64,000 nt of DNA from contig NZ_CBDBZT010000003.1 in assembly GCF_965213655.1 (NCBI RefSeq), forward strand, positions 2,637,389-2,701,388, read 5' to 3'. The notes beneath the pieces were generated by a model, which saw nothing but the letters and a program-made list of their open reading frames with translations, had not been told where the DNA came from and made no database searches. How positions within the stretch are numbered: position 1 is the first letter of the stretch; every line of letters begins with the position of its first letter. The translations under genes were made by a program, and so were the position numbers. This document shows, piece by piece, positions 1 through 64,000 of the stretch. Source of the DNA: Candidatus Palauibacter sp. Lineage in GTDB: Bacteria; Gemmatimonadota; Gemmatimonadetes; Palauibacterales; Palauibacteraceae.

Positions 1-1
1 T

Positions 2-166
2 GCTGCACGATGTGGAGGGATGGACGCACAACGACATCGCCAAGGCTCTGGGTTGTGCGCCCGGCACGTCGAAATCGCAGTTGCACAAGGCGCGAGCGCG
101 CATGCGGAAGCTCATCGCTCCGGAAGATTCCGGGAACGGCGGTGCGCGGGGCGAAGCGCGCCTGTG
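2..166 (+). CDS. ECF (sigma-70 family) sigma factor, C-terminal fragment (region 4 HTH); the gene begins upstream of the window
   Basis: Frame 2 translation [37 protein letters not shown]... is a typical sigma-70 region-4 HTH; stop at 164-166; followed 24 nt later by an anti-sigma gene. Confidence 0.6.
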
Positions 167-189
167 AGAGGGATAGAAGAGGGATAGAA

Positions 190-885
190 ATGGCGAACCA
201 CATGGATGCCGAACGCATCTCGGCACTGCTCGACGAGCCGTGGGCCGACCGGGACTGCCGGGCCCACCTCGAGGCGTGCGGGGATTGCCAGGCGGAGTTC
301 GAGAGATTGAGTCGGCTGCGCATGGCGTTGTCCGCACTCCCGGATGAGAAGGCGCCGGGCGGGCAGTGGGCTGCGATCGAGGCCGCGCTCGATGCCGGCG
401 AGGCGCGTGCCGGCACGCGTTGGATCGGCAGGGGCTTCGCGGGCCGTCTCTTCGTCCCGGGGCCGCTCCAGGCCGCCGCGGCCCTCGTGTTGTTTGCCGG
501 CGGCGTGATCGCCGGCCTGCAGTTCACAGGCGGGCGGGGCGCGAACTTGCCGGATCCGGCCTCGGCTCTTCCGACCGTCGTCTCGACTGATGATGGTCGC
601 GCCCTCATGGACGGGCTCACCCGGATGGAATCGTTGCGGTCGCCGCTCAGGCAGGTGGGTGAGGGCGGGGCGGACCCCGCATCGGAAGCCGGGTTGGGGG
701 AGACGGATCCCCTGGAGACGGCACAGAGGCTGGCGAGGCTGGAGGGGTTGATCCGGGCACTGCGTGACGGTCTCGAGACGAATCCCGACGATCCCCTCGC
801 CAGCGCCTACCTACTGGAACTCGTGGAGGCGCGCGATCGGCTCACGGAGGATCTCGGCCGCGCGAGCGGGACGCGAACCTGGTGA
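190..885 (+). CDS. Membrane-spanning zinc-finger (ZAS-type) anti-sigma factor
   Basis: N-terminal HLEACGDCQ = H-x3-C-x2-C ZAS motif; one predicted TM helix (AAAALVLFAGGVIAGL); sits directly downstream of the ECF sigma; stop overlaps the next start (ATGA). Confidence 0.7.
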   Translation: MANHMDAERISALLDEPWADRDCRAHLEACGDCQAEFERLSRLRMALSALPDEKAPGGQWAAIEAALDAGEARAGTRWIGRGFAGRLFVPGPLQAAAALVLFAGGVIAGLQFTGGRGANLPDPASALPTVVSTDDGRALMDGLTRMESLRSPLRQVGEGGADPASEAGLGETDPLETAQRLARLEGLIRALRDGLETNPDDPLASAYLLELVEARDRLTEDLGRASGTRTW

Positions 886-2003
886 CCGTGCTTCTCTCGC
901 AGTCCCTGCGCCCGCTCGCCGCGGCTCTCGCCTTCGGCGCCCTGTTGCTCGCGCCCCTGCCCGGTGCGGCACAGGAGACCCCGGCGGCCGAAAGCCCCGG
1001 CTGGATCGGGGTGCGGGTCGACGAGCGCTACAACTGCGGCTGGGAAACACCGGAAGACTGGAAGAACTGCACGCTCGTCATGCAGGTTCGCGAAATGCAG
1101 GAAGACGGGCCGGCGGCGCGTGCGGGGCTCCTCGTCGGCGATCGACTGGCGGCGATGAACGGCGTGAGGATGACCCTCGCCAATCTGCCCGACCTGCTCG
1201 CATCGATCCGCCCGAGCGTCCCGGTACGCTTGCAGGTCACGCGGGACGGAGCAGACCGCACCCTGGAAGTCATTCCCGACACCCGGCCGCCGGATGCGGA
1301 CGACGTACCGATGGTGGGCCGCCGGACGATCGTGACCACGACCAGGAACCCGGGGCGCGGCACGTTCGTTCTGTGGCTGACGGCCGCCACCGAGCCCGAC
1401 TCCGCCGAGCGCGGCCGCGCGGGCGTCGCCCTCGCCTTCCGCGATACGGACGAAACCGGCGTGGCCGTCGAGCCCTCCGCCGTGCGGGTCGTGGACGGTC
1501 GACTCAACGTGCTCCCCGCGCGTGGCCGACCGGTCTCGGAGTTGCCGGCGATCCGTGCGGAAATACTCCGTGATCTTCAGCGCGAGACGGAATCGGCCTA
1601 CCGGGACTTCACGCTGGCACTCCAGCATGTGGGCGCCGTGCGGGCGCGCCTCTCGGCGACGGAGTTCCGTCGCCGCATCGCGCGTGCCGCCCAGGTGGCG
1701 CTGCCGGAGCCCGGTCTCGCCACCCGCATCCACCGCACGTTCGCCGGGGCGGAGTTCGAGCCTGTACGCGACTTCTCGGACCAGGCCGGTCTCGAGGGTC
1801 TCCTCGTGCTCAGGGTCGCGCGGGGGACGGTCACCGCCCGGCTCGGGCTCAGGCCGGGAGACCTCCTCATGAGAGCCGCCGACCGACCGATACGGGACCT
1901 TGAGGAGCTCGTCACCGCGCTCGATTCGGAACCCGGATCGGGCCCGAGCGTGGTGTGGGTCCGGGGAGGTCGCGAGATGAGCGCAGTCTGGCCCCGACGC
2001 TGA
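882..2003 (+). CDS. Exported PDZ-domain protein (two PDZ-like segments), co-operonic with sigma/anti-sigma
   Basis: Signal peptide (LLAPLPGAAQE); GLLVGDRLAAMNG and RPGDLLMRAADRPI are PDZ-type motifs; ATGA overlap with the anti-sigma stop. Confidence 0.65.
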   Translation: MTVLLSQSLRPLAAALAFGALLLAPLPGAAQETPAAESPGWIGVRVDERYNCGWETPEDWKNCTLVMQVREMQEDGPAARAGLLVGDRLAAMNGVRMTLANLPDLLASIRPSVPVRLQVTRDGADRTLEVIPDTRPPDADDVPMVGRRTIVTTTRNPGRGTFVLWLTAATEPDSAERGRAGVALAFRDTDETGVAVEPSAVRVVDGRLNVLPARGRPVSELPAIRAEILRDLQRETESAYRDFTLALQHVGAVRARLSATEFRRRIARAAQVALPEPGLATRIHRTFAGAEFEPVRDFSDQAGLEGLLVLRVARGTVTARLGLRPGDLLMRAADRPIRDLEELVTALDSEPGSGPSVVWVRGGREMSAVWPRR

Positions 2004-2056
2004 CAGCGTTGGCGTTCTGGACATTGGCGCCGGACCACGGATAGCTTTTTTTATGG
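2004..2056 (+). terminator. Possible intrinsic terminator region (GC palindrome ggcgcc followed by a T7 run) after the PDZ gene
   Basis: ttggcgccggaccacggatagcttttttta; a T-run is rare in this GC-rich DNA; stem is weak. Confidence 0.3.
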
Positions 2057-2088
2057 CTCGAACGCGTTCGCGACAGTCGACAGGGATT

Positions 2089-2520
2089 ATGCGAAAAGGG
2101 CCAGTGCGCCTCCGACTCGACGCGCTGTCCGTCATCGGGGCCTTCCTCATCGGAATCGGGCCGGGGACGGCCGTTCAGCCCTGTCCGAAGCATCGTGCGG
2201 CGCACGGCGACGAGCTGGAGCCCCGGACCGCCACACTCCTAGAGACGCATGCGGAGGCCGCCCCCGCACACAGCCGCGCGGGGCACGCCCACGCCGATGG
2301 CGCCGGCGCCAGCAAGAATTCGCATCCCCACTCGGGCGGACCGTGTGACTGTCTCGGCACCTGCCTGACCTGCTGTGGTCCGGCGCTCGTGGCCTCCTCC
2401 CCGCGCGCCGCCCAGATCACCTCTGCAGACTACGCATCGCGCGGGACGCGGCCCTACCTCCGGCTCGCCCCGGACCCGGCTGCCTACCTCAGACCGTTCG
2501 GCCAACCACCCCCCGCCTGA
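2089..2520 (+). CDS. Hypothetical membrane-anchored Cys/His-rich protein (putative metal-binding)
   Basis: TM-like N-terminus (ALSVIGAFLIGIG); HAHADGAGASKNSHPHSGGPCDCLGTCLTCCGP cluster; GC3 approximately 80%; start uncertain (first Met of the ORF is at 2053). Confidence 0.35.
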   Translation: MRKGPVRLRLDALSVIGAFLIGIGPGTAVQPCPKHRAAHGDELEPRTATLLETHAEAAPAHSRAGHAHADGAGASKNSHPHSGGPCDCLGTCLTCCGPALVASSPRAAQITSADYASRGTRPYLRLAPDPAAYLRPFGQPPPA

Positions 2521-2688
2521 CTCCTCGACAACAAACCGCACCGTTGCCCGGGAGCGCGACTCCCGCCGGCCAGAGGGTCGGCGTGCGTACGCGTGCCGGT
2601 CGCCGAGCCGATGCCCGCGCTCACCAGCGGCGGACATCGGTCGGCGCGCATCCCCAGTCGAACGAGGAGTCGAAAATTGAAGAAGTGC

Positions 2689-3699
2689 ATGACGTTCAGC
2701 GCGTTCGCGCTGCTGGTCCTTGCCGCACCCGTCGCCGCGCAGTGGAACGCCTCGCGCGCTGACAGCCATGCCCCCATCGGCGTGATGGCGGACCACCGCC
2801 ACGAGGCGGGCGAGGTGATGCTCTCGTACCGCTACATGACGATGACCATGGAGGGGAGCCGCATCGGCACGGATCCCGTCGCCGAAGCGGACATCGTGTC
2901 TCCGGGCGGGGGTTTCATGGTCACGCCGACCCGCATGCCCATGACGATGCACATGTTCGGGGCCATGTTCGCGCCGTCCGACCGCATCACCTTCATGGCG
3001 ATGCTCCCCTTCACTTCCAGTTCGATGGACCACATCACGCGCGCGGGCGGGTCGTTCACGACCGAGTCAGCCGGCATGGGTGACATCAAGGTAGGCGCCA
3101 TGATCGGCCTGGCCGACTGGGCGAACCAGTCGCTTCATCTGAACGCCATGGTCGGCCTGCCGACCGGATCGATCGACGAGATGGATGTGCTCCCCAACAG
3201 CCAGGGGATGGACGTCCAACTCCCCTACCCCATGCAGATCGGCTCGGGCACCCTTGATCTCCGCCCCGGCCTTACCTGGCTGGGCCAGGCCCGTGACTGG
3301 TCCTGGGGAGCCCAGGGCAACGCCGTGCTGCGCATGGGCACGAACGACCGCGACTGGTCACTGGGCAACAAGGTGCAGGGCACCGCCTGGTGGGCGCGGT
3401 TGTTGGGGCGCCACCTTTCGGCCGGGGTTCGGCTCGTCGCCACCCGGACCGGGAACATCGACGGGAGAGACGCCGCGCCGAGCGTGAACCCGCAACTGGT
3501 GCCCACGGCCCGCACCGACCTCCGTGCCGGCACCGTGGTCGAAGGAGGGCTGAGCCTCAGCCTCTACATCCCCCGAGCCAAGGCCTTCAGGGTCGCCGGC
3601 GAGGTGCTCCTGCCCCTCGTCCGCGACCTCGACGGTCCCCAACTCGAGACCGATCTGACCTTCTTGCTCGGCCTGCAGATCGTACCCGTAAGCCATTAA
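2689..3699 (+). CDS. Outer-membrane beta-barrel protein with Met/His-rich N-terminal region (CopB/PcoB-like or MetA-pathway 'transporter' family)
   Basis: Signal peptide MTFSAFALLVLAAPVAAQ; Met-rich motifs MTMTME, MPMTMHMF, MADHRHE; alternating beta-strand pattern; C-terminal aromatic-rich strands. Confidence 0.6.
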   Translation: MTFSAFALLVLAAPVAAQWNASRADSHAPIGVMADHRHEAGEVMLSYRYMTMTMEGSRIGTDPVAEADIVSPGGGFMVTPTRMPMTMHMFGAMFAPSDRITFMAMLPFTSSSMDHITRAGGSFTTESAGMGDIKVGAMIGLADWANQSLHLNAMVGLPTGSIDEMDVLPNSQGMDVQLPYPMQIGSGTLDLRPGLTWLGQARDWSWGAQGNAVLRMGTNDRDWSLGNKVQGTAWWARLLGRHLSAGVRLVATRTGNIDGRDAAPSVNPQLVPTARTDLRAGTVVEGGLSLSLYIPRAKAFRVAGEVLLPLVRDLDGPQLETDLTFLLGLQIVPVSH

Positions 3700-3715
3700 A
3701 TGGCAACGCGTTATG

Positions 3716-3745
3716 TACGGGGGTCGCTCCGTCGCGGCCCCCGTA
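3716..3745 (+). terminator. GC-rich hairpin immediately after the OMP gene stop (12-bp stem tacgggggtcgc / gcggcccccgta, loop tccgtc)
   Basis: Near-perfect inverted repeat 17 nt after the TAA at 3697-3699; no T-tail. Confidence 0.4.
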
Positions 3746-3791
3746 GGTGCCCTGCCTTGAGAATCTACTTGAACTCCCGCCACGAGCGATT

Positions 3792-3828
3792 CGTATACGT
3801 AACATGTCATCGTATACACCGTATATGG
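3792..3828 (+). promoter_or_regulatory. AT-rich operator-like element upstream of icd: CGTATACG / GTATAC / GTATAT repeats around an ACATGT palindrome
   Basis: tcGTATACGtaACATGTcatcGTATACaccGTATATgg lies in the 226-nt icd upstream region; local GC is far below background. Confidence 0.35.
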
Positions 3829-3925
3829 TTTGTCAGCGGCGAGGGCCGGTCGTACTCTCCCCACCCGCCGCCACCGATCCCGGTGAGCGAAGAAGGATCC
3901 CCGGAACCAATTCGAGAGAACCCCC

Positions 3926-5179
3926 ATGTCCGACGCGCCTCCCGCATACGACACCCTGTCCACTCCAGCGGGCGGGGAAAACATCCGCATGGCGGGCAGC
4001 CGCCTCGACGTGCCCGACCGTCCGATCATTCCCTTCATCGAAGGCGACGGGATCGGTCCCGACATCTGGCACGCCGCGAGCGCGGTCTTCGAGGCGGCCG
4101 TCGAGAAGGCATACGGCGGCGCCCGCAGGATCGTGTGGTTCGAGGTGCTCGCCGGCCAGAAGGCGTTCGACCGCACCGGGGACTGGCTCCCCACGGACAC
4201 GCTGCGTGCGATTCGGCATCACCTCGTCGCGATCAAGGGACCCCTGACGACGCCCGTGGGTGGAGGGATCCGATCGCTCAACGTGGCACTGCGCCAGAAA
4301 CTCGACCTGTTCGCGTGCGTCCGCCCCGTGCGCTGGTTCGAGGGTGTGCCGTCTCCGGTCCGGCAGCCGGACCTCGTCGACATGACGATCTTCCGCGAGA
4401 ACACCGAGGACATCTACGCCGGCATCGAGTGGGAGGCCGGGAGCGATGAGGCCCGCCGTCTGCGTGCCTTCCTGTGCGACGAGATGGGCGTCTCGACGAT
4501 CCGTTTCCCCGAGACCAGTTCCTTCGGTGTGAAGCCGATCTCGAGGGAAGGGACGCGGCGGCTCGTCCGCGCCGCGATCCGGTACGCCCGCGCCCGGGGA
4601 TCCGGCAGCGTCACGCTGGTCCACAAGGGGAACATCATGAAGTTCACCGAGGGCGGCTTCCGCGACTGGGGCTACGAACTCGCCAAGGACGAATTCGGGG
4701 CGGAGGAGTTCGGCGGCGGCCCCTGGTGCCGGACCCCGGACGGGATCGTCGTCAAGGACGTGATCGCGGACGCCTTCCTGCAGCAGATCCTCACGCGGCC
4801 CGCGGAGTATGACGTGATCGCGACCATGAACCTGAACGGCGATTACATCTCGGACGCGCTGGCCGCGCAGGTGGGCGGGATCGGCATCGCGCCCGGCGCC
4901 AACATCAACTACGAGAGCGGCCACGCGATCTTCGAGGCGACGCACGGCACCGCGCCGAAGTACGCGGGACAGGACAAGGTGAACCCCGGTTCCGTCATCC
5001 TTTCCGGCGAGATGATGTTGAGGCACCTTGGCTGGAACGAGGCCGCCGACCTCATTGTATCTTCTTTGGGCGCAACGATAAGCGAGAAGCGCGTGACGTA
5101 CGACTTCGAGCGCTTGATGGACGGGGCGACACTCCTCAAGTGCAGCGAGTTCGGCCAGGCCATGATCGACAACATGTGA
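3926..5179 (+). CDS. icd: NADP-dependent isocitrate dehydrogenase
   Basis: Full-length match to prokaryotic homodimeric IDH ([39 protein letters not shown]). Confidence 0.95.
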
Positions 5180-5311
5180 TGAGTCCGGCTCAGAGCCGGA
5201 ACCCCCGCGGTGGAACCTCCGTATGACGAGCTTTCGGAGGCCCGTTGTCGCCGGGCGGGAGGGGATCGGGAGGTCCGGTCTCCGCAATCGTTGTATCCGA
5301 TGGAGAGAGAG

Positions 5312-8065
5312 ATGAAGAAGAAAGGCAGGTTCGCGGCGGTCGCAGGGTTCGTGTCCGCGCTGGTGGCGCCGGGCGCGGTTCAGGCCCAGCTCCCCACGGG
5401 CATCACCGAGGTCGCAAGCGTTGAAGGCATCACGGAGTACCAGCTTGAGAACGGACTCCGCTTTCTGCTCTTCCCCGACCAGAGCAAGCAGCAGATCACG
5501 GTGAACATCACCTATCTCGTGGGTTCGAGGCACGAGGGCTACGGCGAGACGGGCATGGCCCACCTCCTCGAACACCTCGTGTTCAAGGGCACGCCGGACC
5601 ACCCGGACATTCCGAAGGAACTCGACGAGCACGGCGCCTTCCCCAACGGCACCACCTGGTTCGACCGCACGAACTACTTCGAGACGTTCCCGGCTACGGA
5701 CGAGAACCTCGACTGGGCGCTCGATCTCGAGGCGGACCGGATGGTGAACTCGTTCATCGCGGCGGAGGATCTGGAATCCGAGATGACGGTGGTCCGCAAT
5801 GAATGGGAAGCGGGGGAGAACAGCCCCCAGGGCGTGCTCCAGAAGCGGGTGATGTCAGCCGCGTACGACTGGCACAACTACGGCAACTCCACCATCGGGG
5901 CCCGCGCGGACCTCGAGAATGTGCCCATCGACCGGCTGCAGGCCTTCTACCGGAAGTACTACCAGCCGGACAACGCGATCCTCGTCGTGGCCGGACGCTT
6001 CGAACCTGCGCGCGCGCTGGAGCTGGTCGCCGAGAAGTTCGGCCGCATCCCGCGGCCGGACCGCACTGGAGCCAATCAACTCTTCCACACCTACACGGCC
6101 GAACCCGCGCAGGACGGCGAGCGGACGGTGACGCTGCGGCGCGTCGGCGACGTGCAACTCGTGATGGCGGCGTACCACATGCCGCCGGGATCGCACGAGC
6201 AGTTCGCGGCCGTCGACGTGATGACGCACGTGCTGGCCGCCCGTCCGGCCGGACGCCTCTACCAGGCCCTCGTCGAACCGGGACTCGCGGCCGGCGCCTT
6301 CGCCTTCAACTACCAGCTTAACGAGCCCGGCATGCTCCTCACCGCCGCCGAGGTGCGCGAGGAGGATTCCCTCGAGACCGCCGCCGAGACGTTGCTGGAG
6401 ACGGTCCAGGCGCTGGTCGACGAACCCCCGACCGAGGAGGAGGTCGAGCGCGCCAAGACCGACTATCTCTCCGGCATCGAACTCGCGTTCAACAACCCGC
6501 AGGGGATTGCGCTGCAGCTGAGCGAGTGGGCCTCGATGGGAGACTGGCGCCTCTTCTTCCTGCACCGGGATCGCCTCGAGCGCGTGACCCCGGAGGCGGT
6601 ACACCAGGTCGCGCAGGCCTACCTGAAGCCCTCCAATCGGACCATCGGTTACTTCTATCCGGCCGAAGAGACGCCGGCCCGGGCCGAGATCCCGCCGCCG
6701 CCGGACGTCGGGGCGCTGGTTGCCTCGTACACCGGACGCGAAGCGGTGGCGGAGGGAGAGGCGTTCGATCCGACGATCGAGAACATCGAGGCCCGGACGG
6801 AGCGGTTCGAGCTGCCCAGCGGCCTCAAGGTTGCGTTTCTCCAGAAGGAAAACCGAGGTGAAGCCGTGAGCGTGAGCTTTTCGCTTCGGCACGGAACGGA
6901 ACGTGCCCTCATGGGGAAGGCCACCGCAGCCTCGATGGCCGGCTCCATGCTGATGCGCGGCACGGCGAACCGCACGCGTCAGGAGATCTCCGACGAGCTC
7001 GACCGTTTGAAGGCGCAGGGCGGCATCAACGGAAGCATTCTCTCGGCGAGCGGTTCGTTCAGCACCGTGCGCGAGAACCTCCCGGCCGTCCTGCGGCTCG
7101 GCGCCGAGATTCTTCAGCAGCCATCCTTCGACGCGGACGAGTTCGAGTTGCTGCGCGAGGAACGCCTGGCCGGTATCGAGTCACAGATGTCGGAGCCGCA
7201 GGCCCTCGTCAGCCAGGCCTTCGGGCGTCACTTTTCGGACTACGCTGCGGATCATCCCCGCTACGCGCCGACCTATGAGGAGCAGATCGAGCGCTTCGAG
7301 GCCGCGACAGTGGAAGACGCCAGCGCCTTTTGGGAGAGCTTCTACGGCGCGCAGGGCGGTACCATGTCCGTCGTCGGCGATTTCAACGCCACGGAGATCC
7401 GCTCACTCATCGAGGACTTGTTCGGTGACTGGACTGCGAGTGAAGCCTACGCCCGTGTGCCGATCCAGTACCGCGAGGTCGACGCGCTGAGCCTCGACAT
7501 TGAGACCCCCGACAAAGCGAACGCCCTCATGCTTGCCGGGATCTCGATTCAGATGCGAGACGATCACCCCGACTACCCGGCGCTGGTGCTCGGCAACCAC
7601 ATGCTTGGTGGCGGTATGAACTCCCGCCTGTTCAGTCGCATACGGGGTGAGGAAGGGCTGTCGTACGGTGTGGGTTCCCAATACAGCGCCCCTCCGATCG
7701 ATGACAACGCCCAGTTCTTCGCGTTCGCCATCTTTGCACCCGAGAACGCGGACAAGGTGGCCGAATCGTTCCGGGACGAACTTGAGCGCACGCTTGCAGA
7801 CGGCTTTGGGCAGGAAGAATTCGAGGGTGCCAAGCGGGGTTACCTGGACCAGGCGCAGAACAGCCGCTCCAACGACGGGGTCATCGCGAACATGCTGTCG
7901 AACTACATGTTCCTGGACCGTCCGCTCTCGTTCACGAGTGAGCAGGAGGCCGCAATCGAGGCGCTGACGGCCGAGAAAGTCGTGGGTGCGATGCGGAGGC
8001 ACATCGACCCGGCGAAGCTGACGATCATCCGGGGCGGTGACTTCGCCAACAAGCTCGTGCCCTAG
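5312..8065 (+). CDS. Two-domain M16 (pitrilysin/insulinase) family zinc peptidase, secreted
   Basis: HLLEH inverted zinc-binding motif ([13 protein letters not shown]); signal peptide; about 917 aa with duplicated M16 cores; GGAGAG SD before the ATG at 5312. Confidence 0.85.
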
Positions 8066-8120
8066 CAGCCAGCCCCCAGGAGCCGGCGGCCCCCCCCCGC
8101 GCGGGCCCGGCACAGGGGGG

Positions 8121-8153
8121 GACGGCGGGCGGCCGGATCAGCGGCCGCCCGTC
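8121..8153. terminator. Bidirectional GC hairpin between convergent M16 (+) and S9 (-) genes
   Basis: gacggcgggcggccg-gatcag-cggccgcccgtc; spans the S9 gene stop codon. Confidence 0.35.
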
Positions 8154-10705
8154 TGCTCCTGCTCCACGTTCAACTGCGTGATGTCCACGGTCCAGCGCGT
8201 GTCGCCGAGCAGGTGCTTCACGAAGTATTCCGCGCGCAGCCAGAACCAGTAGTCGCTCATGTCCCCGTAGCCGTGCCGCTGGCCGGGGAAGACGAAGTAG
8301 TCGAAGCGCTTGTTGGCCCGGATCAGCGCCTCCGCCATGCGGTGCGTCCCCGCGTGGTGGACGTTGTTGTCGATGTCCCCCGTCGTCAGCAGCAGGTGCC
8401 CCTTGAGGTTCGCGGCCAGGTCCGAGTTCCGTTCGATCTCGTACTCGAAGGTCACGTTCCCGCTGTCGTCGACGACCTCACGCACGCCGTGGTGCTTCTC
8501 CGACCAGTTCTGATTGTAGACGTCGTTGTTGTGGTTCCCCGAGGATGAGACGGCGACTCTGAAGAAGTCCGGGTACACGAGCATGGCCGCCGTCGACATG
8601 AAACCGCCCCCGGAGTGGCCGTAGATCCCGACCCGGTCGATATCGATGAAGTCGTGCCGGTCGCCGAGCTGCTCGATCGCGGTCTTCTTGTCCGCCAGCC
8701 CGTAGTCGCGGAGGTTCCCGTACCCGTAGTTGTGGTACCACTTCGAGCGCGCCGGGTGGCCGCCGCGGTTCCCCACCGTGATCACGATGATCCCGAACTG
8801 GGCCAGCGCTGTCTCGTAGCGCGCCGTCGAGAACGACTTCGCGACCGCCTCCGTCTGCGGCCCCGGGTAGACGTAGGCCACGACCGGGTACGTCTTCGAC
8901 GGATCGAAGTCGAACGGCTTGTACATGACGCCGTACAGGTCGGTCACCCCGTCGGCCGCCTTCACCGTGTACGGTTCGGGGAAGCCGTACCCCGCCTCCT
9001 CCAGCTTCGAGAAGTCGGCGGTTTCGAGGTCGATGATCCGTCGTCCGTTCGCCGCATGGAGCGCCGCCGCCGGGGTCGTGTTGACCCGGGAGTAGTTGCT
9101 GACGAAAAAGCGGTTCGACTCCCCCATTGCGACCCGATGATCGAAGTCGCCGGGGTTCAGCAGCGTCAGCCCGGAGCCGTCCAGATTCACCCGGTACAGG
9201 TGCTGGTAATACGGATCCTCGCCCGCCTCGCGCGCGTTGGCCTGGAAGTAGACGACGCCGGCCGACTCGTCGAGCCCGACCACCTGGCGCACCGACCACG
9301 GACCCTCCGTGAGGCGGTTGCGCAGCGTGCCGTCCGGCCCGAAGCGGTACAGGTGGGCCCAGCCGTCCCGCTCCGACCACCACAGCATGTCGCCCGACTC
9401 GAGGAGTTCGAGCCGCTGGAACTCCACGTACGTGTTGAGCCGCTCCTCGAACAGCACGCGCGCCTCGCCCGTCGCGGCGTCCGCCACCATCACGTCCACG
9501 CGGTGCTGGTCGCGGCTCTGCCTCACGAAGTGGAGTTCGTCCGAGTTCGGCGCGAGCCACAGCGAGCGGAACGGCTCCTCGCTGTCCGGATAGCGGAACT
9601 GGCGCGCAGAGGTCGTGAACAGTCGGTGGTCCTTCCACTCCTCGGGCATCGCGACTTCGACCATGCCGCGTTCCTGCAGGTCGTAGATCAGGAGTTCGGG
9701 CTGACTCACGGTCTCCTCGCCCGGCATGTCGTATTTGTAGGACTCGAGTTCGGGCCGCTCGTTGCCGACCATGTGGATGACCCAGAGATCTCCCGTCTCC
9801 CGCCGGTCGCGGCGTATCAGGGAGAAGCGGCGTGAGTCATGCGACCAGGAGAGCGACACCCGCTTGCGCTCGTCCGCGTTCTCCTCCCGCTCGATGTCCG
9901 TGTCCCCGCGGTCGAACACGGCGTAGCTGTAGTGCTCCTCGCCGTCCGTCGTGAGCTGCGTCTCCTCGACCTCGATCCCCTCCTCCGCTTCGTCGGCCTC
10001 GTCCCCGCTCTTGCCTCGCCGCGCCTCGAGAAACTGCTGGTAGTCATCCCCGCTCATCATGTACAGGTTGTGGTGGCGGGCGAAGATCACGGTCTGCCCA
10101 TCGGGGGACACGCTGGCCCATGAGGGGTGGTTGTCCGGCGCCTCCCAGTCCTCGAGTTCGCGTAGCACGCGGGTGTTCACGTCGTACTCGAAGTGGAACA
10201 CCTTCTTCCGGGCGCGCTGGCGCTGCTGTTCTCCCTCTTCCTCCTCCTCGTCCAGCTCCTCCATCTCCGTTTCCGTCTCCTCCTCCTCTTCGTCCTGAGA
10301 GGACTCGACCTCGAACTGGAGCGTGTTCGCATCGATGAACTTGATCGAGCGGATCGGGAGGTGCTGGCCGTCCCAGGGATCGCGCGTGATGCGGGTGAGT
10401 TCGGCCGCGATCCGGTCGTTGTCGAAGATCTGTCGCTTCGTCCCGGCCACCGGATCCACGATGTAGTAGAAGGAGCCGTCCGAACTCTCCCATTCATACC
10501 AGAAGGACTCCGACCCCTCGATCCAGCGCGGATTGACGGACGTGGAGTAGACGAGGTCCTGGATCTTGTACGGCGCGAAGCGCGCCGCGAGGCGGTAGTT
10601 CGCCGGGCCTTCGGCGGCCTCCTGCGCGGCGAGGGAGGGCGTCAGCAGGATCACGGCGGCGAGCCAACCGAAGGAGCGGAGGCTGAAACGCGCTGCGCGG
10701 TTCAT
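8138..10705 (-). CDS. S9 family serine peptidase (dipeptidyl-peptidase IV / prolyl oligopeptidase family) with acidic low-complexity insert
   Basis: C-terminal alpha/beta hydrolase with GHSGGG (IGIYGHSGGGFMSTAAML); N-terminal beta-propeller region; signal peptide after MNRAARFSL; E-rich insert (DEEEEETETEMEELDEEEEEGE). Confidence 0.85.
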   Translation of the reverse strand: MNRAARFSLRSFGWLAAVILLTPSLAAQEAAEGPANYRLAARFAPYKIQDLVYSTSVNPRWIEGSESFWYEWESSDGSFYYIVDPVAGTKRQIFDNDRIAAELTRITRDPWDGQHLPIRSIKFIDANTLQFEVESSQDEEEEETETEMEELDEEEEEGEQQRQRARKKVFHFEYDVNTRVLRELEDWEAPDNHPSWASVSPDGQTVIFARHHNLYMMSGDDYQQFLEARRGKSGDEADEAEEGIEVEETQLTTDGEEHYSYAVFDRGDTDIEREENADERKRVSLSWSHDSRRFSLIRRDRRETGDLWVIHMVGNERPELESYKYDMPGEETVSQPELLIYDLQERGMVEVAMPEEWKDHRLFTTSARQFRYPDSEEPFRSLWLAPNSDELHFVRQSRDQHRVDVMVADAATGEARVLFEERLNTYVEFQRLELLESGDMLWWSERDGWAHLYRFGPDGTLRNRLTEGPWSVRQVVGLDESAGVVYFQANAREAGEDPYYQHLYRVNLDGSGLTLLNPGDFDHRVAMGESNRFFVSNYSRVNTTPAAALHAANGRRIIDLETADFSKLEEAGYGFPEPYTVKAADGVTDLYGVMYKPFDFDPSKTYPVVAYVYPGPQTEAVAKSFSTARYETALAQFGIIVITVGNRGGHPARSKWYHNYGYGNLRDYGLADKKTAIEQLGDRHDFIDIDRVGIYGHSGGGFMSTAAMLVYPDFFRVAVSSSGNHNNDVYNQNWSEKHHGVREVVDDSGNVTFEYEIERNSDLAANLKGHLLLTTGDIDNNVHHAGTHRMAEALIRANKRFDYFVFPGQRHGYGDMSDYWFWLRAEYFVKHLLGDTRWTVDITQLNVEQEQTGGR

Positions 10706-10894
10706 GGCAACCTCTGTCTTTGTGCGGAAGAAGGACGAAAGGACGTCGGAGAACGTGGAGGCGGCCACATCGGCCTGTCCAGATGGCCGCGCCAGGAGGG
10801 CGCCTTGCCGCGGGTGCTGCACGCACCCCGTCAGCGGGAGCCGGTCCGGGCGACCGGCCCCCCGCCGACAGGGGTTGAAGGAATTCGCCGGTCG

Positions 10895-11302
10895 CTAGTC
10901 GCCGCGTCCGAGCATGATGCCGACCACAGCGCCCGCCGCGCCCCACAGGACTGCGGCGACGACGACATCGACGACGGCCCAGGTGAGCGTCGAGATGTTC
11001 ATCGTGCCCAGCATCACGAACCCGAAGGCGACAGCGAGAAGTGCGCCGATCTTGGCGCCCGCCTTGGCGCCGCCTGCGGCGTCCGTCGCGCCCGCCCAGC
11101 CGAGGACCGTGGCGAGCACGCCACCCGAGGCGAGCTGGCCTACCGCGATCCAGAGGAAATTGGGGGTTTCCTTCATGACACCGGTGGCGGAGCCCATGTT
11201 CGCTTCCATGAATCCGCCGAGCACAAGCTCGTAGAGTACGTAGCCCCCCACGAAAAGGACGACGGCACCGGCGAGTGATGCGACGAGGCACTTCGTGTTC
11301 AT
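10895..11302 (-). CDS. Small integral membrane protein (about 135 aa, 3-4 TM), unknown function
   Basis: Strong SD (GGCGGAGGTAACGCC-ATG); hydrophobic Gly/Ala-rich helices; sits directly downstream of the sterol-reductase-family gene. Confidence 0.55.
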   Translation of the reverse strand: MNTKCLVASLAGAVVLFVGGYVLYELVLGGFMEANMGSATGVMKETPNFLWIAVGQLASGGVLATVLGWAGATDAAGGAKAGAKIGALLAVAFGFVMLGTMNISTLTWAVVDVVVAAVLWGAAGAVVGIMLGRGD

Positions 11303-11465
11303 GGCGTTACCTCCGCCTGAGGCTGGGTGGCCTCCCCTGACACGTCCCGTCCCCGATTTGGCGCAGGCTTGAGACCGAGCCTGCCGACTCTGAACATGGG
11401 AATCCGTAAAGGCAGCCGGCAAGAGAGGTTAGGTGGAGAGCCCGCCGGGACGGCTCGTACAGCCG

Positions 11466-12548
11466 CTAGTACAGCCGCGGCACGATCCTCCAGGGGACCC
11501 GCTCGCGGTAGCGTTCCCACAGCTCACCATACTTTGCCGCGCAACGCCGATCGTCGTCGCGCTCTCGCGGGACGAGGAGCAGCAGGTAGTAGAGCGGATA
11601 CAACCAGGGGCCAAGTTCCGATGGCCGCCCCAGCGAGAGCGCGAGACCCGTCGCCATCAGGATTTCGCCCAGGTAGTTGACGTGTCGGGAAACGCCCCAG
11701 AAACCGCCGCACAGAAGGCGCCGCCGGCCGTCGGAGATCGACGTCTGCGGGAACCGCTCCAGGAAGGGACGGCCGGGATCCCGCTTGAAGGCGTACTTCT
11801 GCATGTTCGCGCCCCGCGCCAGAGTCCAGCCCGCGAAGAACGTCAGGGACGCGAGGACAAGGAGCCACGCGGGCGCCCCCGCATTCGGAAGCGCCGCGAC
11901 GGCCCACAGCCCCACGCAGTAGAACCAGGGGTACCAGGCCAGGCAGCCCCAGATGAGCTTGAAGCCGACCCGCTCCGCGAAGAGGTCGTACGTGTAGAGG
12001 TGGACTCGTTCGAACACCAGGTAGTCGACCACGAACCAGGTCAAAAGGGCGGCATACAGGATGACGCCGGGGGAGGGATCGCCGGGGTACGCCAGCACAT
12101 GGTGGGCGACGAAGGAGAGCAGGTTGAGTTCGAGCAGGATGGCCCCGACGAGATAGAGGACCATCTTGGCATCCGCGCGCCCGCCGAAAAGGCGCGGGTT
12201 CTCCGCCCGCCCGAAAAAGTACTGGGCGACGAACGAGCGGCCGGTCGACGGCGCCCACGCCATCGCCGCCAGCGATAGCAGCACGCCGAGCACGCAGGCC
12301 CCCGCCGCGCCCCACCAACGGTGCTGCCACAGCCAGTCCCAGGGCAGGACGCCGCTGTATCCGGCGATGGCCCAGATCACGAGGCTGACCGCGAAGGTCA
12401 GGAGCCCGTTGATTCGATAGCGGAGGCGCTCCCCGCGCCCATCGATCGCGTAGCCCTCGATGCTGCGGGCCGGGAGCACCACATGGAGCCCGAGAATCCC
12501 CGTGTATACGAGCCAGGGCGCGAAGAAGCCGAGGACGGGATTCGTCAC
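11466..12548 (-). CDS. ERG4/ERG24 family sterol reductase homologue (7-dehydrocholesterol / delta14-sterol reductase-like)
   Basis: Multi-TM; C-terminal signature LLCGGFWGVSRHVNYLGEIL ... RDDDRRCAAKYGELWERYRERVPWRIVPRLY matches the sterol reductase family motif and NADPH-binding tail. Confidence 0.8.
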   Translation of the reverse strand: MTNPVLGFFAPWLVYTGILGLHVVLPARSIEGYAIDGRGERLRYRINGLLTFAVSLVIWAIAGYSGVLPWDWLWQHRWWGAAGACVLGVLLSLAAMAWAPSTGRSFVAQYFFGRAENPRLFGGRADAKMVLYLVGAILLELNLLSFVAHHVLAYPGDPSPGVILYAALLTWFVVDYLVFERVHLYTYDLFAERVGFKLIWGCLAWYPWFYCVGLWAVAALPNAGAPAWLLVLASLTFFAGWTLARGANMQKYAFKRDPGRPFLERFPQTSISDGRRRLLCGGFWGVSRHVNYLGEILMATGLALSLGRPSELGPWLYPLYYLLLLVPRERDDDRRCAAKYGELWERYRERVPWRIVPRLY

Positions 12549-12552
12549 GCGG

Positions 12553-14043
12553 TCACGGGATCGGGGGTTTCTGGTCCCTCGGGATCGGGGATTGCCACGG
12601 CCGGCCCGCCGTGGATCGACCGTGCGCCCCCTTCGCCGCGGCGAGCAGGTCGGGGTCGGTCAGGAGATCCACGCCCGTCATCGCCATGACCCGCGCGGCC
12701 ACATCGGCCGCGGCCGCCGCCCACTCGGTCCCGTGCGAAGCGCTCGTCGCCCAGGAATGCCACGGGACGCCCTTCGGGGCGGACGTCACTTCGAGCTGGA
12801 CCGTCGGCGTGAGCCAGCTCACTTCCGCCACATCGGTGGATCCGCCCTGCGCCGGGGTCGGGCGGGCCGCGAGCGGTTGTACGTCGATGTCGAGTCCCAC
12901 CTGCTCGATGTCGAGGCCGGCCTGCATCTCACGGCCCCAGGCCTGGAAGGCATCCGGGAATCGCGGCCCTCCGACCGCCTCCAGGTTGGCCTGCATCGCC
13001 TCCTGCAGGGGACGGTTGAGCAGCAGGGCATGGACGCCCGTGATGAGCGAGACCTCGTGCTCGGTGCGGGTCGCCTGGGCGGCGGCGTCGGCGATGTCGA
13101 GCAGCCACTCGTAGTACTCATCGACGTTCGCCCGCAGCGTGTCGCGAACGTAGTACCACACCTTCGCGTACTCGGGCACGACGTTCGGCGCCTCACCGGC
13201 GTTCGGCATCACATAGTGGATGCGGGTCGAGGGATAAACGTGCTCGCGCATCAGGTTCGCGCCGTAGTTCATCATCTCCGCGGCATCGAGCGCGCTGCGC
13301 CCGTTCCACGGATCCGCCGCGGAGTGCGCGGCCTGACCCCGGAACTCCACCGTGAAGTTGTTCATGGCCTGCGTCGAGGCGTTCGTGACCCGCGTCTCCG
13401 TCATGGGGTGCCACACCAGCGTCGCGTCCACCCCGTCGAACACCCCCGCGTTGGCCATGTACACCTTGCCGACGACCGTCTCCTCCGCCGGCGTGCCGAA
13501 CAGGCGCACCTCGCCGGCGATATCCCGATCCACCATCGCACGCTTGATCGCGATCGCGGCGCCGACCGACCCCGCCCCGAACAGGTTGTGCCCACAGCCC
13601 TGCCCGCTCGTGACACCGTCCGCCCGCGACTGCCGATGCGGCACCGGTTCGTTCCCGACGCCCGGCAGCGCGTCGTACTCCGCCAGGACTCCGAGCACGG
13701 GGCCCCCGCTGCCGTGGCTGAAGGTCGCCGTGAAAGCGGTGGGCATGCCGGCGACACCGGTTTCGACCTCGAACCCTTCGGCCGCCAGCAGGCCGGCGAG
13801 ATACTCCGCCGAGCGATGCTCGAGCAGCGCGATCTCCGAGTACTCCCACAGCGTCATCGACATCTCCCGGATCTCGTCCGCCAGGTCGTCGAGCGCTTCC
13901 AACGCGGCGATCTTCTCGGCCGACACGCCCCGCATGAGGGCGGTGGGCGTCTGCGACGCCAGAGGCACGGGGGCGGTGAAGAACACAAACGCCGCGACAA
14001 CTGCCGGGAATGCGGCGGTCCTCGTAAGTGATGTCCGGTGCAT
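12553..14043 (-). CDS. M20D-family amidohydrolase (AbgB / aminobenzoyl-glutamate hydrolase-like), exported
   Basis: Signal peptide; GQGCGHNLFGAGS, LFGTPAEE, M20 dimerisation region; C-terminal tail may be over-extended. Confidence 0.75.
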   Translation of the reverse strand: MHRTSLTRTAAFPAVVAAFVFFTAPVPLASQTPTALMRGVSAEKIAALEALDDLADEIREMSMTLWEYSEIALLEHRSAEYLAGLLAAEGFEVETGVAGMPTAFTATFSHGSGGPVLGVLAEYDALPGVGNEPVPHRQSRADGVTSGQGCGHNLFGAGSVGAAIAIKRAMVDRDIAGEVRLFGTPAEETVVGKVYMANAGVFDGVDATLVWHPMTETRVTNASTQAMNNFTVEFRGQAAHSAADPWNGRSALDAAEMMNYGANLMREHVYPSTRIHYVMPNAGEAPNVVPEYAKVWYYVRDTLRANVDEYYEWLLDIADAAAQATRTEHEVSLITGVHALLLNRPLQEAMQANLEAVGGPRFPDAFQAWGREMQAGLDIEQVGLDIDVQPLAARPTPAQGGSTDVAEVSWLTPTVQLEVTSAPKGVPWHSWATSASHGTEWAAAAADVAARVMAMTGVDLLTDPDLLAAAKGAHGRSTAGRPWQSPIPRDQKPPIP

Positions 14044-14096
14044 TTGAAGATCCTCGCGTAGCTGGGTACGTCTCGCCCGGGCCGACCCGAGGCCTG

Positions 14097-15383
14097 TTAG
14101 AACCGGTCCAGCCGCGGGTTCACGACGTTGGAATAGATCGATCCGAACGTGTAGGAGAAGCCCACCGACACGCCATACTCGAAGCCGCTCTGGAGGATCC
14201 GCTGGCGAAGGAGGACCTCCTCCGTCGTGGCATCGCCGGCCGGTACGTTGAGCTGATCGCGGATGCGGGAGTAATTCGCGTCCAGCCGCAGCGACAGTCC
14301 CCGGAAGATCCGGAAATCAGCCCCGGCGAAAGCCGTGAAGCGGTTCTTGGACGGATCGTGGAGGAACTGGGAGAACGTCAGAAAACCGTACGATTCGCCC
14401 CACGGCTGGCGGACGCTGAGGCGGACGCTGAACCGGTGGTGGGGGAGGGTCTCCTCGTCCTTGAGGAAGACGGTCTGCTCGATGTAGTCGTGGTACCGGA
14501 GGCCGATCGTGTAGAGGAAATTGAACTGCCTGCGGGTCGACTCGGAGTAGGGGAAGATATTGTACTCCAGCGCCGGCCCCACCTGGAGTTGCAGGTCTTC
14601 GTTCGCGAAGCTGGAGTGCCCCAACTCGAACGCGGTCCCCGCCGACCAGTGGTCCGACAGGCTCCACACGGTGAGACCCTCCGCATCGTAGCTCTCGCGG
14701 ATGCTGGTCACCGAGGTGGTGTCGGAAGTCTCGAAGAGACTCCGGTCGTAGCTCCCATCGATGGAAAACTCGAGCTTCAGAGCGTCCGTGACCCGGTCGG
14801 CCGAGAACCCGCTTTCGAGTTCGTACGATTCGGTGCGCTCGTCGACGTCGAGTTCAACGTGGGCGCGCAGCCGGAAGGTCCAGAAGTTCCAGGGGTCGTC
14901 CTCGGGCCGGGCGGGGATCTCGCCGTGTTCCGCTCCGTCGTAGTGGATATCGATGCTGGGAGCCTGACCGGTGCGGGCAATGTAGCGAAGGAGCCCCAGT
15001 TCGAGGGTGTGCGCCACCTCGGTCAGTCGCTGTTCCACCGCGAGATTCGCGCGGGTCACGACTTCGAGCCGGTCCGTGACCTCGATGAACTCCTCCCGGC
15101 CTATGAAGTCCAGCGTGAAGCGCTGGCCTCCGCTGCCCGTGCCCTCCGAGGTCATCAGGACATGGACCTGCGCGTCCTCGCGGTCGCGCGTGTAGTTCAC
15201 GTACGGGATCTCGCGCCGGTAAAAGTCGAAGTCGCACATCCCTCGGCCGCCCTCGCAATCGAAGAAGACGCGAAGGGCGCCGTTGCCGTTGGCGACGGGC
15301 GTCACCTCCTGCGCGGTCAGGGGGACGGCGACCAGGCAGGCCGCGGCGACGAGGCCGGCTGCGATGCTCGAAGAGGGTTTCAC
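14097..15383 (-). CDS. Hypothetical outer-membrane beta-barrel protein
   Basis: Signal peptide (AACLVAVPLTAQE); alternating amphipathic strands; terminal ...RLDRF aromatic C-terminus. Confidence 0.55.
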   Translation of the reverse strand: MKPSSSIAAGLVAAACLVAVPLTAQEVTPVANGNGALRVFFDCEGGRGMCDFDFYRREIPYVNYTRDREDAQVHVLMTSEGTGSGGQRFTLDFIGREEFIEVTDRLEVVTRANLAVEQRLTEVAHTLELGLLRYIARTGQAPSIDIHYDGAEHGEIPARPEDDPWNFWTFRLRAHVELDVDERTESYELESGFSADRVTDALKLEFSIDGSYDRSLFETSDTTSVTSIRESYDAEGLTVWSLSDHWSAGTAFELGHSSFANEDLQLQVGPALEYNIFPYSESTRRQFNFLYTIGLRYHDYIEQTVFLKDEETLPHHRFSVRLSVRQPWGESYGFLTFSQFLHDPSKNRFTAFAGADFRIFRGLSLRLDANYSRIRDQLNVPAGDATTEEVLLRQRILQSGFEYGVSVGFSYTFGSIYSNVVNPRLDRF

Positions 15384-15410
15384 GCGAGGATTCCTTGAGG
15401 GACGGCTACG

Positions 15411-15788
15411 CTAGAAGAACTGGTCGATGAGGATCGGGTTCCCGTCGGGATCCTCGAGAACGATGTGCGCGGGTCCGGAATCGCCCGCCTCCCCGGTGTC
15501 GTGCGAGACCTCCACCCCCTGTTCACGGAGCGTCAGCTCGATCTCACGGACATCCGTGAAGGACTCCATCGGCTTGCCCTCAAGCGTGAGACCCGGGTTG
15601 AAGGTGAGGATGTTCTTCTCGAACATGCCGTGGAAAAGGCCGACCACCGTCCCTCCGTTCATCATGATCAGGTAGTTTGCCTCGGGGTCGCCACCCGTCT
15701 GCACGAAACCGAGCTTCTCATAGAACGCCTTCGAGGCGGTGAGGTCCTTTACCGTGAGACTGATCGAGAACAGGCCGAGTTCCAAGGG
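15411..15788 (-). CDS. VOC family protein (glyoxalase/bleomycin-resistance fold)
   Basis: [15 protein letters not shown]...[22 protein letters not shown] typical VOC fold; start uncertain (TTG/GTG; the ORF track extends to 16019). Confidence 0.55.
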
Positions 15789-15905
15789 TTTGCTCCGGGT
15801 TGAGGACGTTGCGGCGACGGTTGCCGGGAAACCGATACCCGAGAGCCGCGCGACCAACACCAGCCGACGAGACCGCCCGGCCCTCAAGTTCCGCCCCCCC
15901 GGACG

Positions 15906-17045
15906 ATGAGCGTGCTCCGTCTTTCGCTCCGCTCGCCGCAGTTGCGGCGCGCGGTCCCGGAAGGGGTCCTCGACCCGGCCGCGGCTGCGGCGGCTCGGGA
16001 CGTGATCCGAAGCTGGCACAAGTACGGCCCGACGCCGATGGTAACACTGCCGGGCCTCGCCGCGTTGCTCGGCGTCGAAACCGTCTGGGTGAAGGACGAG
16101 TCGCCGCGCTTCGGGCTCGGCTCGTTCAAGGCGCTCGGCGGGGCGTTCGCGGTCCTGCGAGCGCTGCAGGACGAGATCGAGCGCCGCAGCGGTAGCCGGC
16201 CGACGACGGCGGAACTACGGGCCGGGCATCCGCTGGCGGCCGAGATCACGGTCACGACCGCCTCGGCGGGGAACCACGGCCGGTCCGTGGCGTGGGGAAG
16301 TGCCGAGTTCGGCTGCCGCTGCGTGACCTTCCTCCCGGAAGACGCGATACCGGCGCGCGCCCTTGCGATCGAGGGACACGGAGCGAAGGTGGTCCGCGTA
16401 CCCGGCGAGTACGACGGTGTCGTCGGGCACACCGACCGGGAGGCCGCGCGGAATGGCTGGCTCGTCGTTTCCGACACGGCATACCGGGGCTACGAGGAGA
16501 CGCCGCGCCGCATCATGGCGGGTTACACGCTCCTCGCCGCGGAGATGCTCGACGACCTCGCGGAGGCCGGCTCGCCGCCGCTCACGCATCTGTTCGTGCA
16601 GGCGGGCGTCGGCGGCCTTGCGACCGGGGTGTGCGGGCATTTCGCACAGGTGTGCGGCGAGGGGCGGCCGCGCTTCATCGCGGTCGAGCCGTGGCGGGCC
16701 GACTGCTTCGGCCGGAGCCTGCGACTCGGCCGGCTGAGCGTCGCCGAACCGCCGTTCCACACCGCGATGGGCGGTCTCGCCGCCGGCGTCGCGTCGACGA
16801 TCGCCTGGGACTATCTGGCTCCACTGCTCGACGCGGCAATCGCGCTCCCGGAACCCGTATGGACCGCCGGCGCCGAGGCGCTCGCGTCCGGTCGACTGGG
16901 CGCCCGCATCATCGCGGGCCCGTCCGGCGCCGCCGGCGCAGGAGCGCTCGTCGCCCTGGCCGGCCTCCCCGGCCTGCGCCGGCTCCTCGGCCTCGATGCG
17001 TCGGCGCGCGTCGGCGCGATCGTCACCGAGCAGCGCTTCGACTGA
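15906..17045 (+). CDS. dpaL: Diaminopropionate ammonia-lyase (PLP-dependent, fold type II)
   Basis: [20 protein letters not shown]-lysine motif and overall length match DpaL/YgeX. Confidence 0.7.
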
Positions 17046-17188
17046 CCTCGGCGGACTGCCGGGAGGCGCGGGCCGCGTACCGCTTGCCGCGGGCCGCCGC
17101 CTCCGTATAGTCGATCACGCCGATCCTCGGGACACACGCGCGGACCGGCCCCGGCACCTTGAACTCCCGCAACCCGGCCAGGAGCTCC

Positions 17189-18562
17189 ATGTCCGCTTTC
17201 GCCGCCTACATCGACCGCGAACTCACCCGATTTCACGACGAGCTGGCGACCTTCCTCCGAATCCCCAGCATCAGCACAGACGCCGAGCACGCGGGCGACG
17301 TCCGCGCCTGCGCCGACTGGGTCGCCGGACACCTCAGGGCGGCGGGCGTCCCCGAGGCCGAGGTCATCCAGACCGGAGGGCACCCCATCGTTGTGGGCGA
17401 ACGGATCCACTCCGAAGACGCCCCCACCGTGCTCGTATACGGGCACTACGACGTGCAGCCCTCGGAGCCGGACGAACTGTGGACGAGCCCGCCGTTCGAG
17501 CCGGAGGTTCGCGACGGCCGCCTCTACGCGCGCGGATCGATCGACGACAAGGGACAGGTCCACATGCACATCAAGGCGCTCGAGACGCGGCTGGCGTCCG
17601 GGGCGGATGTGCCCGTGAATCTCAAGCTCGTCATCGAGGGCGAGGAGGAGGTGGGAAGCCGCCACCTGGCGGCGTTCCTCCACGAGCACGCCGAGCGGCT
17701 CGCCTGCGATGCGATCCTCGTCAGCGACACCGGGATGTTTTCTCCCGAGTTGCCGTGCATCACGACCGGCCTGCGCGGGATCGTCTATACCGAGATCAAC
17801 GTCTTCGGTCCCGCGTCGGACCTGCACTCCGGCACGTACGGTGGCGCGGTCGTGAACCCCGCCAACGCCCTGGCCGCCATCCTCGCCGGGCTCCGCGACG
17901 AGCACGGCCGGGCGACCGTGCCGGGGTACTACGACGCCGTCCGGCCCATCAGCGCCCGCGAACGGGCGGACCTCGAACGCCTGCCCATGGACGAAGAGAC
18001 GCTGCGGACGGGCGTCGGAGCGCCGGCCCTCGGAGGAGAAGCCGGGTTCTCGGCGCTGGAGCGCCTGTGGTATCGTCCCACGCTCGACGTCAACGGACTC
18101 CTCAGCGGATTCACCGGCGAAGGCTCGAAGACCGTCCTCCCCTCGCAGGCGATGGCGAAGGTGTCGATGCGGCTGGTTCCGGATCAGGACCCGGCACAGG
18201 TGATCGAGGCCTTCGAGGCCCGCGTGCGCGAGCTGGCGCCGGAGGGCGTGACCGTCGAGATCAAGCGCTCACACGGCGGCGCGCCGTGGGTGGCCGACAC
18301 CGGGCATCCCATCTTCGACGCCGCCTCCGCAGCGCTGGAGTCGGGTTTCGGCGCCCGGCCCGCCTACGTTCGAGAGGGCGGCTCGATCCCCATCGTCCAG
18401 GAATTCGAGGAGACCTTCGACGCGCCCGCGCTCCTCATCGGCTTCGCGCTCCCGGGATGCAACATGCACGCGCCGGACGAGTGGATCGATCTCGGCGTCT
18501 ACCGCAAGGGAATCGCGGCGCTCGCCGACCTGTACGGCCGGCTCGGCGACCATCTGCCCTGA
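17189..18562 (+). CDS. M20 family dipeptidase (Sapep/ArgE/DapE-like)
   Basis: YGHYDVQP, ARGSIDDKG, EGEEEVGS metal-binding motifs; SD before the ATG at 17189. Confidence 0.8.
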   Translation: MSAFAAYIDRELTRFHDELATFLRIPSISTDAEHAGDVRACADWVAGHLRAAGVPEAEVIQTGGHPIVVGERIHSEDAPTVLVYGHYDVQPSEPDELWTSPPFEPEVRDGRLYARGSIDDKGQVHMHIKALETRLASGADVPVNLKLVIEGEEEVGSRHLAAFLHEHAERLACDAILVSDTGMFSPELPCITTGLRGIVYTEINVFGPASDLHSGTYGGAVVNPANALAAILAGLRDEHGRATVPGYYDAVRPISARERADLERLPMDEETLRTGVGAPALGGEAGFSALERLWYRPTLDVNGLLSGFTGEGSKTVLPSQAMAKVSMRLVPDQDPAQVIEAFEARVRELAPEGVTVEIKRSHGGAPWVADTGHPIFDAASAALESGFGARPAYVREGGSIPIVQEFEETFDAPALLIGFALPGCNMHAPDEWIDLGVYRKGIAALADLYGRLGDHLP

Positions 18563-18577
18563 GCCGCCGCCGCGAGG

Positions 18578-19045
18578 TCAGGCGATAGGTACGATGTCGA
18601 GCTCCGTTGTGATGTCGATGCAGCCGGAAAGCGTACGGTAGACCGGACACTTCGGCGGATGGGCTTCGAACGCGCGCCGGATCGCATCGGCGTGTTCCTC
18701 GTCCGCCTGGAGACGATACCGGGCCCGGATCCGTCGGATCACGAGCACTCCGTCCTCCGTCTCGACCTCGCCCTCCACGTTCGCCACCAGCCGTCCCTCG
18801 TCTGCCTTTACGCCGCGCGCTTCCAGCGCGCCCCCGAAGGTTCCGGCCAGTCAGCCGCCGGTCGCGGCGATCACGTAGTCGAGTGTGGTGGCGATGTCCC
18901 GCTGATTGCGGACCCCGTAGTACGCGGCGATCGCGGAGTGGACACCGAAGTCGACCGGCGCGTCCGTGGCCGGGATCTCCGCCGTGCGGTACGGCCCCTT
19001 CTGCCGCACGATCTTCACATGCGAACGGTAGACGACGTCACTCAT
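18578..19045 (-). CDS. OsmC/Ohr-family peroxiredoxin-like protein with in-frame TGA (18851-18853) at the conserved peroxidatic-Cys position; candidate selenoprotein, or disrupted gene
   Basis: Upstream part ...DYVIAATGG-TGA-LAGTFGGAL... aligns to the AALGGC-L peroxidatic Cys motif; second conserved Cys in AHPPKCPVY is 68 residues downstream; downstream part has a GTG start only; ATGA coupling to the Nudix gene. Confidence 0.6.
18805..18840 (-). ncRNA. Candidate bacterial SECIS-like hairpin in the mRNA 3' of the in-frame UGA (cis element, not a separate gene)
   Basis: mRNA CCUU-CGGGG-GCGCGC-UGGAA-GCGCGC-GGCGU-AAGG beginning about 15 nt after the UGA; apical loop UGGAA about 30 nt from the UGA. 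Confidence 0.35.
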
Positions 19046-19731
19046 TGGCTGGTTCTCTCCATGAAGATGTCGAGGAAGTTCATGACGACCCGGTGCGTGA
19101 GCCCCCATATGGTGTCGCCCTCGTACAAGATGGAAGGCCAGATGTGCTCTCGGCCACCATCGGGGTAACGGACCTCGGAACGCCGGGCGGGGTCGCGCAG
19201 CGCCCCGAGCGGGGCCCAGATGTGGTACTGCACCTCGGCGTTCGTCGAAACCCTCACGTCCGCCTCGTGCCACGCAACGAAGGGCGAGATGAGGATCGAC
19301 GGGATCCGGCGCGTCACGGGGTGCAGGTCGTTGAGCCGCCCCAGGAACGCGCTGCGCGGGAGATCGAGCCCCACTTCCTCGCGCGTCTCGCGGCGCGCCG
19401 TCTCCAGGAGATCCGCATCGGCGGCGTCACGGTGTCCCCCGGGGAGCGCCATGTGGCCCGACCACGGGTCGCCCGGAACGTCCGCCCGCCGGACGAACAG
19501 GACCTCCAGTTCACCGCCGCGCGGACGGACAACGAGAGTTACGGCCGCGTGTCGCTCCGCCGCTCCCGGCTCGACGACGGTGTGGCCCGCCGCCGCCAGT
19601 CGGCGCGCGACCCAGCCGGCGCTCCAGTCCCCGTTCAGCGGGCCTTCTCCGCTTCGTCGAGCAGCCGCAAATAGCTCTCCAGCCGACGCCGTTCGATCGT
19701 CCCGCCCTCCACCGCTGCGACCACCGCGCAA
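19042..19731 (-). CDS. Nudix hydrolase (CoA pyrophosphatase NudL-like)
   Basis: Nudix box LPGGHRDAADADLLETARRETREEVGL; stop overlaps the OsmC ATG; start uncertain (TTG about 19731; overlaps the rsgA 3' end). Confidence 0.65.
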   Translation of the reverse strand: MRGGRSGGGRDDRTASAGELFAAARRSGEGPLNGDWSAGWVARRLAAAGHTVVEPGAAERHAAVTLVVRPRGGELEVLFVRRADVPGDPWSGHMALPGGHRDAADADLLETARRETREEVGLDLPRSAFLGRLNDLHPVTRRIPSILISPFVAWHEADVRVSTNAEVQYHIWAPLGALRDPARRSEVRYPDGGREHIWPSILYEGDTIWGLTHRVVMNFLDIFMERTSQ

Positions 19732-20550
19732 TCCGGCTCCACTCGATGGCGGCAATCCGCGAACCGACAGCCTTCGCCCGCCACGGCGATCTCGACGAAG
19801 CCCTCCGGAAGTTCGGCCGGATCGAGCCCCCACAGCGCCAGGTACTGGAGGCCCGGCGTGTCCGCGACGTAGCCGCCCGCCGGGTATCGATAGAGCGCCG
19901 ACGCCACCGTCGTGTGCCGCCCGCGTCCGCGCCGCTCGCTGATCTCGCCCACGCGCAAGTCGAGTTCCGGCACGAGCGCGTTCAACAGGCTCGACTTCCC
20001 CACGCCCGACTGGCCGCTGAGCACCGAAATCCGGCCCGCGAGGCGTTCGGCGAGCGCCTCCAGCCCTTCCCCCGACTCGATGCTCGTCCTCAGCGTCTCC
20101 ACGCCGAGCGTCGCGTAGTGTTCGAGATCGCTCCCGGCCGGCGCGGGGTCCGCGAGGTCCGTCTTGTTCACGACGAGGAAAGCGTCGATCCCGCTCAGCG
20201 CCGCCAGCGCGAGGAGGCGGTCCACCATGAGGAAATCGGGATCGGGCGCCGTCACCGAGACGACGACGGCGACCTGGTCCACATTCGCGACGATGACCTG
20301 CTCCCGCCGCTTGGAGACGCCGTGCCGGGACAGCGCGCCGCTTCGCGAACGGAGACGGACGATCCGCATCTCGTCGCCGACCCGTTCGAGTTCGACGAGA
20401 TCGCCGACCGAGACGATGCGTGAGTCCGTTCGCTTCAGGCGTCCACGCAGCGACGCCTGCACGACAGTCGTGGAATCGTCCACGTGATAGACCCCACCCG
20501 CGATCCGCAACACGCGGCCGACGGTAGCGGAGGGACCGCCGGAGGTCACG
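19635..20550 (-). CDS. rsgA: Ribosome small-subunit-dependent GTPase A
   Basis: VVNKTDL, SGQSGVGKSSLLNAL, C-terminal CRFADCRHRVEPDC zinc finger; GTG start. Confidence 0.85.
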
Positions 20551-20583
20551 CCGAGCCGCGGCTTCCGTCCGCAGTCGCCGGGC

Positions 20584-21081
20584 TCACGCGGAGGCGCCGT
20601 CGGCGTCCGTCCCGTCGCCCAGCTCCTCGAGGCAGTTCCACGCCAGCAGCGCGCACTTGATGCGGACCGGGAACTTCGAAACCCCCGCAAGCGTGCGCAG
20701 GTCGCCGAGGGTGTCGTCCGACAACAGCGCGCCATCGCCGTGCAGGAGGTGCGTGAACTTTACGGAGAGTTCCAGCGCCTCATCGAATGACTTCCCGAGC
20801 ACGCGTCCCGTGAGCATCGACGCCGACGCCTGGCTGATCGAGCACCCCCGGCCCAGGAAGCGCACCTCGGCGATGCTCCCTCCCTCCACGCGCAACATGA
20901 GTTCGATCACGTCGCCGCAGAGGGGGTTGTTCATCGTGATCACGTGCGTGGCCTCGTCCAGGCGCCCCTTGTTCCGCGGCTTCCGGTAGTGATCGAGGAT
21001 GACCTCCTGGTACAGCTGATTGAGCGAAGAAGGGATCTCCCGGTCGATGGTCCCGGGCGTCCCCGGACGAGATTCGGTCAT
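20584..21081 (-). CDS. sufU: SUF-system Fe-S cluster assembly scaffold (SufU/NifU-like)
   Basis: NPLCGD ... GCSISQAS ... KCALLAWN conserved Cys motifs. Confidence 0.85.
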   Translation of the reverse strand: MTESRPGTPGTIDREIPSSLNQLYQEVILDHYRKPRNKGRLDEATHVITMNNPLCGDVIELMLRVEGGSIAEVRFLGRGCSISQASASMLTGRVLGKSFDEALELSVKFTHLLHGDGALLSDDTLGDLRTLAGVSKFPVRIKCALLAWNCLEELGDGTDADGASA

Positions 21082-21085
21082 GGGC

Positions 21086-22426
21086 TCAGGCTATGCCGCC
21101 GAAGACTTCGGCGGCCATGGCAAGGCCATCGCACAGCGCGTCGATCTCCTCCGGCGAATTGTAGAAGTAGAAGCTCGCGCGGGCCGTGGCGCTGATCCCG
21201 TAGTGGTCCATCAGCGGCTGATTGCAGTGGTGCCCCGCCCGAATCGCGATGCCCCGCTGGTCGAGGATCGTGGAAAGGTCATGCGGATGTATGTCGCCGT
21301 ACGTGAAGGAGAAGACCGCGGTCCGCCCCTCGCGCGGGCCGTACAGGTGAAGCCCCTCGATCTCCCCGAGTCGGTTGAGGGCGGCGCTCTTCAGGGTGTT
21401 CTCATGCGACGCGATCGCCTCGGGCCCCAGGTCCGCGAGGAAGCGGGCGGCCTCGCCGAAGCCGACGACGCCCGAGATGTTGGGGGTCCCGGCCTCGAAC
21501 TTGTGCGGCACCTGCGCCCAGGAAGACCCCTCGAGCCTCACCTCCGAGATCATCTCGCCCCCGCCCTGGTACGGAGGCATCTCCGCCAGCAGCTCGCGTC
21601 TGGCCCACAATGCCCCGACCCCGGTCGGACCACACATCTTGTGGCTGCTGAACGCGTAGAAGTCGCACCCGATCCCGGCCACGTCGGTCAGCATGTGGGG
21701 CGCGGCCTGCGCTCCGTCGATGAGCGTCAACGCGCCGGCGGCGTGCGCCCGGTCCACGATCTCCCGGACCGGATTGAGGGTCCCGAGGCTGTTGGAGACG
21801 TGGGTGCACGCGACCAGCCGGGGTCGCTTCTCGAGGAGCCGGTCGAAGTCGTCCAGATCGAGGGTGCCCCCGGGGGTCACGTCGACGAAGTGGAGGTCGC
21901 ACCCGGTGCGGTCTGCGAGCAGTTGCCACGGCACGAGGTTCGAGTGGTGCTCCATCTTCGTGAGCACGATTCCGTCGCCCGCGCCGACGAACGCATCCCC
22001 CCAACTCGACGCGACGAGGTTCACCGCCTCCGTCGTGCCGCGCGTGAACACGATCTCTGCCGGGTCCGCCGTACCGGCATGCGCGGCCACGGAGCGCCGC
22101 GCGTCCTCGTAGGCCTCCGTCGCCTCCGCGCTGAGCTGATGCACGCCGCGGTGCACGTTGGCGTGCTGCTCGCGCAGATAGCGCTCGACCCGGTTCAGAA
22201 CCCGTAGCGGCTGCTGCGAGCTTGCGGCGTTGTCGAGATAGGCCAGAGGGTGGCCGTTGACCTCCCGCGAGAGGATGGGGAACTGGGCCCGGATCGCCTC
22301 GAGATCCCAGCGGCCCGCCTCCGCACCGTCGCCCGCTCCGGTATCGGCGTCGCCTCCGGAGGGACGGTTGGACGCGAGCACACCCGTCGCGCGCGTCGCC
22401 TCCGTCATCTCCGTCATCTCCGCCAT
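21086..22426 (-). CDS. sufS: Cysteine desulfurase SufS (class V aminotransferase)
   Basis: LDNAASSQ, PLP-lysine region SSHKMCGPTGVG, active-site RAGHHC. Confidence 0.9.
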   Translation of the reverse strand: MAEMTEMTEATRATGVLASNRPSGGDADTGAGDGAEAGRWDLEAIRAQFPILSREVNGHPLAYLDNAASSQQPLRVLNRVERYLREQHANVHRGVHQLSAEATEAYEDARRSVAAHAGTADPAEIVFTRGTTEAVNLVASSWGDAFVGAGDGIVLTKMEHHSNLVPWQLLADRTGCDLHFVDVTPGGTLDLDDFDRLLEKRPRLVACTHVSNSLGTLNPVREIVDRAHAAGALTLIDGAQAAPHMLTDVAGIGCDFYAFSSHKMCGPTGVGALWARRELLAEMPPYQGGGEMISEVRLEGSSWAQVPHKFEAGTPNISGVVGFGEAARFLADLGPEAIASHENTLKSAALNRLGEIEGLHLYGPREGRTAVFSFTYGDIHPHDLSTILDQRGIAIRAGHHCNQPLMDHYGISATARASFYFYNSPEEIDALCDGLAMAAEVFGGIA

Positions 22427-22454
22427 CGGGCTCCGGTCCTCGGCTGGGTCCGGC

Positions 22455-22766
22455 TCAGTCGAGGTCGACCTGGATGTCGTCCCCGTCGATCCGTACGTCG
22501 AAGCGCCGGACGGGCATGACCGCGGGTAGCGCCCGCGGCGCGCCGGTCGCGAGATCGAAGCGCGCCCCGTGCAGGAGACAGGTGACTTCCCCCGCCTCGA
22601 CCTCGCCATCGGAGAGCGGGAACTCCTCGTGCGAGCAGCAGTCCTCGAGCGCGTAGATCTCCCCTCCGCTCCGGATGAGTGCGATCGCCAGATCTCCGGC
22701 CATCACGCCGCACGTCCCGTTCTCCGGTACGTCGTCGACTCTGGCCACCGTGACGAATCGGCTCAT
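22455..22766 (-). CDS. Rieske [2Fe-2S] domain protein embedded in the suf operon
   Basis: CSHEE ... CLLHGARF = CxH-x17-CxxH. Confidence 0.8.
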   Translation of the reverse strand: MSRFVTVARVDDVPENGTCGVMAGDLAIALIRSGGEIYALEDCCSHEEFPLSDGEVEAGEVTCLLHGARFDLATGAPRALPAVMPVRRFDVRIDGDDIQVDLD

Positions 22767-24094
22767 AGCCCGATCTTCTCCTCGATCGCTTCGCGTACGC
22801 GTGCCCGCACGCCCTCCATGGGGAGGCGTCCCAGCACCTCATCGAAGAACCCGAACACGAGCAGGCGCTCGGCCTGCCGCCGCGTGAGGCCGCGGCTCAT
22901 CAGATAGAAGAGTTGTCCGTCCTCCACCTGTCCGATCGTCGCTCCGTGCGAGCAGCGCACATCGTCGGCCTCGATCTCCAGATTGGGAAGCGCCGAGGCG
23001 TGGGAGCCCGCGCTCAGGAGCAGGTTGCGGTTCGTCTGATAGGCGTCGGTGAGCTGGGCTCCCTTGTCGACCCGGATCAGCCCTCGGAAGACGCTCGAAC
23101 CCGCGTCCGTCAACGCGCCCTTGAACAGAAGGTCGCTGTGCGCGTGCGGGGCCGCGTGATGCTGCAGCGTGTGGTGGTCGAAGTGCTGGTTGGAATCGCC
23201 GAACCACAGCGCGAGCATCTCGCTGTCGCTCCCCGGGCCGTCGAGACGGCTCGTGACGTCCGCCCGCGAAAGGTCACCCCCCAGCGCGACGTTGAAGGTC
23301 ACGACGCGCGAGTCACGGCCCGCAGTCACGTGCTGCGTCGAGAACCGCTTCACGCCCCGGCCGAAGCGCTGCAGCGCGACGTACTCGATGCCGGCGCCGC
23401 CCTCGCCCGTGATCGTCGCGCCGTGAAGCGAGACCGTCTCCGCATCGAGGTCGTCGGAGAGGAACTCGTCGATGACCGCCGCCCGCGCCCCCGACTCGCC
23501 GTACACGAACGAGTGCGCCGAGGACAGCGTCCCCGCCCGCTCGACGATGTGAAACGCATGGATGGGCGCCGGCATCTGCACCCCGCGCGGCACGTGCAGG
23601 AAATAGCCCCCGCCCAGGATGGCGAGGTGCAGCGCCCACAGCTTCTCCTCGGCCGGTCCCGGCTGCGCCTCGAACAGCGCGCTCCGCAGCAACTCCGGAT
23701 GCCGGGCCGCGGCGTCCCGGATCGAGCACAGGACGACGCCGGTCCGCGCCACCTCGGGTTCGAGTTCGAGGTGCGCGATCCGTCCGTCCCGCAGCACGAC
23801 GACGCCGGCGCGTTCCCCGGAATGGCCGAGCACCTCGCGTACGTCCGCCGGCAGCGCTTCCACCGCGGCGGGCGTCGGGACCACCGGCGTGAGCGCCTCG
23901 AAGCCGATCTTCGTGAGGTCGGTGTAACGCCACTCTTCCGACTTCTTCGTCGGCCAGGGAAGGGCTGTGAACCGTTCCCATGCGGCGGCGCGAGCGCCCG
24001 CGAGCGTTTCCGGCTCCGTCAGCTCGCCGGAAAGCGTATCAAAATCCGTCGCGGCCAGCGTCGACTCCGCCGGCCCGGCCGTCAGCGTACTCAT
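22763..24094 (-). CDS. sufD: Fe-S cluster assembly protein SufD
   Basis: SufBD beta-helix family; position between sufB and sufS; 4-nt overlap with the Rieske gene. Confidence 0.85.
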   Translation of the reverse strand: MSTLTAGPAESTLAATDFDTLSGELTEPETLAGARAAAWERFTALPWPTKKSEEWRYTDLTKIGFEALTPVVPTPAAVEALPADVREVLGHSGERAGVVVLRDGRIAHLELEPEVARTGVVLCSIRDAAARHPELLRSALFEAQPGPAEEKLWALHLAILGGGYFLHVPRGVQMPAPIHAFHIVERAGTLSSAHSFVYGESGARAAVIDEFLSDDLDAETVSLHGATITGEGGAGIEYVALQRFGRGVKRFSTQHVTAGRDSRVVTFNVALGGDLSRADVTSRLDGPGSDSEMLALWFGDSNQHFDHHTLQHHAAPHAHSDLLFKGALTDAGSSVFRGLIRVDKGAQLTDAYQTNRNLLLSAGSHASALPNLEIEADDVRCSHGATIGQVEDGQLFYLMSRGLTRRQAERLLVFGFFDEVLGRLPMEGVRARVREAIEEKIGL

Positions 24095-24137
24095 ATCAGG
24101 AAGATTCCTCGTGGTCTGTGGCTGGGACTGCGGTTGG

Positions 24138-25553
24138 CTATCCGACCGACCCTTCCATCTCCAGTTCGATCAGCCGGTTCAGCTCGATCGCGTACTCGAG
24201 CGGCAACTCCTTGGCCACCGGCTCGATGAAGCCGCGCACGATCATCGCCATCGCCTCCGCCTCGTCGAGGCCGCGGCTCATCAGATAGAAGAGCTGTTCG
24301 TCGCCGACCTTGGAGACGGTGGCCTCGTGCCCGATCGACGCCGTGTTCTCATCGATCTCGATGTAGGGGTAGGTATCCGTGCGGGACTGCTCGTCGAGCA
24401 GCAGGGCGTCGCACTCGACGTTGGACTTCGCGCCCACGGCGCCGTCGTACACCTTGCACAGCCCACGGTACGATGAGCGCCCGAGCCCCCTCGAGATCGA
24501 CTTCGACGTGATCTGCGACGTCGTGTTGGGGGCGGCGTGGATCACCTTCCCGCCCGTGTCCTGGTGCTGTCCGTCACCAGCGTACGCGATGGAGAGGATC
24601 TCGCCGTGCGCCCGCTCTCCGACGAGGTAGCACGACGGATACTTCATCGTGAGCTTCGAGCCCAGATTCCCGTCGAGCCATTCCATCTTGGCCTCCTCGT
24701 GCACGAGCGCCCGCTGCGTGACGAGGTTGTACATGTTGTTCGACCAGTTCTGGATCGTCGTGTACCGGAAGCGCGCGCCCTTCTTGACCACGATCTCGAT
24801 CACACCGGAGTGGAAGGAGTCGGTCGAGTAGACCGGCGCCGTACAGCCCTCGATGTAGTGGGCTTCGGCCCCCTCTTCGCAGATGATGAGGGTGCGCTCG
24901 AACTGGCCCATCTTCTCGGCGTTCACCCGGAAGTAGGCCTGGAGCGGAATTTCTACTTTCACCCCTTTCGGGATGTAGACGAACGATCCGCCGGACCAGA
25001 CCGCGGAGTTCAGCGCCGCGAACTTGTTGTCGTGCGTGGGGACGATGGTCGAGAAGTACTGCCGGAACAGTTCGGGGTGCTTTGCGAGCCCGTCCTCGAT
25101 CGACTCGAAGATCACGCCCTGCTCCTCCCACTGCTCCTTCAGCGAGTGGTAAACCATCTCGGACTCGTACTGCGCCCCGACCCCGGCGAGCGCCTTACGC
25201 TCCGCTTCGGGAATCCCGAGCTTCTCGAACGTGTCCTTGATCTCCTGCGGGACGTCGTCCCAGGACCGCTCCATCTGATCCTGCGGCTTGAGATAGAAAT
25301 AGATCTCGTCGAGCGTGTCCTCGAGCCTCGACAGATCCCCGCCCCACTTCGGCATGGGCTTGGAGTAATAGACGTCGAGCGCCTTGAGTCGGAACTCGAG
25401 CATCCACTCCGGCTCTTCCTTGTGATGCGAGATCTGTCGGACGATGTCGCTGGAGAGGCCGGGGACGGCCTTGAAGACGGGCTTGTCCTCCGTGACGAAT
25501 CCGTACTTGTATTCGTCGAGTCCGAGTCCGGTGATCGTCTCGTTCTGGGGCAT
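24138..25553 (-). CDS. sufB: Fe-S cluster assembly protein SufB
   Basis: Highly conserved SufB sequence ([11 protein letters not shown] ... [27 protein letters not shown]). Confidence 0.95.
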
Positions 25554-25599
25554 GTCTCTTCCTTCCTTTACCGTCTCGGATACAGCCGAGGCTAAAGCG

Positions 25600-26373
25600 T
25601 CAGACCGCCGCCACCGCCCGGTGGAGCCAGTCGTAGCCCTCGGCCTCCAGCTTGTCGGCGAGCGAGGCGCCGCCGCTCTCGGCGATGCGGCCCGCCATCA
25701 TCACGTGTACTCGATCCGGCTGGATATAGTTCAGGATCCGCTTGTAGTGCGTGATGAGCAGGACCCCGAGCGCCTCGTCGGCTTCGGCGAGGCGGTTCAC
25801 GCCGTTGGCCACGACCTTGAGCGCGTCGATATCGAGTCCGCTGTCCGTCTCGTCCAGGACCCCGAGCGCCGGCCGAAGCACGGCCATCTGCAGGATCTCG
25901 TTCCGCTTCTTCTCGCCGCCGGAGAAGCCGTCGTTCACATACCGGGTGGCGAAGCCCGGATCCATCTTCAGCATCTCCATCTTCTCCATGAGCGTGCGCT
26001 GGAACCCGAACACGTCCATTTCCTCGCCCTCACCCAGCCGCGCGTTCACGGCGGTGCGCAGGAAATTGGCGATCGACACGCCCGGGATCTCGGCCGGATA
26101 CTGGAAGGCGAGAAAGATCCCCGCGCGGCTCCGCTCATCCGGCTCGAGTTCGAGGACATCCTCCCCCTCGAACAGGATCTCGCCGGCCGTCACCTCGTAG
26201 GCGGGGTGGCCGGCGATGACCTTGGCGAGCGTGCTCTTTCCCGAGCCGTTGGGTCCCATCAGCGCATGCACCTCGCCGCGCTCGACATCCAGATCGACGC
26301 CGCGGAGGATCTCCCCGTCCTCGCCTTCGACCCTCGCCCGGAGTCCGCGTATCGACAGAAGCGGTTCTGACAT
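25600..26373 (-). CDS. sufC: Fe-S cluster assembly ATPase SufC
   Basis: Walker [13 protein letters not shown] signature FSGGEKKR, Walker [13 protein letters not shown]. Confidence 0.95.
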
Positions 26374-26450
26374 TCGTGTCCTCTTGCGTTGCAAAAGGCC
26401 GGTCACCCAGGGGCGCCGGCCTGGAAATACAGCGATCAATTCAAGCTGAA

Positions 26451-26467
26451 CCGACAACAGTTATCGG
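26451..26467. promoter_or_regulatory. Imperfect 17-bp palindrome CCGAnAACnGTTnTCGG in the divergent suf / ADH promoter region
   Basis: ccgacaacagttatcgg; 78 nt upstream of the sufC start; in a locally AT-richer stretch. Confidence 0.35.
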
Positions 26468-26507
26468 CGGGACAACGTACGCGGCGCAGGACCCCTTATC
26501 AAGCCTC

Positions 26508-26526
26508 GTTGAGACCCGTTCTCAAC
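26508..26526. promoter_or_regulatory. Perfect 7-bp inverted repeat GTTGAGA-N5-TCTCAAC in the same divergent region
   Basis: gttgagacccgttctcaac, 72 nt upstream of the ADH start. Confidence 0.35.
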
Positions 26527-26597
26527 TTTCCCGCCCGGCCGGGATGGGGCCGGCGGCTCCTGCACGCACCGCGGCACGCCCATAGGTTTGGCGCCCT

Positions 26598-27632
26598 ATG
26601 AAAGCGGCTTACTTCGAACGACACGGCGGCCCCGACGTCATCCGGGTCGGCGACCTGCCCGAGCCGACGGCGGGTCCGGGCGAAGTGCTGATCCGCGTGC
26701 ACGCGGCGGGACTCAACCACCTCGACCTGTGGACGCGGCGCGGACTGCCCGGGCTCACGCTGAAGATGCCGCACATCGGAGGGTCCGATGTGGCGGGCGA
26801 AATCACGGTGCTGGGGGATGAGGTGGAGGACTGGGCGCCGGGCGACCGGGTCACGGTGAACCCGGGCCTGTGGTGCGCCCACGACGGCTGCGAGTGGTGT
26901 GCCCGTGGCGAGCACCCCCTCTGCACCTCCTACCGCATCCTCGGCGAACACGTACCGGGCGGTTTCGCGGAGAAGGTCGCGGTCCCGGCGCGCAACCTGG
27001 TGCGGCTCCCGGACGGGTTCCCGTTCGCGACCGCGGCCGTCGCGCCGCTCGTATACCAGACGGCGTGGCGCGGCCTTCTCTCGCGGGGGCGTCTGGCGCC
27101 GGGAGAGACGGTCCTCGTCACGGGGGCATCGGGCGGCGTCTCCACCGCCGCGATCCAGATCGCGAAACACCACGGCGCGCGTGTGTTCGCGGTCACAAGC
27201 GGACCCGGGAACGCGCGGCGCGTCGAGGCGCTGGGGGCGGACCTCGTCATCGACCGTCTCGAGGAGGATTTCTCGCGCCGCGTGTGGGCGGAGACGGGGA
27301 AGCGCGGCGTCGATCTCGTGCTCGACAGCGTGGGGGCGGCGACGTGGGAGGGCTGCGTTCGCGCTTTGGCGCGCGGGGGACGAATGGTCGTGTACGGGGC
27401 GACGACCGGGCCGCAGGGCGCGCTCAACATCGCGCGCCTGTTCTGGAGCCAGACATCGATCATGGGGACCACGATGGGGACGCGCACCGAGTTCGAGGCC
27501 GTAATGGGACTCGTGCTGGACGGCACCCTCACCCCGATCGTCGATGACGTGTGGCCGCTGGGCCGGGCTCGTGCGGCCCATGAGCAGTTGGAGGCGGGCG
27601 GAGTCTTCGGAAAACTCGTCCTCGAGCCGTGA
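26598..27632 (+). CDS. Zinc-type alcohol dehydrogenase / quinone oxidoreductase (MDR superfamily)
   Basis: GroES-like N-terminus (GEVLIRVHAAGLNHLD), structural-zinc Cys cluster CAHDGCEWCARGEHPLC, Rossmann VLVTGASGGVS. Confidence 0.85.
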   Translation: MKAAYFERHGGPDVIRVGDLPEPTAGPGEVLIRVHAAGLNHLDLWTRRGLPGLTLKMPHIGGSDVAGEITVLGDEVEDWAPGDRVTVNPGLWCAHDGCEWCARGEHPLCTSYRILGEHVPGGFAEKVAVPARNLVRLPDGFPFATAAVAPLVYQTAWRGLLSRGRLAPGETVLVTGASGGVSTAAIQIAKHHGARVFAVTSGPGNARRVEALGADLVIDRLEEDFSRRVWAETGKRGVDLVLDSVGAATWEGCVRALARGGRMVVYGATTGPQGALNIARLFWSQTSIMGTTMGTRTEFEAVMGLVLDGTLTPIVDDVWPLGRARAAHEQLEAGGVFGKLVLEP

Positions 27633-27654
27633 CGCACCACGGGCTGCCAGGCCC

Positions 27655-29373
27655 GTGACGGCTCCGCGGCGCGGCGAGCAGTTCCGGAGCCTCGCGGAGA
27701 CCGCCTTCGACATCCTCGTCATCGGGGGTGGTATCTCGGGCGCGGCCGTCGCGCGCGACGCGGCCCGCCGCGGCTTTCGCACCGCTCTCGTCGAGGCCGC
27801 GGATTTTTCGTCGGGTACGAGCAGCCGTTCCTCCCGCCTCGTCCATGGCGGCCTGCGCTACCTGGAACACTTCGAGTTCGACCTCGTGTTCGAGGCGAGC
27901 CGGGAGCGGCGGACCCTGCTCCGGATCGCGACCCACCTCGTGCGCCCGCTGGAGTTCCACTTTCCCATCTTCCGGGACGGCCGCATCGGCCGGAGGAAGC
28001 TGGACGCGGGGATGTGGCTCTACGACGCGCTCTCGCTGTTCCGGAACATCGAACGCCACCAGATGCTCGATACCGAGGCCATGCTCGCCCGTGAACCGGG
28101 GCTGCGCGCCGACGGGCTCCTCGGCGGCGCACGCTACTTCGACGCCCAGGTCGACGACGCGCGGCTCGTCGTCACGACCATCGTGGCGGCGCTCGAGGCG
28201 GATGCGACGGTGGTCAACCGTGCCGAGGTCGTCCGCATCGACGCTTCGGACTGGCCGGGCCACCGCACGCTAGTGAGAGATGTGGAGAGTGGCCGGGAAG
28301 TGAGCGTCGACGCCCTCGCGATCGTCAACGCCACCGGCGCATGGGCCGAACAGTTGCTCGACCGCGTCGCCGCGGGCCCCGGCGCGCCCGGCTTGGAAGA
28401 GGGGGCGGCCTCCGCCGTGCGCCTCCGGCCCTCGCGGGGGACACATATCCACGTGGCGCGAGGGCGAGTGGGCCACTCCGGCGCTCTGATATTCGAGGCG
28501 CCGCAGGACGGCCGCGTGATGTTCATCCTGCCATGGCGGGAGGACCTGACCCTCATCGGGACCACGGACGAGTTCTTCGACGGCCGGCCGCACGAGGTCG
28601 CCGCCACGCCCGGGGACATCACCTACCTGCTCGAAGCCACTAATCGCCTGCTCCCCGCGTCGAAGCTGGGCCCGGAAGATGTGATCAGCGCCTGGGCCGG
28701 GTTGCGGCCCCTCGTCGCGCCACCCGCGGATGGTGCGGACGAGGGCGCCGTCTCGCGGGAGTTCGAGGTGCATCAGAATCCCCCCGGCGTCTTCACCCTC
28801 AGCGGCGGAAAACTGACCTCTCACCGGCGCATGGCCGAGGAAACGGTGGATCGTGTGCAGGCGTTCCTCGCGCCGGCCGGCGTGAAGGCGCTTCGGAAGG
28901 TGGACACGGACAAGGTCCCGCTCCCCGGTGCCCGGTTCCGGGATCTCGATGGACTCCGCCGCCGCATCCGGGCGCGGGCCCGCGGCCACGGGCTCGACCC
29001 CGCCTCGGCCGATCGCCTCACGCGCGCCTACGGGACGAGGGCGAGCCGGGTGCTCGACCTCATCGAGCGCAACCCGCAGCTCGGTGAGAGAGTCGTCGAG
29101 GAGAGGCCGCACCTTCTGGCCGAAGCGGTGTATTCGGCACGGAGCGAGATGGCCCTTCACGTCGAGGACGTTCTCTTCCGGCGGATGCGGGTGGGTCTCG
29201 AGACGCGCTCCGGAACGCCGGATGCGGCGCGGCGCGTCGCCGAAGTCATGGCCCCGGAGCTGGAGTGGACAGCCGCACAGCAGGCGGAGGAGGTAAGACG
29301 GGCGCTGACCTGCAGGGCGTTGGACGACGGTGCGATCCACGAGGTTGCGGAGTGGGGGAGGGTGGCCCGCTGA
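27655..29373 (+). CDS. glpD: FAD-dependent glycerol-3-phosphate dehydrogenase
   Basis: FDILVIGGGISGAAVARDAARRG dinucleotide fold; RLVHGGLRYLE motif; GTG start at 27655. Confidence 0.8.
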   Translation: MTAPRRGEQFRSLAETAFDILVIGGGISGAAVARDAARRGFRTALVEAADFSSGTSSRSSRLVHGGLRYLEHFEFDLVFEASRERRTLLRIATHLVRPLEFHFPIFRDGRIGRRKLDAGMWLYDALSLFRNIERHQMLDTEAMLAREPGLRADGLLGGARYFDAQVDDARLVVTTIVAALEADATVVNRAEVVRIDASDWPGHRTLVRDVESGREVSVDALAIVNATGAWAEQLLDRVAAGPGAPGLEEGAASAVRLRPSRGTHIHVARGRVGHSGALIFEAPQDGRVMFILPWREDLTLIGTTDEFFDGRPHEVAATPGDITYLLEATNRLLPASKLGPEDVISAWAGLRPLVAPPADGADEGAVSREFEVHQNPPGVFTLSGGKLTSHRRMAEETVDRVQAFLAPAGVKALRKVDTDKVPLPGARFRDLDGLRRRIRARARGHGLDPASADRLTRAYGTRASRVLDLIERNPQLGERVVEERPHLLAEAVYSARSEMALHVEDVLFRRMRVGLETRSGTPDAARRVAEVMAPELEWTAAQQAEEVRRALTCRALDDGAIHEVAEWGRVAR

Positions 29374-29830
29374 GGGGACGACCTCTCCGACCGGGTCGCA
29401 CGCTGTGCGCGCTTGTGTGGCTGACGGCGTCGTGCGCCCCGCCCGACGACACCTCCGAGTCGTCCGGGGTTCTGTCGGATTCCCTGCCGCAGGACGACGC
29501 CGTGCCGGTCGCTCCGCTCCCCGGCGACGGTCCGCCCCGCCAATACCGGTTGCTCATCGTAAACGCGCTCGACATCGACGCTTACGTCTTCGCCGCAGCC
29601 GGAGCCGCGAGCGTCGTGCTCGACACCGTACCCCGCCGGGACTCCGTGCGGGTGGATATTCGGCTGCGCGCCGACATCGTAAGCCTCGAGGCACATGATG
29701 CGCAGGGCGGGCTCCTGCGGACGATCGACCTCGCGCTGACCCGTGACACCCTCAACCGGTGGCTCATCGCGGCCAACACCCCCGCCGCGGGTGTCACCCA
29801 GGGGCCCGCGCGCGTCACCAATGGGTCCGA
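29352..29830 (+). CDS. Hypothetical lipoprotein (5' GC3-rich part of ORF-track 29265..30173; true 3' end unresolved)
   Basis: Lipobox LTASC after a GTG start overlapping the glpD end; high GC3 up to about 29830; beyond that GC3 collapses and no stop occurs in this frame until 30173. Confidence 0.3.
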
Positions 29831-29888
29831 GAGTTCGTTAATTAGTTGGGAAGCCTTATACTGTGGGAGCGGTCTGTGTCGGAATCGG

Positions 29889-29912
29889 GCGTTAGGTGCG
29901 GCGTTAGGTGCG
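29889..29912 (+). repeat. Tandem 12-mer gcgttaggtgcg x2 inside an AT-rich island (29838-29870), just upstream of a small ORF
   Basis: gggcGTTAGGTGCGgcGTTAGGTGCGggg; preceded by gttaattagttgggaagccttatactgtg. Confidence 0.5.
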
Positions 29913-29937
29913 GGGACGATGGAGGAGGGGGGACGCC

Positions 29938-30084
29938 ATGAAGAAGCTGAGGATCGCGCTGGCGCTCGTCGCGAGCATCGCGATGATCGTCGTCGGGCAG
30001 CGTCAGGTGGGCCAGAAGGACGTGCGGACGCAGAAGGCCGACATCCAGGGGGTCGATTCCGAGAACGAGGCCTTGTTCATCTAG
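29938..30084 (+). CDS. Small ORF (48 aa) encoding a hydrophobic-N-terminus peptide, strong SD
   Basis: GGAGGAGGGGGGA 4 nt before the ATG; GC3 about 96% in this frame, versus low GC3 in the overlapping long ORF frame; MKKLRIALALVASIAMIVVGQRQ... Confidence 0.5.
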   Translation: MKKLRIALALVASIAMIVVGQRQVGQKDVRTQKADIQGVDSENEALFI

Positions 30085-30169
30085 CGGCTTCGCCGGCTCT
30101 TCCGTCTGAAGAACCGTCGGGCACTCTCGCGTCGGACGGTGACGGAGGATCACAGGTGCGAGGCGCCGG

Positions 30170-31426
30170 ATGAGTCCAGTCAGGTGCGACATCTCTCGGC
30201 CGGTCGGCTCGCTGACTCGCGCGGCCCGAATCGGCCTGGTGCTGCAAGCGGTGGGTCTCGCCGCATGCACCGGAGAGAGCTTTGGCCCGCCGCCCCCGTT
30301 CTCGGATTGCTCGCTGCCGCTCAGGAACTTCACGGATGCCGGCTCCGAGCGTTCGAGCATCCCTGCGCTCACGAATCCGGATGTCGCCACGCGGCTCATC
30401 GCCCCCCAGGTCGGTTACGTCAATCGTGGCGATCTCGTGATCGGGCTCCAGTTCAACGACCAGCCCCTCGCCATACCTCTGAAGCTCCTCTGGTACCACG
30501 AGGTTCTGAACCTGCAGGCCGACACCGACCTCGCCGACCCGGATACGCCGGGAGAACGGCTCACCATCACCTACTCGCCGCTCACCGGGTCCGTCCGCGT
30601 CTTCGATCCCGCAGCGACGGAGACGCCCGACTTCGAGGTGTCCAACTACGTCCTCGACAACAACCTCGTGATGGACGATGGTTCCGGGACGCTCTACCCG
30701 CAGTTGACGCGCTCGGCCACCTGTGGCCCCAATGACGGCAGCAGGCTGAAGCGCGTACCGTACGAGTTGTTGTTGTACGGGGCCTGGCTCCAGATCTTCC
30801 AGGACACCTGGATCGCGACCCGCGCAACGGGGCACGACTTTCTCTACACGCTCTACCCGTACGGGAACTACCGGGACCCGGACAACGCTTCGCTCTTCTA
30901 TCCGACGTCGACCCCGATCGACCTGCGCCGACGGCCCAAGGAACGCATGGTCGGAGTCCCGTCGGGCACCGGCGGCGTCGCGTTCGCCATCTCGGATTTG
31001 AGGGAAGTTGCCGCGCGGGACCAGGAAGGGCAGAACTTCACCGTGTGGGCTGCGAGTGCCCGTGCCGGTGGAGAACCTGTGGTCGCGTTCTGGAACTCCA
31101 TCGCTCAGAGTGCGCGGATCTACCACGCGCGAGTCAACGGCCGGCCGCTCACGTTCGAGGTCGTCGACGGTCGCCGGCAGGACGTGGAGACGGGGAGCGT
31201 GTGGAACTTCGGGGGCGAGGCGGTGGCCGGACCGCTCGACGGCGAACAGCTCGAGGCTCACGCCGAGGCGTACCACGCCTTCTGGTTCGCGTGGGCCGCC
31301 TTCCAGCCGGACACCGAGGTATGGGTGGCACCGATTCCTCTCACCGGCTCCGCGGACTTCGTTCCGACGGACGAAGCGACGCTGCTACCGCCGGACCCGG
31401 ACCTGATCAGACGCCGTCCGCGCTGA
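30170..31426 (+). CDS. DUF3179 family lipoprotein
   Basis: Lipobox LAAC; WYHEVLN ... LTITYSPLTGS resembles the DUF3179 core. Confidence 0.65.
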   Translation: MSPVRCDISRPVGSLTRAARIGLVLQAVGLAACTGESFGPPPPFSDCSLPLRNFTDAGSERSSIPALTNPDVATRLIAPQVGYVNRGDLVIGLQFNDQPLAIPLKLLWYHEVLNLQADTDLADPDTPGERLTITYSPLTGSVRVFDPAATETPDFEVSNYVLDNNLVMDDGSGTLYPQLTRSATCGPNDGSRLKRVPYELLLYGAWLQIFQDTWIATRATGHDFLYTLYPYGNYRDPDNASLFYPTSTPIDLRRRPKERMVGVPSGTGGVAFAISDLREVAARDQEGQNFTVWAASARAGGEPVVAFWNSIAQSARIYHARVNGRPLTFEVVDGRRQDVETGSVWNFGGEAVAGPLDGEQLEAHAEAYHAFWFAWAAFQPDTEVWVAPIPLTGSADFVPTDEATLLPPDPDLIRRRPR

Positions 31427-31454
31427 GTCGCGGCACCATTGCGGGCGTTCGGGG

Positions 31455-32660
31455 TCAGCGCGCCCCGGGCAGCGCCGGCATCGAATACCGCTCGAGCCAG
31501 GCGAAATCGAATTCGTCGCTCCGGACCAGGTAGGCGCTCTCAGCTCCGAAGGCGACGAGACGCCGGTCCTCCGGCAGCTCCACTTGGGCGATCCGCTGTC
31601 CGCGTGCATCGAACACATCGTACAGGTGCACCTCCCCGGCTCGGACATGACGCCGGACCCACGCCCGGCCTTCCGCATCGATCTCGACCGCCGCGGCCGG
31701 GATGACCGGCTTCACGTCGGGCCACTCGAAGTCGGAGGGGTCCGCATCGCCCGCACCCGAAGACGCACGGCTCATGGACATCCGCATCCCGCCCCCGTCG
31801 TCCGTCATCTCGACGCGCAATCCTCCGCCGAGGCCTTCGAGCCACTCATCCTGGTCGGCGCGGCCCACCCGCACCGGTTCGTACGGGATCTCGGGCCCGC
31901 GCGTGACGCTGCCGGCCGGGCCCATCCACTCAAGCCGGTAGTCATCCGCGCGGGCGATCGCCACCCGCCCGTCCCAGGCCACGTTCCACGAGTCCTGGTC
32001 GGAGAACGGCACGGGCCGGATGCTCACGCTGCGGTTGTTCGCGTCCCCTGATTCCGTCCGCTTCTGCGCCGCGAGCCGGACCCGGCCGGCTTCGGAAATC
32101 TCGCCGGTGGCCGGATCGAAGCGCGCCACGGCCGCCGAATCCGAAGTCCCCGCCATCCCGTCGAGTCGCTGCTGGAAGTAGATGCCGCCTTCGCGGTCTG
32201 TCCCGACCGGAATCATCATCGTCATCCCGGTATTCGGCGCGCCCTGGGCGATGGGCCACGTCTCGCTGAAGCCGAGGTCCGCTTCGATGCGCGTGAGCCG
32301 CGCGTTGCCGAGATCGACGAGAAGCGTCCCGCCGTCCGGAAGCGGGAAAAGACCGTCCGGCGTCCGATACTCCTCCGGTCCCTGGCCCGTGTTCGTCAGT
32401 GTGTCCGCGCCGGCCGCGGGCGTCCACACGATGACCGCGGCGCCGAAGCCGTCCGCTATGAGCACGCGCCCATCCTCGAGTTCGCGTACACCGCGCATGG
32501 AGCCCAGACCGTCCTCGAAGGCCGCAACCGCCGGCCCGAACGAAACCCGCGGCACGTCCTGCGCCGCCGCCACGCGGACCCCAGCCGGCGACAGCACCAT
32601 CGCCGCCGCCAGCCCAAAGGGGATCACGCCGGAGCCCAGCGCCGTGTTCGTCTTCGTCAT
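31455..32660 (-). CDS. Hypothetical secreted protein (beta-propeller-like repeats)
   Basis: Signal peptide; repeated Gly/Asp-rich strand motifs; GC3-rich. Confidence 0.55.
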   Translation of the reverse strand: MTKTNTALGSGVIPFGLAAAMVLSPAGVRVAAAQDVPRVSFGPAVAAFEDGLGSMRGVRELEDGRVLIADGFGAAVIVWTPAAGADTLTNTGQGPEEYRTPDGLFPLPDGGTLLVDLGNARLTRIEADLGFSETWPIAQGAPNTGMTMMIPVGTDREGGIYFQQRLDGMAGTSDSAAVARFDPATGEISEAGRVRLAAQKRTESGDANNRSVSIRPVPFSDQDSWNVAWDGRVAIARADDYRLEWMGPAGSVTRGPEIPYEPVRVGRADQDEWLEGLGGGLRVEMTDDGGGMRMSMSRASSGAGDADPSDFEWPDVKPVIPAAAVEIDAEGRAWVRRHVRAGEVHLYDVFDARGQRIAQVELPEDRRLVAFGAESAYLVRSDEFDFAWLERYSMPALPGAR

Positions 32661-32679
32661 CGAATGCCTGCCAGTCCTC

Positions 32680-32916
32680 TTACCAGTCCTCTTCGGGCTT
32701 GTCCCACGTCTGGGCCCAGAATTCGTCCTCCTCGGCCCTCGCCAGTTCGAGATCCACCGGTTCCACGTCCTCCGCGTCCACGCGGCCCACCGTCTCGATG
32801 CGTTGGACGATCTCGTCCGTCACGCCGCTACGGGTCTGACGGCGCAGCCGGTGCCGCGCTCTCCAGCCGGCCACCGCCACGATCACCGCCAACGCCAGAA
32901 AGATGGAACTGGTCAC
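32680..32916 (-). CDS. Small single-TM protein upstream of the secreted protein
   Basis: SIFLALAVIVAVAGW TM then an acidic tail; GTG start; 20-nt gap to the next gene. Confidence 0.4.
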   Translation of the reverse strand: MTSSIFLALAVIVAVAGWRARHRLRRQTRSGVTDEIVQRIETVGRVDAEDVEPVDLELARAEEDEFWAQTWDKPEEDW

Positions 32917-32964
32917 CGCTTCTCACCGCTCTCCGTGCGACGCGGGGTCTCGCCACGAGCCGGG

Positions 32965-35649
32965 CTAGAGCCCGAGCCAGTGCTCGAACTTTATGAGGAA
33001 GATATTGGTGGAGGGAATCCGCGCGATGTCCGTCAGGTCTTCGCCCAGGCGGAACGAGCCATCGTTACGAAACGATTGCTGGTCGCGGCTCCAGACGAGG
33101 AACACGGTCGACCCGGGCCGATACTGCCAGCGCAGGACCAGGTTGGACCGGAACGACTTCACGTTGAAGTCGGGGTCGCCGAAGCCGAAGTCCGCGGTCC
33201 CGTCTCGATTGGCGTCGACCTGGTAGAGTCCGAAGCCGTTCGCCTCGAGACGCCTGATCTCGTTCTCCCCGTACCTCCGGAACCGGTCCGCGAAGGCTGA
33301 AGCTCGCGGGGCGTCGACCTCCATGAAGCGGTCGTAGCTACCGGCGCTTACGAAGGGCTGCCCGTAAAATTGCAGGGAAAGGTCCGGACTGAACGTGTAG
33401 TTCAGCCGGGTCGTGATGGAGATCGTCTGCTGGCTCAGGCGTGCAAACACATAGTGCGTTCCCGTGGAGGACCGGGGCTGTGAGACGTACTGCCAGGCCC
33501 GTTCGTTCCACTGCAGGCTCGGGCCGATGTTGAACTGGAGACGGCTCGACGCCTGAAGCATGACGTTGGGCGAGACTCCCAAGCGGAGCGTCGAGGTGCT
33601 GTACTCCCCGCCGGCGTTGAAGATGGCTCCCAGCCGCACGGGCTTCCGGGAGTCCGTGAACACGCCGCCGAAGCTGTTCCACTGGCTCGGCTGATGGAGG
33701 GCCGGGCCTCCGCGCAGGGCCGTCGTGGCGAGGCCCGCCCACTCCTGGTTGAATCCGGCGAAGCCGTTCCAGAAGTTCTTGAACTGGAAGTTCCCGTTCA
33801 CGTTACCGCCCGTGAACTGCCGTTCGCCGCCGAACGTCCAGCCGGACCACGTCGCCGCGTTCACCCCCCAGTTCCGAAACGGCCCCTGGGGCCGGAACTG
33901 CTGGTAGCTCACCCAGGCCGCGCCCACGCGGTAGTCCGCGTTCTGCTGGAAGCCGAGATCGTTGGACTCGAAGCCGGGTGACCGGTTCTCGCCGAACAGT
34001 CCGAAGCGCCAGTTCCCGCCTCCGATCTTGGAGAAGCTGATGGTCGAGGTGCTGCCCGAGAGCCGCGTGCGGGTCGGGTCCAGGCCGACGTGCTCGGAGT
34101 CCGGGCGCTGCAGGTAGCGTACCGACGAGCGCTGGATGCGCTCGATCGCCTCCGCGCTCCCGCTCACCGTGCTCCCGATCACGTGGCCGTTGATCTCGTA
34201 GTTGCCGTTCCCGAAACGGTGGCGGAAGTCGATCCCTCCCGTGTACGCCTCGTCCGCCAGGAAGGCGAGCGCTCCCCCGGCGTCCAGGCGCCGGTTCGTG
34301 GCGGTGGCGATGAGTCCGACCGCGCTCTCCCCGTCGCGAAAGTCCCGGATTACCCGCCCGACGGCGTAGTTCGTGACCGGCTCCACCAGTTGCTCGCTCA
34401 GCGCCCCGCCCGGGGTAGAGAAGCGCGCCATCTCGCTCGAAGTGAGCGCGTTGAGGAGACCGACCGACCACCCGCCCGCCGTCTTCCCCGACAGCTTCGC
34501 CGCGCCGAGGATCCGCGTCGCTTCAGGCACCTGCTGATAGTCCGACGGGTCCGTGACGAATCCCTGTGGCGCACGTCCGACCCGCCGGCTGTAGAAGAGC
34601 GACTCGTTGTTCTCATCGTCCGGCGCGCCGATCGCGAAGTCGAAGATGTCGGCGCCCTCCTGGAAGAAGGGGCGTTTCTCGGGAAAGAACGTCTCGAACG
34701 CCGTGAGGTTCACGACCGACGGGTCCGCCTCGACCTGCCCGAAGTCGGGGTTCACCGTGAGGTTCAGCGTCAGGTTGTCCGTGATCCCGTACTTCAGGTC
34801 GCCGCCCACCGTCTGCCGCAGGGCGGTCGCGGAATAGAAGGGATCGTCCGCCGTTCCGGGTGCGCGCGCGGCGGACGAAAGGACGTAGGGACGGATCTCG
34901 AGGTTACGGCGCGGTCTGATGTCTTCGAGGTTCCGCAGCGTCCCGAATGCGGACACGACGCGCGAACCGTCCTCCGGCAGGGGCGACCACACGCTCGACT
35001 CTTCGAGGCGGGCGATCTCCCGCCGGAAGTTGATGCCCCATGTGCTCGAGCCGCCATCCCGCGCGGATGCCGTGAACCTGAGTTGAGAGAACGGGATCCG
35101 CAGTTCCGCGGTCCAGCCCGACGCGTCCGTTCGGGTGGCGCTCTCCCACACCGCATCCCATTCCGAGTCTTCCTCGGTGTCGGAGAAGAGAAGCCCATCG
35201 CTTTGGACCCCTGCCACGCTGACCGAAAAACGGAAAGCCGTGCGGTGGTCGAAATAGCTGTCGATCGCGACGTGGAAGGCGTCCGTCGTCACTTCCTCGT
35301 CGCGTCTGGCGAGCCTGCGGATGATCCCGCCGGGGTCGTCGTCGAACATGCGAGCGCCGATGTAGACCGCGTCGTCGGTGTAGAGGACGCGCACTTCGGT
35401 GCGCTCGCTCGCGGGCCGCCCCGGGTCCGGCCGGAACTGGACGAAATCGCGCGCGACCGGCGCTTCGCTCCAGGCATCGTCGTCGAGGCGCCCGTCGATC
35501 CGGGGCAACTCGGCCGCCCGAACGGCCGGAAGCGCCGGCGCCGCCGCGGAGCGCGCGTGGGTTTCCCCGCCGATCAGCGCATCCTGGGCCGCCAAGGGAC
35601 CCGCGGGCGCCATGAACAGAAGGAGCGTCGGCCACCGTCGCGGCGGCAC
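32965..35649 (-). CDS. CBM9-like / DUF5916 family exported protein (carbohydrate-binding-family-9-like N-terminus plus large beta-rich C-terminal domain)
   Basis: LPRIDGRLDDDAWSEAP...FVQFRPDPG CBM9/DOMON-like motif; about 890 aa; signal peptide PPRRWPTLLLFMAPAGPLAAQ; start may lie up to 35724. Confidence 0.65.
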   Translation of the reverse strand: MPPRRWPTLLLFMAPAGPLAAQDALIGGETHARSAAAPALPAVRAAELPRIDGRLDDDAWSEAPVARDFVQFRPDPGRPASERTEVRVLYTDDAVYIGARMFDDDPGGIIRRLARRDEEVTTDAFHVAIDSYFDHRTAFRFSVSVAGVQSDGLLFSDTEEDSEWDAVWESATRTDASGWTAELRIPFSQLRFTASARDGGSSTWGINFRREIARLEESSVWSPLPEDGSRVVSAFGTLRNLEDIRPRRNLEIRPYVLSSAARAPGTADDPFYSATALRQTVGGDLKYGITDNLTLNLTVNPDFGQVEADPSVVNLTAFETFFPEKRPFFQEGADIFDFAIGAPDDENNESLFYSRRVGRAPQGFVTDPSDYQQVPEATRILGAAKLSGKTAGGWSVGLLNALTSSEMARFSTPGGALSEQLVEPVTNYAVGRVIRDFRDGESAVGLIATATNRRLDAGGALAFLADEAYTGGIDFRHRFGNGNYEINGHVIGSTVSGSAEAIERIQRSSVRYLQRPDSEHVGLDPTRTRLSGSTSTISFSKIGGGNWRFGLFGENRSPGFESNDLGFQQNADYRVGAAWVSYQQFRPQGPFRNWGVNAATWSGWTFGGERQFTGGNVNGNFQFKNFWNGFAGFNQEWAGLATTALRGGPALHQPSQWNSFGGVFTDSRKPVRLGAIFNAGGEYSTSTLRLGVSPNVMLQASSRLQFNIGPSLQWNERAWQYVSQPRSSTGTHYVFARLSQQTISITTRLNYTFSPDLSLQFYGQPFVSAGSYDRFMEVDAPRASAFADRFRRYGENEIRRLEANGFGLYQVDANRDGTADFGFGDPDFNVKSFRSNLVLRWQYRPGSTVFLVWSRDQQSFRNDGSFRLGEDLTDIARIPSTNIFLIKFEHWLGL

Positions 35650-35830
35650 GGCGCAATCTATGGAAAACACGGAAGATCTCACGGTTACGTTCCTGAATTC
35701 ACAGCCCCGAACCCGCGGGCCCACCCACGAGGGTTCGCCTGGGCCCCACCCCCCCAGTCAGGGGATGGGACGCGTCGCCCCACCGAAACGTTGGAATCCG
35801 GGAGAAAGTTTCCCCGGCGGCCCGCGTCCG

Positions 35831-36802
35831 CTACGCGCCGCCCTCGAGGCGGGCGATGTCGGCTTCGGACGCGATATAACCGAAGCCCGCCCAGCCCGAA
35901 CCTTCGAGAATGCGTCGGTACATCTCCGCCGCCTGCGCCTCGCGGCCGTTGTAGAGGTGCCAGGTCGCGACCCCGTACGCGACCGCCACGCCCGCCGGGT
36001 CCCCGCTCTCGGGGTCCCACAGTTCGTCGGCCGTGAGCTCCCCCTTGTACATGAGGAGAAGCCGGTGATAGCTGGTGTTCTCGATCACATCGAGATCGGC
36101 CGTCACCGGTTCGAGGACCGTTGCCGCCTCGGCGTCGCGGCCGAGCCGACGGAGCGCCATGTACCACCAGTGCGAGATCGCCACGAGCTGGTCGGGGTTC
36201 GTCGTCACCGCCAGGTACGCCTCGTAGGACGGCAGCGCGCCCTCAAAGTCGCCCTTCAGGTAGCGGGCCAGCGCGAGGTGGTAGTGGATGTTCGACTGAA
36301 GCGTGCTCGTGGGGATCCCCCGCTCGTTGGGCTGGCCGTCCGGCTCCACCTCATCCTCCTCGCCCCGGACCAGGTCGGCCGCGTGCGAAAGGTCCTCGAT
36401 CGCCCGGTCGAACTCGCGCACGCTGATCCACCGGTGCCCCCGGTGGCGGTACATGCGGGCATCGCCCGGGTGCTTCTCGATCCCCTCCGAGAAGATCTCG
36501 ATCGCGTGACGGAAGGCCCCCGTGTACCCGACGCGCCGGCCGAGCCAGATGATCGCGTCGGCGTCATCCGGGTCTGCGTCGTAGTCCGCCCGGGCGACCT
36601 CGATGTCGCGCGCCTGCTGCGCCGCCACCTCCGCCGGGGCGGGAGACGGATAGAGAGGTTCGCCGAGAAGGGAGATCGCCTCCGCCCCCTCCGGGAGCGT
36701 CTCCGCCCCTCCGGAAGTTCCCGCCTCGTCCGCCGCCTCCCCGCAGGCCGCGAGGCCGAGGGCGAGCAGGAGAGCGCCGAGTTTCATTCGATTGCGTTTC
36801 AT
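35831..36802 (-). CDS. TPR-repeat lipoprotein
   Basis: Lipobox LGLAAC; TPR-like helical repeats; GAGGAA SD. Confidence 0.6.
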   Translation of the reverse strand: MKRNRMKLGALLLALGLAACGEAADEAGTSGGAETLPEGAEAISLLGEPLYPSPAPAEVAAQQARDIEVARADYDADPDDADAIIWLGRRVGYTGAFRHAIEIFSEGIEKHPGDARMYRHRGHRWISVREFDRAIEDLSHAADLVRGEEDEVEPDGQPNERGIPTSTLQSNIHYHLALARYLKGDFEGALPSYEAYLAVTTNPDQLVAISHWWYMALRRLGRDAEAATVLEPVTADLDVIENTSYHRLLLMYKGELTADELWDPESGDPAGVAVAYGVATWHLYNGREAQAAEMYRRILEGSGWAGFGYIASEADIARLEGGA

Positions 36803-36953
36803 GACGTTCCTCGGGAAAGGGGTTTCCGCGCGCCGCAAAACCCGCGCAGGATTCCGAGCGTACGGTCTGGACAGCTCGCGGCAATAGCCCTGCCGGATTC
36901 GAGCGGAGATCCAACATCAAGCAAACTCGCGCGTTCGCCGCAAGGGAGATGAC

Positions 36954-37241
36954 ATGGCCGAAGAACACAGAGTGCCGGGCGAGAACCTCGTCCGGAAGAT
37001 CAAGGAGATCATCCGCGAGGGGAATGTTCGCCGTCTCACGATCCGGAACGAGGACGGCAAGGAACTCATCGAGGTGCCGCTCTCCATCGGTGTCGTGGGC
37101 ACGCTGATGCTGCCCGCCTGGGCGGCGATCGGCGCCATCGCAGCGCTCGTCACGAACTGCTCCATCGTCGTGGAGCGCGACGGCGCCGAGGGGGAAGGGG
37201 ACCGGCACCCGGTACCCACAGACAGCGAAGACAGCGAATAG
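36954..37241 (+). CDS. DUF4342 domain protein
   Basis: IKEIIREGNVRRLTIRNEDGKELIEVPLSIGVVGTLMLPAWAAIGAIAALVTNCSIVVER matches the DUF4342 pattern. Confidence 0.75.
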   Translation: MAEEHRVPGENLVRKIKEIIREGNVRRLTIRNEDGKELIEVPLSIGVVGTLMLPAWAAIGAIAALVTNCSIVVERDGAEGEGDRHPVPTDSEDSE

Positions 37242-37332
37242 AGCGGAGGGGCCGCCGCCGGAGACGCGGCGTCTGGCGTCCCCGGCACGCAACGCGTCGA
37301 TTTGACGGCCTACTCGAATAGAGGCATCGCTC

Positions 37333-40194
37333 ATGTCCAATCCCCGTCAGATCCGCCGCTTCCGGTTCGTCGCCCTCGGCTTCGCCACGGTCCTCGCCGC
37401 CTGCTCCACCGGTGGCGGCGGCTTTACGATCGACTACGAGAAGTACGAACTGCCCAACGGGCTCGACGTGGTCCTGCACGTGGATCGCTCCGATCCGATC
37501 GCCGCCGTCGCGATGACCTTCCACGTCGGCTCGTCACGTGAGGTCCCCGGCAAGACCGGCTTCGCGCATCTCTTCGAGCACCTCTTCTTCCTCGATTCCG
37601 AGAACCTCGGCCCCGGCGGCCTCGACCGTCTCATGACGCGCGTGGGAAGCTCGACGAACGGATCCACGAGCCGCGACCGAACGAACTACTTCGAGGTCGT
37701 GCCGAGCGACGCGCTCGAGAAGGCGCTGTGGGCGGAGGCGGACAAGCTCGGCTTCTTCATCAACACCGTGACCGAGGACGTCGTCGCGAAGGAAAAGCAG
37801 GTCGTCAAGAACGAGAAGCGCCAGTCGGTCGACAACCGCCCCTACGGCCACTCGAGCTTCGTCCTCGACCAAGCAATGTATCCCGAGGGACACCCGTACC
37901 GGTGGCAGGTCATCGGCTCGCTGGAGGATCTCGACGGCGCGACGCTCGCCGACACGAAGGACTTCCACTCGAAGTGGTACGGGCCGAACAACGCCACCCT
38001 CGTCGTCGCCGGCGACATCGATGTAGCGCGGACGAAGGAATGGATCGAGCGCTACTTCGGCGAGATCCCGTCGCGACCCATGCCGGACCGCGCGCCGCTC
38101 CCCGACGTCACGCTGGAGGATGCGGAGCGGTTCGTGCACGAAGACAACTTCGCGCAGCTTCCGCAGCTCACGCTCGCGTGGCCCACCGTCCCTCTCTATC
38201 ACCCGGACGCCTACCCGCTCTCGCTGCTCGCCACGCTCCTGACGGACGGGAAGACCGCGCCCTTCTACGAGGTGATCGTGGAAGAGGAGAAGCTCGCGCC
38301 CTCGGCGAACATGTTCGCCTTCCATCAGGAACTCGCCGGCCAGATGCGGCTCACGATCCGCGCCTTCCGCGATACCGACCTCGATGCGGTGCACGCGGGG
38401 GTGGACCAGGCCTTCGCGCGCTTCGAGGAGGAGGGCGTGCCGGCCGCGGATCTGGAGCGCGTGAAGGCGGGGTACGAGACCTCCTTCTACGGCGGGCTCT
38501 CCAGCGTGCTGGGCAAGGCGTTCCAGCTCGCCCAGTACAACATCTTCGCGGGCGATCCCGGATATGTCGCGGAGGATATCGAACGCATTCTCGCGGTGAC
38601 GGAGGCTGATGTCCTGCGCGTGTACGAGACGTATCTCGCGGGTCGGCCTTCCATCGCGAGCAGCTTCGTCCCGCGCGGACGGCCGGAGCTGGCGCTCGAG
38701 GGCTCGGTCCGAGCCACGGTGGTGGAGGAACCCATCGTTCTCGGCGCCGAGGCGCCGGTCGCGATCGACGACCGGAGCGATATTCCGCGCACCCCATCGG
38801 AGATCGACCGCTCGGTGGAGCCCGGGTTCGGGCCGCCCCCCAGCCTCTCGGCACCGACCGTGTTCACGGAGTCACTGACCAACGGGGTCTCCGTGAAGGG
38901 GATCGAAGACCGGGAGACCCCGCTGGTCCAGTTCGAACTGCGGCTGGCCGGCGGGCTCCTGCTCGAAGATCCGGCCCGCGTCGGCGCGGCGAACCTCCTC
39001 GCGCAGATCATGACAGAGGGGACCGCGAGCCGCACGCCGGAGGAACTGGAGTAGGCGATCGACGCCCTCGGCGCTTCGATCTCCGTCTCATCGGGCCGTG
39101 AGAGCTTCGTCATCCGGGGGTCGAGTCTGAACCGCAACTTTCCGGAGATGATGGCGCTCGTCGAGGAGATCCTCCTCGAGCCCCGCTTCGACCCCGAGGA
39201 GTTCGATCTCGCCCGCGACCGCGTTCGGAACCAGCTGCGTCAGGCCTCGTCGTCTCCCGTCTCGATCGCGGGTGACGTCATGACTCGGCTCCTCTATGGA
39301 GACCACATCCTGGGCAGCAACGCCCGCGGTAGCGTGGAGGGGGTCGAAGCCCTGACGCTCGATGACGCGCGGGAGTACTACGAGCGCGTGCTGACGCCGG
39401 GCCGGGCGTCCGTGCACGTCGCCGGTGCGGTGGCCCCGGGGGAAGTTCTGGCGGCGCTGGAAGGGATCGGCGCCCGCTGGGGCGGCGAGGCGCCCGCGTT
39501 GCCGGACGCCCCGGAGGCCCAGGCCGCGGCGCCGGGACTCTATTTCGTCGATGTACCGAACGCGAGCCAGTCCGTCCTTCAGGTGGGGTACCTCGCGCTC
39601 GCCGAGACGGACCCGGAGTTCTGGCCGGCCCAGATTGCGAACTTCCGGCTCGGAGGAGGCGGCTTCGCGTCGGACCTCACGCAGATCCTGCGTGAGGGGA
39701 AGGGCTACACCTACGGGGCCGGCTCCGGGTTCCGGGGCACGAATCTGCGGGGTCCCTTCCTCATCTCATCCTCCGTGCGCTCCAACGTGACGTACGAATC
39801 GCTCGAGATCATCCGCGATCTGCTGGACAGCTACGGGCCCGAGTTCGACGAAGAGGACCTTGCGGCCACGAAGAGCTTCCTCCTCAAGACCAACGCGCGG
39901 GCGTTCGAGACGCTCGGGAACAAGCTCGGCATCCTGGCCGACATGAGCGCGTACGGCTTCCCGCCGGACTACCTGCTGCGGCGCGAGGGCGTGGTTCAGG
40001 AGATGACGGTCGAACGGATCCGCGAAATCGCGGACGCTCACCTGGACCGCGGGCGTTTCATCTGGCTCGTGGTCGGCGACGCCGCCACGCAACTGGACCG
40101 GCTGTCCGCGCTCGGCATCGGCGAGCCCGTTCTCCTCGATCGCTCCGCCGCTCCCGCCGCAGCGCCGGGAGCGGGAGGCGGAGATGGGCAATGA
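37333..40194 (+). pseudogene. Two-domain M16 family zinc peptidase (lipoprotein) interrupted by a single in-frame TAG at 39052-39054
   Basis: HLFEH zinc motif (GFAHLFEHLFF); lipobox LAACS; ORFs 37333..39054 and 39148..40194 share one frame and continue as ...TPEELE*AIDALGASISVS...; total 953 codons, like the intact paralogue at 5312..8065. Confidence 0.7.
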
Positions 40195-41878
40195 GCGCGG
40201 TACGTGGCGGGGAGTGCCCGTTCGTGAGGCCGTCTGCGGGGGTCTGCTGATGCTCTCCGGGGCGTGCGCGCCGGACGCCGCGCCCCCCGCGGAGGCGGTG
40301 CGGGGGATCGAGGACGCCGGGCTGCGGGAGCACATCGCGGTCCTCGCCTCGGACGAGTTCGAGGGGCGTGCCCCCGTCTCCCGCGGCGAGGAACTGACGA
40401 TCGCGTATATCTCCGAGGCGTTCGAGGCTGCGGGGCTCGAGCCCGGGAACGCCGGGGCCTGGCTGCAGGAGGTTCCCCTGGTGTCGATCACCGCCGACCC
40501 CGGGATGCGGCTCGCCATCGCCGGAGAAGGGCGCGACACGCCGCACGAGTACGGCACGGAGATGATGGCTTGGACGAAGCGCGTCATCGACCGCAGCGGG
40601 CTGCAGAGTTCCGAGCTGGTCTTTGTCGGGTACGGCGTCGTGGCGCCCGAGTACGGTTGGGACGACTACGCCGGGATCGACGTGACCGGGAAGACGGTCG
40701 TCATGCTGGTGAACGATCCGGGCTACGCGACGGGCGACCCCGCGCGCTTCAACGGCCGGGCGATGACGTACTACGGCCGGTGGACGTACAAGTTCGAGGA
40801 GGCCGGTCGGCAGGGGGCGGCCGGAGCTTTCATCATCCACGAGACGGAGGCGGCGGGCTACCCGTGGGAGGTCGTCACCAGCAGTTGGTCCGGCCCGCAG
40901 TTCACCCTCGTCGCCGAGGACGCGAACCTGTCGCGGCCCGCCGTCGAGGGCTGGCTGACGCACGATGCCGCGGCGGTGCTGTTCGAGCGCGCGGGGCTTG
41001 ACCTCGCAGCCCTGCGTTCCGACGCGGCAAGAGAAGATTTCCGGGCGGTATCCCTGGGGCTGACCGCGAGTCTGGAGATCCGCAACACCATCGAGCGCTC
41101 GACATCGCACAACGTCGTCGGCCGGCTCGCGGGATCGCACCGCGCGGATGAAGCGGTCGTCTACATGGCGCACTGGGACCATCTCGGGAAGGACGAGACG
41201 CTGGACGGCGACCGCATCTACAACGGGGCACTCGACAACGCGACCGGCGTCGCGGGCCTCATCGAGATCGCCGCGGCCTTCGGCGGCCTCGAGCGCCCGC
41301 CCGCCCGCACCATCCTGTTCCTCGCCGTCACCGCCGAGGAACAGGGCCTCCTCGGTTCGGACCACTACGGCGAACGGCCGGTCCATCCGCTCGACCGGAC
41401 GATTGCGGCCATCAACATGGACGGCCTGAACACGGCGGGGCCGATGAACGACATCACGGTGGTCGGTCTCCGCAACTCCGATCTGGACGTGTACCTTGAA
41501 GCGGTCGTCTCGGCGGCAGATCGCGTGATACGCGCGGACCCGGAGCCCGAAAAGGGCTTTTTCTATCGCTCCGATCACTTCAACTTTGCGAAGCGGGGCG
41601 TGCCGGCCCTGTACACCGACGCCGGAATCGACCATGTAACTGAAGGGGAGACGTACGGTCGCCGGATGCGCGAGGAGTACACGGCGGAACGGTATCACAA
41701 GCCGACGGACGAGTACGATCCGTCCTGGGACCTGAACGGCGCCGTGGACGACTTGAGGCTGTTGTTCGAGATGGGCTACCGGCTGGCCCAGGGTGCCGAG
41801 TGGCCCAACTGGCGCGAGGGGAACGAGTTTCGTGCCGCACGTGAGCGAATGATGGAAGGAGCGGGTGGGGGCGACTGA
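40184..41878 (+). CDS. M28 family zinc aminopeptidase with PA domain
   Basis: SHNVVGRL, AHWDH, GALDNATGVAGLIEIA, SDHFNF motifs; signal/lipoprotein N-terminus. Confidence 0.85.
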   Translation: MGNERGTWRGVPVREAVCGGLLMLSGACAPDAAPPAEAVRGIEDAGLREHIAVLASDEFEGRAPVSRGEELTIAYISEAFEAAGLEPGNAGAWLQEVPLVSITADPGMRLAIAGEGRDTPHEYGTEMMAWTKRVIDRSGLQSSELVFVGYGVVAPEYGWDDYAGIDVTGKTVVMLVNDPGYATGDPARFNGRAMTYYGRWTYKFEEAGRQGAAGAFIIHETEAAGYPWEVVTSSWSGPQFTLVAEDANLSRPAVEGWLTHDAAAVLFERAGLDLAALRSDAAREDFRAVSLGLTASLEIRNTIERSTSHNVVGRLAGSHRADEAVVYMAHWDHLGKDETLDGDRIYNGALDNATGVAGLIEIAAAFGGLERPPARTILFLAVTAEEQGLLGSDHYGERPVHPLDRTIAAINMDGLNTAGPMNDITVVGLRNSDLDVYLEAVVSAADRVIRADPEPEKGFFYRSDHFNFAKRGVPALYTDAGIDHVTEGETYGRRMREEYTAERYHKPTDEYDPSWDLNGAVDDLRLLFEMGYRLAQGAEWPNWREGNEFRAARERMMEGAGGGD

Positions 41879-41912
41879 CCCCGGCCGCGGCATTCAACGA
41901 ACCGGAGGATCC

Positions 41913-42371
41913 ATGAAGAAGCGTCTGTTCATGTTGTTTGTGCCGATGGTCGTCGCCACGCTTGTCGCGGGCTGCGGCGGTGACGACACGATGGAACCGG
42001 AGCCGCCCGCCGAGGGGCCGCCCAACCTGACCGGGACGTATACGCTCGTCTCCCTCTCGTCTCCGCTCACGGGCGGACTCACGGTGACGCCACCGCTCGT
42101 CAACGGGATGTTCACGTTGACCCAGACATCCACCAGCGGCGATGAGGCGAGCGGCACCCTGAGCCTCAACCTCATGTATCCGGATGGAGCCGGCGGCTTG
42201 GCGACCCTGATGGATGAGGGCACCTTCGTGATTCGGACCGACGGATCATGGGAGCAGACCGGGGCCCTTCAGCAGGCCGTGGGTACCTATTCGGTCGCGG
42301 GCACCGCGCTCACCGTGGTGGTCTCGCAGCCCCCCACCGCCGCGGGGACAACCGTTTGGCAGCGGCAGTAG
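41913..42371 (+). CDS. Hypothetical lipoprotein
   Basis: GGAGGAT SD; MKKRLFMLFVPMVVATLVAGCGG lipobox. Confidence 0.6.
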   Translation: MKKRLFMLFVPMVVATLVAGCGGDDTMEPEPPAEGPPNLTGTYTLVSLSSPLTGGLTVTPPLVNGMFTLTQTSTSGDEASGTLSLNLMYPDGAGGLATLMDEGTFVIRTDGSWEQTGALQQAVGTYSVAGTALTVVVSQPPTAAGTTVWQRQ

Positions 42372-44578
42372 CGGTCGGTATCCGCCGACGTCTCACGGCA
42401 GGCGCCGCGCTCGTCTTCTTCTACACGCGCGCGGTGTTCGCCTCCTTCTACGCGCGGGCGGCGCTCGCCTCCTTCTACGCGAGCGCCCCGCTCGCCGCCC
42501 AGGCTCAGGACGAATTCGTGCGAGGCCGCGTCCTGGACGCGGAGACGGGCGCCCCGCTCGCGGGGGCCACCGTCTTCATCCGAAACACCCCGTTGACGGC
42601 GACGACGAGGGCCGACGGCGGCTTCGCGATCGTCTCACCGTCCGATGGCCCGTACACGCTCGTCGTGGTCGCGGACGGCTTTCGGGTTGCTGAACGGGAA
42701 CTGCAGGCCGATCCCTCGGGCGAAATCCGTTTCGTGCTGGACCGCCGGATGTTCGACGTTCCAGAGTTGACCGTGACCGCGAACCGCTCCGCGGCCCGCC
42801 CGGGGGAGGCTCCGGTGAGCGTCGCGGTCATGAGCGGCGACGAACTCGACACGCGCAACATCGTGACCCTTGACGAAGCGCTCCCCTTCGCGCAGGGGGT
42901 GATCTTCAACTCCGGCCAGATGGACATCCGCGGCGCCACCGGACTGGCGCGAGGGGTCGGAAGCCGCGTCCTCATGCTCCTCGACGGCCACCGCGTCCTC
43001 TCGGGCGTCGGCGCCTCGATCGATTTCAGCGGTCTCCCCGTCCTGGACGTGGACCAGATCGAGATCGTGAAGGGCCCGCATTCCACGCTGTGGGGGACGA
43101 ACGCCCTGGGCGGCGTCGTGAACGTGATCACGAAACGTCCACCGGCCGAGCCCCAGACCATCGTGCGCGGGTACTTCGGCCTCTACGACACTCCGGCCCG
43201 ACATTCGTTCACGGAGGAGAGGCTGAGCAGGGAAGGGATCGCGCTCCAGCATTCCCGCCGCCTCGGCGATGTCGGCACCACGCTGTACCTGGCGCGTGAG
43301 GAATCGGACGGGTTCCGGCAGAACGGCGCGCTCGAGCGCTGGCGGCTGCGGTTCAAGACCGTATTCCCGGCGGAGTCCTCCAATCCCTGGGAGATCTTCG
43401 TCAACTGGACGCGCAGGGATGAGGAGGAATTCTTCACGTGGCTGTCGGCGGACCGACCGCTGGAGGTCGATCCGGCCGAACTCGGCGACTGGATCCAGAC
43501 GGACGACGTCGTCCTCGGCGTGACGGCCAATCCGATCGTCACGCCGAAGCACCGCGTGCAGGTGCGGCCGCACGTCTATCACGCGCGGGGCCAGAACTAT
43601 TTCCACGACAACGAGGATTTCCACCGCTCAACGAGGGTCGGTACCGATATTCAGTGGTCCCTCTTCCCGAACCGGTCGCATTCGCTGACGATCGGTGGAG
43701 AAGGCGCCCTGACTGGCGTGAGCTCCAATTTCCTCGACCCGACGCCCGAGGTGACGGACCTCGCGGTGTTCGCACAGGACGAGATCACTTTCTCGGACCG
43801 GGTTCGCGGCTCGGTGGGCGTGAGGCTGGACTACCACGAGGCCACGGCGGCGATGAAGGATGTCGTGCTCAACCCGAAGCTCGGCGTCGTCTACCAGGCG
43901 AGCGAACGGGTGAGCCTCCGAGGATCCTTCAGCCGAGGCTACAGGTCGCCCAGCGTGTCCGAGCAGTTCACGTCGACGACGCAGTTCGGCTTCCGCGTCG
44001 TCCCGAATCTCGAGTTGAGGGGAGAGTCCGCCTGGGCGCGCGAGATCGGGACGACGGTGAACCTCAGCGACCGGGTCTGGTTCGACGCGGGGTTGTTCTG
44101 GAGCGACTACACCGATCTCATCGAGCCCACTGCGGCCCCGGACCAGTTCTTCACCTTCCAGTTCCGCAACGTCTCGGAAGCGATGGTGCGGGGAGTGGAC
44201 GCGGGCCTGCGGGTCGGCGTGATACCGAATCGGCTGGACCTCAACACGAGCTACACGTTCCTCGACACCGAGGACCATGTGACCGGACGCGAGCTCCCCT
44301 ACCGGTCGCGGCACAATTTCACCGCGACGGCCTCCGGCTGGAGGGGCGCGGTCGCCGTCGACTTCCGCTACCGGAGCCGGGTGGAGCAGGTGCTCGCCTT
44401 CCCGCTCGACGAGCGTAACGGGATCACCCTCGTCGACCTTCGCGTGGGCGGCCGGATTCTGGGGACCCGCGTACAGGCGAAGATCGAGAATCTGCTCCAG
44501 ACGACGTACGTGGATGTCCAGGAGCGGAGTCCGGGACAGAGCCGAAGCTTCCGCCTCACCGTAACCCCCCGCTTCTAG
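42353..44578 (+). CDS. TonB-dependent receptor with CarboxypepD_reg-like N-terminal domain
   Basis: VRGRVLDAETGAPLAGATVFI (CarbopepD_reg), plug motifs (IEIVKGPHSTLWGTNALGGVVNV), C-terminal ...TPRF; start uncertain (TTG about 42353). Confidence 0.8.
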   Translation, partial: RLAAAVAVGIRRRLTAGAALVFFYTRAVFASFYARAALASFYASAPLAAQAQDEFVRGRVLDAETGAPLAGATVFIRNTPLTATTRADGGFAIVSPSDGPYTLVVVADGFRVAERELQADPSGEIRFVLDRRMFDVPELTVTANRSAARPGEAPVSVAVMSGDELDTRNIVTLDEALPFAQGVIFNSGQMDIRGATGLARGVGSRVLMLLDGHRVLSGVGASIDFSGLPVLDVDQIEIVKGPHSTLWGTNALGGVVNVITKRPPAEPQTIVRGYFGLYDTPARHSFTEERLSREGIALQHSRRLGDVGTTLYLAREESDGFRQNGALERWRLRFKTVFPAESSNPWEIFVNWTRRDEEEFFTWLSADRPLEVDPAELGDWIQTDDVVLGVTANPIVTPKHRVQVRPHVYHARGQNYFHDNEDFHRSTRVGTDIQWSLFPNRSHSLTIGGEGALTGVSSNFLDPTPEVTDLAVFAQDEITFSDRVRGSVGVRLDYHEATAAMKDVVLNPKLGVVYQASERVSLRGSFSRGYRSPSVSEQFTSTTQFGFRVVPNLELRGESAWAREIGTTVNLSDRVWFDAGLFWSDYTDLIEPTAAPDQFFTFQFRNVSEAMVRGVDAGLRVGVIPNRLDLNTSYTFLDTEDHVTGRELPYRSRHNFTATASGWRGAVAVDFRYRSRVEQVLAFPLDERNGITLVDLRVGGRILGTRVQAKIENLLQTTYVDVQERSPGQSRSFRLTVTPRF
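42381..42480 (+). repeat. Three imperfect about 27-nt tandem nucleotide repeats within the receptor signal-peptide coding region
   Basis: Encodes LVFFYTRAV / FASFYARAA / LASFYASAP. Confidence 0.5.
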
Positions 44579-44585
44579 AACGCCC

Positions 44586-46751
44586 TTGATTCGCCGCAAG
44601 CCGGGTGCCCGGCTGCCGGCCGGCGCACTGCTCGCCGTCTGCGCGGTGGCGGCCTGCGAGACTTCGCCGCCGGGACACGCCGCCGGAGCTGTCGACCGTG
44701 ACCGGCTGCTTGCGACGGATACGGTCCCCGCCGAGTGGCTCACTTCCGGCCGCGACTTCGGGGAAACCCGCTATTCCCCGCTCGGGCGCATTCACGTCAT
44801 GAACGCGGCCGCTGTGGGTCTCGCCTGGGAGTACGAGTGGCGGTCGCACGTCGGCTCCGTGCATTGGGGGCTGGAGGCCACGCCCGTCGTTGTCGACGGC
44901 GTCATGTACTCGCCCGGACCGTGGGGCAGCGTCGCGGCGCTCGACGCGGCGACGGGAGAACTCGTGTGGCGCTACGATCCGCAGGTAGACCCAAGCTATA
45001 CCAGAAAGGGTTGCTGCGGTCCCATCAATCGCGGCCTGGAGGTGTGGGAGGGGCGCGTCTACATCGGCACCTTCGACGGCTGGCTGGTCGCGCTCGACGC
45101 GACAACGGGCGAGGAGATCTGGCGCGCCGACACCTTCATCGACCGGTCGCTCTCCTACACGAGCACCGGCTCGCCGCAGATCGCCGGCGATGTCGTCGTC
45201 CTGGGCAACGCCGGCGGGGACTTCGGCGTGCGCGGGTACATCACCGCCTACGACCTCGAGACGGGCGAGGAGGCGTGGCGCTTCTTCACGGTGCCCGCCG
45301 ATCCTGCGCACGGCTTCGAACACCCGGAGATGGAGGTGGCCGCGGCGACATGGGACCCGGACGCGGCCTGGGAGGGAGGCCTCGGGGGCACCGTCTGGGG
45401 GGAGATGGCCTACGACCCCGTGCTCGATCTGCTGTACGTGGGCACGGGAAACTCCTACCCCTATCCGATCTGGCACCGGAGCCCGGCGGGGGGCGACAAC
45501 CTCTACCTCGTCTCCATCCTCGCGATCGATCCGAAGACCGGACGCCTCGTCTGGCACTACCAGACCGTGCCGGGGGAGATCTGGGACTACACCGCGACGC
45601 AGAACATCATCCTGAGCACGCTCATGATCGGCGGTGAGCCGCGCGAGGTCCTGCTCCAGGCCCCCAAGAACGGCTTCTTCTACGTGCTCGACCGCGCCAC
45701 GGGCGAACTGTTGCAGGCGGAGAACTTCGTGACGGTCACCTGGGCGCACGGGATCGATCTCGAGACGGGTCGACCGATCCCGAACTCCGCCGCGGACTAC
45801 CGCGACGAGCCGCGAGTCGTCTTCCCCTCCTCCGCGGGCGGACACAATTGGCAGCCGATGTCGTTCAATCCCGAGACGGGCATCGCCTACATCCCCGCCC
45901 GCGAACAGGCCATGCTGTGGCGTTCGCTGGACGAGTTCGACCATCGCCCCCAGGTCGCATACGAAGGCTTCACGGCCTCCTGGCCTCCGTTCCCGGAGGA
46001 GTTCGCGCACCTCGCCGAGGGGCTCCCGGACATCGGACCGAACGAGTTTCTCCTCGCGTGGGACGCCGCCGCGGGCCGCGAGTTGTGGCGTGTTCCGCGG
46101 GGCAGCATGTGGAACGGCGGCACGCTCGTGACGGGCGGCAACCTCGTCATCCAGGGCACGGCCACGGGTACGCTCGACTTCCAGCAGGCCGACACCGGCG
46201 ACCGCATCCACAGCATCCATCTCGGCAGCGGCGTAATGGCGGGGCCCATGACGTACGAGGTCGACGGCGTGCAGTACATCGCGGTCATGGCCGGCTACGG
46301 CGGGCCGCGGGGGTCGGCCTATCCGCTCGGCTCGGCGCCGTACGACTACGAGAGCACGGGACGCCTGCTCGTGTTCCGGCTCGACGGTGGGGAGGTGCCG
46401 CTACCTCCCGCGCAGATCACGCCCGCGACGCCGGAACCGCCGGATCTCGCGCTCGACGCGGCTCGCGTCCAACTGGGAGCGGAACTCTTCGGCGTCCACT
46501 GCAGCATCTGCCACCGGGCCTCGGACGAGCACCTCTCCGCCTATCCCGATCTCCGCAGGATGGATGGCGGCGCGTGGGAGAGCTTCGACGCCGTGGTCCT
46601 GGGTGGCGCGCTGGCCGCCAACGGCATGGCCGCTTTCGGCGACCTCCTCTCGATGGAGGACGCGACCGCGATCCGGCACTTCCTCACGAGCGAGCAGCGG
46701 CGCCTGTGGGAGTCGGAGTCGGCCGCCGGCGCGGCCCCGGAAGGCCGCTGA
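44586..46751 (+). CDS. PQQ-dependent quinohemoprotein alcohol dehydrogenase (type II, with C-terminal cytochrome c domain)
   Basis: PQQ beta-propeller W-motifs; CC disulfide (KGCCGP); C-terminal CSICH heme-binding CxxCH. Confidence 0.85.
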   Translation: MIRRKPGARLPAGALLAVCAVAACETSPPGHAAGAVDRDRLLATDTVPAEWLTSGRDFGETRYSPLGRIHVMNAAAVGLAWEYEWRSHVGSVHWGLEATPVVVDGVMYSPGPWGSVAALDAATGELVWRYDPQVDPSYTRKGCCGPINRGLEVWEGRVYIGTFDGWLVALDATTGEEIWRADTFIDRSLSYTSTGSPQIAGDVVVLGNAGGDFGVRGYITAYDLETGEEAWRFFTVPADPAHGFEHPEMEVAAATWDPDAAWEGGLGGTVWGEMAYDPVLDLLYVGTGNSYPYPIWHRSPAGGDNLYLVSILAIDPKTGRLVWHYQTVPGEIWDYTATQNIILSTLMIGGEPREVLLQAPKNGFFYVLDRATGELLQAENFVTVTWAHGIDLETGRPIPNSAADYRDEPRVVFPSSAGGHNWQPMSFNPETGIAYIPAREQAMLWRSLDEFDHRPQVAYEGFTASWPPFPEEFAHLAEGLPDIGPNEFLLAWDAAAGRELWRVPRGSMWNGGTLVTGGNLVIQGTATGTLDFQQADTGDRIHSIHLGSGVMAGPMTYEVDGVQYIAVMAGYGGPRGSAYPLGSAPYDYESTGRLLVFRLDGGEVPLPPAQITPATPEPPDLALDAARVQLGAELFGVHCSICHRASDEHLSAYPDLRRMDGGAWESFDAVVLGGALAANGMAAFGDLLSMEDATAIRHFLTSEQRRLWESESAAGAAPEGR

Positions 46752-46754
46752 CGC

Positions 46755-47171
46755 TCAACTCCCGGGCGGCGGCACTCGCTGTTCGGCCGGCGAGACCTCC
46801 AGTTCCACCGTTCGCTTCAGATCCCGGTTGATGAAGATCGGAAACGTGTACCCGCCGAACTTCTGAAACGTCAGGTTGTTGATGCCCACGACGTGATTGA
46901 AGGTGGCCGCCTTCCCCGGCGGGGCCTGGACGGAGAACCCGCCCGTCACCTTGAACAGTTCCTGTCCATCCTCGTCCATGCACCGGATTTCCAGTTCGTG
47001 CTGCCGGTCGGTTTCGGACGGCTCCGCCCGGATCCTGAGGACCAGTTGCATGGACGGATGGGCCACCGGCATGGCTCCGGCGTAGAGCGTGTCGAACAGG
47101 CCCATGAGGTTGAGCTTGCCGTCGCTCGACGTATTGGCGGCGTCGGCCAGTGTGGCCAGCACGATTTCCAT
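46755..47171 (-). CDS. Hypothetical protein (138 aa)
   Basis: GGAGAA SD; GC3-rich; last gene of the minus-strand symporter cluster. Confidence 0.5.
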   Translation of the reverse strand: MEIVLATLADAANTSSDGKLNLMGLFDTLYAGAMPVAHPSMQLVLRIRAEPSETDRQHELEIRCMDEDGQELFKVTGGFSVQAPPGKAATFNHVVGINNLTFQKFGGYTFPIFINRDLKRTVELEVSPAEQRVPPPGS

Positions 47172-47263
47172 TCGGCGGTTCTCCAGGGGGAGTACAGGTG
47201 CAAGTGGTCTGAGTAGGCTCGAAGTGTAACGGTTGGGGCGTCGTGGCGAATCCGGAAAGGGCG

Positions 47264-47932
47264 TCAGCCGAAGATGCCGCCCACGATCTCGAGGATCGCC
47301 TCGAACACGCTTGCGGCGGCATCGCCGACGGCGTCGAGTGCGGCCGGCGCCACTTCCGCCGCGGCCGCCACGGCGTGACCCGCCACGTGCGCGCCCACGA
47401 AGACGAGTTCCGGCGCCCAGAAGAGCGTCTCGAACAGGACATCGGCTCCGGTCCCCGCCGTGCGCGCGACGGCTCCGTCGCGTCCCCGCCTCGCGACGAG
47501 CCGGTCCCTCTCCATCTCCCAGATCGCCTCGAGTTCGTGGTGGTCGAACCACACGCCCTTGCACCGTTTGCACACATCGAGCGTGAGCGTGGACTGGCTC
47601 ACCTGCAGCATCCGCGTGTCGCAGGCCGGGCAGTTCAGCTTCGTCTTCGCCCCACACGCGCCGCATTTCGGCGCGTCGCGGTCCACGAACGCGCGGCACG
47701 TATGGCACTGGGCCCGGTGCCGCTCCTCCCGCGCCGGAATCTGTGCCCACAGCGACTCCGGCCGTTCGGAACGAAGGCGCTGCACCTCGCCCAACTCGAA
47801 CCACATCCCGCCGCAGCGGGCGCAGTGGTCGAGCGTCAGCGCGCCCGAGGCGTCTCCGGCCCGGCCCCCCAGAGACGTCTTCTCCATCTTGACCCCGAGA
47901 CAGACGGGGCACGGCCAGCGCGTCTCGCTCAC
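47264..47932 (-). CDS. Double zinc-ribbon protein (two zf-TFIIB-like CPxC...CxxCxGxWFD modules) with hydrophobic Ala-rich C-terminal tail
   Basis: CPVC...CARCGGMWFELGE and CPAC...CKRCKGVWFDHHELE. Confidence 0.6.
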   Translation of the reverse strand: MSETRWPCPVCLGVKMEKTSLGGRAGDASGALTLDHCARCGGMWFELGEVQRLRSERPESLWAQIPAREERHRAQCHTCRAFVDRDAPKCGACGAKTKLNCPACDTRMLQVSQSTLTLDVCKRCKGVWFDHHELEAIWEMERDRLVARRGRDGAVARTAGTGADVLFETLFWAPELVFVGAHVAGHAVAAAAEVAPAALDAVGDAAASVFEAILEIVGGIFG

Positions 47933-47948
47933 GACAACGGCCCTCTCC

Positions 47949-48398
47949 TCACGGCTCCAGCAGCCCGCGCGCGGTTTCCTTCTCCGAGAGATGCCGCACG
48001 TCGTGGAAGGTGTACACGAGCAGGCCCGAATCGGTGATCTCGATGTCGGCCATTTCCCGCGCCATCAGTTCGTTCAGAAGCTCCTCGGCCAGCGTCGTCG
48101 GCACCGCCAGTTCCCCCGCGACCTCGACCGACGTCAGCCGCCCGCCGTGGCGCCCCGCCATCTTCAGGATCTCGGCCTCGAAGGTGTCGCGGCGGAGTTC
48201 TTCCCGCCGGCCTTCGATGCGGCGTCCGACCCCGAAGTGGCGCGCAAGGAGAAAGCCGCCGCCCGCAGCTGGCAGTCCGGCCGCGATGAAGAGCGCGAAC
48301 AGCGTCCTCAGGGCGAACGGATCGCTCGTGCGAAGGAACCCCCAGAAAACGAACAATGCGAGCGCGAGGAGAGCGACGCCTCCCACGAGTTTGCCCAC
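47949..48398 (-). CDS. Membrane protein (2 TM) with C-terminal winged-helix-like soluble domain
   Basis: N-terminal TM pair; C-terminal LTSVEVAGELAVPTTLAEELLNELMAREMADIEI...LLVYTF resembles a wHTH. Confidence 0.45.
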   Translation of the reverse strand: MGKLVGGVALLALALFVFWGFLRTSDPFALRTLFALFIAAGLPAAGGGFLLARHFGVGRRIEGRREELRRDTFEAEILKMAGRHGGRLTSVEVAGELAVPTTLAEELLNELMAREMADIEITDSGLLVYTFHDVRHLSEKETARGLLEP

Positions 48399-48419
48399 AG
48401 CGTCAGCCCCGGGTCGCGC

Positions 48420-49913
48420 TCACGCGGGGTCGCCCTCGTACACGAAGCGTTCGACCGCGCCATGGATCCGCGACACGGTCACGTCGCTGGGCGGGAGCGT
48501 GAACCGACTCACGACCCACGTCACGAGGAAGTTCACCAGCAGTCCCCACACCCCGCCGTGCAGGCCCAGAGGGTGGGGCACGAGGATGAGCGTGAGGCAC
48601 AGCGTGACGAGCCCGGCCCCGATGCCCGCGATCACCCCGGTCTTCGTCGTCAGGCGCCGGCTCGGGAAGCAGACGCCGAGGATCGCCGGCATCAGTTGCA
48701 GCGCCCCCGAACCCGAGAGAGCCACGAGTTGCACGAGCAGATCGAACGTGCTCACGGAGAGGAAGTAGCCGACCGCCAGAAGGGCCACGACGATGAGCCG
48801 GCCGATGAAGATGTAGTGATTCTGGCTCGCGCCCGTTCGAATGTAGCGCTGGTACACATCGCGCGTCAGCACCGTCATGTTCGCGTGCAGCATCGAGTCG
48901 AGCGTGGACATCGCCGCCGCCGTCGCGCCGGCCAGGATCGCACCCGTAAGCCAGGGCGGGGCGTACGCGAAGAGCATCTCCGGGAAGATCCGGTCCGGGA
49001 TCGCGATGTCCGGCATCACGAGCGCGCCGCCCAGCCCGACGAGCGCCGCCGGGATGTAGAGCGTCATGAGATAGATCGGCGTCGTGGCGCCCAGCAGCTT
49101 GATCGTGCGGGCCGAGACCGCCGTGTAGTAGCGGATGAGGAGGTGCGGCTGGAAGATGATCCCGAACGAGAGCACGACGATCATCCCGAACCACATCCCC
49201 GGCGTGAAGAAGCCCTCCGGCCCCGGAAGCGTGAGGAGATCGGGGCGCTGCACCCCGACCTGCCGCCACAACTCGAACGGCCCGCCGAAGAGCTTGAAGG
49301 CGAGCACGAGGGCGCCGGCCCACACGGCGATGTACATCCACACGCCCTGGATCACGTCCGTCCAGTAGACCGCCCGCAGACCCCCCGCGATGAGGTAGCC
49401 CGCGGCGACCACGAGCAGGATCAGCGTCCCCAGTTCGAACGAGATCCGGTCGCCGGACGCGACCGAGAGGATGTAGCCCAGCCCCACCGCCTGGACCTGG
49501 ATGTAGAGGATGGTGAACAGGACCGACACGATGGCGGTCACGATTCGCACCGCATCCGACTCGTAGAAGTCCGCCAGCAGGTCGGCCGGCGTGATGTAGC
49601 CGAACGTCTTCCCCAGCGCCCAGATCCGGCTCCCGAGCACGTAGGTGATCGCCCCGACGAGCACCGTCCACGCGCCCGCCGCCCAGAACCCGATTCCGTG
49701 CGTGTAGAAGAAACCGCCCGAACCGAGGAATGCGAACGCGGAATGGTAGGTGGCGACGACCGTGAGATAGAGGACGATGAACCCGGCCTTGCGTCCGTAG
49801 AGGAGGAAGTCCTCCAGGTCCACGGACATGCGCCGGTTCGCGATCGCCCCCAGCACGATGGTGGCCACGAGATAGACGAAGATGAGACCGGTCGCGACGA
49901 CCCAGGCCTCCAT
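48420..49913 (-). CDS. Sodium:solute symporter (SSS family, VC_2705-like)
   Basis: 13-14 TM; typical SSS N-terminus; ATGA overlap with the upstream small subunit. Confidence 0.85.
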   Translation of the reverse strand: MEAWVVATGLIFVYLVATIVLGAIANRRMSVDLEDFLLYGRKAGFIVLYLTVVATYHSAFAFLGSGGFFYTHGIGFWAAGAWTVLVGAITYVLGSRIWALGKTFGYITPADLLADFYESDAVRIVTAIVSVLFTILYIQVQAVGLGYILSVASGDRISFELGTLILLVVAAGYLIAGGLRAVYWTDVIQGVWMYIAVWAGALVLAFKLFGGPFELWRQVGVQRPDLLTLPGPEGFFTPGMWFGMIVVLSFGIIFQPHLLIRYYTAVSARTIKLLGATTPIYLMTLYIPAALVGLGGALVMPDIAIPDRIFPEMLFAYAPPWLTGAILAGATAAAMSTLDSMLHANMTVLTRDVYQRYIRTGASQNHYIFIGRLIVVALLAVGYFLSVSTFDLLVQLVALSGSGALQLMPAILGVCFPSRRLTTKTGVIAGIGAGLVTLCLTLILVPHPLGLHGGVWGLLVNFLVTWVVSRFTLPPSDVTVSRIHGAVERFVYEGDPA

Positions 49914-50137
49914 CAGAGCCCCCGCCTCTGCACCCGGATCAGAACGCCGATGAGGAGGACGTAGAAGACGAGCAGGTACACGTAGAGGAAGGGCATGCCC
50001 CCGATCCACGGCTCGACGCGGTTGCCGAGCCAGTACACGAGCGGTGGCTGCGTGAACGCGAACAGAACAAGGAAGAGGACGACGAGCCGGCGGCCCGTCG
50101 GCGTTCGCGGCAGGAAGTGGGAACGAAAGCGTGTCAT
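49913..50137 (-). CDS. Small 2-TM protein (DUF4212-like putative symporter small subunit)
   Basis: 74 aa, two TM helices; translationally coupled to the symporter. Confidence 0.55.
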   Translation of the reverse strand: MTRFRSHFLPRTPTGRRLVVLFLVLFAFTQPPLVYWLGNRVEPWIGGMPFLYVYLLVFYVLLIGVLIRVQRRGL

Positions 50138-50216
50138 GCCGTCAAGCTAGTCGGACCTCAGCGCCAGCGGCCAGCCGTCCCACCCGGCTCCGGCCGCGCC
50201 GGGCTCGGCGGTCGGG

Positions 50217-50268
50217 CCCAGCGGTCGAGCCCAGCGGTCGAGCCCAGCGGTCGAGCTCAGCGGCCGGC
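50217..50268. repeat. Intergenic tandem repeat: 13-mer CCCAGCGGTCGAG x3 plus a degenerate 4th unit
   Basis: gggCCCAGCGGTCGAGCCCAGCGGTCGAGCCCAGCGGTCGAGCTCAGCGGCCGG; overlaps the S1 protease stop and lies 80-130 nt upstream of the small-subunit start. Confidence 0.7.
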
Positions 50269-51405
50269 GTCCTCGCCCACGATCGTCACGTCGAAGCGGT
50301 CGAGCACGAGGTCGATCGGGTTCGCGATCGTGAGCCGCCCGTCGCCGGCGAAGAGCAGGGCGACCGGCCGGCGGTCGTCCGGGCCCGCGTTTCCGTCACG
50401 GTCCTGATCGCGCGCCACGATCAGAGAACCCGAGTCGCCGCCCGCGCTGAAGCTGCAGCACACCATGATCTGACCGACAAAGCGGCCCACCTGCGACCCG
50501 GCCGACCCGTAGTTCACGTTGATCGACGCGTTGACCGCCTCCACCTCCCCGACCGTGAGGCGCGTCGTCCGACCGTACTTCTGGACCTGCAGCCCCGGCC
50601 TCGCCGCCATCGTCGTGCTGCGCGGCGACCCATAGCCCCCCACCGGCGTCTCCGGCAGCACCTCGTCCGTGCGCGCGATCGCCGCATCGATCCGGTTGGA
50701 TGCGAACGGCGACAAGGCCACCGGTTCGAACGCGGCCAGCGTGGCGATCGCATCCCCCGGGTCCGAGCCGCCGTCCACGGGGCCCGGCTGCAGGAGATTG
50801 TCGCCCACCTGTCCCTCGCCGCCCGGCACGAACACGTGCCAGTTGCTGAGCGCGTAGCGGCGCTCGCCATCGGTCACGACGGCGCCGATCGTGCCCGCCG
50901 TCGAGCGTGTGTGCCCCGTGGACACGCCCATGGGCACCGGTCGGTCGAAGCGCCCCGTCGGCACCGGGCCTTCGTCCGTCGATACCGGATCGACGCTCTC
51001 GGGCGGCAGGATGCGGAACGGGCCGGCCGGCTCGATGGTGACCGGGAAAAGACCGAGCACCTCCGGGATGCCCGGGAGTCCACGGGGCCCCGGCGACACG
51101 GCCGGATCGACGAAGACCTTGATCGTCGGCATCCCCGCGTCGGTGAAACCGATCCCCACGCCGACCACGCTCGGAACGGCGAAGAGCGTCGATTCGTTGT
51201 CGCTCTGAATCTGCATGGCGGCCGCCAGCAACTCCTGGGCGGAGGCACCCGGGGGCCGCAACGGCGGACGCGCAGGAAGCCGTGGCGGAGGCAGCGTCGG
51301 GGGCCGCGCCGGCCAGGACGTAAGCGTCCAGTGGATGCCGACCCCGACGCAGGTGGTCGCCGCGATCGCGATCGCCAGGATGAGATTCCGGCGCGGCGTC
51401 ATCAT
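50257..51405 (-). CDS. S1-family (chymotrypsin/alpha-lytic-protease-like) serine peptidase with N-terminal membrane anchor and pro-region
   Basis: ALSNWHV (His), GDSGSLIV (Ser) catalytic motifs; GGAAGAGGA SD. Confidence 0.8.
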   Translation of the reverse strand: MMTPRRNLILAIAIAATTCVGVGIHWTLTSWPARPPTLPPPRLPARPPLRPPGASAQELLAAAMQIQSDNESTLFAVPSVVGVGIGFTDAGMPTIKVFVDPAVSPGPRGLPGIPEVLGLFPVTIEPAGPFRILPPESVDPVSTDEGPVPTGRFDRPVPMGVSTGHTRSTAGTIGAVVTDGERRYALSNWHVFVPGGEGQVGDNLLQPGPVDGGSDPGDAIATLAAFEPVALSPFASNRIDAAIARTDEVLPETPVGGYGSPRSTTMAARPGLQVQKYGRTTRLTVGEVEAVNASINVNYGSAGSQVGRFVGQIMVCCSFSAGGDSGSLIVARDQDRDGNAGPDDRRPVALLFAGDGRLTIANPIDLVLDRFDVTIVGEDAGR

Positions 51406-51418
51406 CCGTCCTCTTCCA

Positions 51419-51664
51419 TTATTCGCTGCCGGCCGATGGTCCCGCCGGCCCGTTCGCCTGCGTCCGGAAAGGACCCCCGCCGACCACCCGCACGGGGTGT
51501 CCGTCGTACCGGTCCGGGATCGATTTCCGGGACGAGGACTCCGAAAGGTAGACCTTCAGGCACGGGTCCCCGTTGTCGGCTCCGATGCCCACGGCGGACA
51601 CATCCCTGCGCGAGAGCAGCTTCTCGGCGAGTCGCTGCTGCGCCTCTTCGATCGAGCGTTTCAT
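51419..51664 (-). CDS. Small protein (81 aa) homologous to the N-terminal pro-region of the adjacent S1 peptidase
   Basis: AAGGAGG SD 5 nt before the ATG; VSAVGIGADNGDPCLKVYL...PVRVVGGGPFR aligns with the protease VVGVGIGFTDAGMPTIKVFV...PVTIEPAGPFR. Confidence 0.65.
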   Translation of the reverse strand: MKRSIEEAQQRLAEKLLSRRDVSAVGIGADNGDPCLKVYLSESSSRKSIPDRYDGHPVRVVGGGPFRTQANGPAGPSAGSE

Positions 51665-51744
51665 GCGCCTCCTTACGGGAGCCCCGCTCCCAGGGTGTCG
51701 CCGTGGCGGCACGCCGCCGGGCCGCCGATGGGGGGATCGCCGCT

Positions 51745-53067
51745 TCACGGAGTCACCGCGAGCGGCCGGTGACGGTAGACCACTCCGCCACGCATGACGA
51801 GCACGACATGCTCGAGGGCTCCGATGTCGGACGTCGGATCGCCCGCCACCGCGATCACATCGGCCTCGAACCCCGGCACGAGGGCGCCCACCGTCTCCTC
51901 AAGCTCGAGCGAGGCCGCCGCCAGGCTCGTGGCCGAGACAATGGCCTCCATCGGATCCTGCCCGCCTTCACGCACCCTGTACACCAGTTCCGTCCAATTG
52001 CGCCCGTGCGCTCCGGCTACGGCGTCGGTCCCGAACACGATGTCGAGCCCTTCGACGTCGAGGGCCTCGCGGAAGGCGCCGAGCGCGGTCGGCACCGCTT
52101 GGCGCATCTGACGGAATCCGTCCTCCGTGTAGTTCCCGATGCCGAGGTAACGGTCCTGGTTCGCGAAGTAGTTCTCGAAGATCAGGTGAGTGTGCGGGTC
52201 GTAATAGAGACCGCGTTCGGCCAGGAGTTCGAGCGTCTCGCGATCGAGGAGGGCGCCGTGCTCGATCTGCCGGCATCCCGCGAGGGCCGAGCGCTGCGCG
52301 CTCTCGGGGCCGTGGGCGTGGACCACGGCGCGCAGGCCATGCTCACTCGCCCGGCCACAGGCGGCGTCGAGCTGCTCCTGGCTCAGCGTCGGCGCGCCGC
52401 CGACCCTGATGCTGGCGGACCCGAAGATCTTGATCACGTCCGCGCCCGCCTCCACCAGCGCGTCCACGCGGGCCCGGATCTCCTCCGGCCCGCCGCTCCC
52501 CGCCGTGATGGGCTCGATCGACGTCAGCACGCGCGGTCCCGGCAGCGATCCCCGCGCAATGGCGTCGCGGACCGGCACATCCTCGGGGCCGCCCAGGCTC
52601 TGCACTGTCGTGACACCGCTCGCGAGCATGTTCCAGGCGTTCTCCGCCGCGTAGAGCACGCGGTCCTCCGCCGTGTCCGTCGACTCCGCGCTGTGCAGCC
52701 GCCCCGTTTCCGCGTCGAAGTGCCAACCGAGGTGGACGTGGGTGTCGATGAGCCCCGGCAGCACGGTCGCCCCCGGCAGTTCGTATACCACGGCGCCCGC
52801 CGTGGCCCCCTCCTCGGCGATGGCTTCGATCCGTCCGTCTCGTACCACGAGTTCGCGACCCGTGAGCACGGCGCCGCGTCCGTCGAGGATCCGGTCCGCC
52901 CGGATGACGACGGCGGCGTCCGGACCGGCGGGGTGCAGATCCGAGGCGTCCTGCCCGGCGTCCGTCGAGCACCCGCTCACGACCGGGATCGCGAAAACGG
53001 AGATGGCGGCCGCCCGGGCCATCAGGGCCCTGTGGCCTCGCGTCGCATCAGTGGCGCCTGAGGGCAT
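51745..53067 (-). CDS. Metal-dependent amidohydrolase family protein (lipoprotein)
   Basis: LIDTHVHLGW metal-binding motif; lipobox VVSGCS. Confidence 0.8.
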   Translation of the reverse strand: MPSGATDATRGHRALMARAAAISVFAIPVVSGCSTDAGQDASDLHPAGPDAAVVIRADRILDGRGAVLTGRELVVRDGRIEAIAEEGATAGAVVYELPGATVLPGLIDTHVHLGWHFDAETGRLHSAESTDTAEDRVLYAAENAWNMLASGVTTVQSLGGPEDVPVRDAIARGSLPGPRVLTSIEPITAGSGGPEEIRARVDALVEAGADVIKIFGSASIRVGGAPTLSQEQLDAACGRASEHGLRAVVHAHGPESAQRSALAGCRQIEHGALLDRETLELLAERGLYYDPHTHLIFENYFANQDRYLGIGNYTEDGFRQMRQAVPTALGAFREALDVEGLDIVFGTDAVAGAHGRNWTELVYRVREGGQDPMEAIVSATSLAAASLELEETVGALVPGFEADVIAVAGDPTSDIGALEHVVLVMRGGVVYRHRPLAVTP

Positions 53068-53202
53068 GGCATCCTCCGGAGCGTGAACAGGATCCAGATT
53101 CGGAGTCCCGGAGCGGGAACTTCAGAACACTAGTTGCTCGCGGGCGGCTCAGGTAGGATCACGCGACAGCCGCAGCCCCAGCCGCCAGACCCCGAGGAAC
53201 CC

Positions 53203-53733
53203 ATGATGAACGTGATGAACAACGCCGGCCGTCGGTCGCGTCGTTTCCTGGCTCTCGTTGCCGTCCTCGCTTTCACTATCGCGTCGGCGCTCCCGGCCGC
53301 TCCCCTCGCCGGACAGGATGACGCCCGGGCCGCAGTCTCCGGGGTCCTCGATGCGCTCCACGAGGCGGCCTCGGAGGCCGATTTCGACCGCTACTTCGGC
53401 CTCTACGCCGGCGAGTCCGTCTTCCTCGGCACCGACGCGACCGAGCGCTGGACGCGCGAGGAGTTCATGGACTACACGAAAGCCCGCTTCGACACGGGCA
53501 CGGGCTGGACCTACCACATGCTCGAGCGCCACATCGCCATCGCCCCCGGCGGACGCACCGCCTGGTTCGACGAGCGCCTCGAGAACGCGAACCTCGGCGA
53601 AACGCGCGGCAGCGGCGTACTGGTAATGGAAGACGGGACCTGGAAGATCGCCCAATACAACCTCACGATCCCGATTCCCAACGAGATGGCGCGCGAAGTG
53701 GCCCAGCGGATCCGCGCACTGACGGGCGGCTGA
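53203..53733 (+). CDS. SnoaL-like / NTF2-fold exported protein
   Basis: Signal peptide; NTF2-like length and pattern; GAGGAA SD. Confidence 0.55.
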   Translation: MMNVMNNAGRRSRRFLALVAVLAFTIASALPAAPLAGQDDARAAVSGVLDALHEAASEADFDRYFGLYAGESVFLGTDATERWTREEFMDYTKARFDTGTGWTYHMLERHIAIAPGGRTAWFDERLENANLGETRGSGVLVMEDGTWKIAQYNLTIPIPNEMAREVAQRIRALTGG

Positions 53734-53772
53734 GGCGCCTGCTCGAACGGGACGGTTTCCGCCCGCGGGCTT

Positions 53773-56700
53773 CTACCGGCGAGCGACCAGTGCACCGCCC
53801 GCGTCGATCGTGACCTCCAGCGGCGTCGGCGCATCGAGCGGGGTGACCGTTTCCGAGCCGTCCGGCCAGCGCACCCACACGGCCGTCGGACCGGAGGCCG
53901 GATCCCCGGCGAGCCCCATGACCTGCACCAGGTCATCCTGCGACCAGTAGCCTCCGCCCGCGCGGACCTCGCGCAGCGGGCCCCGCGTCCCGCCGTACTC
54001 CAGCCGGATCGCGGCGCCGATGGCGGCCGGATTCTCCTCGCTCCCCAGGAGTCGGACGCGCAAGCCGGGCTTCGCGCCCGCGTTCCGGTACAGCCTCGTC
54101 CCGGCCCCGTTCTGGCTGACGAGCACGTCCACGCGCCCATCGCCGTCGTAGTCCGCGAACGCCGCGCCGCGCTGCTCGCCGTACACCGTGATGCCCGACC
54201 GCTGTCCCGGGACCGGCGTCAGCGCCCCCGTCCCGTCGCCCCGCAGCCACAGGCCGCGGCCCGCGTCGTTACGCTCCGCCTCGCCGCGCAGCGCGAACAG
54301 GTTCTGGCTCAGGAAGACATCCTCGTGCCCGTCCCCGTCCATGTCGGCCACGCCCACATGAAACGCCGGCGCCAACTGCGCTTCGCGCGGTAGGTCGAAC
54401 GCCTCGAACGACCCCCCGCGGTTGATGAACACCGTGTGCGCCAGCGTCGTCGCCTCGACCGTGGGCAGGAGGTCCGCCGGCTGCTCCAGGATCTCGTTCA
54501 CGCCCAACTGCCCGTAGTGCTCGAACCCCTGGATGCGGTTGCGGAGGAAGGGGAGGCCGCCCGCAAGCGTGAGGAGTCCCCGCACCGGAACCATCGAGCG
54601 CGTGAACTCGTCGTAGCGCGCCTCGATCACGTCGCGGAAGCCGTCGTTGTCCAGATCCGTGTGATAGGCGGTGGCCGGGTGCTCCGGGCTGGCCCGGAAC
54701 TGTGAGTTGAGCCCCCGGTTGGACGCGATGAGGTCGGGTAGCCCGTCCCCGTTCAGGTCGCCCGTCGTCACGCCGTTCCACCACCCGGTGCGGGCCTCGA
54801 GTCCGAAGCCGGCCGTCGCGTCCTCGAATCGCCCCTCGCGATTGAGGAAGAGCCGAACGGGTCCCCACTCGACGGCGAGCATGAGATCCGCGTCTCCGTC
54901 CGCGTCCACGTCGCTGAAGACGGCGCCGGACACGAGACCCACGTCGGTCAGCGCCGTCGCGTTCGACTCGTCGAGCACGTAGCGGCCGCTCTCGTTGAGG
55001 AAGAGGCGGGAGCTCGCCGCGGCCGGATACTGGCCGGGGATCACGCGTCCCCCCACGAAGAGGTCGACGTCGCCGTCCCCGTCGTAGTCGGCGGCTGCGA
55101 GGGGGCCGGTGCTCGACTCGGCCCCCGGAAGACTCTGCGCCGGGGTGAGCGTCGTGCCCGAGGCCGACAGCACCGCGGCCGAGGGTGCTGCCCGGTCGGT
55201 GCCGTCGTACGTCGCGGTGCCGACGACCACCGTGGCGCCGGCCCGGCCGGGGACGATGAGGAGGCCCGTCTGATCGCCCGGGGACGGCGCCGGCCCGGCC
55301 GCCCCGCCCCGCGCCCCCCGGTCCGGCGAGAACCCACCCTCGCCGTCGTTGTGGAAGACCGAGAGGCCGGCCCCGCCGCCGCCGCCGACCAGGGCGTCCG
55401 TGTCCCCGTCACCGTCGATATCGCCCCACGCGACGCCGGGGCCGCCCTGTCCAAGGCGCCACGTGATAAGCGGTTGCTGCGCGAAGTCGTCGAACGCGTT
55501 CTCCCGGTGACGGTGCCCGAGCAGCGCAGACACATCGTCGAACAGGGGCGCTTCCGATTCCGCCTCCCCCGCGGTGGCTCCCGCGGCGGCCCCGGCGGCG
55601 GCTCCCGCGGCGGCCTCCGGTTCGCGGATCTCGTAGATGCGGTTCGCGCGGACACCCTCCACCCGGCTCGTTGCCCCGTCCCGCCACACGACCTCGATCG
55701 TCGCCTCCCCGTCGTCCACGGCGAAGCTGGCCATCGGCTCCGAACCGGAGAGGTACAGGCCTCCCGCGACGACCTCCTTCGTCTGCGCCGGCAACTCGCC
55801 CCCCGACAGACGGACCCGCGCGCCGACGCCCGCCGTGTTGGGTCCCCGGCCGACGAGCCGCACGGCCACCCGCGGCGCCCGTCCCACGTTCCGGTAGACT
55901 CCCGCCGGCGCCAGCAGCCGGTTCGTGACAATGTCCAGATCCCCGTCCCCGTCGAGATCCGCCACGGCCATCCCGTGCGTGATGTCCTCGTCCCCCGCGA
56001 ACCCCCACGCCTCTCCCACCTCCTCGAAGGTCAGGTCGCCGCGGTTGCGGAAGGCGATGTTGGAGAGCCGGAGCGGAGGGAAGCCGAGGATGCGCTGCCG
56101 CCAGTCCATCGACCCCACCCTCTGCACCGCATCCTTGTCCATCGCGTCGTAGAAGTGCCCCGTCCCCACGAGCAGGTCCTCATACCCGTCGAGATCGACG
56201 TCCACGAACGTGCTCCCCCACGACCAGCCGGACGCGTCGAGGCCCGCGAACTGCGCGGTCTCCGCGAAGGTTCCGTCCCCCCGGCTCAGGTAGAGCGTGT
56301 TGCGTGGCTTCTGCGGCCGGTTATCGAGCCGCCCCGCGAACTGCGGATCGGCCTCGCCCCCCACCATCTGCTTCATGCGCAGCCGCTGCTCCCGGCTCAG
56401 CATCTCCACGACGAAGAAGTCCGTGAACCCGTCCCGGTCCACATCTGAAAAATCCACGCCCATGGAGGCGAAGCTCGTGCTCCGCATGGCCAGCGGCGCG
56501 AGCATCCGGAAATGCCCGGCCCCGTCGTTGATCCAGATGTGGTCGGGGCTGTGGAAGTCGTTGCAGACGTAGAGGTCGGGATCCCCGTCCCCGTCCATGT
56601 CCTGGAAACGGGCTGCGAGTCCCCACTCCAACGGCTCGGATTCCAGCGGCCGGCCCTCCTCGTCGAGGAACGCGCCCTCGGTCCACGGCACCGGCGTGAA

Positions 56701-57522
56701 CCGTCCCCCTCCGTCGTTCAGGTAGAGCCGGTCGGGCTCCGCGAGTTCGAGCCGGGGGACCATCCCCTCCTGGACCTCGCCGAGCGTGTAGTGTTCCCGC
56801 CACTCGGGGAGAAGCTCGAACCCGTCCTCCGTCTGCCGGTAGATATTGCTCGGCTGGAGGACTTCGGGCGGGAAGAGATCCTGCACCGTCGCGACCTTGT
56901 TGTTCACCACGTACAGGTCGAGGTCCCCGTCCCCGTCGACGTCGGCGAGCGTCATCGACATGCTCCCGAGCGTCGAGGTGAGCCCGGCCGCCTCCGTCCC
57001 GTCCGTGAAGTGGCCCGTCCCGTCGTTCAGGTAGAGCGCGTTCGGTCCCCCGAGCGCGTTGACGAGCAGGTCCAGGTCTCCGTCACCGTCCACATCCGCG
57101 AACACGGCGCCCGTCGAGAAGCGGCCCGCCGCCGCGACCCCCGCCTCCTCGGCGATGTCCTCGAAGCGCCAGCCGCCCAGGTTCCGGTAGAGTCGATTCG
57201 GCCCGTCCATCCCCGCGAGGTAGAGATCGACGCGACCGTCGCCGTCCACGTCCCCCGCCGCGACGCCGGACCCGTTCAGGTAGTGGCTGTTGTCGATGTA
57301 CTGCTCTTCGGTGACCACGTTCTCGAACGAGATGCCGGTCTCCGAGGGGTCGAGGCGCTCGAACCCCGGCTCGTCCTCGCCCGAGACGCGAAGCTCGGCC
57401 CAGCGATACCCGTCCTCCTCGACCCAATCGAGCGCCCCCGACCCACACCCGCCCGAGACCGCCGCCGCCACGAGCAGCGTGACGCGAACGAGCGGTCCGG
57501 CGTCTTGATGAATGTCGGGCAT
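53773..57522 (-). CDS. CRTAC1-family FG-GAP/VCBS-repeat protein with ASPIC/UnbV domains (tandem duplicated architecture), lipoprotein
   Basis: Repeated DVDGDGDLDL(YV) FG-GAP calcium-binding motifs in two blocks; about 1249 aa; lipobox SGGCG. Confidence 0.85.
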   Translation of the reverse strand: MPDIHQDAGPLVRVTLLVAAAVSGGCGSGALDWVEEDGYRWAELRVSGEDEPGFERLDPSETGISFENVVTEEQYIDNSHYLNGSGVAAGDVDGDGRVDLYLAGMDGPNRLYRNLGGWRFEDIAEEAGVAAAGRFSTGAVFADVDGDGDLDLLVNALGGPNALYLNDGTGHFTDGTEAAGLTSTLGSMSMTLADVDGDGDLDLYVVNNKVATVQDLFPPEVLQPSNIYRQTEDGFELLPEWREHYTLGEVQEGMVPRLELAEPDRLYLNDGGGRFTPVPWTEGAFLDEEGRPLESEPLEWGLAARFQDMDGDGDPDLYVCNDFHSPDHIWINDGAGHFRMLAPLAMRSTSFASMGVDFSDVDRDGFTDFFVVEMLSREQRLRMKQMVGGEADPQFAGRLDNRPQKPRNTLYLSRGDGTFAETAQFAGLDASGWSWGSTFVDVDLDGYEDLLVGTGHFYDAMDKDAVQRVGSMDWRQRILGFPPLRLSNIAFRNRGDLTFEEVGEAWGFAGDEDITHGMAVADLDGDGDLDIVTNRLLAPAGVYRNVGRAPRVAVRLVGRGPNTAGVGARVRLSGGELPAQTKEVVAGGLYLSGSEPMASFAVDDGEATIEVVWRDGATSRVEGVRANRIYEIREPEAAAGAAAGAAAGATAGEAESEAPLFDDVSALLGHRHRENAFDDFAQQPLITWRLGQGGPGVAWGDIDGDGDTDALVGGGGGAGLSVFHNDGEGGFSPDRGARGGAAGPAPSPGDQTGLLIVPGRAGATVVVGTATYDGTDRAAPSAAVLSASGTTLTPAQSLPGAESSTGPLAAADYDGDGDVDLFVGGRVIPGQYPAAASSRLFLNESGRYVLDESNATALTDVGLVSGAVFSDVDADGDADLMLAVEWGPVRLFLNREGRFEDATAGFGLEARTGWWNGVTTGDLNGDGLPDLIASNRGLNSQFRASPEHPATAYHTDLDNDGFRDVIEARYDEFTRSMVPVRGLLTLAGGLPFLRNRIQGFEHYGQLGVNEILEQPADLLPTVEATTLAHTVFINRGGSFEAFDLPREAQLAPAFHVGVADMDGDGHEDVFLSQNLFALRGEAERNDAGRGLWLRGDGTGALTPVPGQRSGITVYGEQRGAAFADYDGDGRVDVLVSQNGAGTRLYRNAGAKPGLRVRLLGSEENPAAIGAAIRLEYGGTRGPLREVRAGGGYWSQDDLVQVMGLAGDPASGPTAVWVRWPDGSETVTPLDAPTPLEVTIDAGGALVARR

Positions 57523-57652
57523 GCGCCTCGCGAAGGTTCGGGATGGGCTCGCTCCGGGTTCACGAGACACAACGAGCGAGTGGGCAGTATCATATCACCT
57601 GCCTGTGTCGCGGGAATGCGCGGCGCGCGCCGCCAACCGAAGGAGGATGTCC

Positions 57653-58240
57653 ATGAAACCGACCTTCATCGCCTCTCTCATCGTCGCCGGGGCCCTGGCC
57701 CCCGCGAGCCTGTTCGCGCAGATCCCTATCGACAACCCTCCCGTCATCGGTGAACTGACGCTGGCCCCCGTCTACACGGATCCGACCACCATCCGGGACG
57801 AGATCCTCGGCCACTTCCAGGGGTCGAGCTACAAGATCTCCGAACTCGCACGCGTCATGCCCGCGGAGAAGTTTTCGTGGGCGCCCGGTGAGGGAGTGAT
57901 GCAGGTGGGCGAGGTCTACATGCACATCGCGCGCTACAACTTCATGTACCTCGACCAGAACCTGGGCATCGCGCCCCCGAACGGATTCGACTACGCGGAC
58001 ATCGAGTCGATCCGCGACAAGGACAGGGTGCGCGAGATCCATGAGATGTCGGTCCGCCATGTCATGGAGCAGGTGGGCGCGCTGACCGCGGCTGAACTCG
58101 ACGGCGAGACGGAACTGTACGGCCGAACCGTGCAGGGCTGGGCCGTGCTCCTGCAACTCGTCTCGCACATGAACGAACACGTGGGCCAGTCCGTCTCCTA
58201 CGCCCGCATGAACGGCATCGTCCCTCCCTGGTCCCGCTGA
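57653..58240 (+). CDS. DinB/DinB_2 family protein, exported
   Basis: AAGGAGG SD; signal peptide; HMNEHVGQ conserved His motif. Confidence 0.7.
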   Translation: MKPTFIASLIVAGALAPASLFAQIPIDNPPVIGELTLAPVYTDPTTIRDEILGHFQGSSYKISELARVMPAEKFSWAPGEGVMQVGEVYMHIARYNFMYLDQNLGIAPPNGFDYADIESIRDKDRVREIHEMSVRHVMEQVGALTAAELDGETELYGRTVQGWAVLLQLVSHMNEHVGQSVSYARMNGIVPPWSR

Positions 58241-58289
58241 TGGTTTCGGCGGGGTCTCACGGGGGGACTGCATGGAGTAGCGGGGAGCC

Positions 58290-58784
58290 ATGATCGACGC
58301 GATCCGCCGAGGCGCGAGGGCGACCGTACTGATCGCCCTGTGGGCTGCGCTCGCCGATTGCGGCTACACGACGGACCCGGCCGAGATGCCCCTCGCGGGG
58401 AACTGGCTCGGCCATATCAGTCTCATCGATGGTGGCCTGGCCTGGCAGTTCCGGCTGCAGGAAGACGGGCAGGGCAACGTCTCTGGCACGGTCAGCCGAA
58501 CGGATTTCCGCCTCATCCCGCAACCGGTCGAGACCATATCTCCCGGAACCGTGACCGGGGTGCACGCCTTCTCGGAGATATCGTTGACTCTCGACTTCGG
58601 GGAATCCTCCGAGATCTATGAAGGCCGCTTCAGGTCCGAGGACCACATCCGGGGTCTCATACACCGGGGCACGGAAGTACGGAACATCGCCGCCCTGGAG
58701 ATCAGGCGGATTGCGCTGGGCTCGGATGTCGAAGCCCAGGGCGCCACAATCCCGGCCGCGACGGGTATCAGGGCGGGTAACTGA
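58290..58784 (+). CDS. Hypothetical lipoprotein
   Basis: Lipobox LADCG; GC3-rich. Confidence 0.45.
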   Translation: MIDAIRRGARATVLIALWAALADCGYTTDPAEMPLAGNWLGHISLIDGGLAWQFRLQEDGQGNVSGTVSRTDFRLIPQPVETISPGTVTGVHAFSEISLTLDFGESSEIYEGRFRSEDHIRGLIHRGTEVRNIAALEIRRIALGSDVEAQGATIPAATGIRAGN

Positions 58785-58815
58785 ACCGCGACCCACACGG
58801 ATCGGGTTGCCCAAG

Positions 58816-60273
58816 ATGGACCGATCTCGACGTTCCAATCAGCTGATCCTCGTCACCGGGGCGAGCGGCTATGTCGGCGGCCGTCTCGTCCCGGCGCTCG
58901 AAGATCGTGGCGCGAGGATCCGTTGTCTCGCCCGTAACCCGAGCTTTCTCGCCAACCGGTTCTCGAACCGGACGGAGGTCGTCGCGGGCGATGTGCTGGA
59001 TCCGGATTCCCTTACCGCGGCTCTCGCAGGGGTAGACACCGCCTACTACCTCGTCCACTCGATGGGATCGAGGGCCGACTTCGAGGAGCAGGACCGCCTC
59101 GGCGCCCGCAATTTCGCCCGCGCTGCGCGAGAGCGGGGCGTGCGTCGGATGATCTATCTCGGCGGGCTGATCGGCGACGGCGAGTTGTCGCCCCACCTCG
59201 CAAGCCGCCTCGAGGTCGGCCGCATCCTGGCGTCCGAAGGGCCGCCCACGCTGGAGTTCCGCGCCTCCATCATCATCGGATCGGGGTCGCTCTCCTTCGA
59301 ACTGCTGCGGAGTCTCGTCAACAAGCTGCCGGCCATGGTCACGCCGCGCTGGGTGCGGACGCCGGCCCAACCCATCGCGATCGATGATGTCGTGGCCTAC
59401 CTGACCCACGGACTCGATCTCGACGAGGAGGGCAGCGCCGTGTTCGAGATCGGCGGGCCCCGGCAAGTCACCTACGGCGAGTTGATGCGCGAGTACGCCC
59501 GCCAGATCGGTGTCCGGCGCGTTATGATTCCGGTCCCCCTCCTCAGCCCCCGGCTCTCGAGTCTGTGGCTCGGCCTGGTGACGCCCGTGTACGCGCGCGT
59601 GGGCCGGAAGCTGGTGACCAGCCTCCGCAACGAAACGGTCGTCCGCGACGCGGGGGCTCTGAAGCGCTTCCCGGTCCGTCCCCTTGGGGTGGGCGAGGCG
59701 ATCGCCCGCGCGCTGCGCGAGGAAGACCGGGAGATGTCCCGGACGCGCTGGAGCGACGCCGTGTCCTCGAGCGGCAGGGGACCGCTCTGGGGAGGAAAAC
59801 GCTTCGGTTCCCGCATCGTCGACCGGCAACAGGCCGTGGTCCGGGCCGAACCGGCCCGCGCGTTTGCTCCGATCCAGCGGATCGGCGGGTCCCGCGGCTG
59901 GTACTTCGCGAACTGGCTGTGGGCACTGCGGGGCGCCGCGGACCTGCTCGTGGGCGGCGTCGGAATGCGGCGCGGCCGACGGCATCCGGTCGACGTGCGG
60001 CCGGGAGACCCACTCGACTTCTGGCGCGTCGAAGCGTTCGAGCCCGGCCGCCTCCTGCGCCTGCAGGCCGAAATGAAGGTGCCCGGCCGCGCCTGGCTCC
60101 AGTTCGAGGTGGAGCCCGCGGAGGAGGGAAGCCGAGTCACGCAAACAGCGGTCTTCGACCCCCTCGGGCTGGGCGGACTGCTCTACTGGTACGGCCTCTA
60201 CCCCGTCCACTGGCTCATCTTCCGCGGCATGCTCCGTGGCATCAGCCGGCGGGCCGATTCGCGGCGCCCTTAG
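58816..60273 (+). CDS. NAD(P)-binding SDR-family (atypical) protein fused to a DUF2867-like C-terminal domain
   Basis: LILVTGASGYVGGRLV Rossmann motif; C-terminal domain typical of the SDR-DUF2867 fusions. Confidence 0.7.
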   Translation: MDRSRRSNQLILVTGASGYVGGRLVPALEDRGARIRCLARNPSFLANRFSNRTEVVAGDVLDPDSLTAALAGVDTAYYLVHSMGSRADFEEQDRLGARNFARAARERGVRRMIYLGGLIGDGELSPHLASRLEVGRILASEGPPTLEFRASIIIGSGSLSFELLRSLVNKLPAMVTPRWVRTPAQPIAIDDVVAYLTHGLDLDEEGSAVFEIGGPRQVTYGELMREYARQIGVRRVMIPVPLLSPRLSSLWLGLVTPVYARVGRKLVTSLRNETVVRDAGALKRFPVRPLGVGEAIARALREEDREMSRTRWSDAVSSSGRGPLWGGKRFGSRIVDRQQAVVRAEPARAFAPIQRIGGSRGWYFANWLWALRGAADLLVGGVGMRRGRRHPVDVRPGDPLDFWRVEAFEPGRLLRLQAEMKVPGRAWLQFEVEPAEEGSRVTQTAVFDPLGLGGLLYWYGLYPVHWLIFRGMLRGISRRADSRRP

Positions 60274-60281
60274 GTCCTTAT

Positions 60282-60318
60282 CTTGCAATCAGCCGACGCT
60301 GAAACTTGCAATCAGCCG
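60282..60318 (+). promoter_or_regulatory. 14-nt direct repeat CTTGCAATCAGCCG x2 (23-nt period) upstream of the hypothetical gene at 60347, followed by a CCGGAGTCTCCT motif
   Basis: tatCTTGCAATCAGCCGacgctgaaaCTTGCAATCAGCCGctaCCGGAGTCTCCTg. Confidence 0.5.
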
Positions 60319-60346
60319 CTACCGGAGTCTCCTGCGAGGTCACTTC

Positions 60347-60706
60347 ATGTCCGAGTCCGAACAGCAGAAGCTGGACATCATGGCGCTGATCGCCCGCGCA
60401 CCGTGGCGAGAAGCGGTGACGTTTCGCGACACGTGGCCTCACGAGTACGTCGTCAGCAAGAAGCACGGGCAGCAGGAACTCCTCGCTGCCTTCTGCGAAC
60501 GGATCGGGCGGGGCGAGGGCGTTACGTGTCATTTCTTCCATCAGACACGCCAGTACCTGTTCCTCGGCGAATACAAGTACTGGACGATGACGGAGTGCGC
60601 GGACATCGATCCGGACGGTGACTACGTCCTGAACCGCGCTCTTCTCTACCGGGACCGCCGCGATTTCGCGATCCGGCACGGCGATACGGGCAAGCGGGAT
60701 GACTGA
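60347..60706 (+). CDS. Hypothetical protein (119 aa)
   Basis: GC3-rich; conserved-looking Cys/His (FCERIGRGEGVTCHFFHQ). Confidence 0.5.
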   Translation: MSESEQQKLDIMALIARAPWREAVTFRDTWPHEYVVSKKHGQQELLAAFCERIGRGEGVTCHFFHQTRQYLFLGEYKYWTMTECADIDPDGDYVLNRALLYRDRRDFAIRHGDTGKRDD

Positions 60707-60861
60707 GGCGGCTGCTACGGGAGCCGGGTAACCCCCCAGCCGTCGGTCACCGACGCTTCGGGTCGAGCGTGGTTCCCACCGTGGAGCGGACCTTGCAGGT
60801 TACTCTCCCCATCGGGCATTAACGCCCGCAGGCGGATTACACACTCACCCGGAGTCTCCTC

Positions 60862-61368
60862 ATGATTGCTCAACAGACCGTCATGCAGTTCGACCATATC
60901 GTTGCGGGTTGTCGTGCCATGCTGGAAGCCGTGCCCGACGGCCGCCTCGACTGGCGTCCGCACGACAAGTCGTGGACCTTGGGCGAGCTGGCGACCCACG
61001 TGGCGATGATTCCGAACTGGACCACGCCGACGCTGACGATGTCCGAGTTCGACATCGACCCCGAGGGCGGCGGCCCGCCACAGAACCCCGTGCTCAAGTC
61101 TTCCGCCGAACTCGTCGCCGCCCTCGAGGAGAGCGCGGCGGGAGCCCGCGAGACAATTGAAGCGACCTCGGACGAGACCTTCGCGAGTTCGTGGACGATG
61201 AAGGTCGGTGGCGAGGATCGCTTCTCGATGCCCAAGGCGGTCGTGATGCGGAGCTTCATCCTCGACCACCTGATCCACCACCGGGCACAACTGGGCGTCT
61301 ATCTGCGGCTCTTGGATGTGCCGGTGCCGCAGATGTTCGGGCCCACCGCGGACTATCCGGATATGTGA
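60862..61368 (+). CDS. DinB family protein (DinB_2)
   Basis: HVAMIPNW ... LDHLIHHRAQL conserved His triad pattern; same CCGGAGTCTCCT motif immediately upstream of the ATG. Confidence 0.75.
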   Translation: MIAQQTVMQFDHIVAGCRAMLEAVPDGRLDWRPHDKSWTLGELATHVAMIPNWTTPTLTMSEFDIDPEGGGPPQNPVLKSSAELVAALEESAAGARETIEATSDETFASSWTMKVGGEDRFSMPKAVVMRSFILDHLIHHRAQLGVYLRLLDVPVPQMFGPTADYPDM

Positions 61369-61414
61369 CGGAGGAAGCGAAGGGGGGAGCGCGTCGCGAA
61401 GGGGCGGCGCCGCG

Positions 61415-61771
61415 TCAGTCCAGGAGCTTCAGCCAACCCTGCAGTTCACTGGCCTTGTAGGCCTGGCGGCTGATCGATTCGCGGTTGACGTCGTTGAGTT
61501 CGGTGGGCCCCCGGTCGCGGATCGCCCCCGCCTCGTCGGCGGTGGTGTAGGCCTCTTCGGCTCTCTTCACGGCTTCAACGAAGTCCCCGGCCGCGCGGTG
61601 CACGAGGGCGGCGGCATCCGCCTTCGCCTCCCGGACCGTGTCCAGCCGCTCCTCGGCCCTCTTCACCGCGAGGGTGGCGTGCGCCAGCGCCCGGTACGCC
61701 GCGTCGTACACCTCTTCCTTCGACATCGCCTTCTTGTAGGCGTCGAGAGCCCTCTTCGCCGGATCCTTCAT
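61415..61771 (-). CDS. Hypothetical alpha-helical protein (118 aa)
   Basis: GC3-rich; ORF-track N-terminal extension to 61855 was not used. Confidence 0.45.
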   Translation of the reverse strand: MKDPAKRALDAYKKAMSKEEVYDAAYRALAHATLAVKRAEERLDTVREAKADAAALVHRAAGDFVEAVKRAEEAYTTADEAGAIRDRGPTELNDVNRESISRQAYKASELQGWLKLLD

Positions 61772-61868
61772 CTCGCGTCCCTCATGGACTGGGTCCGCGT
61801 GCCACCGCACGCCCATGGGAAGATAGCGCGCAGGCTCGGCCGGCGAACACCTCACGCGGGGAAGTTTG

Positions 61869-62996
61869 CTAGGGGAAGCGGCTGCGATCGATGCCGGGGA
61901 TGATCCGGAGTGCGTTTTCGAAGTACACCTTGCGCAGGACCTCCTCGGGGAGGTCGAGGCCGTACATGCGCCAAAACGCGTGGTACTTCCGGTAGTAGGG
62001 GAAGTACTCGTCCGCGGTCTCGAGCACGCGAAAATAGGTCGGATACTCGTCCGGCGCCCAGGAATCCTTCCCCATCAGGATCCGGTCCTGGTACTCGATG
62101 AAGAACTCGCGGGCGAAGCGCGGCTGTCGGCCCGGCTCGTAGATCACCGCCCCCAGCCCGACGTTCATGTTGGGGATCTCGTCCAGGATGCGGCCGAGGC
62201 GGCCGAGATCATGGCCGAGCCACGCGAGGTGCGCGGCGATGAACGTCGTCTCCGGGTGCCGACGGAACATGGTCAACTGTTCGCCCAGCACCTGCTCGAA
62301 CGAGGGCGGGCCGACCTGCCGGCGCCGGGGCCGCAGGCGAAGCTCGAGCCAGCGCTCGTTGCGCTCGTCCATTGGTTCCCAGAACGGCGACGGGTCCCCC
62401 GAGTGGATGAGGACGGGGATCCCGAGTTCGCCCGCCTTGGCCCAGATCGGGTCGAGACGGGGGTCGTCCACCGGGACGCGCTGGCCGGCCGCGTCGGTGA
62501 TCCACAGCCCGAGGCTCTTGAAGATCTTGAGGCCGCGGGCGCCGGCTGCGACATCGGCCTCGAGGCGGGCCGCCGCGAGCGAGCCGAACTCGGGGTCTTC
62601 GATGTCACCGAAATCGACGTTCGCGAACACGGCGAAACGTCCGGGATACGCCGCCTCGAAGGCTTCGATCTGTCGCGCGAGCTGCGTTCCGGTCCCCCCG
62701 CTCAGGTTCACGCCGACCGCGAGATTGAGCGCGTCCATGTCGCGGACGAGCTGGTCCATTTGCGCCCGCGGCATCAGCCCATTGAGGTGCAGGTGGACAT
62801 CCACGAAGGGGAAGGCGGCACTCGATACCGGATGCTCGGGGACGACGAGGGTCGAACGGGGGTCGTACGCCTCGACGGTCATCGGGGCGGACGTGTCGGG
62901 CGGTACGGACGGTGGCCCGCGCCGCACCTGCGCATCGAGAGGCCAAACGCTCCCGAGCATGATCACCATGGCCGCCGCTGTCTGCGTTCGCGTCAT
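61869..62996 (-). CDS. Amidohydrolase-2 (TIM-barrel metal-dependent hydrolase) family protein, exported
   Basis: Signal peptide; HLHLNG ... HSGDP ... metal-ligand pattern of the amidohydrolase_2 family. Confidence 0.7.
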   Translation of the reverse strand: MTRTQTAAAMVIMLGSVWPLDAQVRRGPPSVPPDTSAPMTVEAYDPRSTLVVPEHPVSSAAFPFVDVHLHLNGLMPRAQMDQLVRDMDALNLAVGVNLSGGTGTQLARQIEAFEAAYPGRFAVFANVDFGDIEDPEFGSLAAARLEADVAAGARGLKIFKSLGLWITDAAGQRVPVDDPRLDPIWAKAGELGIPVLIHSGDPSPFWEPMDERNERWLELRLRPRRRQVGPPSFEQVLGEQLTMFRRHPETTFIAAHLAWLGHDLGRLGRILDEIPNMNVGLGAVIYEPGRQPRFAREFFIEYQDRILMGKDSWAPDEYPTYFRVLETADEYFPYYRKYHAFWRMYGLDLPEEVLRKVYFENALRIIPGIDRSRFP

Positions 62997-63009
62997 CCCC
63001 TGGCCTCCC

Positions 63010-63768
63010 TCACCCCCTGAAGTGCGCGGCGATCCGGTCCGCCAGCGCGGTGATCATCTTCTCTCCCAACTCCGCCGTAGCCCCCCGCGCATCGCCAAGG
63101 ATACCGTTCGGCGTGACGCTTCTGAAGCCCTCGCTGAGCACGCGGCGGATGAGTTCCGGCTCCTCGCTCGGTGTCGTCAGCTGGCCGCACGCGGCGAGTT
63201 CCTCGCGCACAAGACCGTCGTGCATCGCCATCATGATCGAGGTCTCCGCGATGTCGGCGTGCCCGCCCACGCGGTAGCCCAGACCGGCCTCCGCCTCGGC
63301 GATCTCGCGCCACGTCCCGATTACCTCGATCAGGTCCGCGTAGACATCAACTGAACAGTCGGGCCCCGCCGCTTCGTTGAAGGCGTCCCGCGCCTCGGCG
63401 AGCGGGGCGAAGTTGCCGCCGTGCGAGGGGACGAAGCAGACCCGCCGGAAGCCGTGGTGCGCGAGGCTCAGGCAGTAGTCGCGGCAGACGGCGAGGAAGG
63501 TGTCCTTACCGAGGGAGACGGTGCCGGGGAACGCCAGGTGATGGTCCGACCAGCCGATGCGGATCGTGGGGGCGACGAGCGCGTCCCCGAGCCGCCTGGC
63601 GATCTCGACCGCCAGCCGGTCGCCGTGCTCGGAGTCCATGAACAGAGGCAGGTGAGGTCCGTGTTGCTCCACCGCGCCCGCCGCGACGACGACGGTGGTG
63701 ACCCCGGCCTCGATCGCCGCTCCGATCTCGGGCGAGGTCATCCGTTCCATCCGTATTTCGACCGACAT
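63010..63768 (-). CDS. Creatininase (creatinine amidohydrolase) family protein
   Basis: VEQHGPHLP, HGGN, GGHADIAETS family motifs. Confidence 0.8.
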   Translation of the reverse strand: MSVEIRMERMTSPEIGAAIEAGVTTVVVAAGAVEQHGPHLPLFMDSEHGDRLAVEIARRLGDALVAPTIRIGWSDHHLAFPGTVSLGKDTFLAVCRDYCLSLAHHGFRRVCFVPSHGGNFAPLAEARDAFNEAAGPDCSVDVYADLIEVIGTWREIAEAEAGLGYRVGGHADIAETSIMMAMHDGLVREELAACGQLTTPSEEPELIRRVLSEGFRSVTPNGILGDARGATAELGEKMITALADRIAAHFRG

Positions 63769-64000
63769 GGGTGTCGCTCCGGCTCGCTGGGCTGGAAGGC
63801 GGGGGGGCAGGTCCCGCAACCTGTCGCGAGCCGAAGATCCGCCTACCGGAGCGAGGGCGCTACCCTGAAGACGAGGCTCGTGCGGCGGGCCTTACGTGCG
63901 GCTACTCAAACGCGACTCACGCCCGCCCGGTCGTGGAGTTCGACAGAACACTCGTCGGGTCCACCCATGTGCAGCCAGGCCCCCATCGCGAGTCCCCGGA

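Follow-up and report, generated by a model that had tools for sequence, protein, structure and literature searches.

The window analyzed here, a 64,000-nucleotide stretch of Candidatus Palauibacter DNA, begins with five genes on the plus strand, which raises the question of whether they constitute one functional module. According to the original prediction, they form a putative sigma-controlled envelope metal-stress module; the Cys/His protein would then be a stable membrane-anchored metal binder and a partner of the PDZ protein and the barrel. The results given here concern the anatomy of the genes, their conservation and synteny, as well as predicted folds and predicted RNA pairing. The five co-directional genes are real, and the motifs quoted for them are all present in the sequence, including the string HAHADGAGASKNSHPHSGGPCDCLGTCLTCCGP of the Cys/His ORF; the spacings are, in order, 22 nt, a 4-nt overlap, 49 nt, and 156 nt (Table 1). 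As the best overall explanation, to which we assign a probability of roughly 0.6, the region comprises two units, with a CutF/CruR-like leader that would control a soft-metal barrel.

Table 1. Coordinates of the features, counted from the first letter of the window.
Feature	Positions	Strand	Remarks
Sigma factor fragment	3..167	+	C-terminal 54 aa, region 4, ECF-type; truncated at window edge
Anti-sigma factor	190..885	+	Single-pass; H26-LEA-C30-GD-C33 (H26-x3-C30-x2-C33), ZAS-like
PDZ protein	882..2003	+	Exported, signal peptide, two PDZ domains (Pfam PDZ_6, PDZ_2)
Small Cys/His ORF	2053..2520	+	155 aa; read as CutF/CruR-like (DUF2946-like) regulatory upstream ORF
Signal/TM segment of small ORF, DALSVIGAFLIGIGPG	2119..2166	+	Hydrophobic; Arg-rich N-region before it; invariant AF..GIGPG
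Metal-ligand motif C44-P-K-H47 of small ORF	2182..2193	+	First conserved motif; C44 and H47 invariant
Cys cluster of small ORF	2344..2376	+	C98-D-C100-LGT-C104-LT-C107-C108; CxxC is C104-C107
Pro152-Pro153-Pro154-Ala155 of small ORF	2506..2517	+	Putative arrest motif; one residue, then stop; PP invariant
Anti-Shine-Dalgarno (anti-SD), UGACUCCUCG	2518..2527	+	Small-ORF stop codon plus 7 nt (CUCCUCG); pairs with 2663-2672
Structured intergenic interior	2528..2662	+	Inside closing stem; consensus fold, 10 pairs with compensatory changes
Shine-Dalgarno (SD) region of barrel gene, CGAGGAGUCG	2663..2672	+	P(paired) computed
Outer-membrane barrel	2677..3699	+	340 aa, 22-aa signal peptide, 12 strands; COG4313/FapF-fold subfamily, invariant Met/His
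Pre-barrel segment H31...D39-H40-x-H42...E46	2767..2814	+	Conservation H31 0.93, H40 0.99, H42 0.89
Strand 1 Met ladder M48, M54, M56, M58	2818..2850	+	Conservation 0.92-1.00; predicted strand
Strand 3 Met ladder M87, M89, M91, M93, M97 and H92	2935..2967	+	Conservation 0.93-1.00
Strand 4 motif M117-D118-H119	3025..3033	+	M117 1.00, H119 0.96
Hairpin past barrel stop	3716..3745	+	12-nt arms, 6-nt loop; inverted repeat I19

The sigma factor trio and its neighborhood

The sigma factor fragment matched Pfam Sigma70_r4_2 (E 1e-9), and full-length orthologues are encoded in loci L004, L005, L007, L164, and L165. The HxxxCxxC motif ascribed to the anti-sigma factor was found and is invariant across three orthologues, the lowest identity being 48%. 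Pfam zf-HC2 did not match this protein, and its matches to the NCBIfam anti-sigma model NF052375 (E 2.8e-8) and to the NCBIfam RsrA model remained under the cut-offs. For the exported third protein, whose GTG start overlaps the anti-sigma stop, Pfam confirmed the two PDZ domains; Pfam and NCBIfam model searches revealed no protease domain, and its 41 homologues are from Gemmatimonadota in every case.

Homologues of the anti-sigma factor and the PDZ protein flank the barrel in only 5 of 164 barrel loci, namely the window and L004–L007, all from Candidatus Palauibacter. An ECF sigma factor of any type was present in the flanks of just three other barrel loci, and adjacent to the barrel in none of them. 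L164 and L165 have the order PAP2, sigma, anti-sigma, PDZ, icd, and M16, with an IS110 element before icd in L164 only, and icd and the M16 peptidase gene also lie downstream in the window. As the trio is thus followed by icd and M16 without a barrel in two relatives, the Cys/His ORF and the barrel gene look like an inserted cassette. As the trio adjoins the barrel so rarely and also occurs cassette-free at the same syntenic site, the sigma link is a genus-specific juxtaposition.

The region is therefore composed of two independent units set side by side. Unit 1 (3–2003) would be an ordinary ECF sigma/ZAS-like anti-sigma/two-PDZ operon that is independently conserved in Palauibacter-like Gemmatimonadota, and unit 2 (2053–3745) would be a two-gene cassette that, in this lineage, separates the PDZ gene from icd. 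A single module would agree with the common orientation, the absence of a terminator before 3716, the conserved ZAS-like motif, and the arrangement in L007, where the PDZ stop overlaps the ATG of the small ORF. Because of this overlap, trio and cassette are probably co-transcribed in Palauibacter; the spacer between the PDZ gene and the small ORF is not conserved. However, the trio is missing at 159 of 164 barrel loci, L164 and L165 carry it without the cassette, and disorder is predicted for the small protein, which also has arrest-peptide hallmarks, all of which makes a single module improbable. The more general view of a metal-related cluster that is not a standard cop/cus operon was supported, and the cassette of small Cys/His ORF and barrel is widespread and had not been described before.

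Conserved methionines and histidines of the barrel

The maximal ORF of the barrel gene begins at 2593, and the real start is the TTG at 2677, which has GAGGAG 7 nt upstream and is an ATG in the L006 orthologue. The barrel is no chance reading frame: its homologues form more than 2,569 protein clusters, and 583 or more species genomes, cyanobacterial ones among them, encode relatives. The most conserved feature of this large family is its set of 12 Met and 5 His (89–100% conserved in 153 distinct sequences), and the conservation of these residues across phyla points to copper. MADHRHE, MTMTME, and MPMTMHMF, which had been taken to load the N-terminal region, are indeed present; they do not form a disordered N-terminal tail, however, but belong to an ordered pre-barrel segment and to the predicted barrel strands 1, 3, and 4. 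In 16 sequences, H42 is exchanged for Met. The strand 1 ladder shares the even-numbered face with the invariant R52 and the near-invariant R62, and H92 is on the strand face opposite to the strand 3 ladder. The alternating strand pattern, rather than coordinates, suggests that the Met ladders face the barrel lumen.

In comparison to the COG4313/PF13557 channels (Pput2725, PDB 4rl8; SphA, TcpY) and FapF, the barrel has an identity of about 12%, scores below the PF13557 gathering threshold, and is distinguished by its invariant Met ladders and His cluster, by the lack of a catabolic or amyloid operon context, and by the metal-type ORF in front of it. In Pput2725, the segment equivalent to the pre-barrel segment occludes the lumen (PMC4493636). 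The barrel also resembles PcoB/CopB (PF05275; PDB 7pge; PMC12509749), which are Met/His outer-membrane barrels thought to carry copper across the outer membrane. In contrast to these, its Met and His are invariant and within ordered parts, and an adjacent multicopper oxidase is absent. The proposed comparison with the CopB model PF05275 gave no match in any of 25 barrel members.

As the uptake of hydrophobic molecules is the function of known COG4313 members (PMC4493636), the barrel could alternatively be a conventional channel of this group for a hydrophobic or sulfur-loving organic substrate, with Met and His lining a greasy passage and the upstream ORF sensing a non-copper signal. In the 164 loci, copper genes such as those for a multicopper oxidase, a P-type ATPase, or Cus are not recurrent neighbors of the barrel, which would suit such a channel, but aromatic-catabolism genes do not recur there either. 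As copper genes do not recur nearby, the link to copper comes from residue chemistry and from the kind of upstream ORF, and both argue against an organic substrate: the near-invariant Met and His together with the exchange of His42 for Met are a soft-metal ligand signature, and CutF-like ORFs rich in Cys are found in front of copper genes, those with His only in front of Ni/Co genes (PMC9973294). We thus consider an organic substrate improbable and favor a 12-strand outer-membrane channel of the COG4313/FapF fold whose lumen-facing strands and N-terminal segment would carry the Met and His and let a soft metal pass passively; Cu(I) is the most likely candidate, and Ag(I) is possible. The metal as well as the direction of its transport are presumed here.

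The small Cys/His reading frame

The small ORF starts at an ATG that is conserved in all five Palauibacter loci, and its resulting length is just above the filter of <150 aa for CutF-like proteins. Its conservation is evident from 14 close clusters and 41 clusters from profile searches, with a uniform architecture; the latter share a plan of TM segment, CPxH (also typical of distant relatives), His-rich linker, PC[DT]C..C, and LLPFANAPP tail. Invariant cysteines are C98, C100, C104, and C107. CxxC and xxPP are spaced 43 residues apart in the window ORF (range 42–43, or 45–47 for CxxxC types), and across phyla the last PP of the upstream ORF is followed by one to five residues and the stop. Distant barrels of various phyla are likewise preceded by a same-strand small ORF of the same architecture, which gene callers had overlooked in L001. 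With a strict filter (PP tail, TM segment, at least two Cys), such an ORF was found to precede the barrel gene at 49 of 149 loci, as opposed to 1 of 149 in the antisense-strand control; upstream of cyanobacterial barrel homologues, no such ORF was found. Both features on which the original prediction had depended, the Met motifs of the barrel and the Cys/His ORF, are thus conserved.

DUF2946 was the sole recurrent Pfam match, obtained with 8 of 38 small-ORF relatives (best E 3.9e-4, all under the gathering score), and two further barrel-linked ORFs matched it over the full profile length (E 0.003 and 0.015). The window ORF itself did not match DUF2946 even at E up to 10. Judged by its sequence, it nevertheless has the hallmarks of CutF/CruR (DUF2946) regulatory upstream ORFs, namely a signal/TM helix, an invariant CxxC, and PPP near the stop. 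CutF of Rhodobacter capsulatus (cutFOG, DUF2946; PMC9973294; preprint 10.1101/2025.02.05.636593) is also a small exported protein with a Sec-type N-terminus, a Cys metal motif, and a PPP that only one or two residues separate from the stop (GPPPRL in CutF, QPPPA here), and the change of PPP to PAP abolishes its regulation (preprint 10.1101/2025.02.05.636593). Differences from CutF are the host, here Gemmatimonadota, the Cys motif (CDC-x3-CxxCC plus CPxH and a His-rich linker instead of CxxxC), the downstream gene (an outer-membrane barrel instead of a multicopper oxidase), and that PF11162 does not recognize the window ORF. With CruR of Bordetella pertussis (bp2923, DUF2946), which has RAPP three residues before its end (PMC9426467), the ORF shares CxxC and a C-terminal xxPP near the end; the spacing of 43 compares with about 45, as DUF2946 proteins have a functionally important CxxC-to-xxPP spacing of 45 ± 2 (45 ± 1–2; PMC9426467).

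The structure prediction that had been proposed for the Cys/His protein was carried out, and the AF2 model (pLDDT 63.6, pTM 0.25) is disordered except for an N-terminal helix (residues 6–23 in the numbering of a 143-aa form). The notion of a small membrane-anchored Cys/His protein therefore holds with respect to the conserved ORF, but in view of the disorder and the CutF/CruR hallmarks, a stable membrane-anchored metal handler is unlikely. The strict adjacency and co-orientation of small ORF and barrel across phyla, and a conserved tail that is longer than a bare PP motif, could also be expected if the small protein were a working partner of the barrel, be it a metallochaperone anchored in the inner membrane or a plug, with the LLPFANAPP tail docking into the barrel. 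About 10 tunnel-contacting residues are conserved in SecM-type arrest peptides as well, however. Moreover, the Cys-to-PP spacing is fixed, although the sequence of the spacer and the His-rich linker vary freely, including an expansion of HADHG repeats; the PP is within one to five residues of the stop, which the anti-SD abuts; and predicted order and confidence are low. We therefore hold a partner protein to be improbable and prefer a regulatory leader.

RNA pairing and the proposed switch

The 10-bp stem between anti-SD and SD was found in both the MFE and the centroid fold, the anti-SD having a pairing probability of 0.95–1.0, and is invariant in five Palauibacter loci despite a diverged intergenic interior, for which no Rfam family was matched (2528..2662). 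Masking of 2500–2532, the footprint of a ribosome at the PPP/stop, decreased the P(paired) of the SD from 0.99 in the free RNA to 0.18, compared with 0.87–0.97 for control masks. When the anti-SD was masked, weak pairing in a short helix (P 0.94) was predicted for the TTG start. In other lineages (L015, L018, L052, L068, and L041), an anti-SD near the stop pairs analogously but with other sequences, and complements of at least 7 nt occurred in 14 of 54 stop regions versus 2–4 of 54 control windows. SD masking is not a general design outside Palauibacter: duplex z-scores were unremarkable, and masking across the whole family had no significant effect (n = 35, Wilcoxon p = 0.56). CutF, too, is immediately followed by a metal-homeostasis gene with an SD hidden in an mRNA stem; there, a short local hairpin serves this purpose, whereas here a structured domain of 135 nt is closed by an anti-SD right at the stop codon.

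Taken together, synthesis of the outer-membrane pore is probably turned on by the small Cys/His leader peptide with its terminal Pro-Pro-Pro. The first gene would encode an exported leader of the CutF/CruR (DUF2946-like) kind, with an N-terminal signal/TM helix, the ligands CPKH, His-rich linker, and CDC...CLTCC, and a C-terminal QPPPA-stop. In the off state, the stop codon and CUCCUCG would be paired with the barrel SD; in the on state, a ribosome paused on PPP/stop would cover the anti-SD and thereby free the SD for translation from TTG 2677. The length of the pause would be set by metal bound to the Cys/His part of the nascent chain, which has been exported by then, and the fixed 43-residue Cys-to-PP spacer could act as a ruler from the peptidyl-transferase center to the sensing site. 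We infer stalling and also the sign of the regulation, which may be induction as with CutF or repression as with CruR.

The 3′ end of the small ORF lies in a strong C>G bubble (about 2370–2560) with a GC skew down to -0.41 at 2446–2523. CruR, whose downstream gene also encodes an outer-membrane transporter, has such a bubble, too (PMC9426467), and the intergenic region of cruR-bfrG has 162 nt, similar to the 156 nt found here. This resemblance, the NAPP/NGPP/RAPP-like tails of most relatives, and the presence of the barrel in cyanobacteria, which are heavy copper users, would fit a different output, in which the arrest peptide acts mainly via Rho-dependent termination: as long as the ribosome pauses, it would protect a C-rich rut site; metal would end this pause and turn the barrel off, and the barrel would be a copper-repressed copper uptake channel. 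CruR works by Rho-dependent termination, for which it needs neither its signal peptide nor EF-P, and its target is a TonB-dependent transporter. Rut sites are unstructured, however, whereas the intergenic region here is strongly structured and opens with the conserved SD/anti-SD stem, and the motif of the window ORF is a CutF-like QPPP, not RAPP. We therefore regard termination as the main output as possible but rather unlikely; the two outputs are compatible with each other. Past the barrel gene, the hairpin at the end of the cassette is terminator-like but without a T-tract, and its stem is kept in L004 and L007 with both arms differing in sequence.

The Met/His barrel family

All five co-directional genes that had been described at the start of the window (G+C content of about 69%) were found on the + strand within its first 3.7 kb, as was every sequence motif quoted for them. 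The nearest relatives belong to Candidatus Palauibacter, a group of sponge-associated Gemmatimonadota. We refer to the small Cys/His ORF and the barrel gene, which lie on the same strand with 156 nt between the ORF end and the barrel start, as the cassette. The assigned TTG start of the barrel gene has GAGGAG 7 nt upstream and corresponds to an ATG at the same position in the orthologue of L006, another Palauibacter locus.

Coordinates of the features in the window and in three compared loci
Feature	Sequence	Position	Strand	Remarks
ECF sigma factor, C-terminus	window	3-167	+	last 54 residues only; Pfam Sigma70_r4_2, E 1e-9
Anti-sigma factor, single-pass	window	190-885	+	H26-x3-C30-x2-C33
PDZ protein, exported	window	882-2003	+	two PDZ domains; start overlaps anti-sigma stop
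Small Cys/His ORF	window	2053-2520	+	155 aa from conserved ATG 2053; 143 aa from ATG 2089
Stop codon plus 7 nt	window	2518-2527		complementary to barrel SD
Barrel SD	window	2663-2672		
Beta-barrel gene	window	2677-3699	+	maximal ORF from 2593; real start TTG 2677
Hairpin	window	3716-3745		after barrel stop
GTATAC-palindrome-rich element	window	~3785-3835		5' of icd
icd	window	3926-5179		downstream of barrel
M16 gene	window	5210-8065		downstream of icd
tRNA-Glu (CTC)	window	57343-57414	-	
Small ORF	L001	7465-7917		uncalled by gene callers
Small ORF of Ca. P. denitrificans (P0128)	L004	~5400-5839		tandem (HADHG)x6
IS110-family transposase	L164	6410-7543	-	in PDZ-icd gap

Homologues of the barrel fall into more than 2,569 protein clusters. 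Relatives occur in at least 580 metagenome stretches and in the genomes of at least 583 species, the latter belonging to Gemmatimonadota, Cyanobacteria, Bacteroidota, several proteobacterial classes, Kiritimatiellia, Planctomycetota, and Verrucomicrobiota. Palauibacter itself is uncultured, and carriers that can be cultured include Flagellimonas, Winogradskyella, and Aquimarina. They are currently annotated merely as "transporter" or "phenol MetA-pathway". Across 153 distinct sequences, twelve Met residues (M37, M48, M54, M56, M58, M87, M89, M91, M93, M97, M109, and M117) are 92-100% conserved and five His residues (H31, H40, H42, H92, and H119) 89-99%, H42 being replaced by Met in 16 sequences. 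In the AlphaFold2 model (pLDDT 85.9), these residues are located in an ordered segment preceding strand 1 and in strands 1, 3, and 4. The Met residues of strand 1 alternate and share a face with the invariant R52 and the near-invariant R62, and we infer from this periodicity that the Met-bearing face is directed toward the lumen.

The Met/His motifs of the barrel had been likened to those of CopB/PcoB/CusF-type proteins, with an HMM comparison of CopB against PF13557 as the check. The CopB side of this comparison fell, as PF05275 matched none of 25 family members at E values up to 10, whereas PF13557 matched 14 of the 25 (best E 6.5e-10), with the window barrel itself below the gathering score of 22 (17.8 bits, E 0.0037). 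The window barrel also did not show the PcoB-type barrel fold, and a CopB/PcoB identity is thus ruled out by profile as well as by fold. In the CopB/PcoB type, the Met/His-rich N-terminal domain is disordered and poorly conserved and a multicopper oxidase is encoded adjacently, whereas the corresponding residues of the window barrel are ordered and 89-100% conserved, and there is no multicopper oxidase among the recurrent neighbours at 164 barrel loci. In view of the profiles, the fold, and the invariant, structured Met and His residues, we assign the barrel to a Met/His subfamily of its own within the COG4313 fold and not to CopB. Known COG4313 channels take up hydrophobic organic compounds and occur in catabolic operons, whereas the flanks of the 164 barrel loci show no recurrent catabolic genes. 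A sequence search of solved structures found no relative, and our literature searches found nothing relevant that links PF13557 or COG4313 to copper, or DUF2946 to a Met-rich barrel.

The small upstream ORF

The original prediction placed the small Cys/His protein, as a membrane-anchored component, in a metal-handling unit. A stable metal handler of this kind was not supported by AlphaFold2, which predicted the N-terminal helix alone and gave low confidence for the remainder (pLDDT 63.6, pTM 0.25); the ORF shows features of CutF and CruR instead. Upstream ORFs of this type are already known: CutF of Rhodobacter capsulatus and CruR of Bordetella pertussis are experimentally studied regulatory ORFs of the DUF2946 family (PF11162), and their nascent chains sense copper according to the texts of the two papers (PMC9973294; PMC9426467). 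[quoted passage not shown] The CruR text describes Cys and proline motifs 45 ± 1-2 residues apart, a functionally important spacing, and Rho-dependent termination as the output (PMC9426467). The criteria stated for CutF-like ORFs are an N-terminal signal peptide, fewer than 150 aa, and a same-strand downstream gene within 1000 nt (PMC9973294). The window ORF is in line with them, at 143 aa from ATG 2089 or 155 aa from ATG 2053.

The window ORF begins with an Arg-rich N-region followed by a hydrophobic helix, contains the invariant C104-L-T-C107 as well as the invariant residues C44, H47, C98, and C100, and ends with Q151-P-P-P154-A155-stop, of which PP is invariant. It differs from the CruR-type RAPP in that the R-A is absent from its QPPPA end. 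The distance from CxxC to xxPP is exactly 43 residues, compared with a reference of about 45 ± 2 (PMC9426467), and amounts to 41-47 residues in relatives, with a second tight value of 63-67 in a Bacteroidota class. Differences in length are confined to the His-rich linker 5' of the Cys cluster. In the Ca. P. denitrificans homologue (P0128), this linker carries the tandem repeat listed in the table with an unchanged Cys-to-PP distance, and length variation is therefore tolerated upstream of the Cys cluster only.

The PF11162 profile did not match the window ORF at E values up to 10. Among 38 profile-linked relatives, 8 gave matches that stayed short of the gathering score (best E 3.9e-4), and DUF2946 was the sole recurrent Pfam match among the small-ORF relatives. 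Two other barrel-linked ORFs aligned with the profile along its entire length (E 0.003 and 0.015). A distant homology of the window ORF to DUF2946 is plausible from these profile matches, and our reading is that the ORF encodes a sensor peptide distantly akin to CutF and CruR and not a folded protein that handles metal.

A word-based search retrieved only 14 close homologues, all Palauibacter-like. With a profile search of 1.84 billion representatives, we obtained 41 clusters, of which 40 comprise proteins of 109-181 aa; the exception is a 1,463-aa protein that matched over a 46-residue stretch. We read the sequences of the 37 clusters that were new relative to the first search; the same set of motifs recurs in all of them, each with a C-terminus of the LLPFANAPP type. 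Barrels with 50-65% identity have a same-strand small ORF of identical layout immediately upstream (TM/signal helix, C-x-H, His-rich linker, PC[DT]C..C cluster, and ...PP tail). We then applied a strict filter that demanded at least two Cys, a hydrophobic N-terminal region, and a PP among the final 15 aa. An ORF passed upstream of the barrel at 49 of 149 loci, compared with 1 of 149 when the antisense strand was used, and 1-5 residues lie between the last PP and the stop. The top-ranking recurrent neighbours of the barrel were likewise upstream ORFs, namely a Flavobacteria/Balneolales class (...CNGKCYL...FHPPSxxS) and an ...IRSPP class.

The Flavobacteria-type ORFs (...C.N....L.CNGKCYL...FHPPSxxS; L051, L053, L058, L060, L066, L067, L077, L080, L083, L158, and others) form a class of their own, in which the CxxxC-to-PP distance is 63-67 residues; they precede the barrel by about 60-270 nt, contain nearly no His, and have no Pfam match. 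No PP-tailed upstream ORF was detectable in the cyanobacterial barrel loci L012, L016, L020, L022, L026, L028-L030, L032, L034-L040, and L043, and the barrels of these loci keep the Met/His signature. Upstream ORFs of this type are often missed by gene callers, as is the case for the small ORF of L001. The database entry P0122 (252 aa) has the small ORF fused to the barrel C-terminus, which is probably an assembly or frameshift artefact, and there are no exact-sequence records for the proteins P0121 and P0200.

In at least 11 loci without a small ORF (L042, L076, L078, L082, L097, L119, L123, L126, L139, L149, and L155), a divergently oriented histidine kinase gene lies on the opposite strand upstream of the barrel, at a distance of about 90 nt. 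Also encoded nearby is a response regulator that depends on sigma-54 (Response_reg, Sigma54_activat, and HTH_8), and the cluster to which it belongs spans 20 loci. The two would be an alternative control of the same barrel, possibly ZraSR-like.

Predicted SD masking and proposed mechanism

The stop codon of the small ORF together with the following 7 nt (UGACUCCUCG) is complementary to the barrel SD (CGAGGAGUCG). The resulting 10-bp stem is present in both the MFE and the centroid folds, where it closes a 135-nt structured domain, and this in silico prediction matches the SD masking of the CutF type. Both stem arms are invariant in five Palauibacter loci, in which the interior has diverged with ten interior pairs retained via compensatory changes. 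The pairing probability of the SD is 0.99, and 0.95-1.0 with nucleotides 2518-2528 specifically. When we masked nucleotides 2500-2532, which approximates the footprint of a ribosome at PPP/stop, the pairing probability of the SD was 0.18, as opposed to 0.87-0.97 with control masks.

Stop-proximal pairing of this kind, with differing sequences, was also found in independent lineages (L015, CUUCUCCU:AGGAGAAG; L018; L052; L068; L041), and complements of at least 7 nt occurred in 14 of 54 stop regions versus 2-4 of 54 control windows. Outside Palauibacter, duplex energies did not stand out against shuffles, and masking across the family gave no significant effect (p = 0.56, 35 non-redundant loci); the enrichment outside the genus was seen solely in the simpler "longest complement" test. 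According to the folding models, an SD-masking design is solid within the genus Palauibacter and only suggestive in other lineages. No Rfam family matched the intergenic region. With a C>G bubble at 2370-2560, a Rho component resembling that of CruR may act as well.

In the mechanism that we propose, the leader peptide would be exported co-translationally, and its Cys/His part would meet metal outside the cytoplasm at a time when decoding has reached the PPP codons some 43 residues behind. The length of the pause at PPP/stop would then decide whether the ribosome retains the SD-complementary segment, leaving the SD free. The barrel produced as a result would provide a Met/His-lined passive path for Cu(I). 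Metal might lengthen the pause, as with CutF, or shorten it, as with CruR, and the channel might serve copper import or copper release. Copper is a candidate for the metal; no copper gene recurs beside the barrel among the 164 loci.

We consider it possible, with a probability of roughly 40%, that the barrels constitute a large, undescribed family of Cu(I)/Ag(I)-selective Met-ladder channels of the COG4313 fold and that about one third of the sampled loci are gated by a nascent-peptide metal sensor, the gating being translational with a Cys-to-PP ruler fixed at about 43 or 63 residues. If true, copper would have a hitherto missing passive route through the outer membrane, and arrest peptides of the CutF/CruR type would gain a new class of output. 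The passage of copper through this membrane in the absence of TonB-dependent receptors or RND pumps is poorly understood, in particular beyond the Proteobacteria. The widespread barrel, with its 12 near-invariant Met and 5 His residues, is a concrete and testable candidate channel.

The running text of the three papers on CutF and CruR lists neither a COG4313-type barrel nor Gemmatimonadota; the neighbours named there are OEP/RND, CusF, TonB-dependent transporters, PCuAC, HupE/UreJ, NosZ/NosR, PepSY, Sco, YcnI/CopC, and MbnPH. The cassette would carry the sensor principle into new phyla and to a new class of target, and its two discrete Cys-to-PP spacings could be used to probe how metal signals to the ribosome through the nascent chain. 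The cassette also matters for the annotation of the frequently uncalled ORFs and of the barrels.

Sigma factor genes beside the cassette

The pairing of a sigma factor with an anti-sigma factor was confirmed, as Sigma-70 region 4 is followed by an anti-sigma factor with an HxxxCxxC motif, which is invariant among orthologues with identities as low as 48%. The Pfam model zf-HC2 did not match this anti-sigma factor, and NCBIfam models matched only below their cut-offs. The PDZ protein contains no protease domain.

The original prediction had united all five genes in one module, and a conserved module of this kind is ruled out by forward and reverse synteny. Among the 164 loci, homologues of the anti-sigma factor and the PDZ protein are found beside the barrel only in the window and the other Palauibacter loci (L004-L007), and an ECF sigma factor occurs within the barrel flanks of only 3 other loci, in none of them adjacently. 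In the reverse direction, PDZ orthologues with 57% and 42% identity are encoded in arrays of PAP2, sigma, anti-sigma, PDZ, icd, and M16 genes without the cassette. Since the same icd and M16 genes are located 3' of the cassette in the window, the cassette looks to have been inserted between PDZ and icd, and judged by gene order, the sigma trio is a separate unit. Convincing flanking repeats that would mark the insertion were not found.

A search for ECF-type promoter motifs had also been suggested, and for the interval from PDZ to the small ORF such a promoter was rejected: the spacer is unconserved and ranges from 0 to about 75 nt, with a TGA/ATG overlap in L007, and a + strand sigma-70 scan was empty. 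The cassette is probably transcribed together with the sigma operon in this genus. The hairpin after the barrel stop, kept in L004 and L007 with both arms differing in sequence, probably ends the operon.

Across the whole 64 kb, no Rfam family reached its gathering score; the tRNA-Glu is the sole tRNA found in the window. The GTATAC-rich element (CGTATACGTAACATGT...TATACA...TGGTTTGTCAGCG) is conserved in the window, L004, and L007 and was also found in the cassette-free relative L164. The element may serve icd as an operator or a promoter, and two promoter-like minus-strand matches fall near it. In L164, the IS110-family transposase gene occupies exactly the syntenic site of the cassette, and insertions may favour this intergenic position as a hot spot.

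What the first reader, a model, noticed from the sequence alone, without database searches (positions are those of the whole stretch)
11466..12548. Eukaryote-type ERG4/ERG24 sterol-reductase homologue in a bacterial chromosome
The protein carries the full sterol-reductase C-terminal signature (LLxxGFWGxSRHxNYxGE ... RRCAAKYGELWERYRERVPWRIVP). Among bacteria this family is patchily distributed and is usually linked to sterol or hopanoid modification. The locus contains no other sterol-synthesis genes (no oxidosqualene cyclase or squalene monooxygenase), so the substrate is open. A small multi-TM protein with a strong RBS sits immediately downstream.
Basis: partly seen in the sequence, partly recalled or inferred. 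Interest (0 to 1): 0.5.

Follow-up and report, generated by a model that had tools for sequence, protein, structure and literature searches.

The report
Atypical sterol-reductase-like enzyme in sponge symbiont
This gene from a sponge-associated Gemmatimonadota bacterium encodes a membrane reductase of the sterol-reductase (ERG4/ERG24) fold that belongs to a previously unrecognised, uncharacterised branch of the family, which keeps the NADPH site but lacks the usual catalytic tyrosine, so its substrate is probably not the one its annotation suggests.

Summary
The ORF is real: 11466-12548, minus strand, 360 aa. It is a clear ERG4/ERG24 protein (Pfam 169 bits; AF2 model matches MaSR1 at TM 0.85). 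It is identical to WP_420449477.1 of Candidatus Palauibacter, where NCBI labels it "DUF1295". It is not a Δ14, Δ7 or Δ24(28) sterol reductase. In NJ trees it falls in a 100%-supported separate superclade, which I call "Phe-type". In that superclade the predicted catalytic Tyr (MaSR1 Y241) is Phe, while the NADPH-binding residues stay invariant. New invariant polar residues appear (H183, K197, C202, Y206, Y321). The superclade also contains uncharacterised proteins from choanoflagellates, chytrids, Aphanomyces, a dinoflagellate and a brown alga. The window's bacterial clade is very tight (64-72% identity across phyla) and comes largely from sponge-symbiont MAGs. In 30 of 36 loci the gene is preceded by an abutting or overlapping SDR gene. 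The Palauibacter copy lacks that partner, and the 64-kb window has no sterol genes. A paralogous clade (33-38% identity) does sit in true sterol-synthesis clusters in other symbionts. The most likely function is an NAD(P)H-dependent membrane C=C reductase acting on a sterol-like lipid. The substrate is unknown.

The parts
11466..12548 (-). Gene for the 360-aa ERG4/ERG24-fold membrane reductase ('Phe-type' subfamily, clade A). It is identical to WP_420449477.1 of Candidatus Palauibacter sp.
   Evidence: ORF; Pfam PF01222 169 bits; MaSR1 E=9e-45; exact-sequence look-up; AF2 pLDDT 95 / pTM 0.93; Foldseek 4QUV TM 0.85; dN/dS 0.16.
11931..12035 (-). Codons for residues 172-206, the remodelled substrate/nicotinamide side of the pocket. 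F172 replaces the predicted catalytic Tyr. Y176, E180, H183, D188, K197, C202 and Y206 are subfamily-invariant or nearly so.
   Evidence: Column-by-column comparison of 79 Phe-type and 28 canonical sequences; invariant columns of the 117-sequence alignment A1; catalytic residue assignment from PMC12489058.
11664..11714 (-). Codons for residues 279-295 (LLCGGFWGVSRHVNYLGE), the conserved cofactor-binding motif. H289, N291 and Y292 are invariant. E295 sits at the position of the predicted catalytic Asp.
   Evidence: N291 corresponds to LBR N547 / MaSR1 N359, which is shown experimentally to be needed for NADPH binding (PMC4951196).
11478..11567 (-). Codons for residues 328-357 (RERDDDRRCAAKYGELWERYRERVPWRIVP), the C-terminal cofactor-binding motif. 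R328, D332, K339 and Y340 are conserved. D331 replaces an Arg that is invariant in canonical enzymes.
   Evidence: R328 corresponds to LBR R583 / MaSR1 R395 (PMC4951196).
10895..11302 (-). Downstream 135-aa small multi-TM protein with GGAGG at 11310-11314. It is a lineage-specific neighbour and not part of the family-level module.
   Evidence: Sequence read; no Pfam or NCBIfam match; homologue only in L001 among 80 loci.
12553..14043 (-). Upstream M20-family amidohydrolase, separated from the reductase start by 4 nt, so probably co-transcribed. It is absent at this position in the closest relative L001, so it is probably not functionally linked.
   Evidence: Pfam and NCBIfam TIGR01891; no homologue clustered in any of the 80 loci; L001 ORF layout; no promoter-like or terminator-like sites in 10700-14300.

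Best explanation
The gene encodes an integral-membrane, NAD(P)H-dependent carbon-carbon double-bond reductase with the MaSR1/ERG24 fold. It belongs to an uncharacterised subfamily ('Phe-type') that is distinct from the Δ14, Δ7 and Δ24(28) sterol reductases. Shown: the fold; family membership; conservation of the cofactor-binding residues; replacement of the predicted proton-donating Tyr by Phe throughout the subfamily; appearance of new invariant polar residues (H183, K197, C202, Y206, Y321); purifying selection; absence of sterol-synthesis genes nearby; and near-universal coupling to a classical SDR gene in the bacterial clade, though not in this genome. Inferred: the enzyme takes a hydrophobic, sterol-like or isoprenoid membrane lipid from the bilayer and transfers hydride from NAD(P)H. 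In an organism with no nearby synthesis genes, that lipid is probably obtained from the sponge host or the community. The general-acid Tyr needed to protonate an isolated alkene is gone and an SDR is the conserved partner. The most likely chemistry is therefore reduction of a carbonyl-conjugated double bond: the SDR oxidises an alcohol to an enone or enal, the membrane enzyme saturates the C=C, and the SDR may reduce the carbonyl back. This parallels DHRSX/SRD5A3 in dolichol synthesis and 3β-HSD/5α-reductase in stanol formation. In Ca. Palauibacter the reductase stands alone, so any partner must be encoded elsewhere.
For: Family and fold: Pfam 169 bits; 4QUV E=9e-45; AF2 pLDDT 95 and Foldseek TM 0.85. 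Cofactor site: N248, K251, H289, N291, Y292, R328, D332, K339 and Y340 are invariant, and N291 and R328 are equivalent to LBR N547 and R583, which are required for NADPH binding. Separate subfamily: NJ bootstrap 100% for the Phe-type superclade, 93-94% for clade A, and 100% for the split from all characterised enzymes. Catalytic Tyr lost: Phe in 43/43 clade A and 77/79 Phe-type sequences, against Tyr in 28/28 canonical sequences; the residue role comes from PMC12489058. In clade C the changes co-vary: Y172 occurs together with Q183, G202 and I/V321. SDR coupling: 30/36 loci by tblastn, and a TGA stop overlapping the start codon in 19 of 29 junctions read. Not de novo sterol synthesis: no sterol genes in 64 kb, whereas paralogous clade B lies in OSC/CYP51/SdmAB/SMT clusters. 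Members occur in anaerobic-digester Spirochaetes and in groundwater MAGs. Precedent for an SDR plus membrane reductase: PMC11250103. Functional gene: dN/dS 0.16.
Against: No biochemical data exist for any member of the subfamily. The catalytic role of MaSR1 Y241 is predicted from structure and docking; I could not find direct proof. A relocated proton donor would allow a classical sterol-alkene reduction instead. The window gene itself has no SDR neighbour, so the coupled mechanism is extrapolated from relatives. The SDR is generic, and its best NCBIfam matches are far below their cut-offs. Some Phe-type sequences lack Y321. The trees are distance-based (NJ) with few characterised references.
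Confidence: 0.45

Rival explanations
1. It is a sterol reductase that uses the classical carbocation mechanism with a relocated proton donor (for example Y321, H183 or Y206). It acts on an isolated double bond of host-derived or community-derived sterols at a position different from Δ14, Δ7 or Δ24(28). The SDR is an accessory enzyme.
For: All characterised family members reduce sterol alkenes. F172 and Y321 look like a Tyr/Phe swap within the list of pocket residues given in PMC12489058. Clade C has the reverse combination. The clade is enriched in symbionts of sterol-rich sponges. The eukaryotic members come from sterol-producing protists.
Against: ERG4, DHCR7 and ERG24 act on three different bonds and all keep the same Tyr, so regiochemistry alone does not require losing it. 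Several Phe-type sequences have neither Y172 nor Y321 (P0228, P0322, P0326, P0334). Asp271, proposed to contact the sterol 3-OH, is Cys here. The tight SDR coupling is left unexplained.
Confidence: 0.25
2. It is the canonical Δ14-sterol reductase (KEGG/JGI-style annotation 'delta14-sterol reductase') and takes part in bacterial de novo sterol synthesis.
For: The best solved-structure match is the Δ14 reductase MaSR1. JGI names several homologues 'delta14-sterol reductase'. Sterol clusters occur in sponge symbionts, including Gemmatimonadetes (PMC9531527).
Against: It is phylogenetically outside the Δ14 clades. The predicted catalytic Tyr is missing. No clade A locus is linked to CYP51 or OSC, whereas paralogous clade B always is. 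No sterol genes occur in the window.
Confidence: 0.06
3. It reduces a non-sterol membrane lipid, such as a polyprenol or other isoprenoid, a polyene or another allylic alcohol. The family resemblance to sterol reductases concerns only the cofactor-binding scaffold.
For: The substrate side of the pocket is remodelled: W to L twice, F to A, D to C and Y to F. Members occur in anaerobic-digester and groundwater bacteria, where sterols are not made. The SDR's nearest model is a lipid (mycolate) reductase. SRD5A3/DHRSX is a precedent on polyprenol.
Against: No isoprenoid or polyprenol genes are linked in any locus examined. The strong association with sterol-rich hosts and with sterol-producing eukaryotes favours a steroid-like substrate.
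Confidence: 0.2
4. It is a catalytically dead or non-reductase protein, such as a sterol/lipid binder or sensor, or a DUF1295/ICMT-like methyltransferase.
For: The predicted catalytic Tyr is lost. NCBI labels the clade 'DUF1295 domain-containing protein'.
Against: All cofactor-contacting residues are invariant over a deep eukaryote-bacteria divergence. New invariant polar residues appear in the pocket. dN/dS is 0.16. The DUF1295 hit is only 27 bits and partial, against 169 bits for ERG4_ERG24. ICMT and SRD5A structures match only at E~0.02 and TM~0.4.
Confidence: 0.04

Closest known systems
MaSR1, Δ14-sterol reductase of Methylotuvimicrobium alcaliphilum (PDB 4QUV)
   Same: Same fold (TM-score 0.85, rmsd 2.9 Å over 356 columns; 30% identity). 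Same NADPH-binding residues and the same C-terminal motifs.
   Different: The window protein lacks TM1 (its alignment starts at MaSR1 residue 74). It has F172 for Y241, E295 for D363, C202 for D271, D331 for R398, and W209/W370 replaced by Leu. It lies on the other side of a 100%-supported split.
Eukaryotic sterol reductases ERG24/TM7SF2/LBR (Δ14), DHCR7/DWF5 (Δ7) and ERG4 (Δ24(28))
   Same: Pfam family PF01222 and the cofactor site. Glu at the catalytic-Asp position and Cys at D271 also occur in Arabidopsis Δ7-reductase.
   Different: Identity is 19-32%. The window protein is not nested in any of these orthology groups. All of them keep the Tyr that is Phe here.
ERG24-like reductases of sponge-symbiont sterol gene clusters ('CSGs', Kelly et al. 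2022; clade B here)
   Same: Same communities, similar length (about 366 aa), Glu at the catalytic-Asp position, and cross-phylum spread.
   Different: Clade B keeps the catalytic Tyr. It is always flanked by SdmA/SdmB-like genes, CYP51 and a fused squalene-epoxidase/oxidosqualene-cyclase gene. It is only 33-38% identical to the window protein.
DHRSX + SRD5A3 (three-step dolichol route) and 3β-HSD + steroid 5α-reductase
   Same: Both pair a short-chain dehydrogenase with a polytopic membrane NADPH-dependent C=C reductase, which then acts on a carbonyl-conjugated double bond (PMC11250103). SRD5A is a distant structural relative.
   Different: They belong to a different Pfam family (SRD5A, 7 TM). 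The analogy rests only on gene linkage (30/36 loci) and loss of the acid Tyr. It has not been tested, and the partner is absent from this window.
Orphan sterol reductases of non-sterol-producing intracellular bacteria (Coxiella Δ24 reductase; chlamydial homologues)
   Same: An ERG4/ERG24-family gene in a bacterium without a sterol pathway, thought to modify host sterols (cited in PMC9666466; PMC2817430).
   Different: According to those papers, these belong to the ERG4 and DHCR7 orthology groups. The window protein belongs to neither.

Membership tests
ERG4/ERG24 superfamily (Pfam PF01222) | Profile match above the gathering score over most of the domain | tested here: met
   169.2 bits against a cut-off of 27; profile positions 82-432 of 432.
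ERG4/ERG24 superfamily (Pfam PF01222) | MaSR1-type polytopic fold | tested here: met
   AF2 pLDDT 95; Foldseek 4QUV TM 0.85, E=4e-19. The first TM of MaSR1 is absent.
ERG4/ERG24 superfamily (Pfam PF01222) | NADPH-binding residues (MaSR1 N316, K319, H357, N359, Y360, R395, D399, K406, Y407) | tested here: met
   All are identical in the window protein and invariant in the subfamily. N359 and R395 are validated through LBR N547D and R583Q.
ERG4/ERG24 superfamily (Pfam PF01222) | Predicted catalytic pair Tyr241/Asp363 (MaSR1 numbering) | tested here: not met
   F172 is at the Tyr position (Phe in 43/43 clade A; Tyr in 28/28 canonical). E295 is at the Asp position, a conservative change also found in Arabidopsis Δ7-reductase and clade B.
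Δ14-sterol reductase (ERG24/TM7SF2/LBR/MaSR1, EC 1.3.1.70) | Placement inside the Δ14 orthology group | tested here: not met
   It is separated by a split with 100% bootstrap support.
Δ14-sterol reductase (ERG24/TM7SF2/LBR/MaSR1, EC 1.3.1.70) | Genomic linkage to CYP51 and oxidosqualene cyclase in bacteria | tested here: not met
   No linkage in the window. No OSC in any of the 36 clade A loci; the only P450s there are unclassified ones in the Acidimicrobiia loci. The linkage is present in clade B.
Δ14-sterol reductase (ERG24/TM7SF2/LBR/MaSR1, EC 1.3.1.70) | Reduction of Δ8,14-diene sterols | not testable with these tools
   Requires a heterologous expression assay.
Δ7-sterol reductase (DHCR7/DWF5) and Δ24(28)-reductase (ERG4) | Placement inside the respective orthology group | tested here: not met
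   22-29% identity to DHCR7 and ST7R, and 19% to ERG4. It does not group with them, whereas two 452-aa proteins from clade B clusters do group with ERG4 at 100%.
DUF1295 (PF06966) / steroid 5α-reductase / ICMT group (the NCBI label) | Best profile or fold match to these families | tested here: not met
   DUF1295 scores only 27 bits over residues 196-304. SRD5A and ICMT structures match at E~0.02 and TM 0.41-0.44. The relation holds at superfamily level only.
'Phe-type' ERG4/ERG24 subfamily (defined here) | Signature L139, F172, H183, K197, C202, Y206, E295, Y321, D/E331 on a conserved cofactor site; monophyly | tested here: met
   All signature residues are present. The superclade has 100% bootstrap support.
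'Phe-type' ERG4/ERG24 subfamily (defined here) | Bacterial clade A module: SDR gene directly upstream with stop/start overlap | tested here: not met
   Present in 30/36 clade A loci. Absent from the window and from L001. The only weak SDR-like tblastn hit in the window lies inside a Zn-ADH gene.

The most novel reading that the evidence does not exclude
The Phe-type ERG4/ERG24 enzymes, together with their coupled SDR, form an unrecognised lipid-saturation pathway. It would run as oxidise, conjugate-reduce, re-reduce, analogous to DHRSX/SRD5A3. The pathway would be shared by diverse aquatic eukaryotes (choanoflagellates, chytrids, oomycetes, dinoflagellates, brown algae) and spread horizontally among sponge symbionts. 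There it could remodel host sterols, for example by forming stanols or other unusual sponge or dinoflagellate sterol nuclei whose enzymes are unknown. If so, it would bear on the origin of sponge sterol and sterane signatures.
Probability: 0.2. Interest if true: 0.75.

Novelty: new variant of a known kind. Interest (0 to 1): 0.55.

Why it matters
Automated pipelines call this protein either 'delta14-sterol reductase' or 'DUF1295'. Both labels are misleading. The work here shows a deep, well-supported and apparently uncharacterised branch of the sterol-reductase family, with an intact cofactor site and a rebuilt catalytic and substrate side. The branch occurs both in many protist and fungal lineages and in bacteria associated with sponges. 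Metagenomic studies count such genes as evidence for bacterial sterol synthesis in sponges. Separating this branch from the true sterol-cluster enzymes changes that inference. The conserved two-gene SDR-reductase cassette is small and well suited to heterologous expression, so the function can be tested directly. For this particular window, however, the gene is a solitary copy with no informative neighbours.

Tried and rejected
(1) The NTF2-type bacterial 8,14-sterol reductase paper (PMC13277303) concerns an unrelated protein family.
(2) My first neighbourhood count, based on my own ORF caller, found the SDR in only 9 loci. The caller over-extended the reductase ORF across the SDR. tblastn corrected the count to 30/36.
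(3) PROSITE-like sterol-reductase patterns written from memory match ERG24, ERG4, TM7SF2, LBR and MaSR1. They fail on the genuine Δ7-reductases as well as on all Phe-type proteins, so they cannot serve as a membership test.
(4) My recalled Arabidopsis FACKEL sequence was not an exact database match, so I did not use it.
The AFDB50 library was not installed.
(6) The MaSR1 paper is not held, and no open paper mentions DHCR7 Y280C.
(7) The window protein is not indexed for contig look-up.
(8) Clade C neighbourhoods were uninformative: a transposase and unrelated genes.
(9) Domain fusions in long eukaryotic members gave only a FUN14 domain and one probable gene-model chimera with an epimerase/3β-HSD domain.
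(10) The Palauibacterales genome paper does not mention sterols.
(11) Rfam and the promoter/terminator scans found nothing.
(12) A 976-aa ORF at 50131-53061 is a spurious antisense ORF.

Full report
**Observation.** The ORF at 11466..12548 (minus strand, GTG start, 360 aa) exists as reported. Pfam assigns it to ERG4_ERG24 (PF01222) at E=1.7e-49 and 169 bits, covering profile positions 82-432. The DUF1295 match is weak and partial, at 27 bits. NCBIfam has no model for it. The best solved relative is the Δ14-sterol reductase MaSR1 (4QUV, E=9e-45), aligned from MaSR1 residue 74, so the first transmembrane helix is missing. A fungal Δ14 reductase (9L5R) follows. An AlphaFold2 model built on 117 sequences is very confident (pLDDT 95, pTM 0.93). 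It superposes on 4QUV with TM-score 0.85. Steroid 5α-reductase and ICMT match only marginally. The exact sequence is WP_420449477.1, 'DUF1295 domain-containing protein [Candidatus Palauibacter sp.]'. That genus belongs to the Gemmatimonadota, and its species epithets refer to sponge and coral hosts. Comparison with an 87% identical Gemmatimonadetes MAG gives dN/dS = 0.16. GC and GC3 are the same as in neighbouring genes.

**Surroundings.** The window holds secreted peptidases (M16, S9, M20, M28), the suf operon, icd, rsgA, a TonB receptor, a PQQ dehydrogenase and similar genes. It holds no cyclase, squalene epoxidase or synthase, P450, sterol methyltransferase, SdmA/B or SSD transporter, and no Rfam hit. 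The downstream small membrane protein is real: ATG at 11302, GGAGG 7 nt upstream, 135 aa. It has a homologue only in the closest relative, L001. An M20 amidohydrolase ends 4 nt before the reductase start, but it is absent at that position in L001.

**Relatives and their contexts.** There were 2919 hits among the 8000 candidates scored. The best 120 listed are all 64-98% identical and about 360 aa long. A scan of one genome per GTDB species returned 80 loci, which fall into two groups.

- Clade A (55-87% identity, 34 loci) includes Pseudomonadales, Acidimicrobiia (Ca. Poriferisodalis), Ca. Azophilus, Azotimanducaceae, Spirochaetes, Myxococcota and Saprospiraceae.
- Clade B (33-38% identity) includes Nitrospirales, Arenicellales, Rhodospirillales, Thermoanaerobaculia and Dehalococcoidia.

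Many of these MAGs come from sponges. The 'jk18x' isolate names are those of the Ircinia study. Clade B always sits in a sterol-synthesis cluster. That cluster holds an SdmB-like NAD enzyme, an SdmA-like Rieske protein, the reductase, a P450, a roughly 1189-aa fused squalene-epoxidase/oxidosqualene-cyclase, sterol methyltransferases and an MMPL/SSD transporter. These are the published sponge-symbiont 'CSGs' (PMC9531527; PMC10070321). Clade A is never in such a cluster. Instead, tblastn shows a classical SDR of about 260 aa directly upstream on the same strand in 30 of 36 loci. Its TGA stop overlaps the reductase start codon (GTGA, ATGA or CTGATG) in 19 of 29 junctions inspected (Pfam-annotated examples). 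The window and L001 are among the few exceptions.

**Phylogeny.** I verified the reference sequences by exact look-up (DHCR7, TM7SF2, LBR, yeast ERG24 and ERG4, Arabidopsis Δ7-reductase). With these references and MaSR1, an NJ tree (342 columns, 100 bootstraps) gave the following supports. Clade A is monophyletic at 94%. Clade A plus a small clade C has 100% and clade B has 100%. A 100% split separates these bacterial clades from all characterised enzymes. An exhaustive search of 1.84 billion representatives found 1878 relatives. The full-length members of clade A collapse into a single 50% cluster. The next-best hits (42-51% identity over residues ~100-360) are uncharacterised eukaryotic proteins. 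They come from Monosiga brevicollis, at least seven chytrids, Aphanomyces, Polarella, Ectocarpus and MMETSP/EukProt protists. In a second tree these proteins plus clades A and C form a 100%-supported superclade. Clade A keeps 93% support within it.

**Active site.** PMC12489058 lists the predicted catalytic pair (MaSR1 Y241/D363, equal to ScERG24 Y257/D374) and 20 pocket residues. The adenosine-phosphate side of the pocket is conserved in the window protein: N248, K251, H289, N291, Y292, R328, D332, K339 and Y340. Mutations at the LBR equivalents of N291 and R328 abolish NADPH binding (PMC4951196). At the catalytic Tyr position the window protein has F172. That position is Phe in 43/43 clade A and 77/79 superclade sequences, and Tyr in 28/28 canonical sequences, including clade B. 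Other discriminating positions are:

- L139 (Trp in canonical enzymes)
- H183 (M/I/V)
- K197 (Met)
- C202 (Asp)
- Y206 (V/I/L)
- Y321 (F/L/M)
- D331 (Arg in 28/28)
- E295 (Asp; Glu also occurs in clade B and in plant Δ7-reductase)

Clade C has the complementary set (Y172, Q183, G202, I/V321). This suggests that these positions form one functional unit.

**Interpretation.** The protein almost certainly binds NAD(P)H and reduces a C=C bond in a bilayer-resident lipid. It is not one of the known sterol reductases, and in this genome it is not part of a local sterol pathway. ERG4, DHCR7 and ERG24 all keep the acid Tyr despite acting on different bonds. Losing that Tyr while gaining a coupled SDR points to reduction of a carbonyl-activated double bond. 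DHRSX/SRD5A3 provides a precedent for that arrangement (PMC11250103). This step is inference. A classical mechanism with a relocated proton donor, or a non-sterol substrate, remains possible. The substrate is unknown. A host-derived or community-derived sterol-like lipid is the most economical guess, given the family, the sponge association and the eukaryotic distribution.

**Novelty.** The enrichment of ERG24-like genes in sponge symbionts, both 'scattered' and clustered, has been published. I found no paper that distinguishes this subfamily, notes the missing Tyr or the SDR coupling, or characterises any member. It is therefore a new variant of a known kind. For the window itself the finding is of moderate interest, because the local context adds nothing to function.

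Noticed in passing
L044:12261-15830 (also L038, L040, L042, L046 and others): In clade B sterol clusters of sponge-symbiont MAGs, squalene epoxidase and oxidosqualene cyclase are fused into a single protein of about 1150-1290 aa (SE + FAD_binding_3 + SQHop_cyclase N/C). It lies next to a P450, SdmA/SdmB-like genes, SMTs and an MMPL/SSD transporter.
   Followed up: partly
L041:16863-18221 (-) and L055:17104-18462 (+): A second, 452-aa reductase in two clade B clusters groups with yeast ERG4 (100% bootstrap) and lies beside sterol methyltransferases. It is a candidate bacterial Δ24(28)-reductase that would complete side-chain alkylation.
   Followed up: partly
L035:8780-11089 (Ca. Poriferisodalis): Two tandem copies of a clade C reductase (378 and 377 aa), which retains the Tyr and lacks H183, C202 and Y321. 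They lie about 1 kb from a DDE transposase (6288-7598). Nitrospira bin75 carries both a clade C copy (L039) and a clade B copy (L071).
   Followed up: partly
window 11466-12548 and the whole clade: NCBI names the entire clade 'DUF1295 domain-containing protein' although ERG4_ERG24 scores six times higher. JGI names the same proteins 'delta14-sterol reductase'. Both labels are likely to mislead pathway reconstructions.
   Followed up: yes
P0229 (Monosiga brevicollis A9VAA6): The literature notes a puzzling 'C7-reductase orthologue' in Monosiga that does not fit its Δ7-containing sterols (PMC4967820). The Phe-type paralogue found here might be that gene, mis-assigned. I did not check this.
   Followed up: no
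P0273 (785 aa, metagenomic): An ERG4_ERG24 domain is followed by an NAD-epimerase/3β-HSD domain, and both are truncated. It is probably a gene-model chimera of two neighbouring genes. If the fusion is real, it is a second link between this subfamily and an NAD(P)-dependent dehydrogenase.
   Followed up: no
window 5210-10822, 12553-14043, 17159-18562, 37333-41878: An unusual density of secreted peptidases: M16 (5210-8065, 37333-39054, 39148-40194), S9 DPP-IV (8138-10822), M20 (12553-14043, 17159-18562) and M28 (40184-41878). This suggests a protein- or peptide-degrading lifestyle.
   Followed up: no
window 53134-53733 and 58618-60273: A SnoaL-like (NTF2-fold) protein, and a 551-aa protein combining an NmrA/epimerase/3β-HSD-like domain with DUF2867. 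The latter gave a weak tblastn hit to SdmB-like proteins. Both lie 40-47 kb from the reductase, and there is no evidence of linkage.
   Followed up: no
window 50131-53061: A 976-aa Arg-rich ORF with low GC3 and no Pfam hit is a spurious antisense read-through. The real genes are on the minus strand (50257-51405 and 51745-53067).
   Followed up: yes

Follow-up and report, generated by a model that had tools for sequence, protein, structure and literature searches.

The window, the 64,000-nucleotide stretch of Candidatus Palauibacter sp. DNA that was analysed, carries on its minus strand an OsmC-like gene interrupted by one in-frame stop codon. Translation of positions 18578-19045 on this strand gives 155 codons with a single internal stop, a TGA at 18851-18853, which lies in the context ...DYVIAATGG-TGA-LAGTFGGALEAR...KCPVYRT.... 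The gene, its proposed functional elements and its neighbours are arranged as follows:

18578..19045, minus strand: proposed complete gene of an OsmC-fold selenoprotein, 155 codons, with its ATG at 19045-19043 and the true stop TGA at 18580-18578
18854..19045, minus strand: the N-terminal 64 codons 5' of the UGA, conserved in 80/80 of the best relatives
18851..18853, minus strand: in-frame TGA, codon 65, the proposed selenocysteine (Sec) codon, at the peroxidatic-Cys position; TGA in 81/81 orthologues
18815..18831, minus strand: proposed bacterial SECIS apical hairpin, GCGCGCU-GGA-AGCGCGC, with a 7-bp stem and a GGA loop
18647..18649, minus strand: TGT codon of Cys133 (KCPVY), the proposed resolving Cys; C133-P134 is invariant in the family alignments
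18578..18787, minus strand: GTG-start 69-aa fragment, annotated as an 'OsmC' gene in the source assembly
19042..19452, minus strand: Nudix hydrolase gene, 5' of the OsmC gene; its TGA stop (19044-19042) overlaps the OsmC ATG (ATGA)
20584-26373, on the OsmC strand: suf operon, sufC-sufB-sufD-Rieske-sufS-sufU(NifU_N), corresponding to L088 2415-8204
24138-25553: SufB, 471 aa; a gene of the same length is present in the source contig calls (L088 3235-4650)

The genes 5' of the OsmC gene lie on one strand in the order sufC, sufB, sufD, Rieske, sufS, sufU, rsgA and Nudix, and an M20 peptidase gene converges on the OsmC gene from its downstream side. The presence of a Rieske gene within the suf operon is unusual. 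Both the ATGA junction between the Nudix and OsmC genes and the suf-rsgA surroundings are as described in an earlier note made from the sequence alone, which took them as consistent with a redox function. Synteny of sufS-rsgA-Nudix-OsmC is retained only in Palauibacterales-like relatives, and the suf-rsgA-Nudix context was rejected as evidence of function for that reason. The Nudix gene ends at the TGA within this ATGA, so the operon also uses UGA for normal termination.

Automated gene calling breaks the OsmC gene at the internal TGA. A mechanical ORF list splits it into 18851..19273 and the GTG-start piece 18578..18787; both parts lie in one frame, as the earlier note had read them, and the 3' segment, in which the note saw no ATG, begins with GTG. 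The window sequence is identical to part of ENA ERZ25070917, contig ctg125720_32x_l (3.37 Mb, 32x long-read), where the gene calls at the locus are two ORFs of 64 aa and 69 aa. The 64-aa ORF, which corresponds to the N-terminal piece 18854..19045, has no Pfam match. The 69-aa 'OsmC' call is an annotation artefact caused by the UGA.

When the TGA is read as Cys, the read-through protein matches the Pfam OsmC family PF02566 over residues 55-148 (E=4e-12, 46.9 bits against a cut-off of 27.5), and a profile built for the subfamily finds Thermus thermophilus OsmC (1UKK) with E=1.6e-4. Position 65 aligns with the first Cys of 1UKK (...AAHAGC...) and Cys133 with the second (...GCPVSR...), so that the two positions are 68 residues apart; the aligned AAHAGC and GCPVSR cysteines are the peroxidatic and resolving cysteines of OsmC/Ohr proteins. 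The placement of the TGA at the peroxidatic-Cys motif, and of a second conserved Cys (KCPVY) some 66-68 residues further on, had been proposed from the sequence alone and agrees with these alignments. Homologues of the Cys form (P0008, P0014, P0016, P0023-25, P0045 and others) likewise align a Cys to the UGA column.

The structural comparison was made with an AlphaFold model of the orthologue P0008, which is 54% identical to the window protein (pLDDT 95.4). The top 50 PDB matches of this model are all of the OsmC/Ohr type, with query-normalised TM scores of 0.61-0.74. Superposition on 2ONF, 1USP, 1NYE, 1UKK and 1LQL gives TM scores of 0.63-0.74 at sequence identities of only 10-20%, and the Sec/Cys position is located within the long central helix of the model. 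Profile matches and the model together establish a predicted OsmC fold for the product of the window gene, with both catalytic positions aligned. By analogy with the characterised fold family, the protein would be a hydroperoxide reductase and is a predicted peroxide-detoxifying enzyme.

Conservation of the TGA was assessed by a genome scan with one genome per species. The scan covered 185,579 species and yielded at least 583 relatives, the best 80 of which were examined together with the window. TGA occupies the same codon in all 81 sequences, and a conserved N-terminal region of 62-73 residues precedes it in the best 80 relatives. These relatives come from Gemmatimonadota, Acidobacteriota, Chloroflexota (Dehalococcoidia, SAR202 and Anaerolineae), Actinomycetes, Rokubacteria, Poribacteria and Dormiibacterota, the closest being Candidatus Palauibacter (Gemmatimonadota) with 92-94% protein identity. 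One locus labelled as an Acidimicrobiia bacterium (L004, JAGWAK010000002.1) has an OsmC gene that is 92% identical and is fully syntenic with the Palauibacter loci (sufS-rsgA-Nudix-OsmC-M20); this contig is probably mis-binned or mislabelled. The earlier note had considered that orthologues might carry a Cys codon and no hairpin, and the orthologues, with TGA in 81/81, came out in favour of recoding.

Selection acts on both sides of the TGA. In 46 pairs of closer relatives, dN/dS has a median of 0.155 for the part upstream of the codon and of 0.135 for the part downstream, which shows that the two parts are translated, and under selection, in this frame. These data bear on whether the locus is a pseudogene, or whether a TGC or TGT was turned into TGA by a mistake in sequencing or assembly. 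TGA is a single base change away from either Cys codon, and each of the three annotation pipelines ends the gene there. The same TGA, however, recurs in 80 assemblies made independently for members of seven phyla, the two flanking gene segments both have a dN/dS of about 0.15, and the source is a 32x long-read contig whose sequence is identical to the window. The chance of a pseudogene or an error is extremely small.

A variant code that assigns UGA to Trp or Gly has even less to recommend it. Several full-length JGI products do show Trp at the site, and in the DNA of P0002 this 'W' is a TGA translated under another code. Against such a code, 44/81 genes of the OsmC orthologue set and 13/18 neighbouring gene calls terminate at TGA, and an enzyme with Trp or Gly as its catalytic residue would be inactive. 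A search of the 64-kb window for in-frame-TGA genes gave 13 candidates, 12 of which look like antisense-frame artefacts, leaving the OsmC gene as the one credible case. UGA is thus an ordinary stop that is recoded only here, and the probability of a changed code is vanishingly low. Taken together, the conserved TGA, the selection on both sides and the use of TGA as the usual stop effectively exclude pseudogenisation, misassembly and codon reassignment alike. At the Sec column, the metagenomic homologues P0031 and P0040 carry Gly and Arg, respectively, and each codon is a single base away from TGA; these residues may reflect sequencing errors, artefacts of translation or copies without activity.

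The codon that follows the TGA is CTN (Leu) in 64/81 sequences, the window included, and ATG in 17/81. A homology search returned 628 matches, and most of the best ones are products of 86-96 aa whose first residues, M[TLM]GTFGGALEAR, start one codon downstream of the TGA, as expected where a gene caller stops at UGA. The ATG found directly after the TGA in 17/81, together with the 87-96-aa proteins that PGAP calls there, could be taken to mean that the locus holds two small genes, a 64-aa peptide and an independently started C-terminal OsmC fragment, which form a split protein. The leucine codon found at this position in the other 64 is not a normal start, however, and in the window the first in-frame start after the TGA is the GTG at 18787, where initiation would remove the active-site helix. 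The Cys-form homologues are single chains, and a split protein would have no catalytic residue left at the peroxidatic position. Two separate genes are accordingly very improbable, and a single chain read through the UGA is preferred.

Immediately downstream of the UGA, the mRNA of the single read-through gene can form the GC-rich hairpin at 18815-18831. Its loop begins 26 nt past the UGA, the whole hairpin falls within codons +7 to +12 (G-A-L-E-A-R), its folding energy is -11.2 kcal/mol, and its sequence is unique in the window. Published criteria for the bacterial SECIS (bSECIS) call for 3-9 nt in the loop, 4-16 bp in the stem and a G in the first two loop positions, with a spacing of 16-37 nt and a minimum free energy of -7.5 kcal/mol or lower (PMC13188914). 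The window hairpin lies within all of these limits (GGA loop, 7 bp, 26 nt, -11.2 kcal/mol), and 68/81 sequences pass the same filter; the remaining 13, all from Chloroflexota, fail only the rule on the loop G. Random positions in the window, with its 68% GC, pass the filter in 12.9% of cases and are equally stable in 3.6%, and the 81-nt fold at the site has a z-score of -1.88. Taken singly, the window hairpin is weak evidence; its significance comes from conservation across species.

This conservation is visible in the choice of synonymous codons. Across the 81 species, codon entropy at +7, +8, +9 and +11 (Gly, Ala, Leu and Ala) is 0.38-0.64 bits, compared with about 1.5-1.9 bits for neighbouring four-fold degenerate codons. 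The hairpin is encoded by GGC GCG CTG GAR GCG CGY, and 95.9% of the alignment cells are paired. No compensatory covariation was seen in the hairpin in the 81-sequence alignment, because its pairs are almost invariant; the argument therefore rests on synonymous-site constraint and not on covariation. RNAalifold did not recover the hairpin from all 81 sequences and gave only a weak consensus, because two hairpin registers were mixed. After the alignment was split into 68 and 13 sequences, both hairpins were recovered.

The second hairpin belongs to the 13 Chloroflexota sequences (L033, L035, L043, L044, L050, L052, L058, L062, L063, L067, L068, L071 and L072). It occupies the same place and has the form GCGG-(bulged Y)-GCC-CUUGA-GGC-YCGC, with energies of -9 to -14 kcal/mol. 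The variant, about 20-45 nt after the TGA, has a single bulged nucleotide on its 5' side and CUUGA as its loop, and may be a lineage-specific form of the SECIS. Rfam at gathering scores found nothing relevant to the hairpin in the whole window, and at E<=10 the only match around the site was a chance one to M23 sRNA. As for the structure first proposed for the window, the GCGCGC/GCGCGC apical stem is conserved, but the CCUU/AAGG lower stem is not conserved in relatives, and the minimum-energy fold uses CCUUCG/CGAGGG in its place. The assignment of the hairpin as a bacterial SECIS agrees with the published criteria and with its conservation across relatives.

Homologues that carry Cys provide a control for the role of the hairpin. 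In the old Cys clades represented by L084 (GTLGRALT) and L086 (GTFGGALAGR), the hairpin and the GGALEAR peptide are both lost. In L083, a Pyrinomonadaceae MAG (JBJMGP010000060.1, 3001-3474) that encodes protein P0008, the Sec column holds TGT and the hairpin is fully intact (GGC GCG CTG GAG GCG CGC). From its sequence, L083 looks like a very recent Sec-to-Cys conversion with a relic SECIS. Deep Cys forms thus exist, and the hairpin is absent from the long-standing ones, which answers in favour of recoding the check that the earlier note had put forward, namely Cys versus U at this column in homologues.

The GGALEAR peptide (window 18815-18838, codons +5 to +12) is invariant in the Sec forms, and the old Cys clades drift at the same site to GRALTIR, GGALAGR and NTALMAR. 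Loss of both the hairpin and the motif in the old Cys clades, together with retention of the hairpin in L083, indicates that the SECIS appears to freeze GGALEAR. This pattern suggests that the embedded hairpin, and not the function of the protein, fixes these residues in the Sec forms.

Genes for the Sec machinery were sought around the loci. In the window and the 80 loci (1.4 Mb), tblastn with E. coli SelA, SelB and SelD found no selA, selB or selD, and ARAGORN found no tRNA-Sec in the 64-kb window and 60 loci (L001-L060). ARAGORN also made two over-long 'tRNA-Gly' calls, at L030:13150-13241 (92 nt) and L060:5228-5327 (100 nt); neither was confirmed as a tRNA by Rfam, and neither is a tRNA-Sec.

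The identity of the inserted residue has to be weighed at this point. The same hairpin could drive read-through of the UGA with insertion of Cys or another amino acid, by a selC-like Cys-tRNA or by near-cognate suppression. No UGA-decoding tRNA was seen in the window and L001-L060, and Cys works at this column in the homologues. Some Acidobacteria and Deltaproteobacteria are reported to have selC-derived tRNAs by which UGA is read as Cys, which also counts in favour of this reading. Retention of TGA in 81/81 sequences across seven phyla would nevertheless be pointless if Cys were inserted, because TGT and TGC are one mutation away and such a change does occur (L083). Furthermore, two sponge-derived Gemmatimonadetes bins of 67-68% GC both carry the Sec-synthesis genes SelA and SelD as well as SelB (Slaby et al. 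2017, PMC5649159, Table S4); these bins are the single indirect line of support for Sec machinery in the source genome. Insertion of a residue other than Sec is on these grounds decidedly improbable.

The reading that best accounts for the data, at a probability of roughly 0.92, is that 18578..19045 is a genuine selenoprotein gene encoding an OsmC-fold peroxidase in which the UGA at codon 65 is read as Sec. The conserved UGA, selection on both of its sides, the conserved hairpin and the Cys-form homologues all support the candidate selenoprotein of the earlier note. The product would be a single 154-residue OsmC-fold thiol/selenol peroxidase. By analogy with the established SelB/SECIS mechanism, the GC hairpin at 18815-18831 with its GGA loop would act as a bacterial SECIS during translation, recruiting SelB-GTP and Sec-tRNA(Sec) to the ribosome paused at the UGA, so that Sec would be inserted and termination avoided. 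The OsmC/Ohr two-Cys mechanism likewise provides a model for catalysis: Sec65, in the long central helix, would attack the hydroperoxide and be converted to a selenenic acid, which Cys133 of the CPVY motif would resolve to an intramolecular selenenylsulfide. The selenenylsulfide would then be reduced by a cellular thiol reductant. The segment after the UGA would be dually coding, in that the SECIS inside the coding sequence would also freeze the peptide GGALEAR in the Sec forms.

An OsmC-like selenoprotein was described from the Sargasso Sea in 2005 (Zhang, Fomenko and Gladyshev, PMC1088965) and again in GOS, and reviews from 2022 and 2026 still list a single family (PF02566, UxxT). The earlier note's statement that both a Sec and a Cys form of OsmC-like proteins exist is correct (Zhang et al. 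2005, PMC1088965), but the published family is a different subfamily from the one in the window. The published sequence AACY01145085 reads ...GIGF-U-LLTQLKRYA...QGCFAEN... (PMC1088965 supplement). Used as a positive control, it scores 157.4 bits on the NCBIfam model NF041052, 'OsmC-related (seleno)protein' (cut-off 95); the same model gives the window protein 13.8 bits and none of nine diverse relatives more than 18.3 bits. A BLASTP comparison of the window protein with AACY01145085 gave only a 12-residue active-site match, in which U is aligned with U. The low NF041052 scores and the restriction of the match to 12 residues assign the window gene to another OsmC subfamily, whose Sec sits at the homologous position. 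Other OsmC/Ohr models do not claim the protein either: on TIGR03562 OsmC (cut-off 85.8) it scores 19.3 bits and the eight relatives that match score 13-27.5 bits, and on the Ohr models it scores below the cut-off.

The window protein and the NF041052 family share the PF02566 superfamily, Sec at the first catalytic Cys position in the central helix, a second conserved Cys downstream and a coding-region hairpin after the UGA. They differ in the motif around Sec (GG-U-L-A-G-T-FGGALEAR in the window versus GIGF-U-L-L-T), and the UxxT motif of the published family is not present in the window protein, where U-L-A-G-T places the T at +4, in contrast to the published U-L-L-T. They also differ in the length of the N-terminus before U (64 residues versus 39), in the second Cys motif (KCPVY versus QGCFAE), in the sequence of the SECIS and in their host lineages, those of the window subfamily being high in GC. 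With OsmC (E. coli, T. thermophilus 1UKK) and Ohr, the window protein shares the fold, the spacing of about 66-68 residues between the catalytic positions and CP(V) at the second Cys; it differs from them in having Sec in place of the peroxidatic Cys.

The hairpin conforms to the bSECIS consensus in being an in-ORF stem-loop just after the UGA, with a 3-nt loop that starts with GG and a 7-bp upper stem. Its sequence does not resemble that of the E. coli fdhF SECIS, and its main form lacks a bulged U; its binding by SelB is a prediction. Sec peroxiredoxins (Prx, TxxU) and glutathione peroxidases resemble the window protein in being thiol peroxidases with a peroxidatic Sec and in having Cys homologues, but they adopt the thioredoxin fold and not the OsmC fold.

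The subfamily motif was not found in the accessible part of the GOS supplementary sequences, and no description of the subfamily was found in the open-access literature and a part of its supplements. The kind of protein is already known; the subfamily appears to be uncatalogued and is widely mis-annotated. On balance, the comparisons lean towards a second, independently recognisable Sec-containing OsmC subfamily, apparently absent from the 2005 Sargasso, 2008 GOS and 2022/2026 catalogues and from the NCBI models, which is present in at least 80 species of at least seven phyla, is systematically mis-annotated and has had its GGALEAR peptide frozen by the SECIS hairpin. RefSeq holds its members as 87-96-aa 'OsmC family protein' fragments, such as WP_419166165.1 (90 aa), which starts one codon past the UGA. 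Counting these fragments, the ENA pairs of 64 aa and 69 aa and the JGI products with an active-site Trp, hundreds of database entries are wrong, and a curated Sec-aware model akin to NF041052 would repair the entries of the subfamily.

No principle is changed by these findings, since Sec/Cys exchange in thiol peroxidases, the OsmC-like family included, has been known since 2005. If the proposed role of the hairpin is true, GGALEAR would clearly illustrate how the structure of an RNA can constrain the sequence of a protein, and the homologues would offer a natural series for following that constraint, which begins with Sec forms, passes through a recent Cys convert with its SECIS still in place and ends with old Cys clades in which hairpin and motif have both decayed. 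For Gemmatimonadota (Palauibacterales), SAR202/Dehalococcoidia, Acidobacteriota and further lineages that are mostly uncultured, the subfamily would represent an additional predicted selenoenzyme for peroxide detoxification, and the gene would mark these host lineages as selenium users.

Follow-up and report, generated by a model that had tools for sequence, protein, structure and literature searches.

A lipoprotein frame without its own stop overruns a separate, strongly conserved gene for a probable 48-residue membrane protein in Palauibacter

Short ORFs code for small proteins such as MgrB, AcrZ and CydX, which cross the inner membrane once. MetS is the small subunit of MetPS, the methionine/alanine importer of the NSS family in Corynebacterium glutamicum. 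In peptides of the SecM, MifM and VemP type a targeting signal has already emerged from the ribosome at arrest, and the downstream gene, on the same strand, belongs to protein localisation and has its Shine-Dalgarno sequence sequestered. The locus described here was identified in a stretch of 64,000 nucleotides from Candidatus Palauibacter sp. (the window) and its features are collected in Table 1. It would comprise three consecutive genes on the + strand, coding for a lipoprotein, a 48-residue protein and a DUF3179 protein, each frame being shifted one base onward. Comparison with relatives indicates that the long frame is a lipoprotein gene without a stop, which overruns the separate and strongly conserved gene of a small, probably membrane-spanning protein. 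The best explanation of the whole, with a probability of about 0.8, is formed by these three genes, a tail that is a by-product, an origin of the missing stop by deletion and a small protein acting as an accessory subunit in the envelope. The locus is chiefly an annotation trap, the small protein being already present in public annotation (RefSeq WP_420449494.1, an exact match) under the name hypothetical.

Table 1. Features of the locus, with positions in the window
Feature	Position	Strand	Basis or remark
Lipoprotein gene, selected coding part	29352..29835	+	GC3, homologues, core pN/pS, AlphaFold2
GTCACC element	29814..29819	+	Within the variable lipoprotein C-terminal end, upstream of the promoter-like motif
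Promoter-like motif: TTCGTT (29834-29839), 17-nt spacer, TATACT (29857-29862)	29834..29862	+	Conserved upstream of the small gene
Lipoprotein-frame read-through tail	29836..30173	+	GC3, pN/pS, pLDDT, read-through in relatives
Tandem 12-mer: GCGTTAGGTGCG at 29889 and 29901 / GGCGTTAGGTGC x2	29888..29911	+	Presumed 5' leader
Shine-Dalgarno-like run GGAGGAGGGGGG	29921..29932	+	5 nt before ATG; nearly invariant in alignment A2
48-residue protein gene, MKKLRIALALVASIAMIVVGQRQVGQKDVRTQKADIQGVDSENEALFI	29938..30084	+	Conservation, pN/pS, GC3
Spacer with predicted RNA structure	30087..30164	+	RNAalifold consensus
DUF3179 gene, 418 aa, lipobox GLAAC	30170..31426	+	Pfam PF11376, E = 6e-54

The coding signal changes frame around 29830-29900, as seen in the plot of GC3 (GC content at third codon positions). 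The frame of 29265 has a GC3 of 0.80-0.97 from about 29370 to 29850 and of 0.30-0.63 over 29820-30170, which is the collapse reported in the preliminary description. The frame of the small gene, from ATG 29938 to TAG 30084, has a GC3 of 0.83-0.97 over 29880-30090, and 46 of its 48 codons end in G or C (GC3 0.96, given before as about 96%); its translation is exactly the peptide quoted at that time, and the ribosome-binding run was found where expected.

Homologues of the small protein were identified among 5.8 billion proteins with E-values of 1e-16 to 1e-20 and are conserved. They form 14 clusters with 73-98% identity and 48-49 aa, with the exception of one 63-aa call with an upstream start, and are found in 16 species-representative genomes; a profile search recovered 13 representatives of 43-66 aa. 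The length of 48-49 aa is kept in 24 distinct Palauibacter loci, and lengths of 43-66 aa occur in more distant relatives. The family is confined to Palauibacter and related Gemmatimonadota-like metagenome lineages. Across the small ORF the ratio of amino-acid-changing to silent differences (pN/pS) is 0.26 in its own frame, 3.56 in the lipoprotein frame and 1.1 in the third frame, and the variable columns are distributed 6/3/14 over the three codon positions. Silent-site divergence is 0.105, as opposed to 0.22-0.36 in 41 of 41 windows of the same size from glpD and the DUF3179 gene; together with the GC3 of 0.96 this suggests a strongly constrained and probably well-expressed small gene. The small ORF is thus, as judged from these substitution patterns, a genuine protein-coding gene under purifying selection in its own frame. 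The comparative evidence supports the earlier proposal of a real 5' coding part followed by an unselected tail that hides a strongly initiated gene of 48 codons.

No Pfam, NCBIfam or PDB family matched the small protein, the Pfam and NCBIfam limits being E <= 0.1 for the window protein and E <= 1 for 20 family members. It comprises an N-terminal hydrophobic helix and a polar tail of 28 residues ending in a conserved LFI or WFI. The hydrophobic residues 6-20 (IALALVASIAMIVVG) follow MKKLR, and the AlphaFold2 model is a single helix at this place (pLDDT about 80). The protein is probably a single-pass membrane protein according to this model, and it could also be cleaved as a signal peptide. Topology and gene neighbourhood, taken by themselves, make an inner-membrane location most likely, with the N-terminus in the cytoplasm and the polar tail in the periplasm.

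The small gene probably has its own promoter, to judge from the sequence of the AT-rich island upstream of it. Sigma-70 promoters have hexamers near TTGACA and TATAAT which are 16-18 nt apart. Compared with this consensus, TATACT matches 5 of 6 positions and TTCGTT 2 of 6, and a strict sigma-70 consensus scan found no promoter. TTCGTTA and TATAyT are invariant in 17 close relatives, where the spacer sequence varies but its length of 17 nt does not, apart from 18 nt in L010; the pattern TTCGTT-N16-18-TATANT occurs once in the window and in 0 of 100 shuffles. The island is the motif itself, with 30-nt windows of GC <= 0.40 at 29829-29868 and a minimum of 0.37. It had been called the only AT-rich sequence for kilobases, which holds within about +/-3 kb, the nearest other regions being 26421-26465 and 32977-33019, but not for the 64 kb, where 12 such regions were counted. 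The tandem 12-mer was confirmed and GCGTTAGGTGCG has no further copy in the window. One copy is missing in L017 and L035 (in the latter as judged from lengths), and the pair is altered in three more loci: L009 has lost 3 nt and L011 1 nt, and L024 differs. A tandem-repeat operator is unlikely since pair and spacing are not consistently kept among relatives; of the promoter/operator suggested before, the promoter is plausible, given the invariant hexamers 17 nt apart, and the operator is weak. In the consensus fold, GGCGUU of the leader is complementary to GACGCC directly before the AUG, with invariant pairs and so no covariation.

The lipoprotein gene likely starts, on sequence features, at GTG 29352, which overlaps the end of glpD by 22 nt and is preceded at 8 nt by GAGG. 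GTG 29415, the one alternative, was discarded because the signal peptide would be too short. From GTG 29352 the N-terminus is MGEGGPLRGRPLRPGRTLCALVWLTAS and then C, a predicted signal peptide followed by the lipobox cysteine. The lipobox L-T-A-S-C is present as first described (Cys codon at 29433-29435), and the motif W-L-x-A-x-C is invariant in alignment A6; P0001-P0003 were identified as homologues. With a signal peptide and an invariant lipobox cysteine the ORF fits a bacterial lipoprotein, for which lipidation is predicted. Its beta-sandwich core is encoded by about 29529-29777 (pN/pS 0.35) and corresponds to seven strands in the AlphaFold2 model of the long ORF (residues 63-139, pLDDT 82-94). 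The selected coding sequence stops near 29780-29835. The GTCACC element is invariant in alignment A2 and reads GTGTCACC in most relatives; two distant loci, L025 and L026, likewise have GTGTCACG ahead of the small ORF.

Beyond this point the frame of 29265 is open as far as TGA 30171-30173, as had been stated. It thereby runs over the promoter-like region, then over the 5' leader and lastly over the small ORF, relative to which it is shifted by one base. The other two frames do have stops, at TAA 29839-29841 and TAG 29843-29845 (within TTAATTAG) and not at 29850-29858 where they had been placed. The frame is open because it runs one base behind that of the small gene, so that a stop needs T at a third position of the small gene; these positions are 96% G or C, and the frame continues to the TGA that overlaps the ATG 30170 of the DUF3179 gene (ATGA, 30170-30173). 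The same out-of-frame read-through, to or just before the DUF3179 start, was identified in 18 of the 24 distinct loci, and the terminating TGA of most relatives lies 20 nt ahead of the DUF3179 ATG. Exceptions are five loci where the frame ends earlier through different lesions: L009 and L036 (TAG at -106), L011 (a 1-nt deletion leading to TAG at -33), L024, and L010 (a 14-nt insertion leading to TAA). The remaining locus (L001/P0001) has an in-frame fusion, and so does a further protein, P0018. Gene callers fuse or extend the lipoprotein ORF in P0001 and P0018; in the annotations of L033, L034, L035 and L037 the small gene is called and the lipoprotein gene is dropped.

A frameshift error in sequencing or assembly had been considered for the missing stop, in which case the lipoprotein would truly end at TAA 29839 or TAG 29843. 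One relative, L010/P0002, indeed terminates at the TAA of GTTCGTTAA (protein end ...GPRVR), but it gets there only by the 14-nt insertion gtcacctccaacgt, absent from the others. The stop-less loci come from independent assemblies, including the complete chromosomes OZ242312, OY762926 and NZ_OZ244907, and the nearest relative (L033, 93% identical) is equally stop-less, which leaves such an error with a negligible chance. A programmed frameshift at the lipoprotein 3' end is unlikely as well, L010 being the sole relative that ends at the +1-frame TAA and needing the insertion to do so; inspection of 29800-29845 revealed no slippery motif. The recurrence in these genomes indicates that the lipoprotein gene truly lacks a stop and that sequencing error is not the cause; the unusual termination proposed as the other option is thus the one that stands.

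The tail of about 110 residues, which includes the peptide ALGAALGAGTMEEGGR, is on the comparative evidence a by-product without selection at the protein level, although ribosomes that start on the lipoprotein frame presumably translate it. The opposite reading, a true dual-coding gene whose protein of 273-302 aa needs its C-terminal extension and overlaps the small gene, would account for a frame that is open in most genomes of the genus and whose end coincides, in the window, with the DUF3179 start. It is very unlikely given the pN/pS of 3.56 and the GC3 of 0.3-0.6, and given a tail that is predicted to be disordered, with pLDDT <50 for most of residues 145-273. The frame is also broken or changed in 6 of the 24 loci, two compensating indels in L020/L022 enclose a tail peptide of altered sequence, and openness is expected from the GC3 bias, short GC-rich spacers being open in two or three frames anyway. 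Orthologous lipoprotein ORFs do span this region, an observation that the preliminary description had named as adverse if the extension were conserved and the small ORF were not; no constraint on amino acids is seen in the extension, whereas the small ORF is strongly conserved, and the reading of two separate genes is not overturned.

The DUF3179 gene is the conserved neighbour downstream of the small gene, and its product is alignable from residue 1 in most relatives. The spacer between both is predicted to pair GCUUCGC (30087-30093) with GCGAGGC (30158-30164), the latter in the DUF3179 Shine-Dalgarno region, with an inner hairpin of 30113-30118 and 30135-30140. In the minimum-energy fold (-54.3 kcal/mol, z = -2.0) the end of the small ORF, UUCAUCU (30076-30082), pairs with GGAUGAG (30168-30174). 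RNAalifold has 93% of cells paired, both-side changes in 3 cells only, and a covariation score reached by 18 of 500 shuffles. A similar closing helix is present in L024, L012 and L010 and absent in L009 and L013. Rfam contained no known cis-regulatory RNA for the locus, the only hit being Guanidine-II elsewhere, at 29370-29409 (13.6 bits for a gathering score of 32, E = 6.6). That a spacer structure sequesters the DUF3179 Shine-Dalgarno sequence is a hypothesis based on these folds.

Such a structure would suit a regulatory leader, in which the small ORF codes for a translation-arrest peptide controlling DUF3179 and not for a functional protein. The N-terminal membrane-targeting helix, the conserved C-terminal motif E-A/S-L/W-F-I, the predicted pairing of the ORF end and the anti-Shine-Dalgarno segment with the DUF3179 Shine-Dalgarno sequence and AUG, and the DUF3179 frame that abuts the stop codon of the small ORF in L026 are in line with it. 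However, the entire peptide is conserved and not its end alone, and with only 28 residues from the helix to the C-terminus a terminal stall would leave the helix within the exit tunnel of the ribosome, as follows from the known length of the tunnel. The gene that follows is encoded on the opposite strand in L025, L030, L031, L032 and L041, the spacer varies from 46 to 268 nt among loci and the covariation is weak. The short linker and a downstream gene that is DUF3179 or on the opposite strand set the small ORF apart from SecM, MifM and VemP, and an arrest peptide is improbable.

Changes in the length of this spacer are nearly always multiples of three, in about 9 of 12 inferred events overall and in 7 of 9 in the read-through lineages, and include one compensating pair (+13/-4) and two insertions of mobile elements (84 and 171 nt). 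An unselected, purely non-coding spacer would not be expected to behave in this way, which hints that the reading phase matters for something translated across it.

It is also conceivable, if doubtful, and to a limited extent supported by these length changes, that the stop-less tail is held in phase on purpose and couples translation of DUF3179 to the upstream operon. Ribosomes on a glpD-lipoprotein transcript would then cross the small gene in a stop-poor frame and terminate at the DUF3179 start or 20 nt before it; on short transcripts that begin at the internal promoter, translation of DUF3179 would instead be tied to the small gene, through opening of the helix that the ORF end or the anti-Shine-Dalgarno segment forms with the Shine-Dalgarno sequence and AUG.

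The order outside Palauibacter is a lipoprotein homologue, an SNF gene, the small ORF, a CDGSH gene (on the minus strand) and a DUF3179 or M20 peptidase gene. No SNF, CDGSH or M20 gene was identified within the window. The small gene is directly downstream of SNF in the four contexts with upstream sequence (L025, L026, L030 and L032) and in L041, and DUF3179 adjoins it only in some of the distant relatives, those same relatives having SNF as the adjacent gene. SNF lies between the lipoprotein and the small gene in relatives and is absent in Palauibacter. Judged from the gene order in a handful of relatives, a deletion has probably left the lipoprotein gene without its stop. It would have brought the lipoprotein 3' end right up against the upstream region of the small gene.

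A position just downstream of SNF in relatives and a predicted single helix are shared with MetS, an example of the small single-helix partners of NSS transporters, and the small protein could accordingly be a MetS-like subunit retained for an SNF gene elsewhere in the genome. This has little likelihood: the HMM searches gave no match, the small gene is 160-380 nt away from SNF, with promoter-like, AT-rich DNA in between, and the gene is strongly constrained here, where both locus and window lack SNF. The small protein is most likely an accessory subunit of a neighbouring envelope protein, DUF3179 or the SNF-type transporter, as far as topology and neighbourhood can tell.

As in the 'shadow' ORFs of high-GC genomes, the frame one base behind a gene of very high GC3 is nearly free of stops and the upstream frame overruns a real gene; L026 shows the same trap, its small ORF being covered by the DUF3179 frame. 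Unlike spurious extensions, the extended frame in Palauibacter is part of a genuine gene under selection, which really is without a stop. The overlap of TGA 30171-30173 with ATG 30170 resembles the ATGA stop/start overlaps of operons, but in termination-reinitiation the upstream partner is not, as here, an unselected tail running past another gene, and coupling at this site is putative. MgrB, AcrZ and CydX have no sequence relationship to the small protein and differ from it in the GQR conserved after its helix and in its conserved C-terminal E-A/S-L/W-F-I. They share with it a size of about 50 residues, a hydrophobic helix behind MKK at the N-terminus, a strong ribosome-binding site and the ease with which annotation misses them, and by analogy the small protein probably acts by binding a larger envelope protein.

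This stretch holds a gene for a small, predicted membrane protein, hidden by the lipoprotein gene ahead of it, which has lost its stop codon; the situation is ordinary in kind. The GC content of the window is 68%, and related sequences assign it to Candidatus Palauibacter, whose members are marine and sponge-associated Gemmatimonadota. In frame-specific plots the GC content at third codon positions (GC3) of the frame of 29265 is 0.80-0.97 over about 29370-29850 and drops to 0.30-0.63 over 29820-30170, and that of the frame of ATG 29938 climbs to 0.83-0.97 over 29880-30090, where 46 of the 48 codons of the ORF end in G or C. The preliminary description had pointed to this collapse and to a high-GC3 small ORF hidden behind it; both are borne out and go beyond chance. 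It was also right that the lipoprotein frame has no stop in this region, the first one being TGA 30171-30173. The stops reported in the other two frames exist, but they are located at TAA 29839 and TAG 29843 inside TTAATTAG and not at 29850-29858. The features of the locus are collected in the table. The listed glpD ORF shares 89 nt (27544-27632) with the end of the alcohol dehydrogenase (ADH) gene; family models align with its product no earlier than residue 52, and the gene calls in relatives give 571-612 aa, so its true start is probably downstream of 27544.

Features of the locus in the window, and early stops of the lipoprotein frame in homologous loci of relatives
Feature	Locus	Position	Remark
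Zinc-type alcohol dehydrogenase gene (ADH)	window	26598-27632	upstream
Glycerol-3-phosphate dehydrogenase gene (glpD)	window	27544-29373	upstream
Lipoprotein gene, likely start GTG	window	29352
Lipobox L-T-A-S-C of the lipoprotein	window	29433-29435	Cys codon
GGAGGAGGGGGG	window	5 nt 5' of ATG 29938
Small ORF, ATG to TAG	window	29938-30084	forward strand, 48 residues
DUF3179 gene	window	30170-31426	downstream; own lipobox
Early stop	L009 and L036	-106	TAG
Early stop	L010		14-nt insertion leading to TAA
Early stop	L011	-33	1-nt deletion leading to TAG
Early stop	L024

The small gene is already publicly annotated, as a hypothetical protein. The exact protein of the window is RefSeq WP_420449494.1, and a search of 5.8 billion proteins returned 14 clusters with 73-98% identity to it, all of 48-49 aa save for a single gene call of 63 aa that begins farther upstream; some carry the name 'hypothetical protein [Candidatus Palauibacter sp.]'. 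When each species was represented by one genome, the ORF turned up in 16 genomes, complete chromosomes among them, and together with other look-ups there are at least 24 distinct loci, a metagenome scan contributing at least three. Over the same DNA the ratio of amino-acid-changing to silent differences (pN/pS) is 0.26 in the small-ORF frame, 3.56 in the frame of the lipoprotein tail and 1.1 in the third frame, and the variable columns of the small ORF at codon positions 1, 2 and 3 number 6, 3 and 14. Its silent-site divergence is 0.105 versus 0.22-0.36 in 41 of 41 same-sized windows of glpD and the DUF3179 gene (sequences located by tblastn coordinates), and the leader 5' of the ORF differs by 8.6% between loci. 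Over the whole stretch, some 250 nt, constraint therefore exceeds that on the silent sites of its neighbours, as would suit a well-expressed gene whose control region is tightly specified. No second copy of the ORF was found in the window. Predicted tryptic peptides include ADIQGVDSENEALFI and QVGQK for the small protein and ALGAALGAGTMEEGGR for the tail frame. Read-through of the small-ORF stop was considered since GC3 in its frame holds at about 0.8 past the TAG. It was ruled out: the frame past the TAG is the stop-poor one lying one base behind DUF3179, its translation is arginine-rich junk, and distant homologues reach the same C-terminus with TGA.

The control region of the small gene contains TTCGTTA and TATAyT, both invariant across 18 loci, separated by 17 nt that are variable in sequence but constant in length in 17 close relatives, with the exception of L010 (18 nt). 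Invariant elements around a variable spacer of fixed length are the pattern expected of a -35 and a -10 element, and the TTCGTT...TATAyT motif occurs once in the window. A dedicated promoter, as had been proposed, is likely on this conservation, although a strict sigma-70 consensus scan gave no site, the motif falling short of consensus. An intrinsic-terminator scan identified no site. The AT-rich patch at 29829-29868 (30-nt GC minimum 0.37) is, as described, the sole one within about 3 kb on either side. Another such patch is found at 26421-26465 (30-nt GC minimum 0.37), about 130-180 nt 5' of the ADH gene; it lacks the TTCGTT...TATAyT motif and may be the promoter of an ADH-glpD-lipoprotein unit. 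The tandem 12-mer that had been described lies at 29889 and 29901 and was found nowhere else in the window. Its proposed role as an operator is not supported, since relatives do not all retain the pair: L017 and L035 lack a copy, and the repeat is altered in L009, L011 and L024. Folding of the 5' leader gives a weak consensus (-9.3 kcal/mol) whose pairs are invariant, so they give no covariation; an Rfam scan of 29300-30400 at E <= 10 gave nothing relevant.

The upstream gene is itself functional, as indicated by a pN/pS of 0.35 in the lipoprotein core. Homologues of the long frame align to its first part only. The AlphaFold2 model of the ORF from GTG 29352 is a seven-strand beta-sandwich over residues 63-139 (pLDDT 82-94), with pLDDT below 50 over most of residues 145-273, and when this model was compared with the PDB by Foldseek, the matches were generic beta-sandwiches only. 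The lipoprotein frame passes out of frame through the small ORF in 18 of the 24 distinct loci, ending 158-308 nt past its ATG, stops before it in five through different lesions, and is fused with it in frame in one. The TAA of GTTCGTTAA closes the protein of L010 (P0002), whose C-terminus is ...GPRVR. Of the 18 read-through loci, 13 have their end at the TGA of GGAGCATGACAG, 20 nt 5' of the DUF3179 ATG; the window has TCA at this place, and its frame therefore runs on to the ATGA overlap. A frameshift or sequencing error had been considered for the missing stop and is excluded by its recurrence in these 18 loci; the nearest relative, L033 (93% identical), likewise reads through.

No selection is needed to keep the lipoprotein frame open. 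The three genes occupy successive frames 0, 1 and 2 (window coordinates modulo 3), so each upstream frame is the one lying one base behind the next gene, where a stop is possible only after a T in the third codon position of that gene. In most loci, moreover, the spacers are short and GC-rich, and two or all three of their frames are free of stops.

The gene order in relatives outside Palauibacter suggests how the stop was lost. The order is ADH, GlpD, lipoprotein and SNF transporter in L003; lipoprotein homologue (59% identical), SNF, small ORF, CDGSH (minus strand) and DUF3179 in L030 and L031; ADH, SNF, small ORF and DUF3179 in L026; and SNF, small ORF, CDGSH and DUF3179 in L041. L032 shares the arrangement of L030 and L031, but with a lipoprotein homologue of 46% identity and with an M20 peptidase gene (minus strand) in place of DUF3179; its lipoprotein ends six residues past N-R-W-x-I-A, a motif corresponding to about 29765 of the window. 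No SNF gene was identified at the Palauibacter locus or elsewhere within the 64-kb window. In Palauibacter a deletion would have taken out the SNF gene and the end of the lipoprotein gene, setting the lipoprotein frame directly against the upstream region of the small gene. GTCACC (29814-29819), which stays invariant although the C-terminal end of the lipoprotein ORF around it varies, also occurs 5' of the small ORF in L025 and L026, a pattern that fits such a deletion.

The longer form GTGTCAC(C/G) (window 29814-29819; L025, L026) is conserved ahead of the small gene, distant relatives included, forms part of an inverted repeat GTCAC-N8-GTGAC in L025, and may be a regulator binding site. L026 (60% GC) is peculiar in its DUF3179 gene, whose signal peptide and lipobox IRGVPLVALFAAC start right at the small-ORF stop CAUCUGAUU (L026:3961-5313, 4001-4159). 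The DUF3179 frame is open there over the entire small ORF, no ATG, GTG or TTG is found where the signal peptide begins, and gene calls shorten the protein to 322 or 338 aa, all of which points to initiation at a non-canonical start or by reinitiation.

The spacer between the small ORF and DUF3179 was compared among loci (window 30085-30169; L001, L009-L024, L033-L040) and falls into 13 length classes. Ten are 1 modulo 3 (46, 85, 88, 97, 100, 103, 106, 121, 181 and 268 nt), the exceptions being 104, 113 and 114 nt. When the net length changes are placed on a neighbour-joining tree, about 9 of 12 are divisible by three (binomial probability about 0.004 at p = 1/3), and 7 of 9 in the read-through lineages alone (about 0.008); these values are tempered by the small sample and by triplet slippage in GGC-rich DNA. 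The multiples include a compensating +13/-4 pair (L020, L022) and palindromic mobile-element insertions of 84 and 171 nt. This regularity is the ground for a reading in which the tail would act as a ribosome conduit, being kept in phase so that upstream ribosomes terminate at the DUF3179 start and thereby couple its translation; we regard it as improbable.

The palindromic element is MITE-like (CAGCCCGTGGCAAAACCCCGCG ... CGCAGCGGGGCTTTTGCCACGGGCTGCCAGG), is inserted directly past the small-ORF stop (L014:3148-3320, L019:3148-3235) and is absent from the window. A related piece of about 44 nt (GCAGGGGTTTTTCCACGGGCTG...) lies within the first DUF3179 codons, just past the ATG, in L019 and L021 (alignment A3), and hairpin remnants CAGCCCG...CGGGCTG are found at the same spot in L010, L017, L018, L020 and L022.

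RNAalifold predicts that GCUUCGC (30087-30093) pairs with GCGAGGC (30158-30164), in the Shine-Dalgarno region of DUF3179, enclosing an inner hairpin. In the minimum-energy fold of the window the last codons of the small ORF, UUCAUCU, pair with GGAUGAG at the DUF3179 start (z = -2.0). Similar closing helices are predicted in L024, L012 and L010 and are absent in L009 and L013. Paired positions make up 93% of cells, with changes on both sides in three cells only and a covariation score matched by 18 of 500 shuffles; the structure is compatible with the sequences, with too little covariation to count as established. These predicted folds make it reasonable to propose, as a hypothesis, that translation of DUF3179 is coupled to the small ORF.

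A family HMM searched against 1.84 billion representative proteins gave 13 matches of 43-66 aa, which have in common M-K-K-x-K-L-L-x-A-L-A-A-S-x-A-x-I-x-x-G-Q-R, a polar linker of variable length and a C-terminal E-A/S-L/W-F-I/V. The signature of the family is A-S-x-A-x-I-x-x-G-Q-R with a C-terminal E-A/S-L/W-F-I, and the protein combines a conserved hydrophobic helix with a GQR motif, a polar tail and a hydrophobic C-terminal tripeptide. Pfam and NCBIfam assigned no family to the long or the small ORF, with sub-threshold hydrophobic-helix matches only (DUF6903 and others), and a profile search of the PDB with the family alignment gave nothing meaningful. AlphaFold2 predicts one long helix, confident only in the hydrophobic N-terminal 20 residues and of low confidence in the tail, which is uninformative on function. 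The small-gene neighbourhood is conserved, with SNF upstream and DUF3179 downstream; selenoprotein members of the uncharacterised DUF3179 with a UxxC/T motif are listed in PMC9312934. We infer a single-pass inner-membrane protein, N-in and C-out, probably an accessory subunit of a neighbouring envelope protein. Two other assignments were considered. MetS-like membership failed with the Pfam and NCBIfam models, and an arrest peptide is unlikely, given the short linker and, in several relatives, a following gene of opposite orientation. The locus thereby defines an uncharacterised family of small, predicted membrane proteins lacking a Pfam or NCBIfam model, with a conserved SNF, CDGSH and DUF3179 neighbourhood in marine and sponge-associated Gemmatimonadota.

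The frame without a stop makes pipelines lose one gene or the other. In L033, L034, L035 and L037 (about 2440-3000) the public calls have the 48-residue gene and leave the lipoprotein gene uncalled, so that some 550 nt following glpD carry no gene; the call P0001 joins the lipoprotein and the small protein in frame, and P0018 is a second such fusion. The result is a corrected gene model for a locus misannotated across the genus in two mutually exclusive ways: some calls let the long ORF absorb the genuine small gene, others include the small gene at the cost of the genuine lipoprotein gene. The locus is a clean natural case of an upstream frame that, owing to very high GC3, crosses the next gene after stop loss, and as such can help to train gene finders for high-GC genomes.
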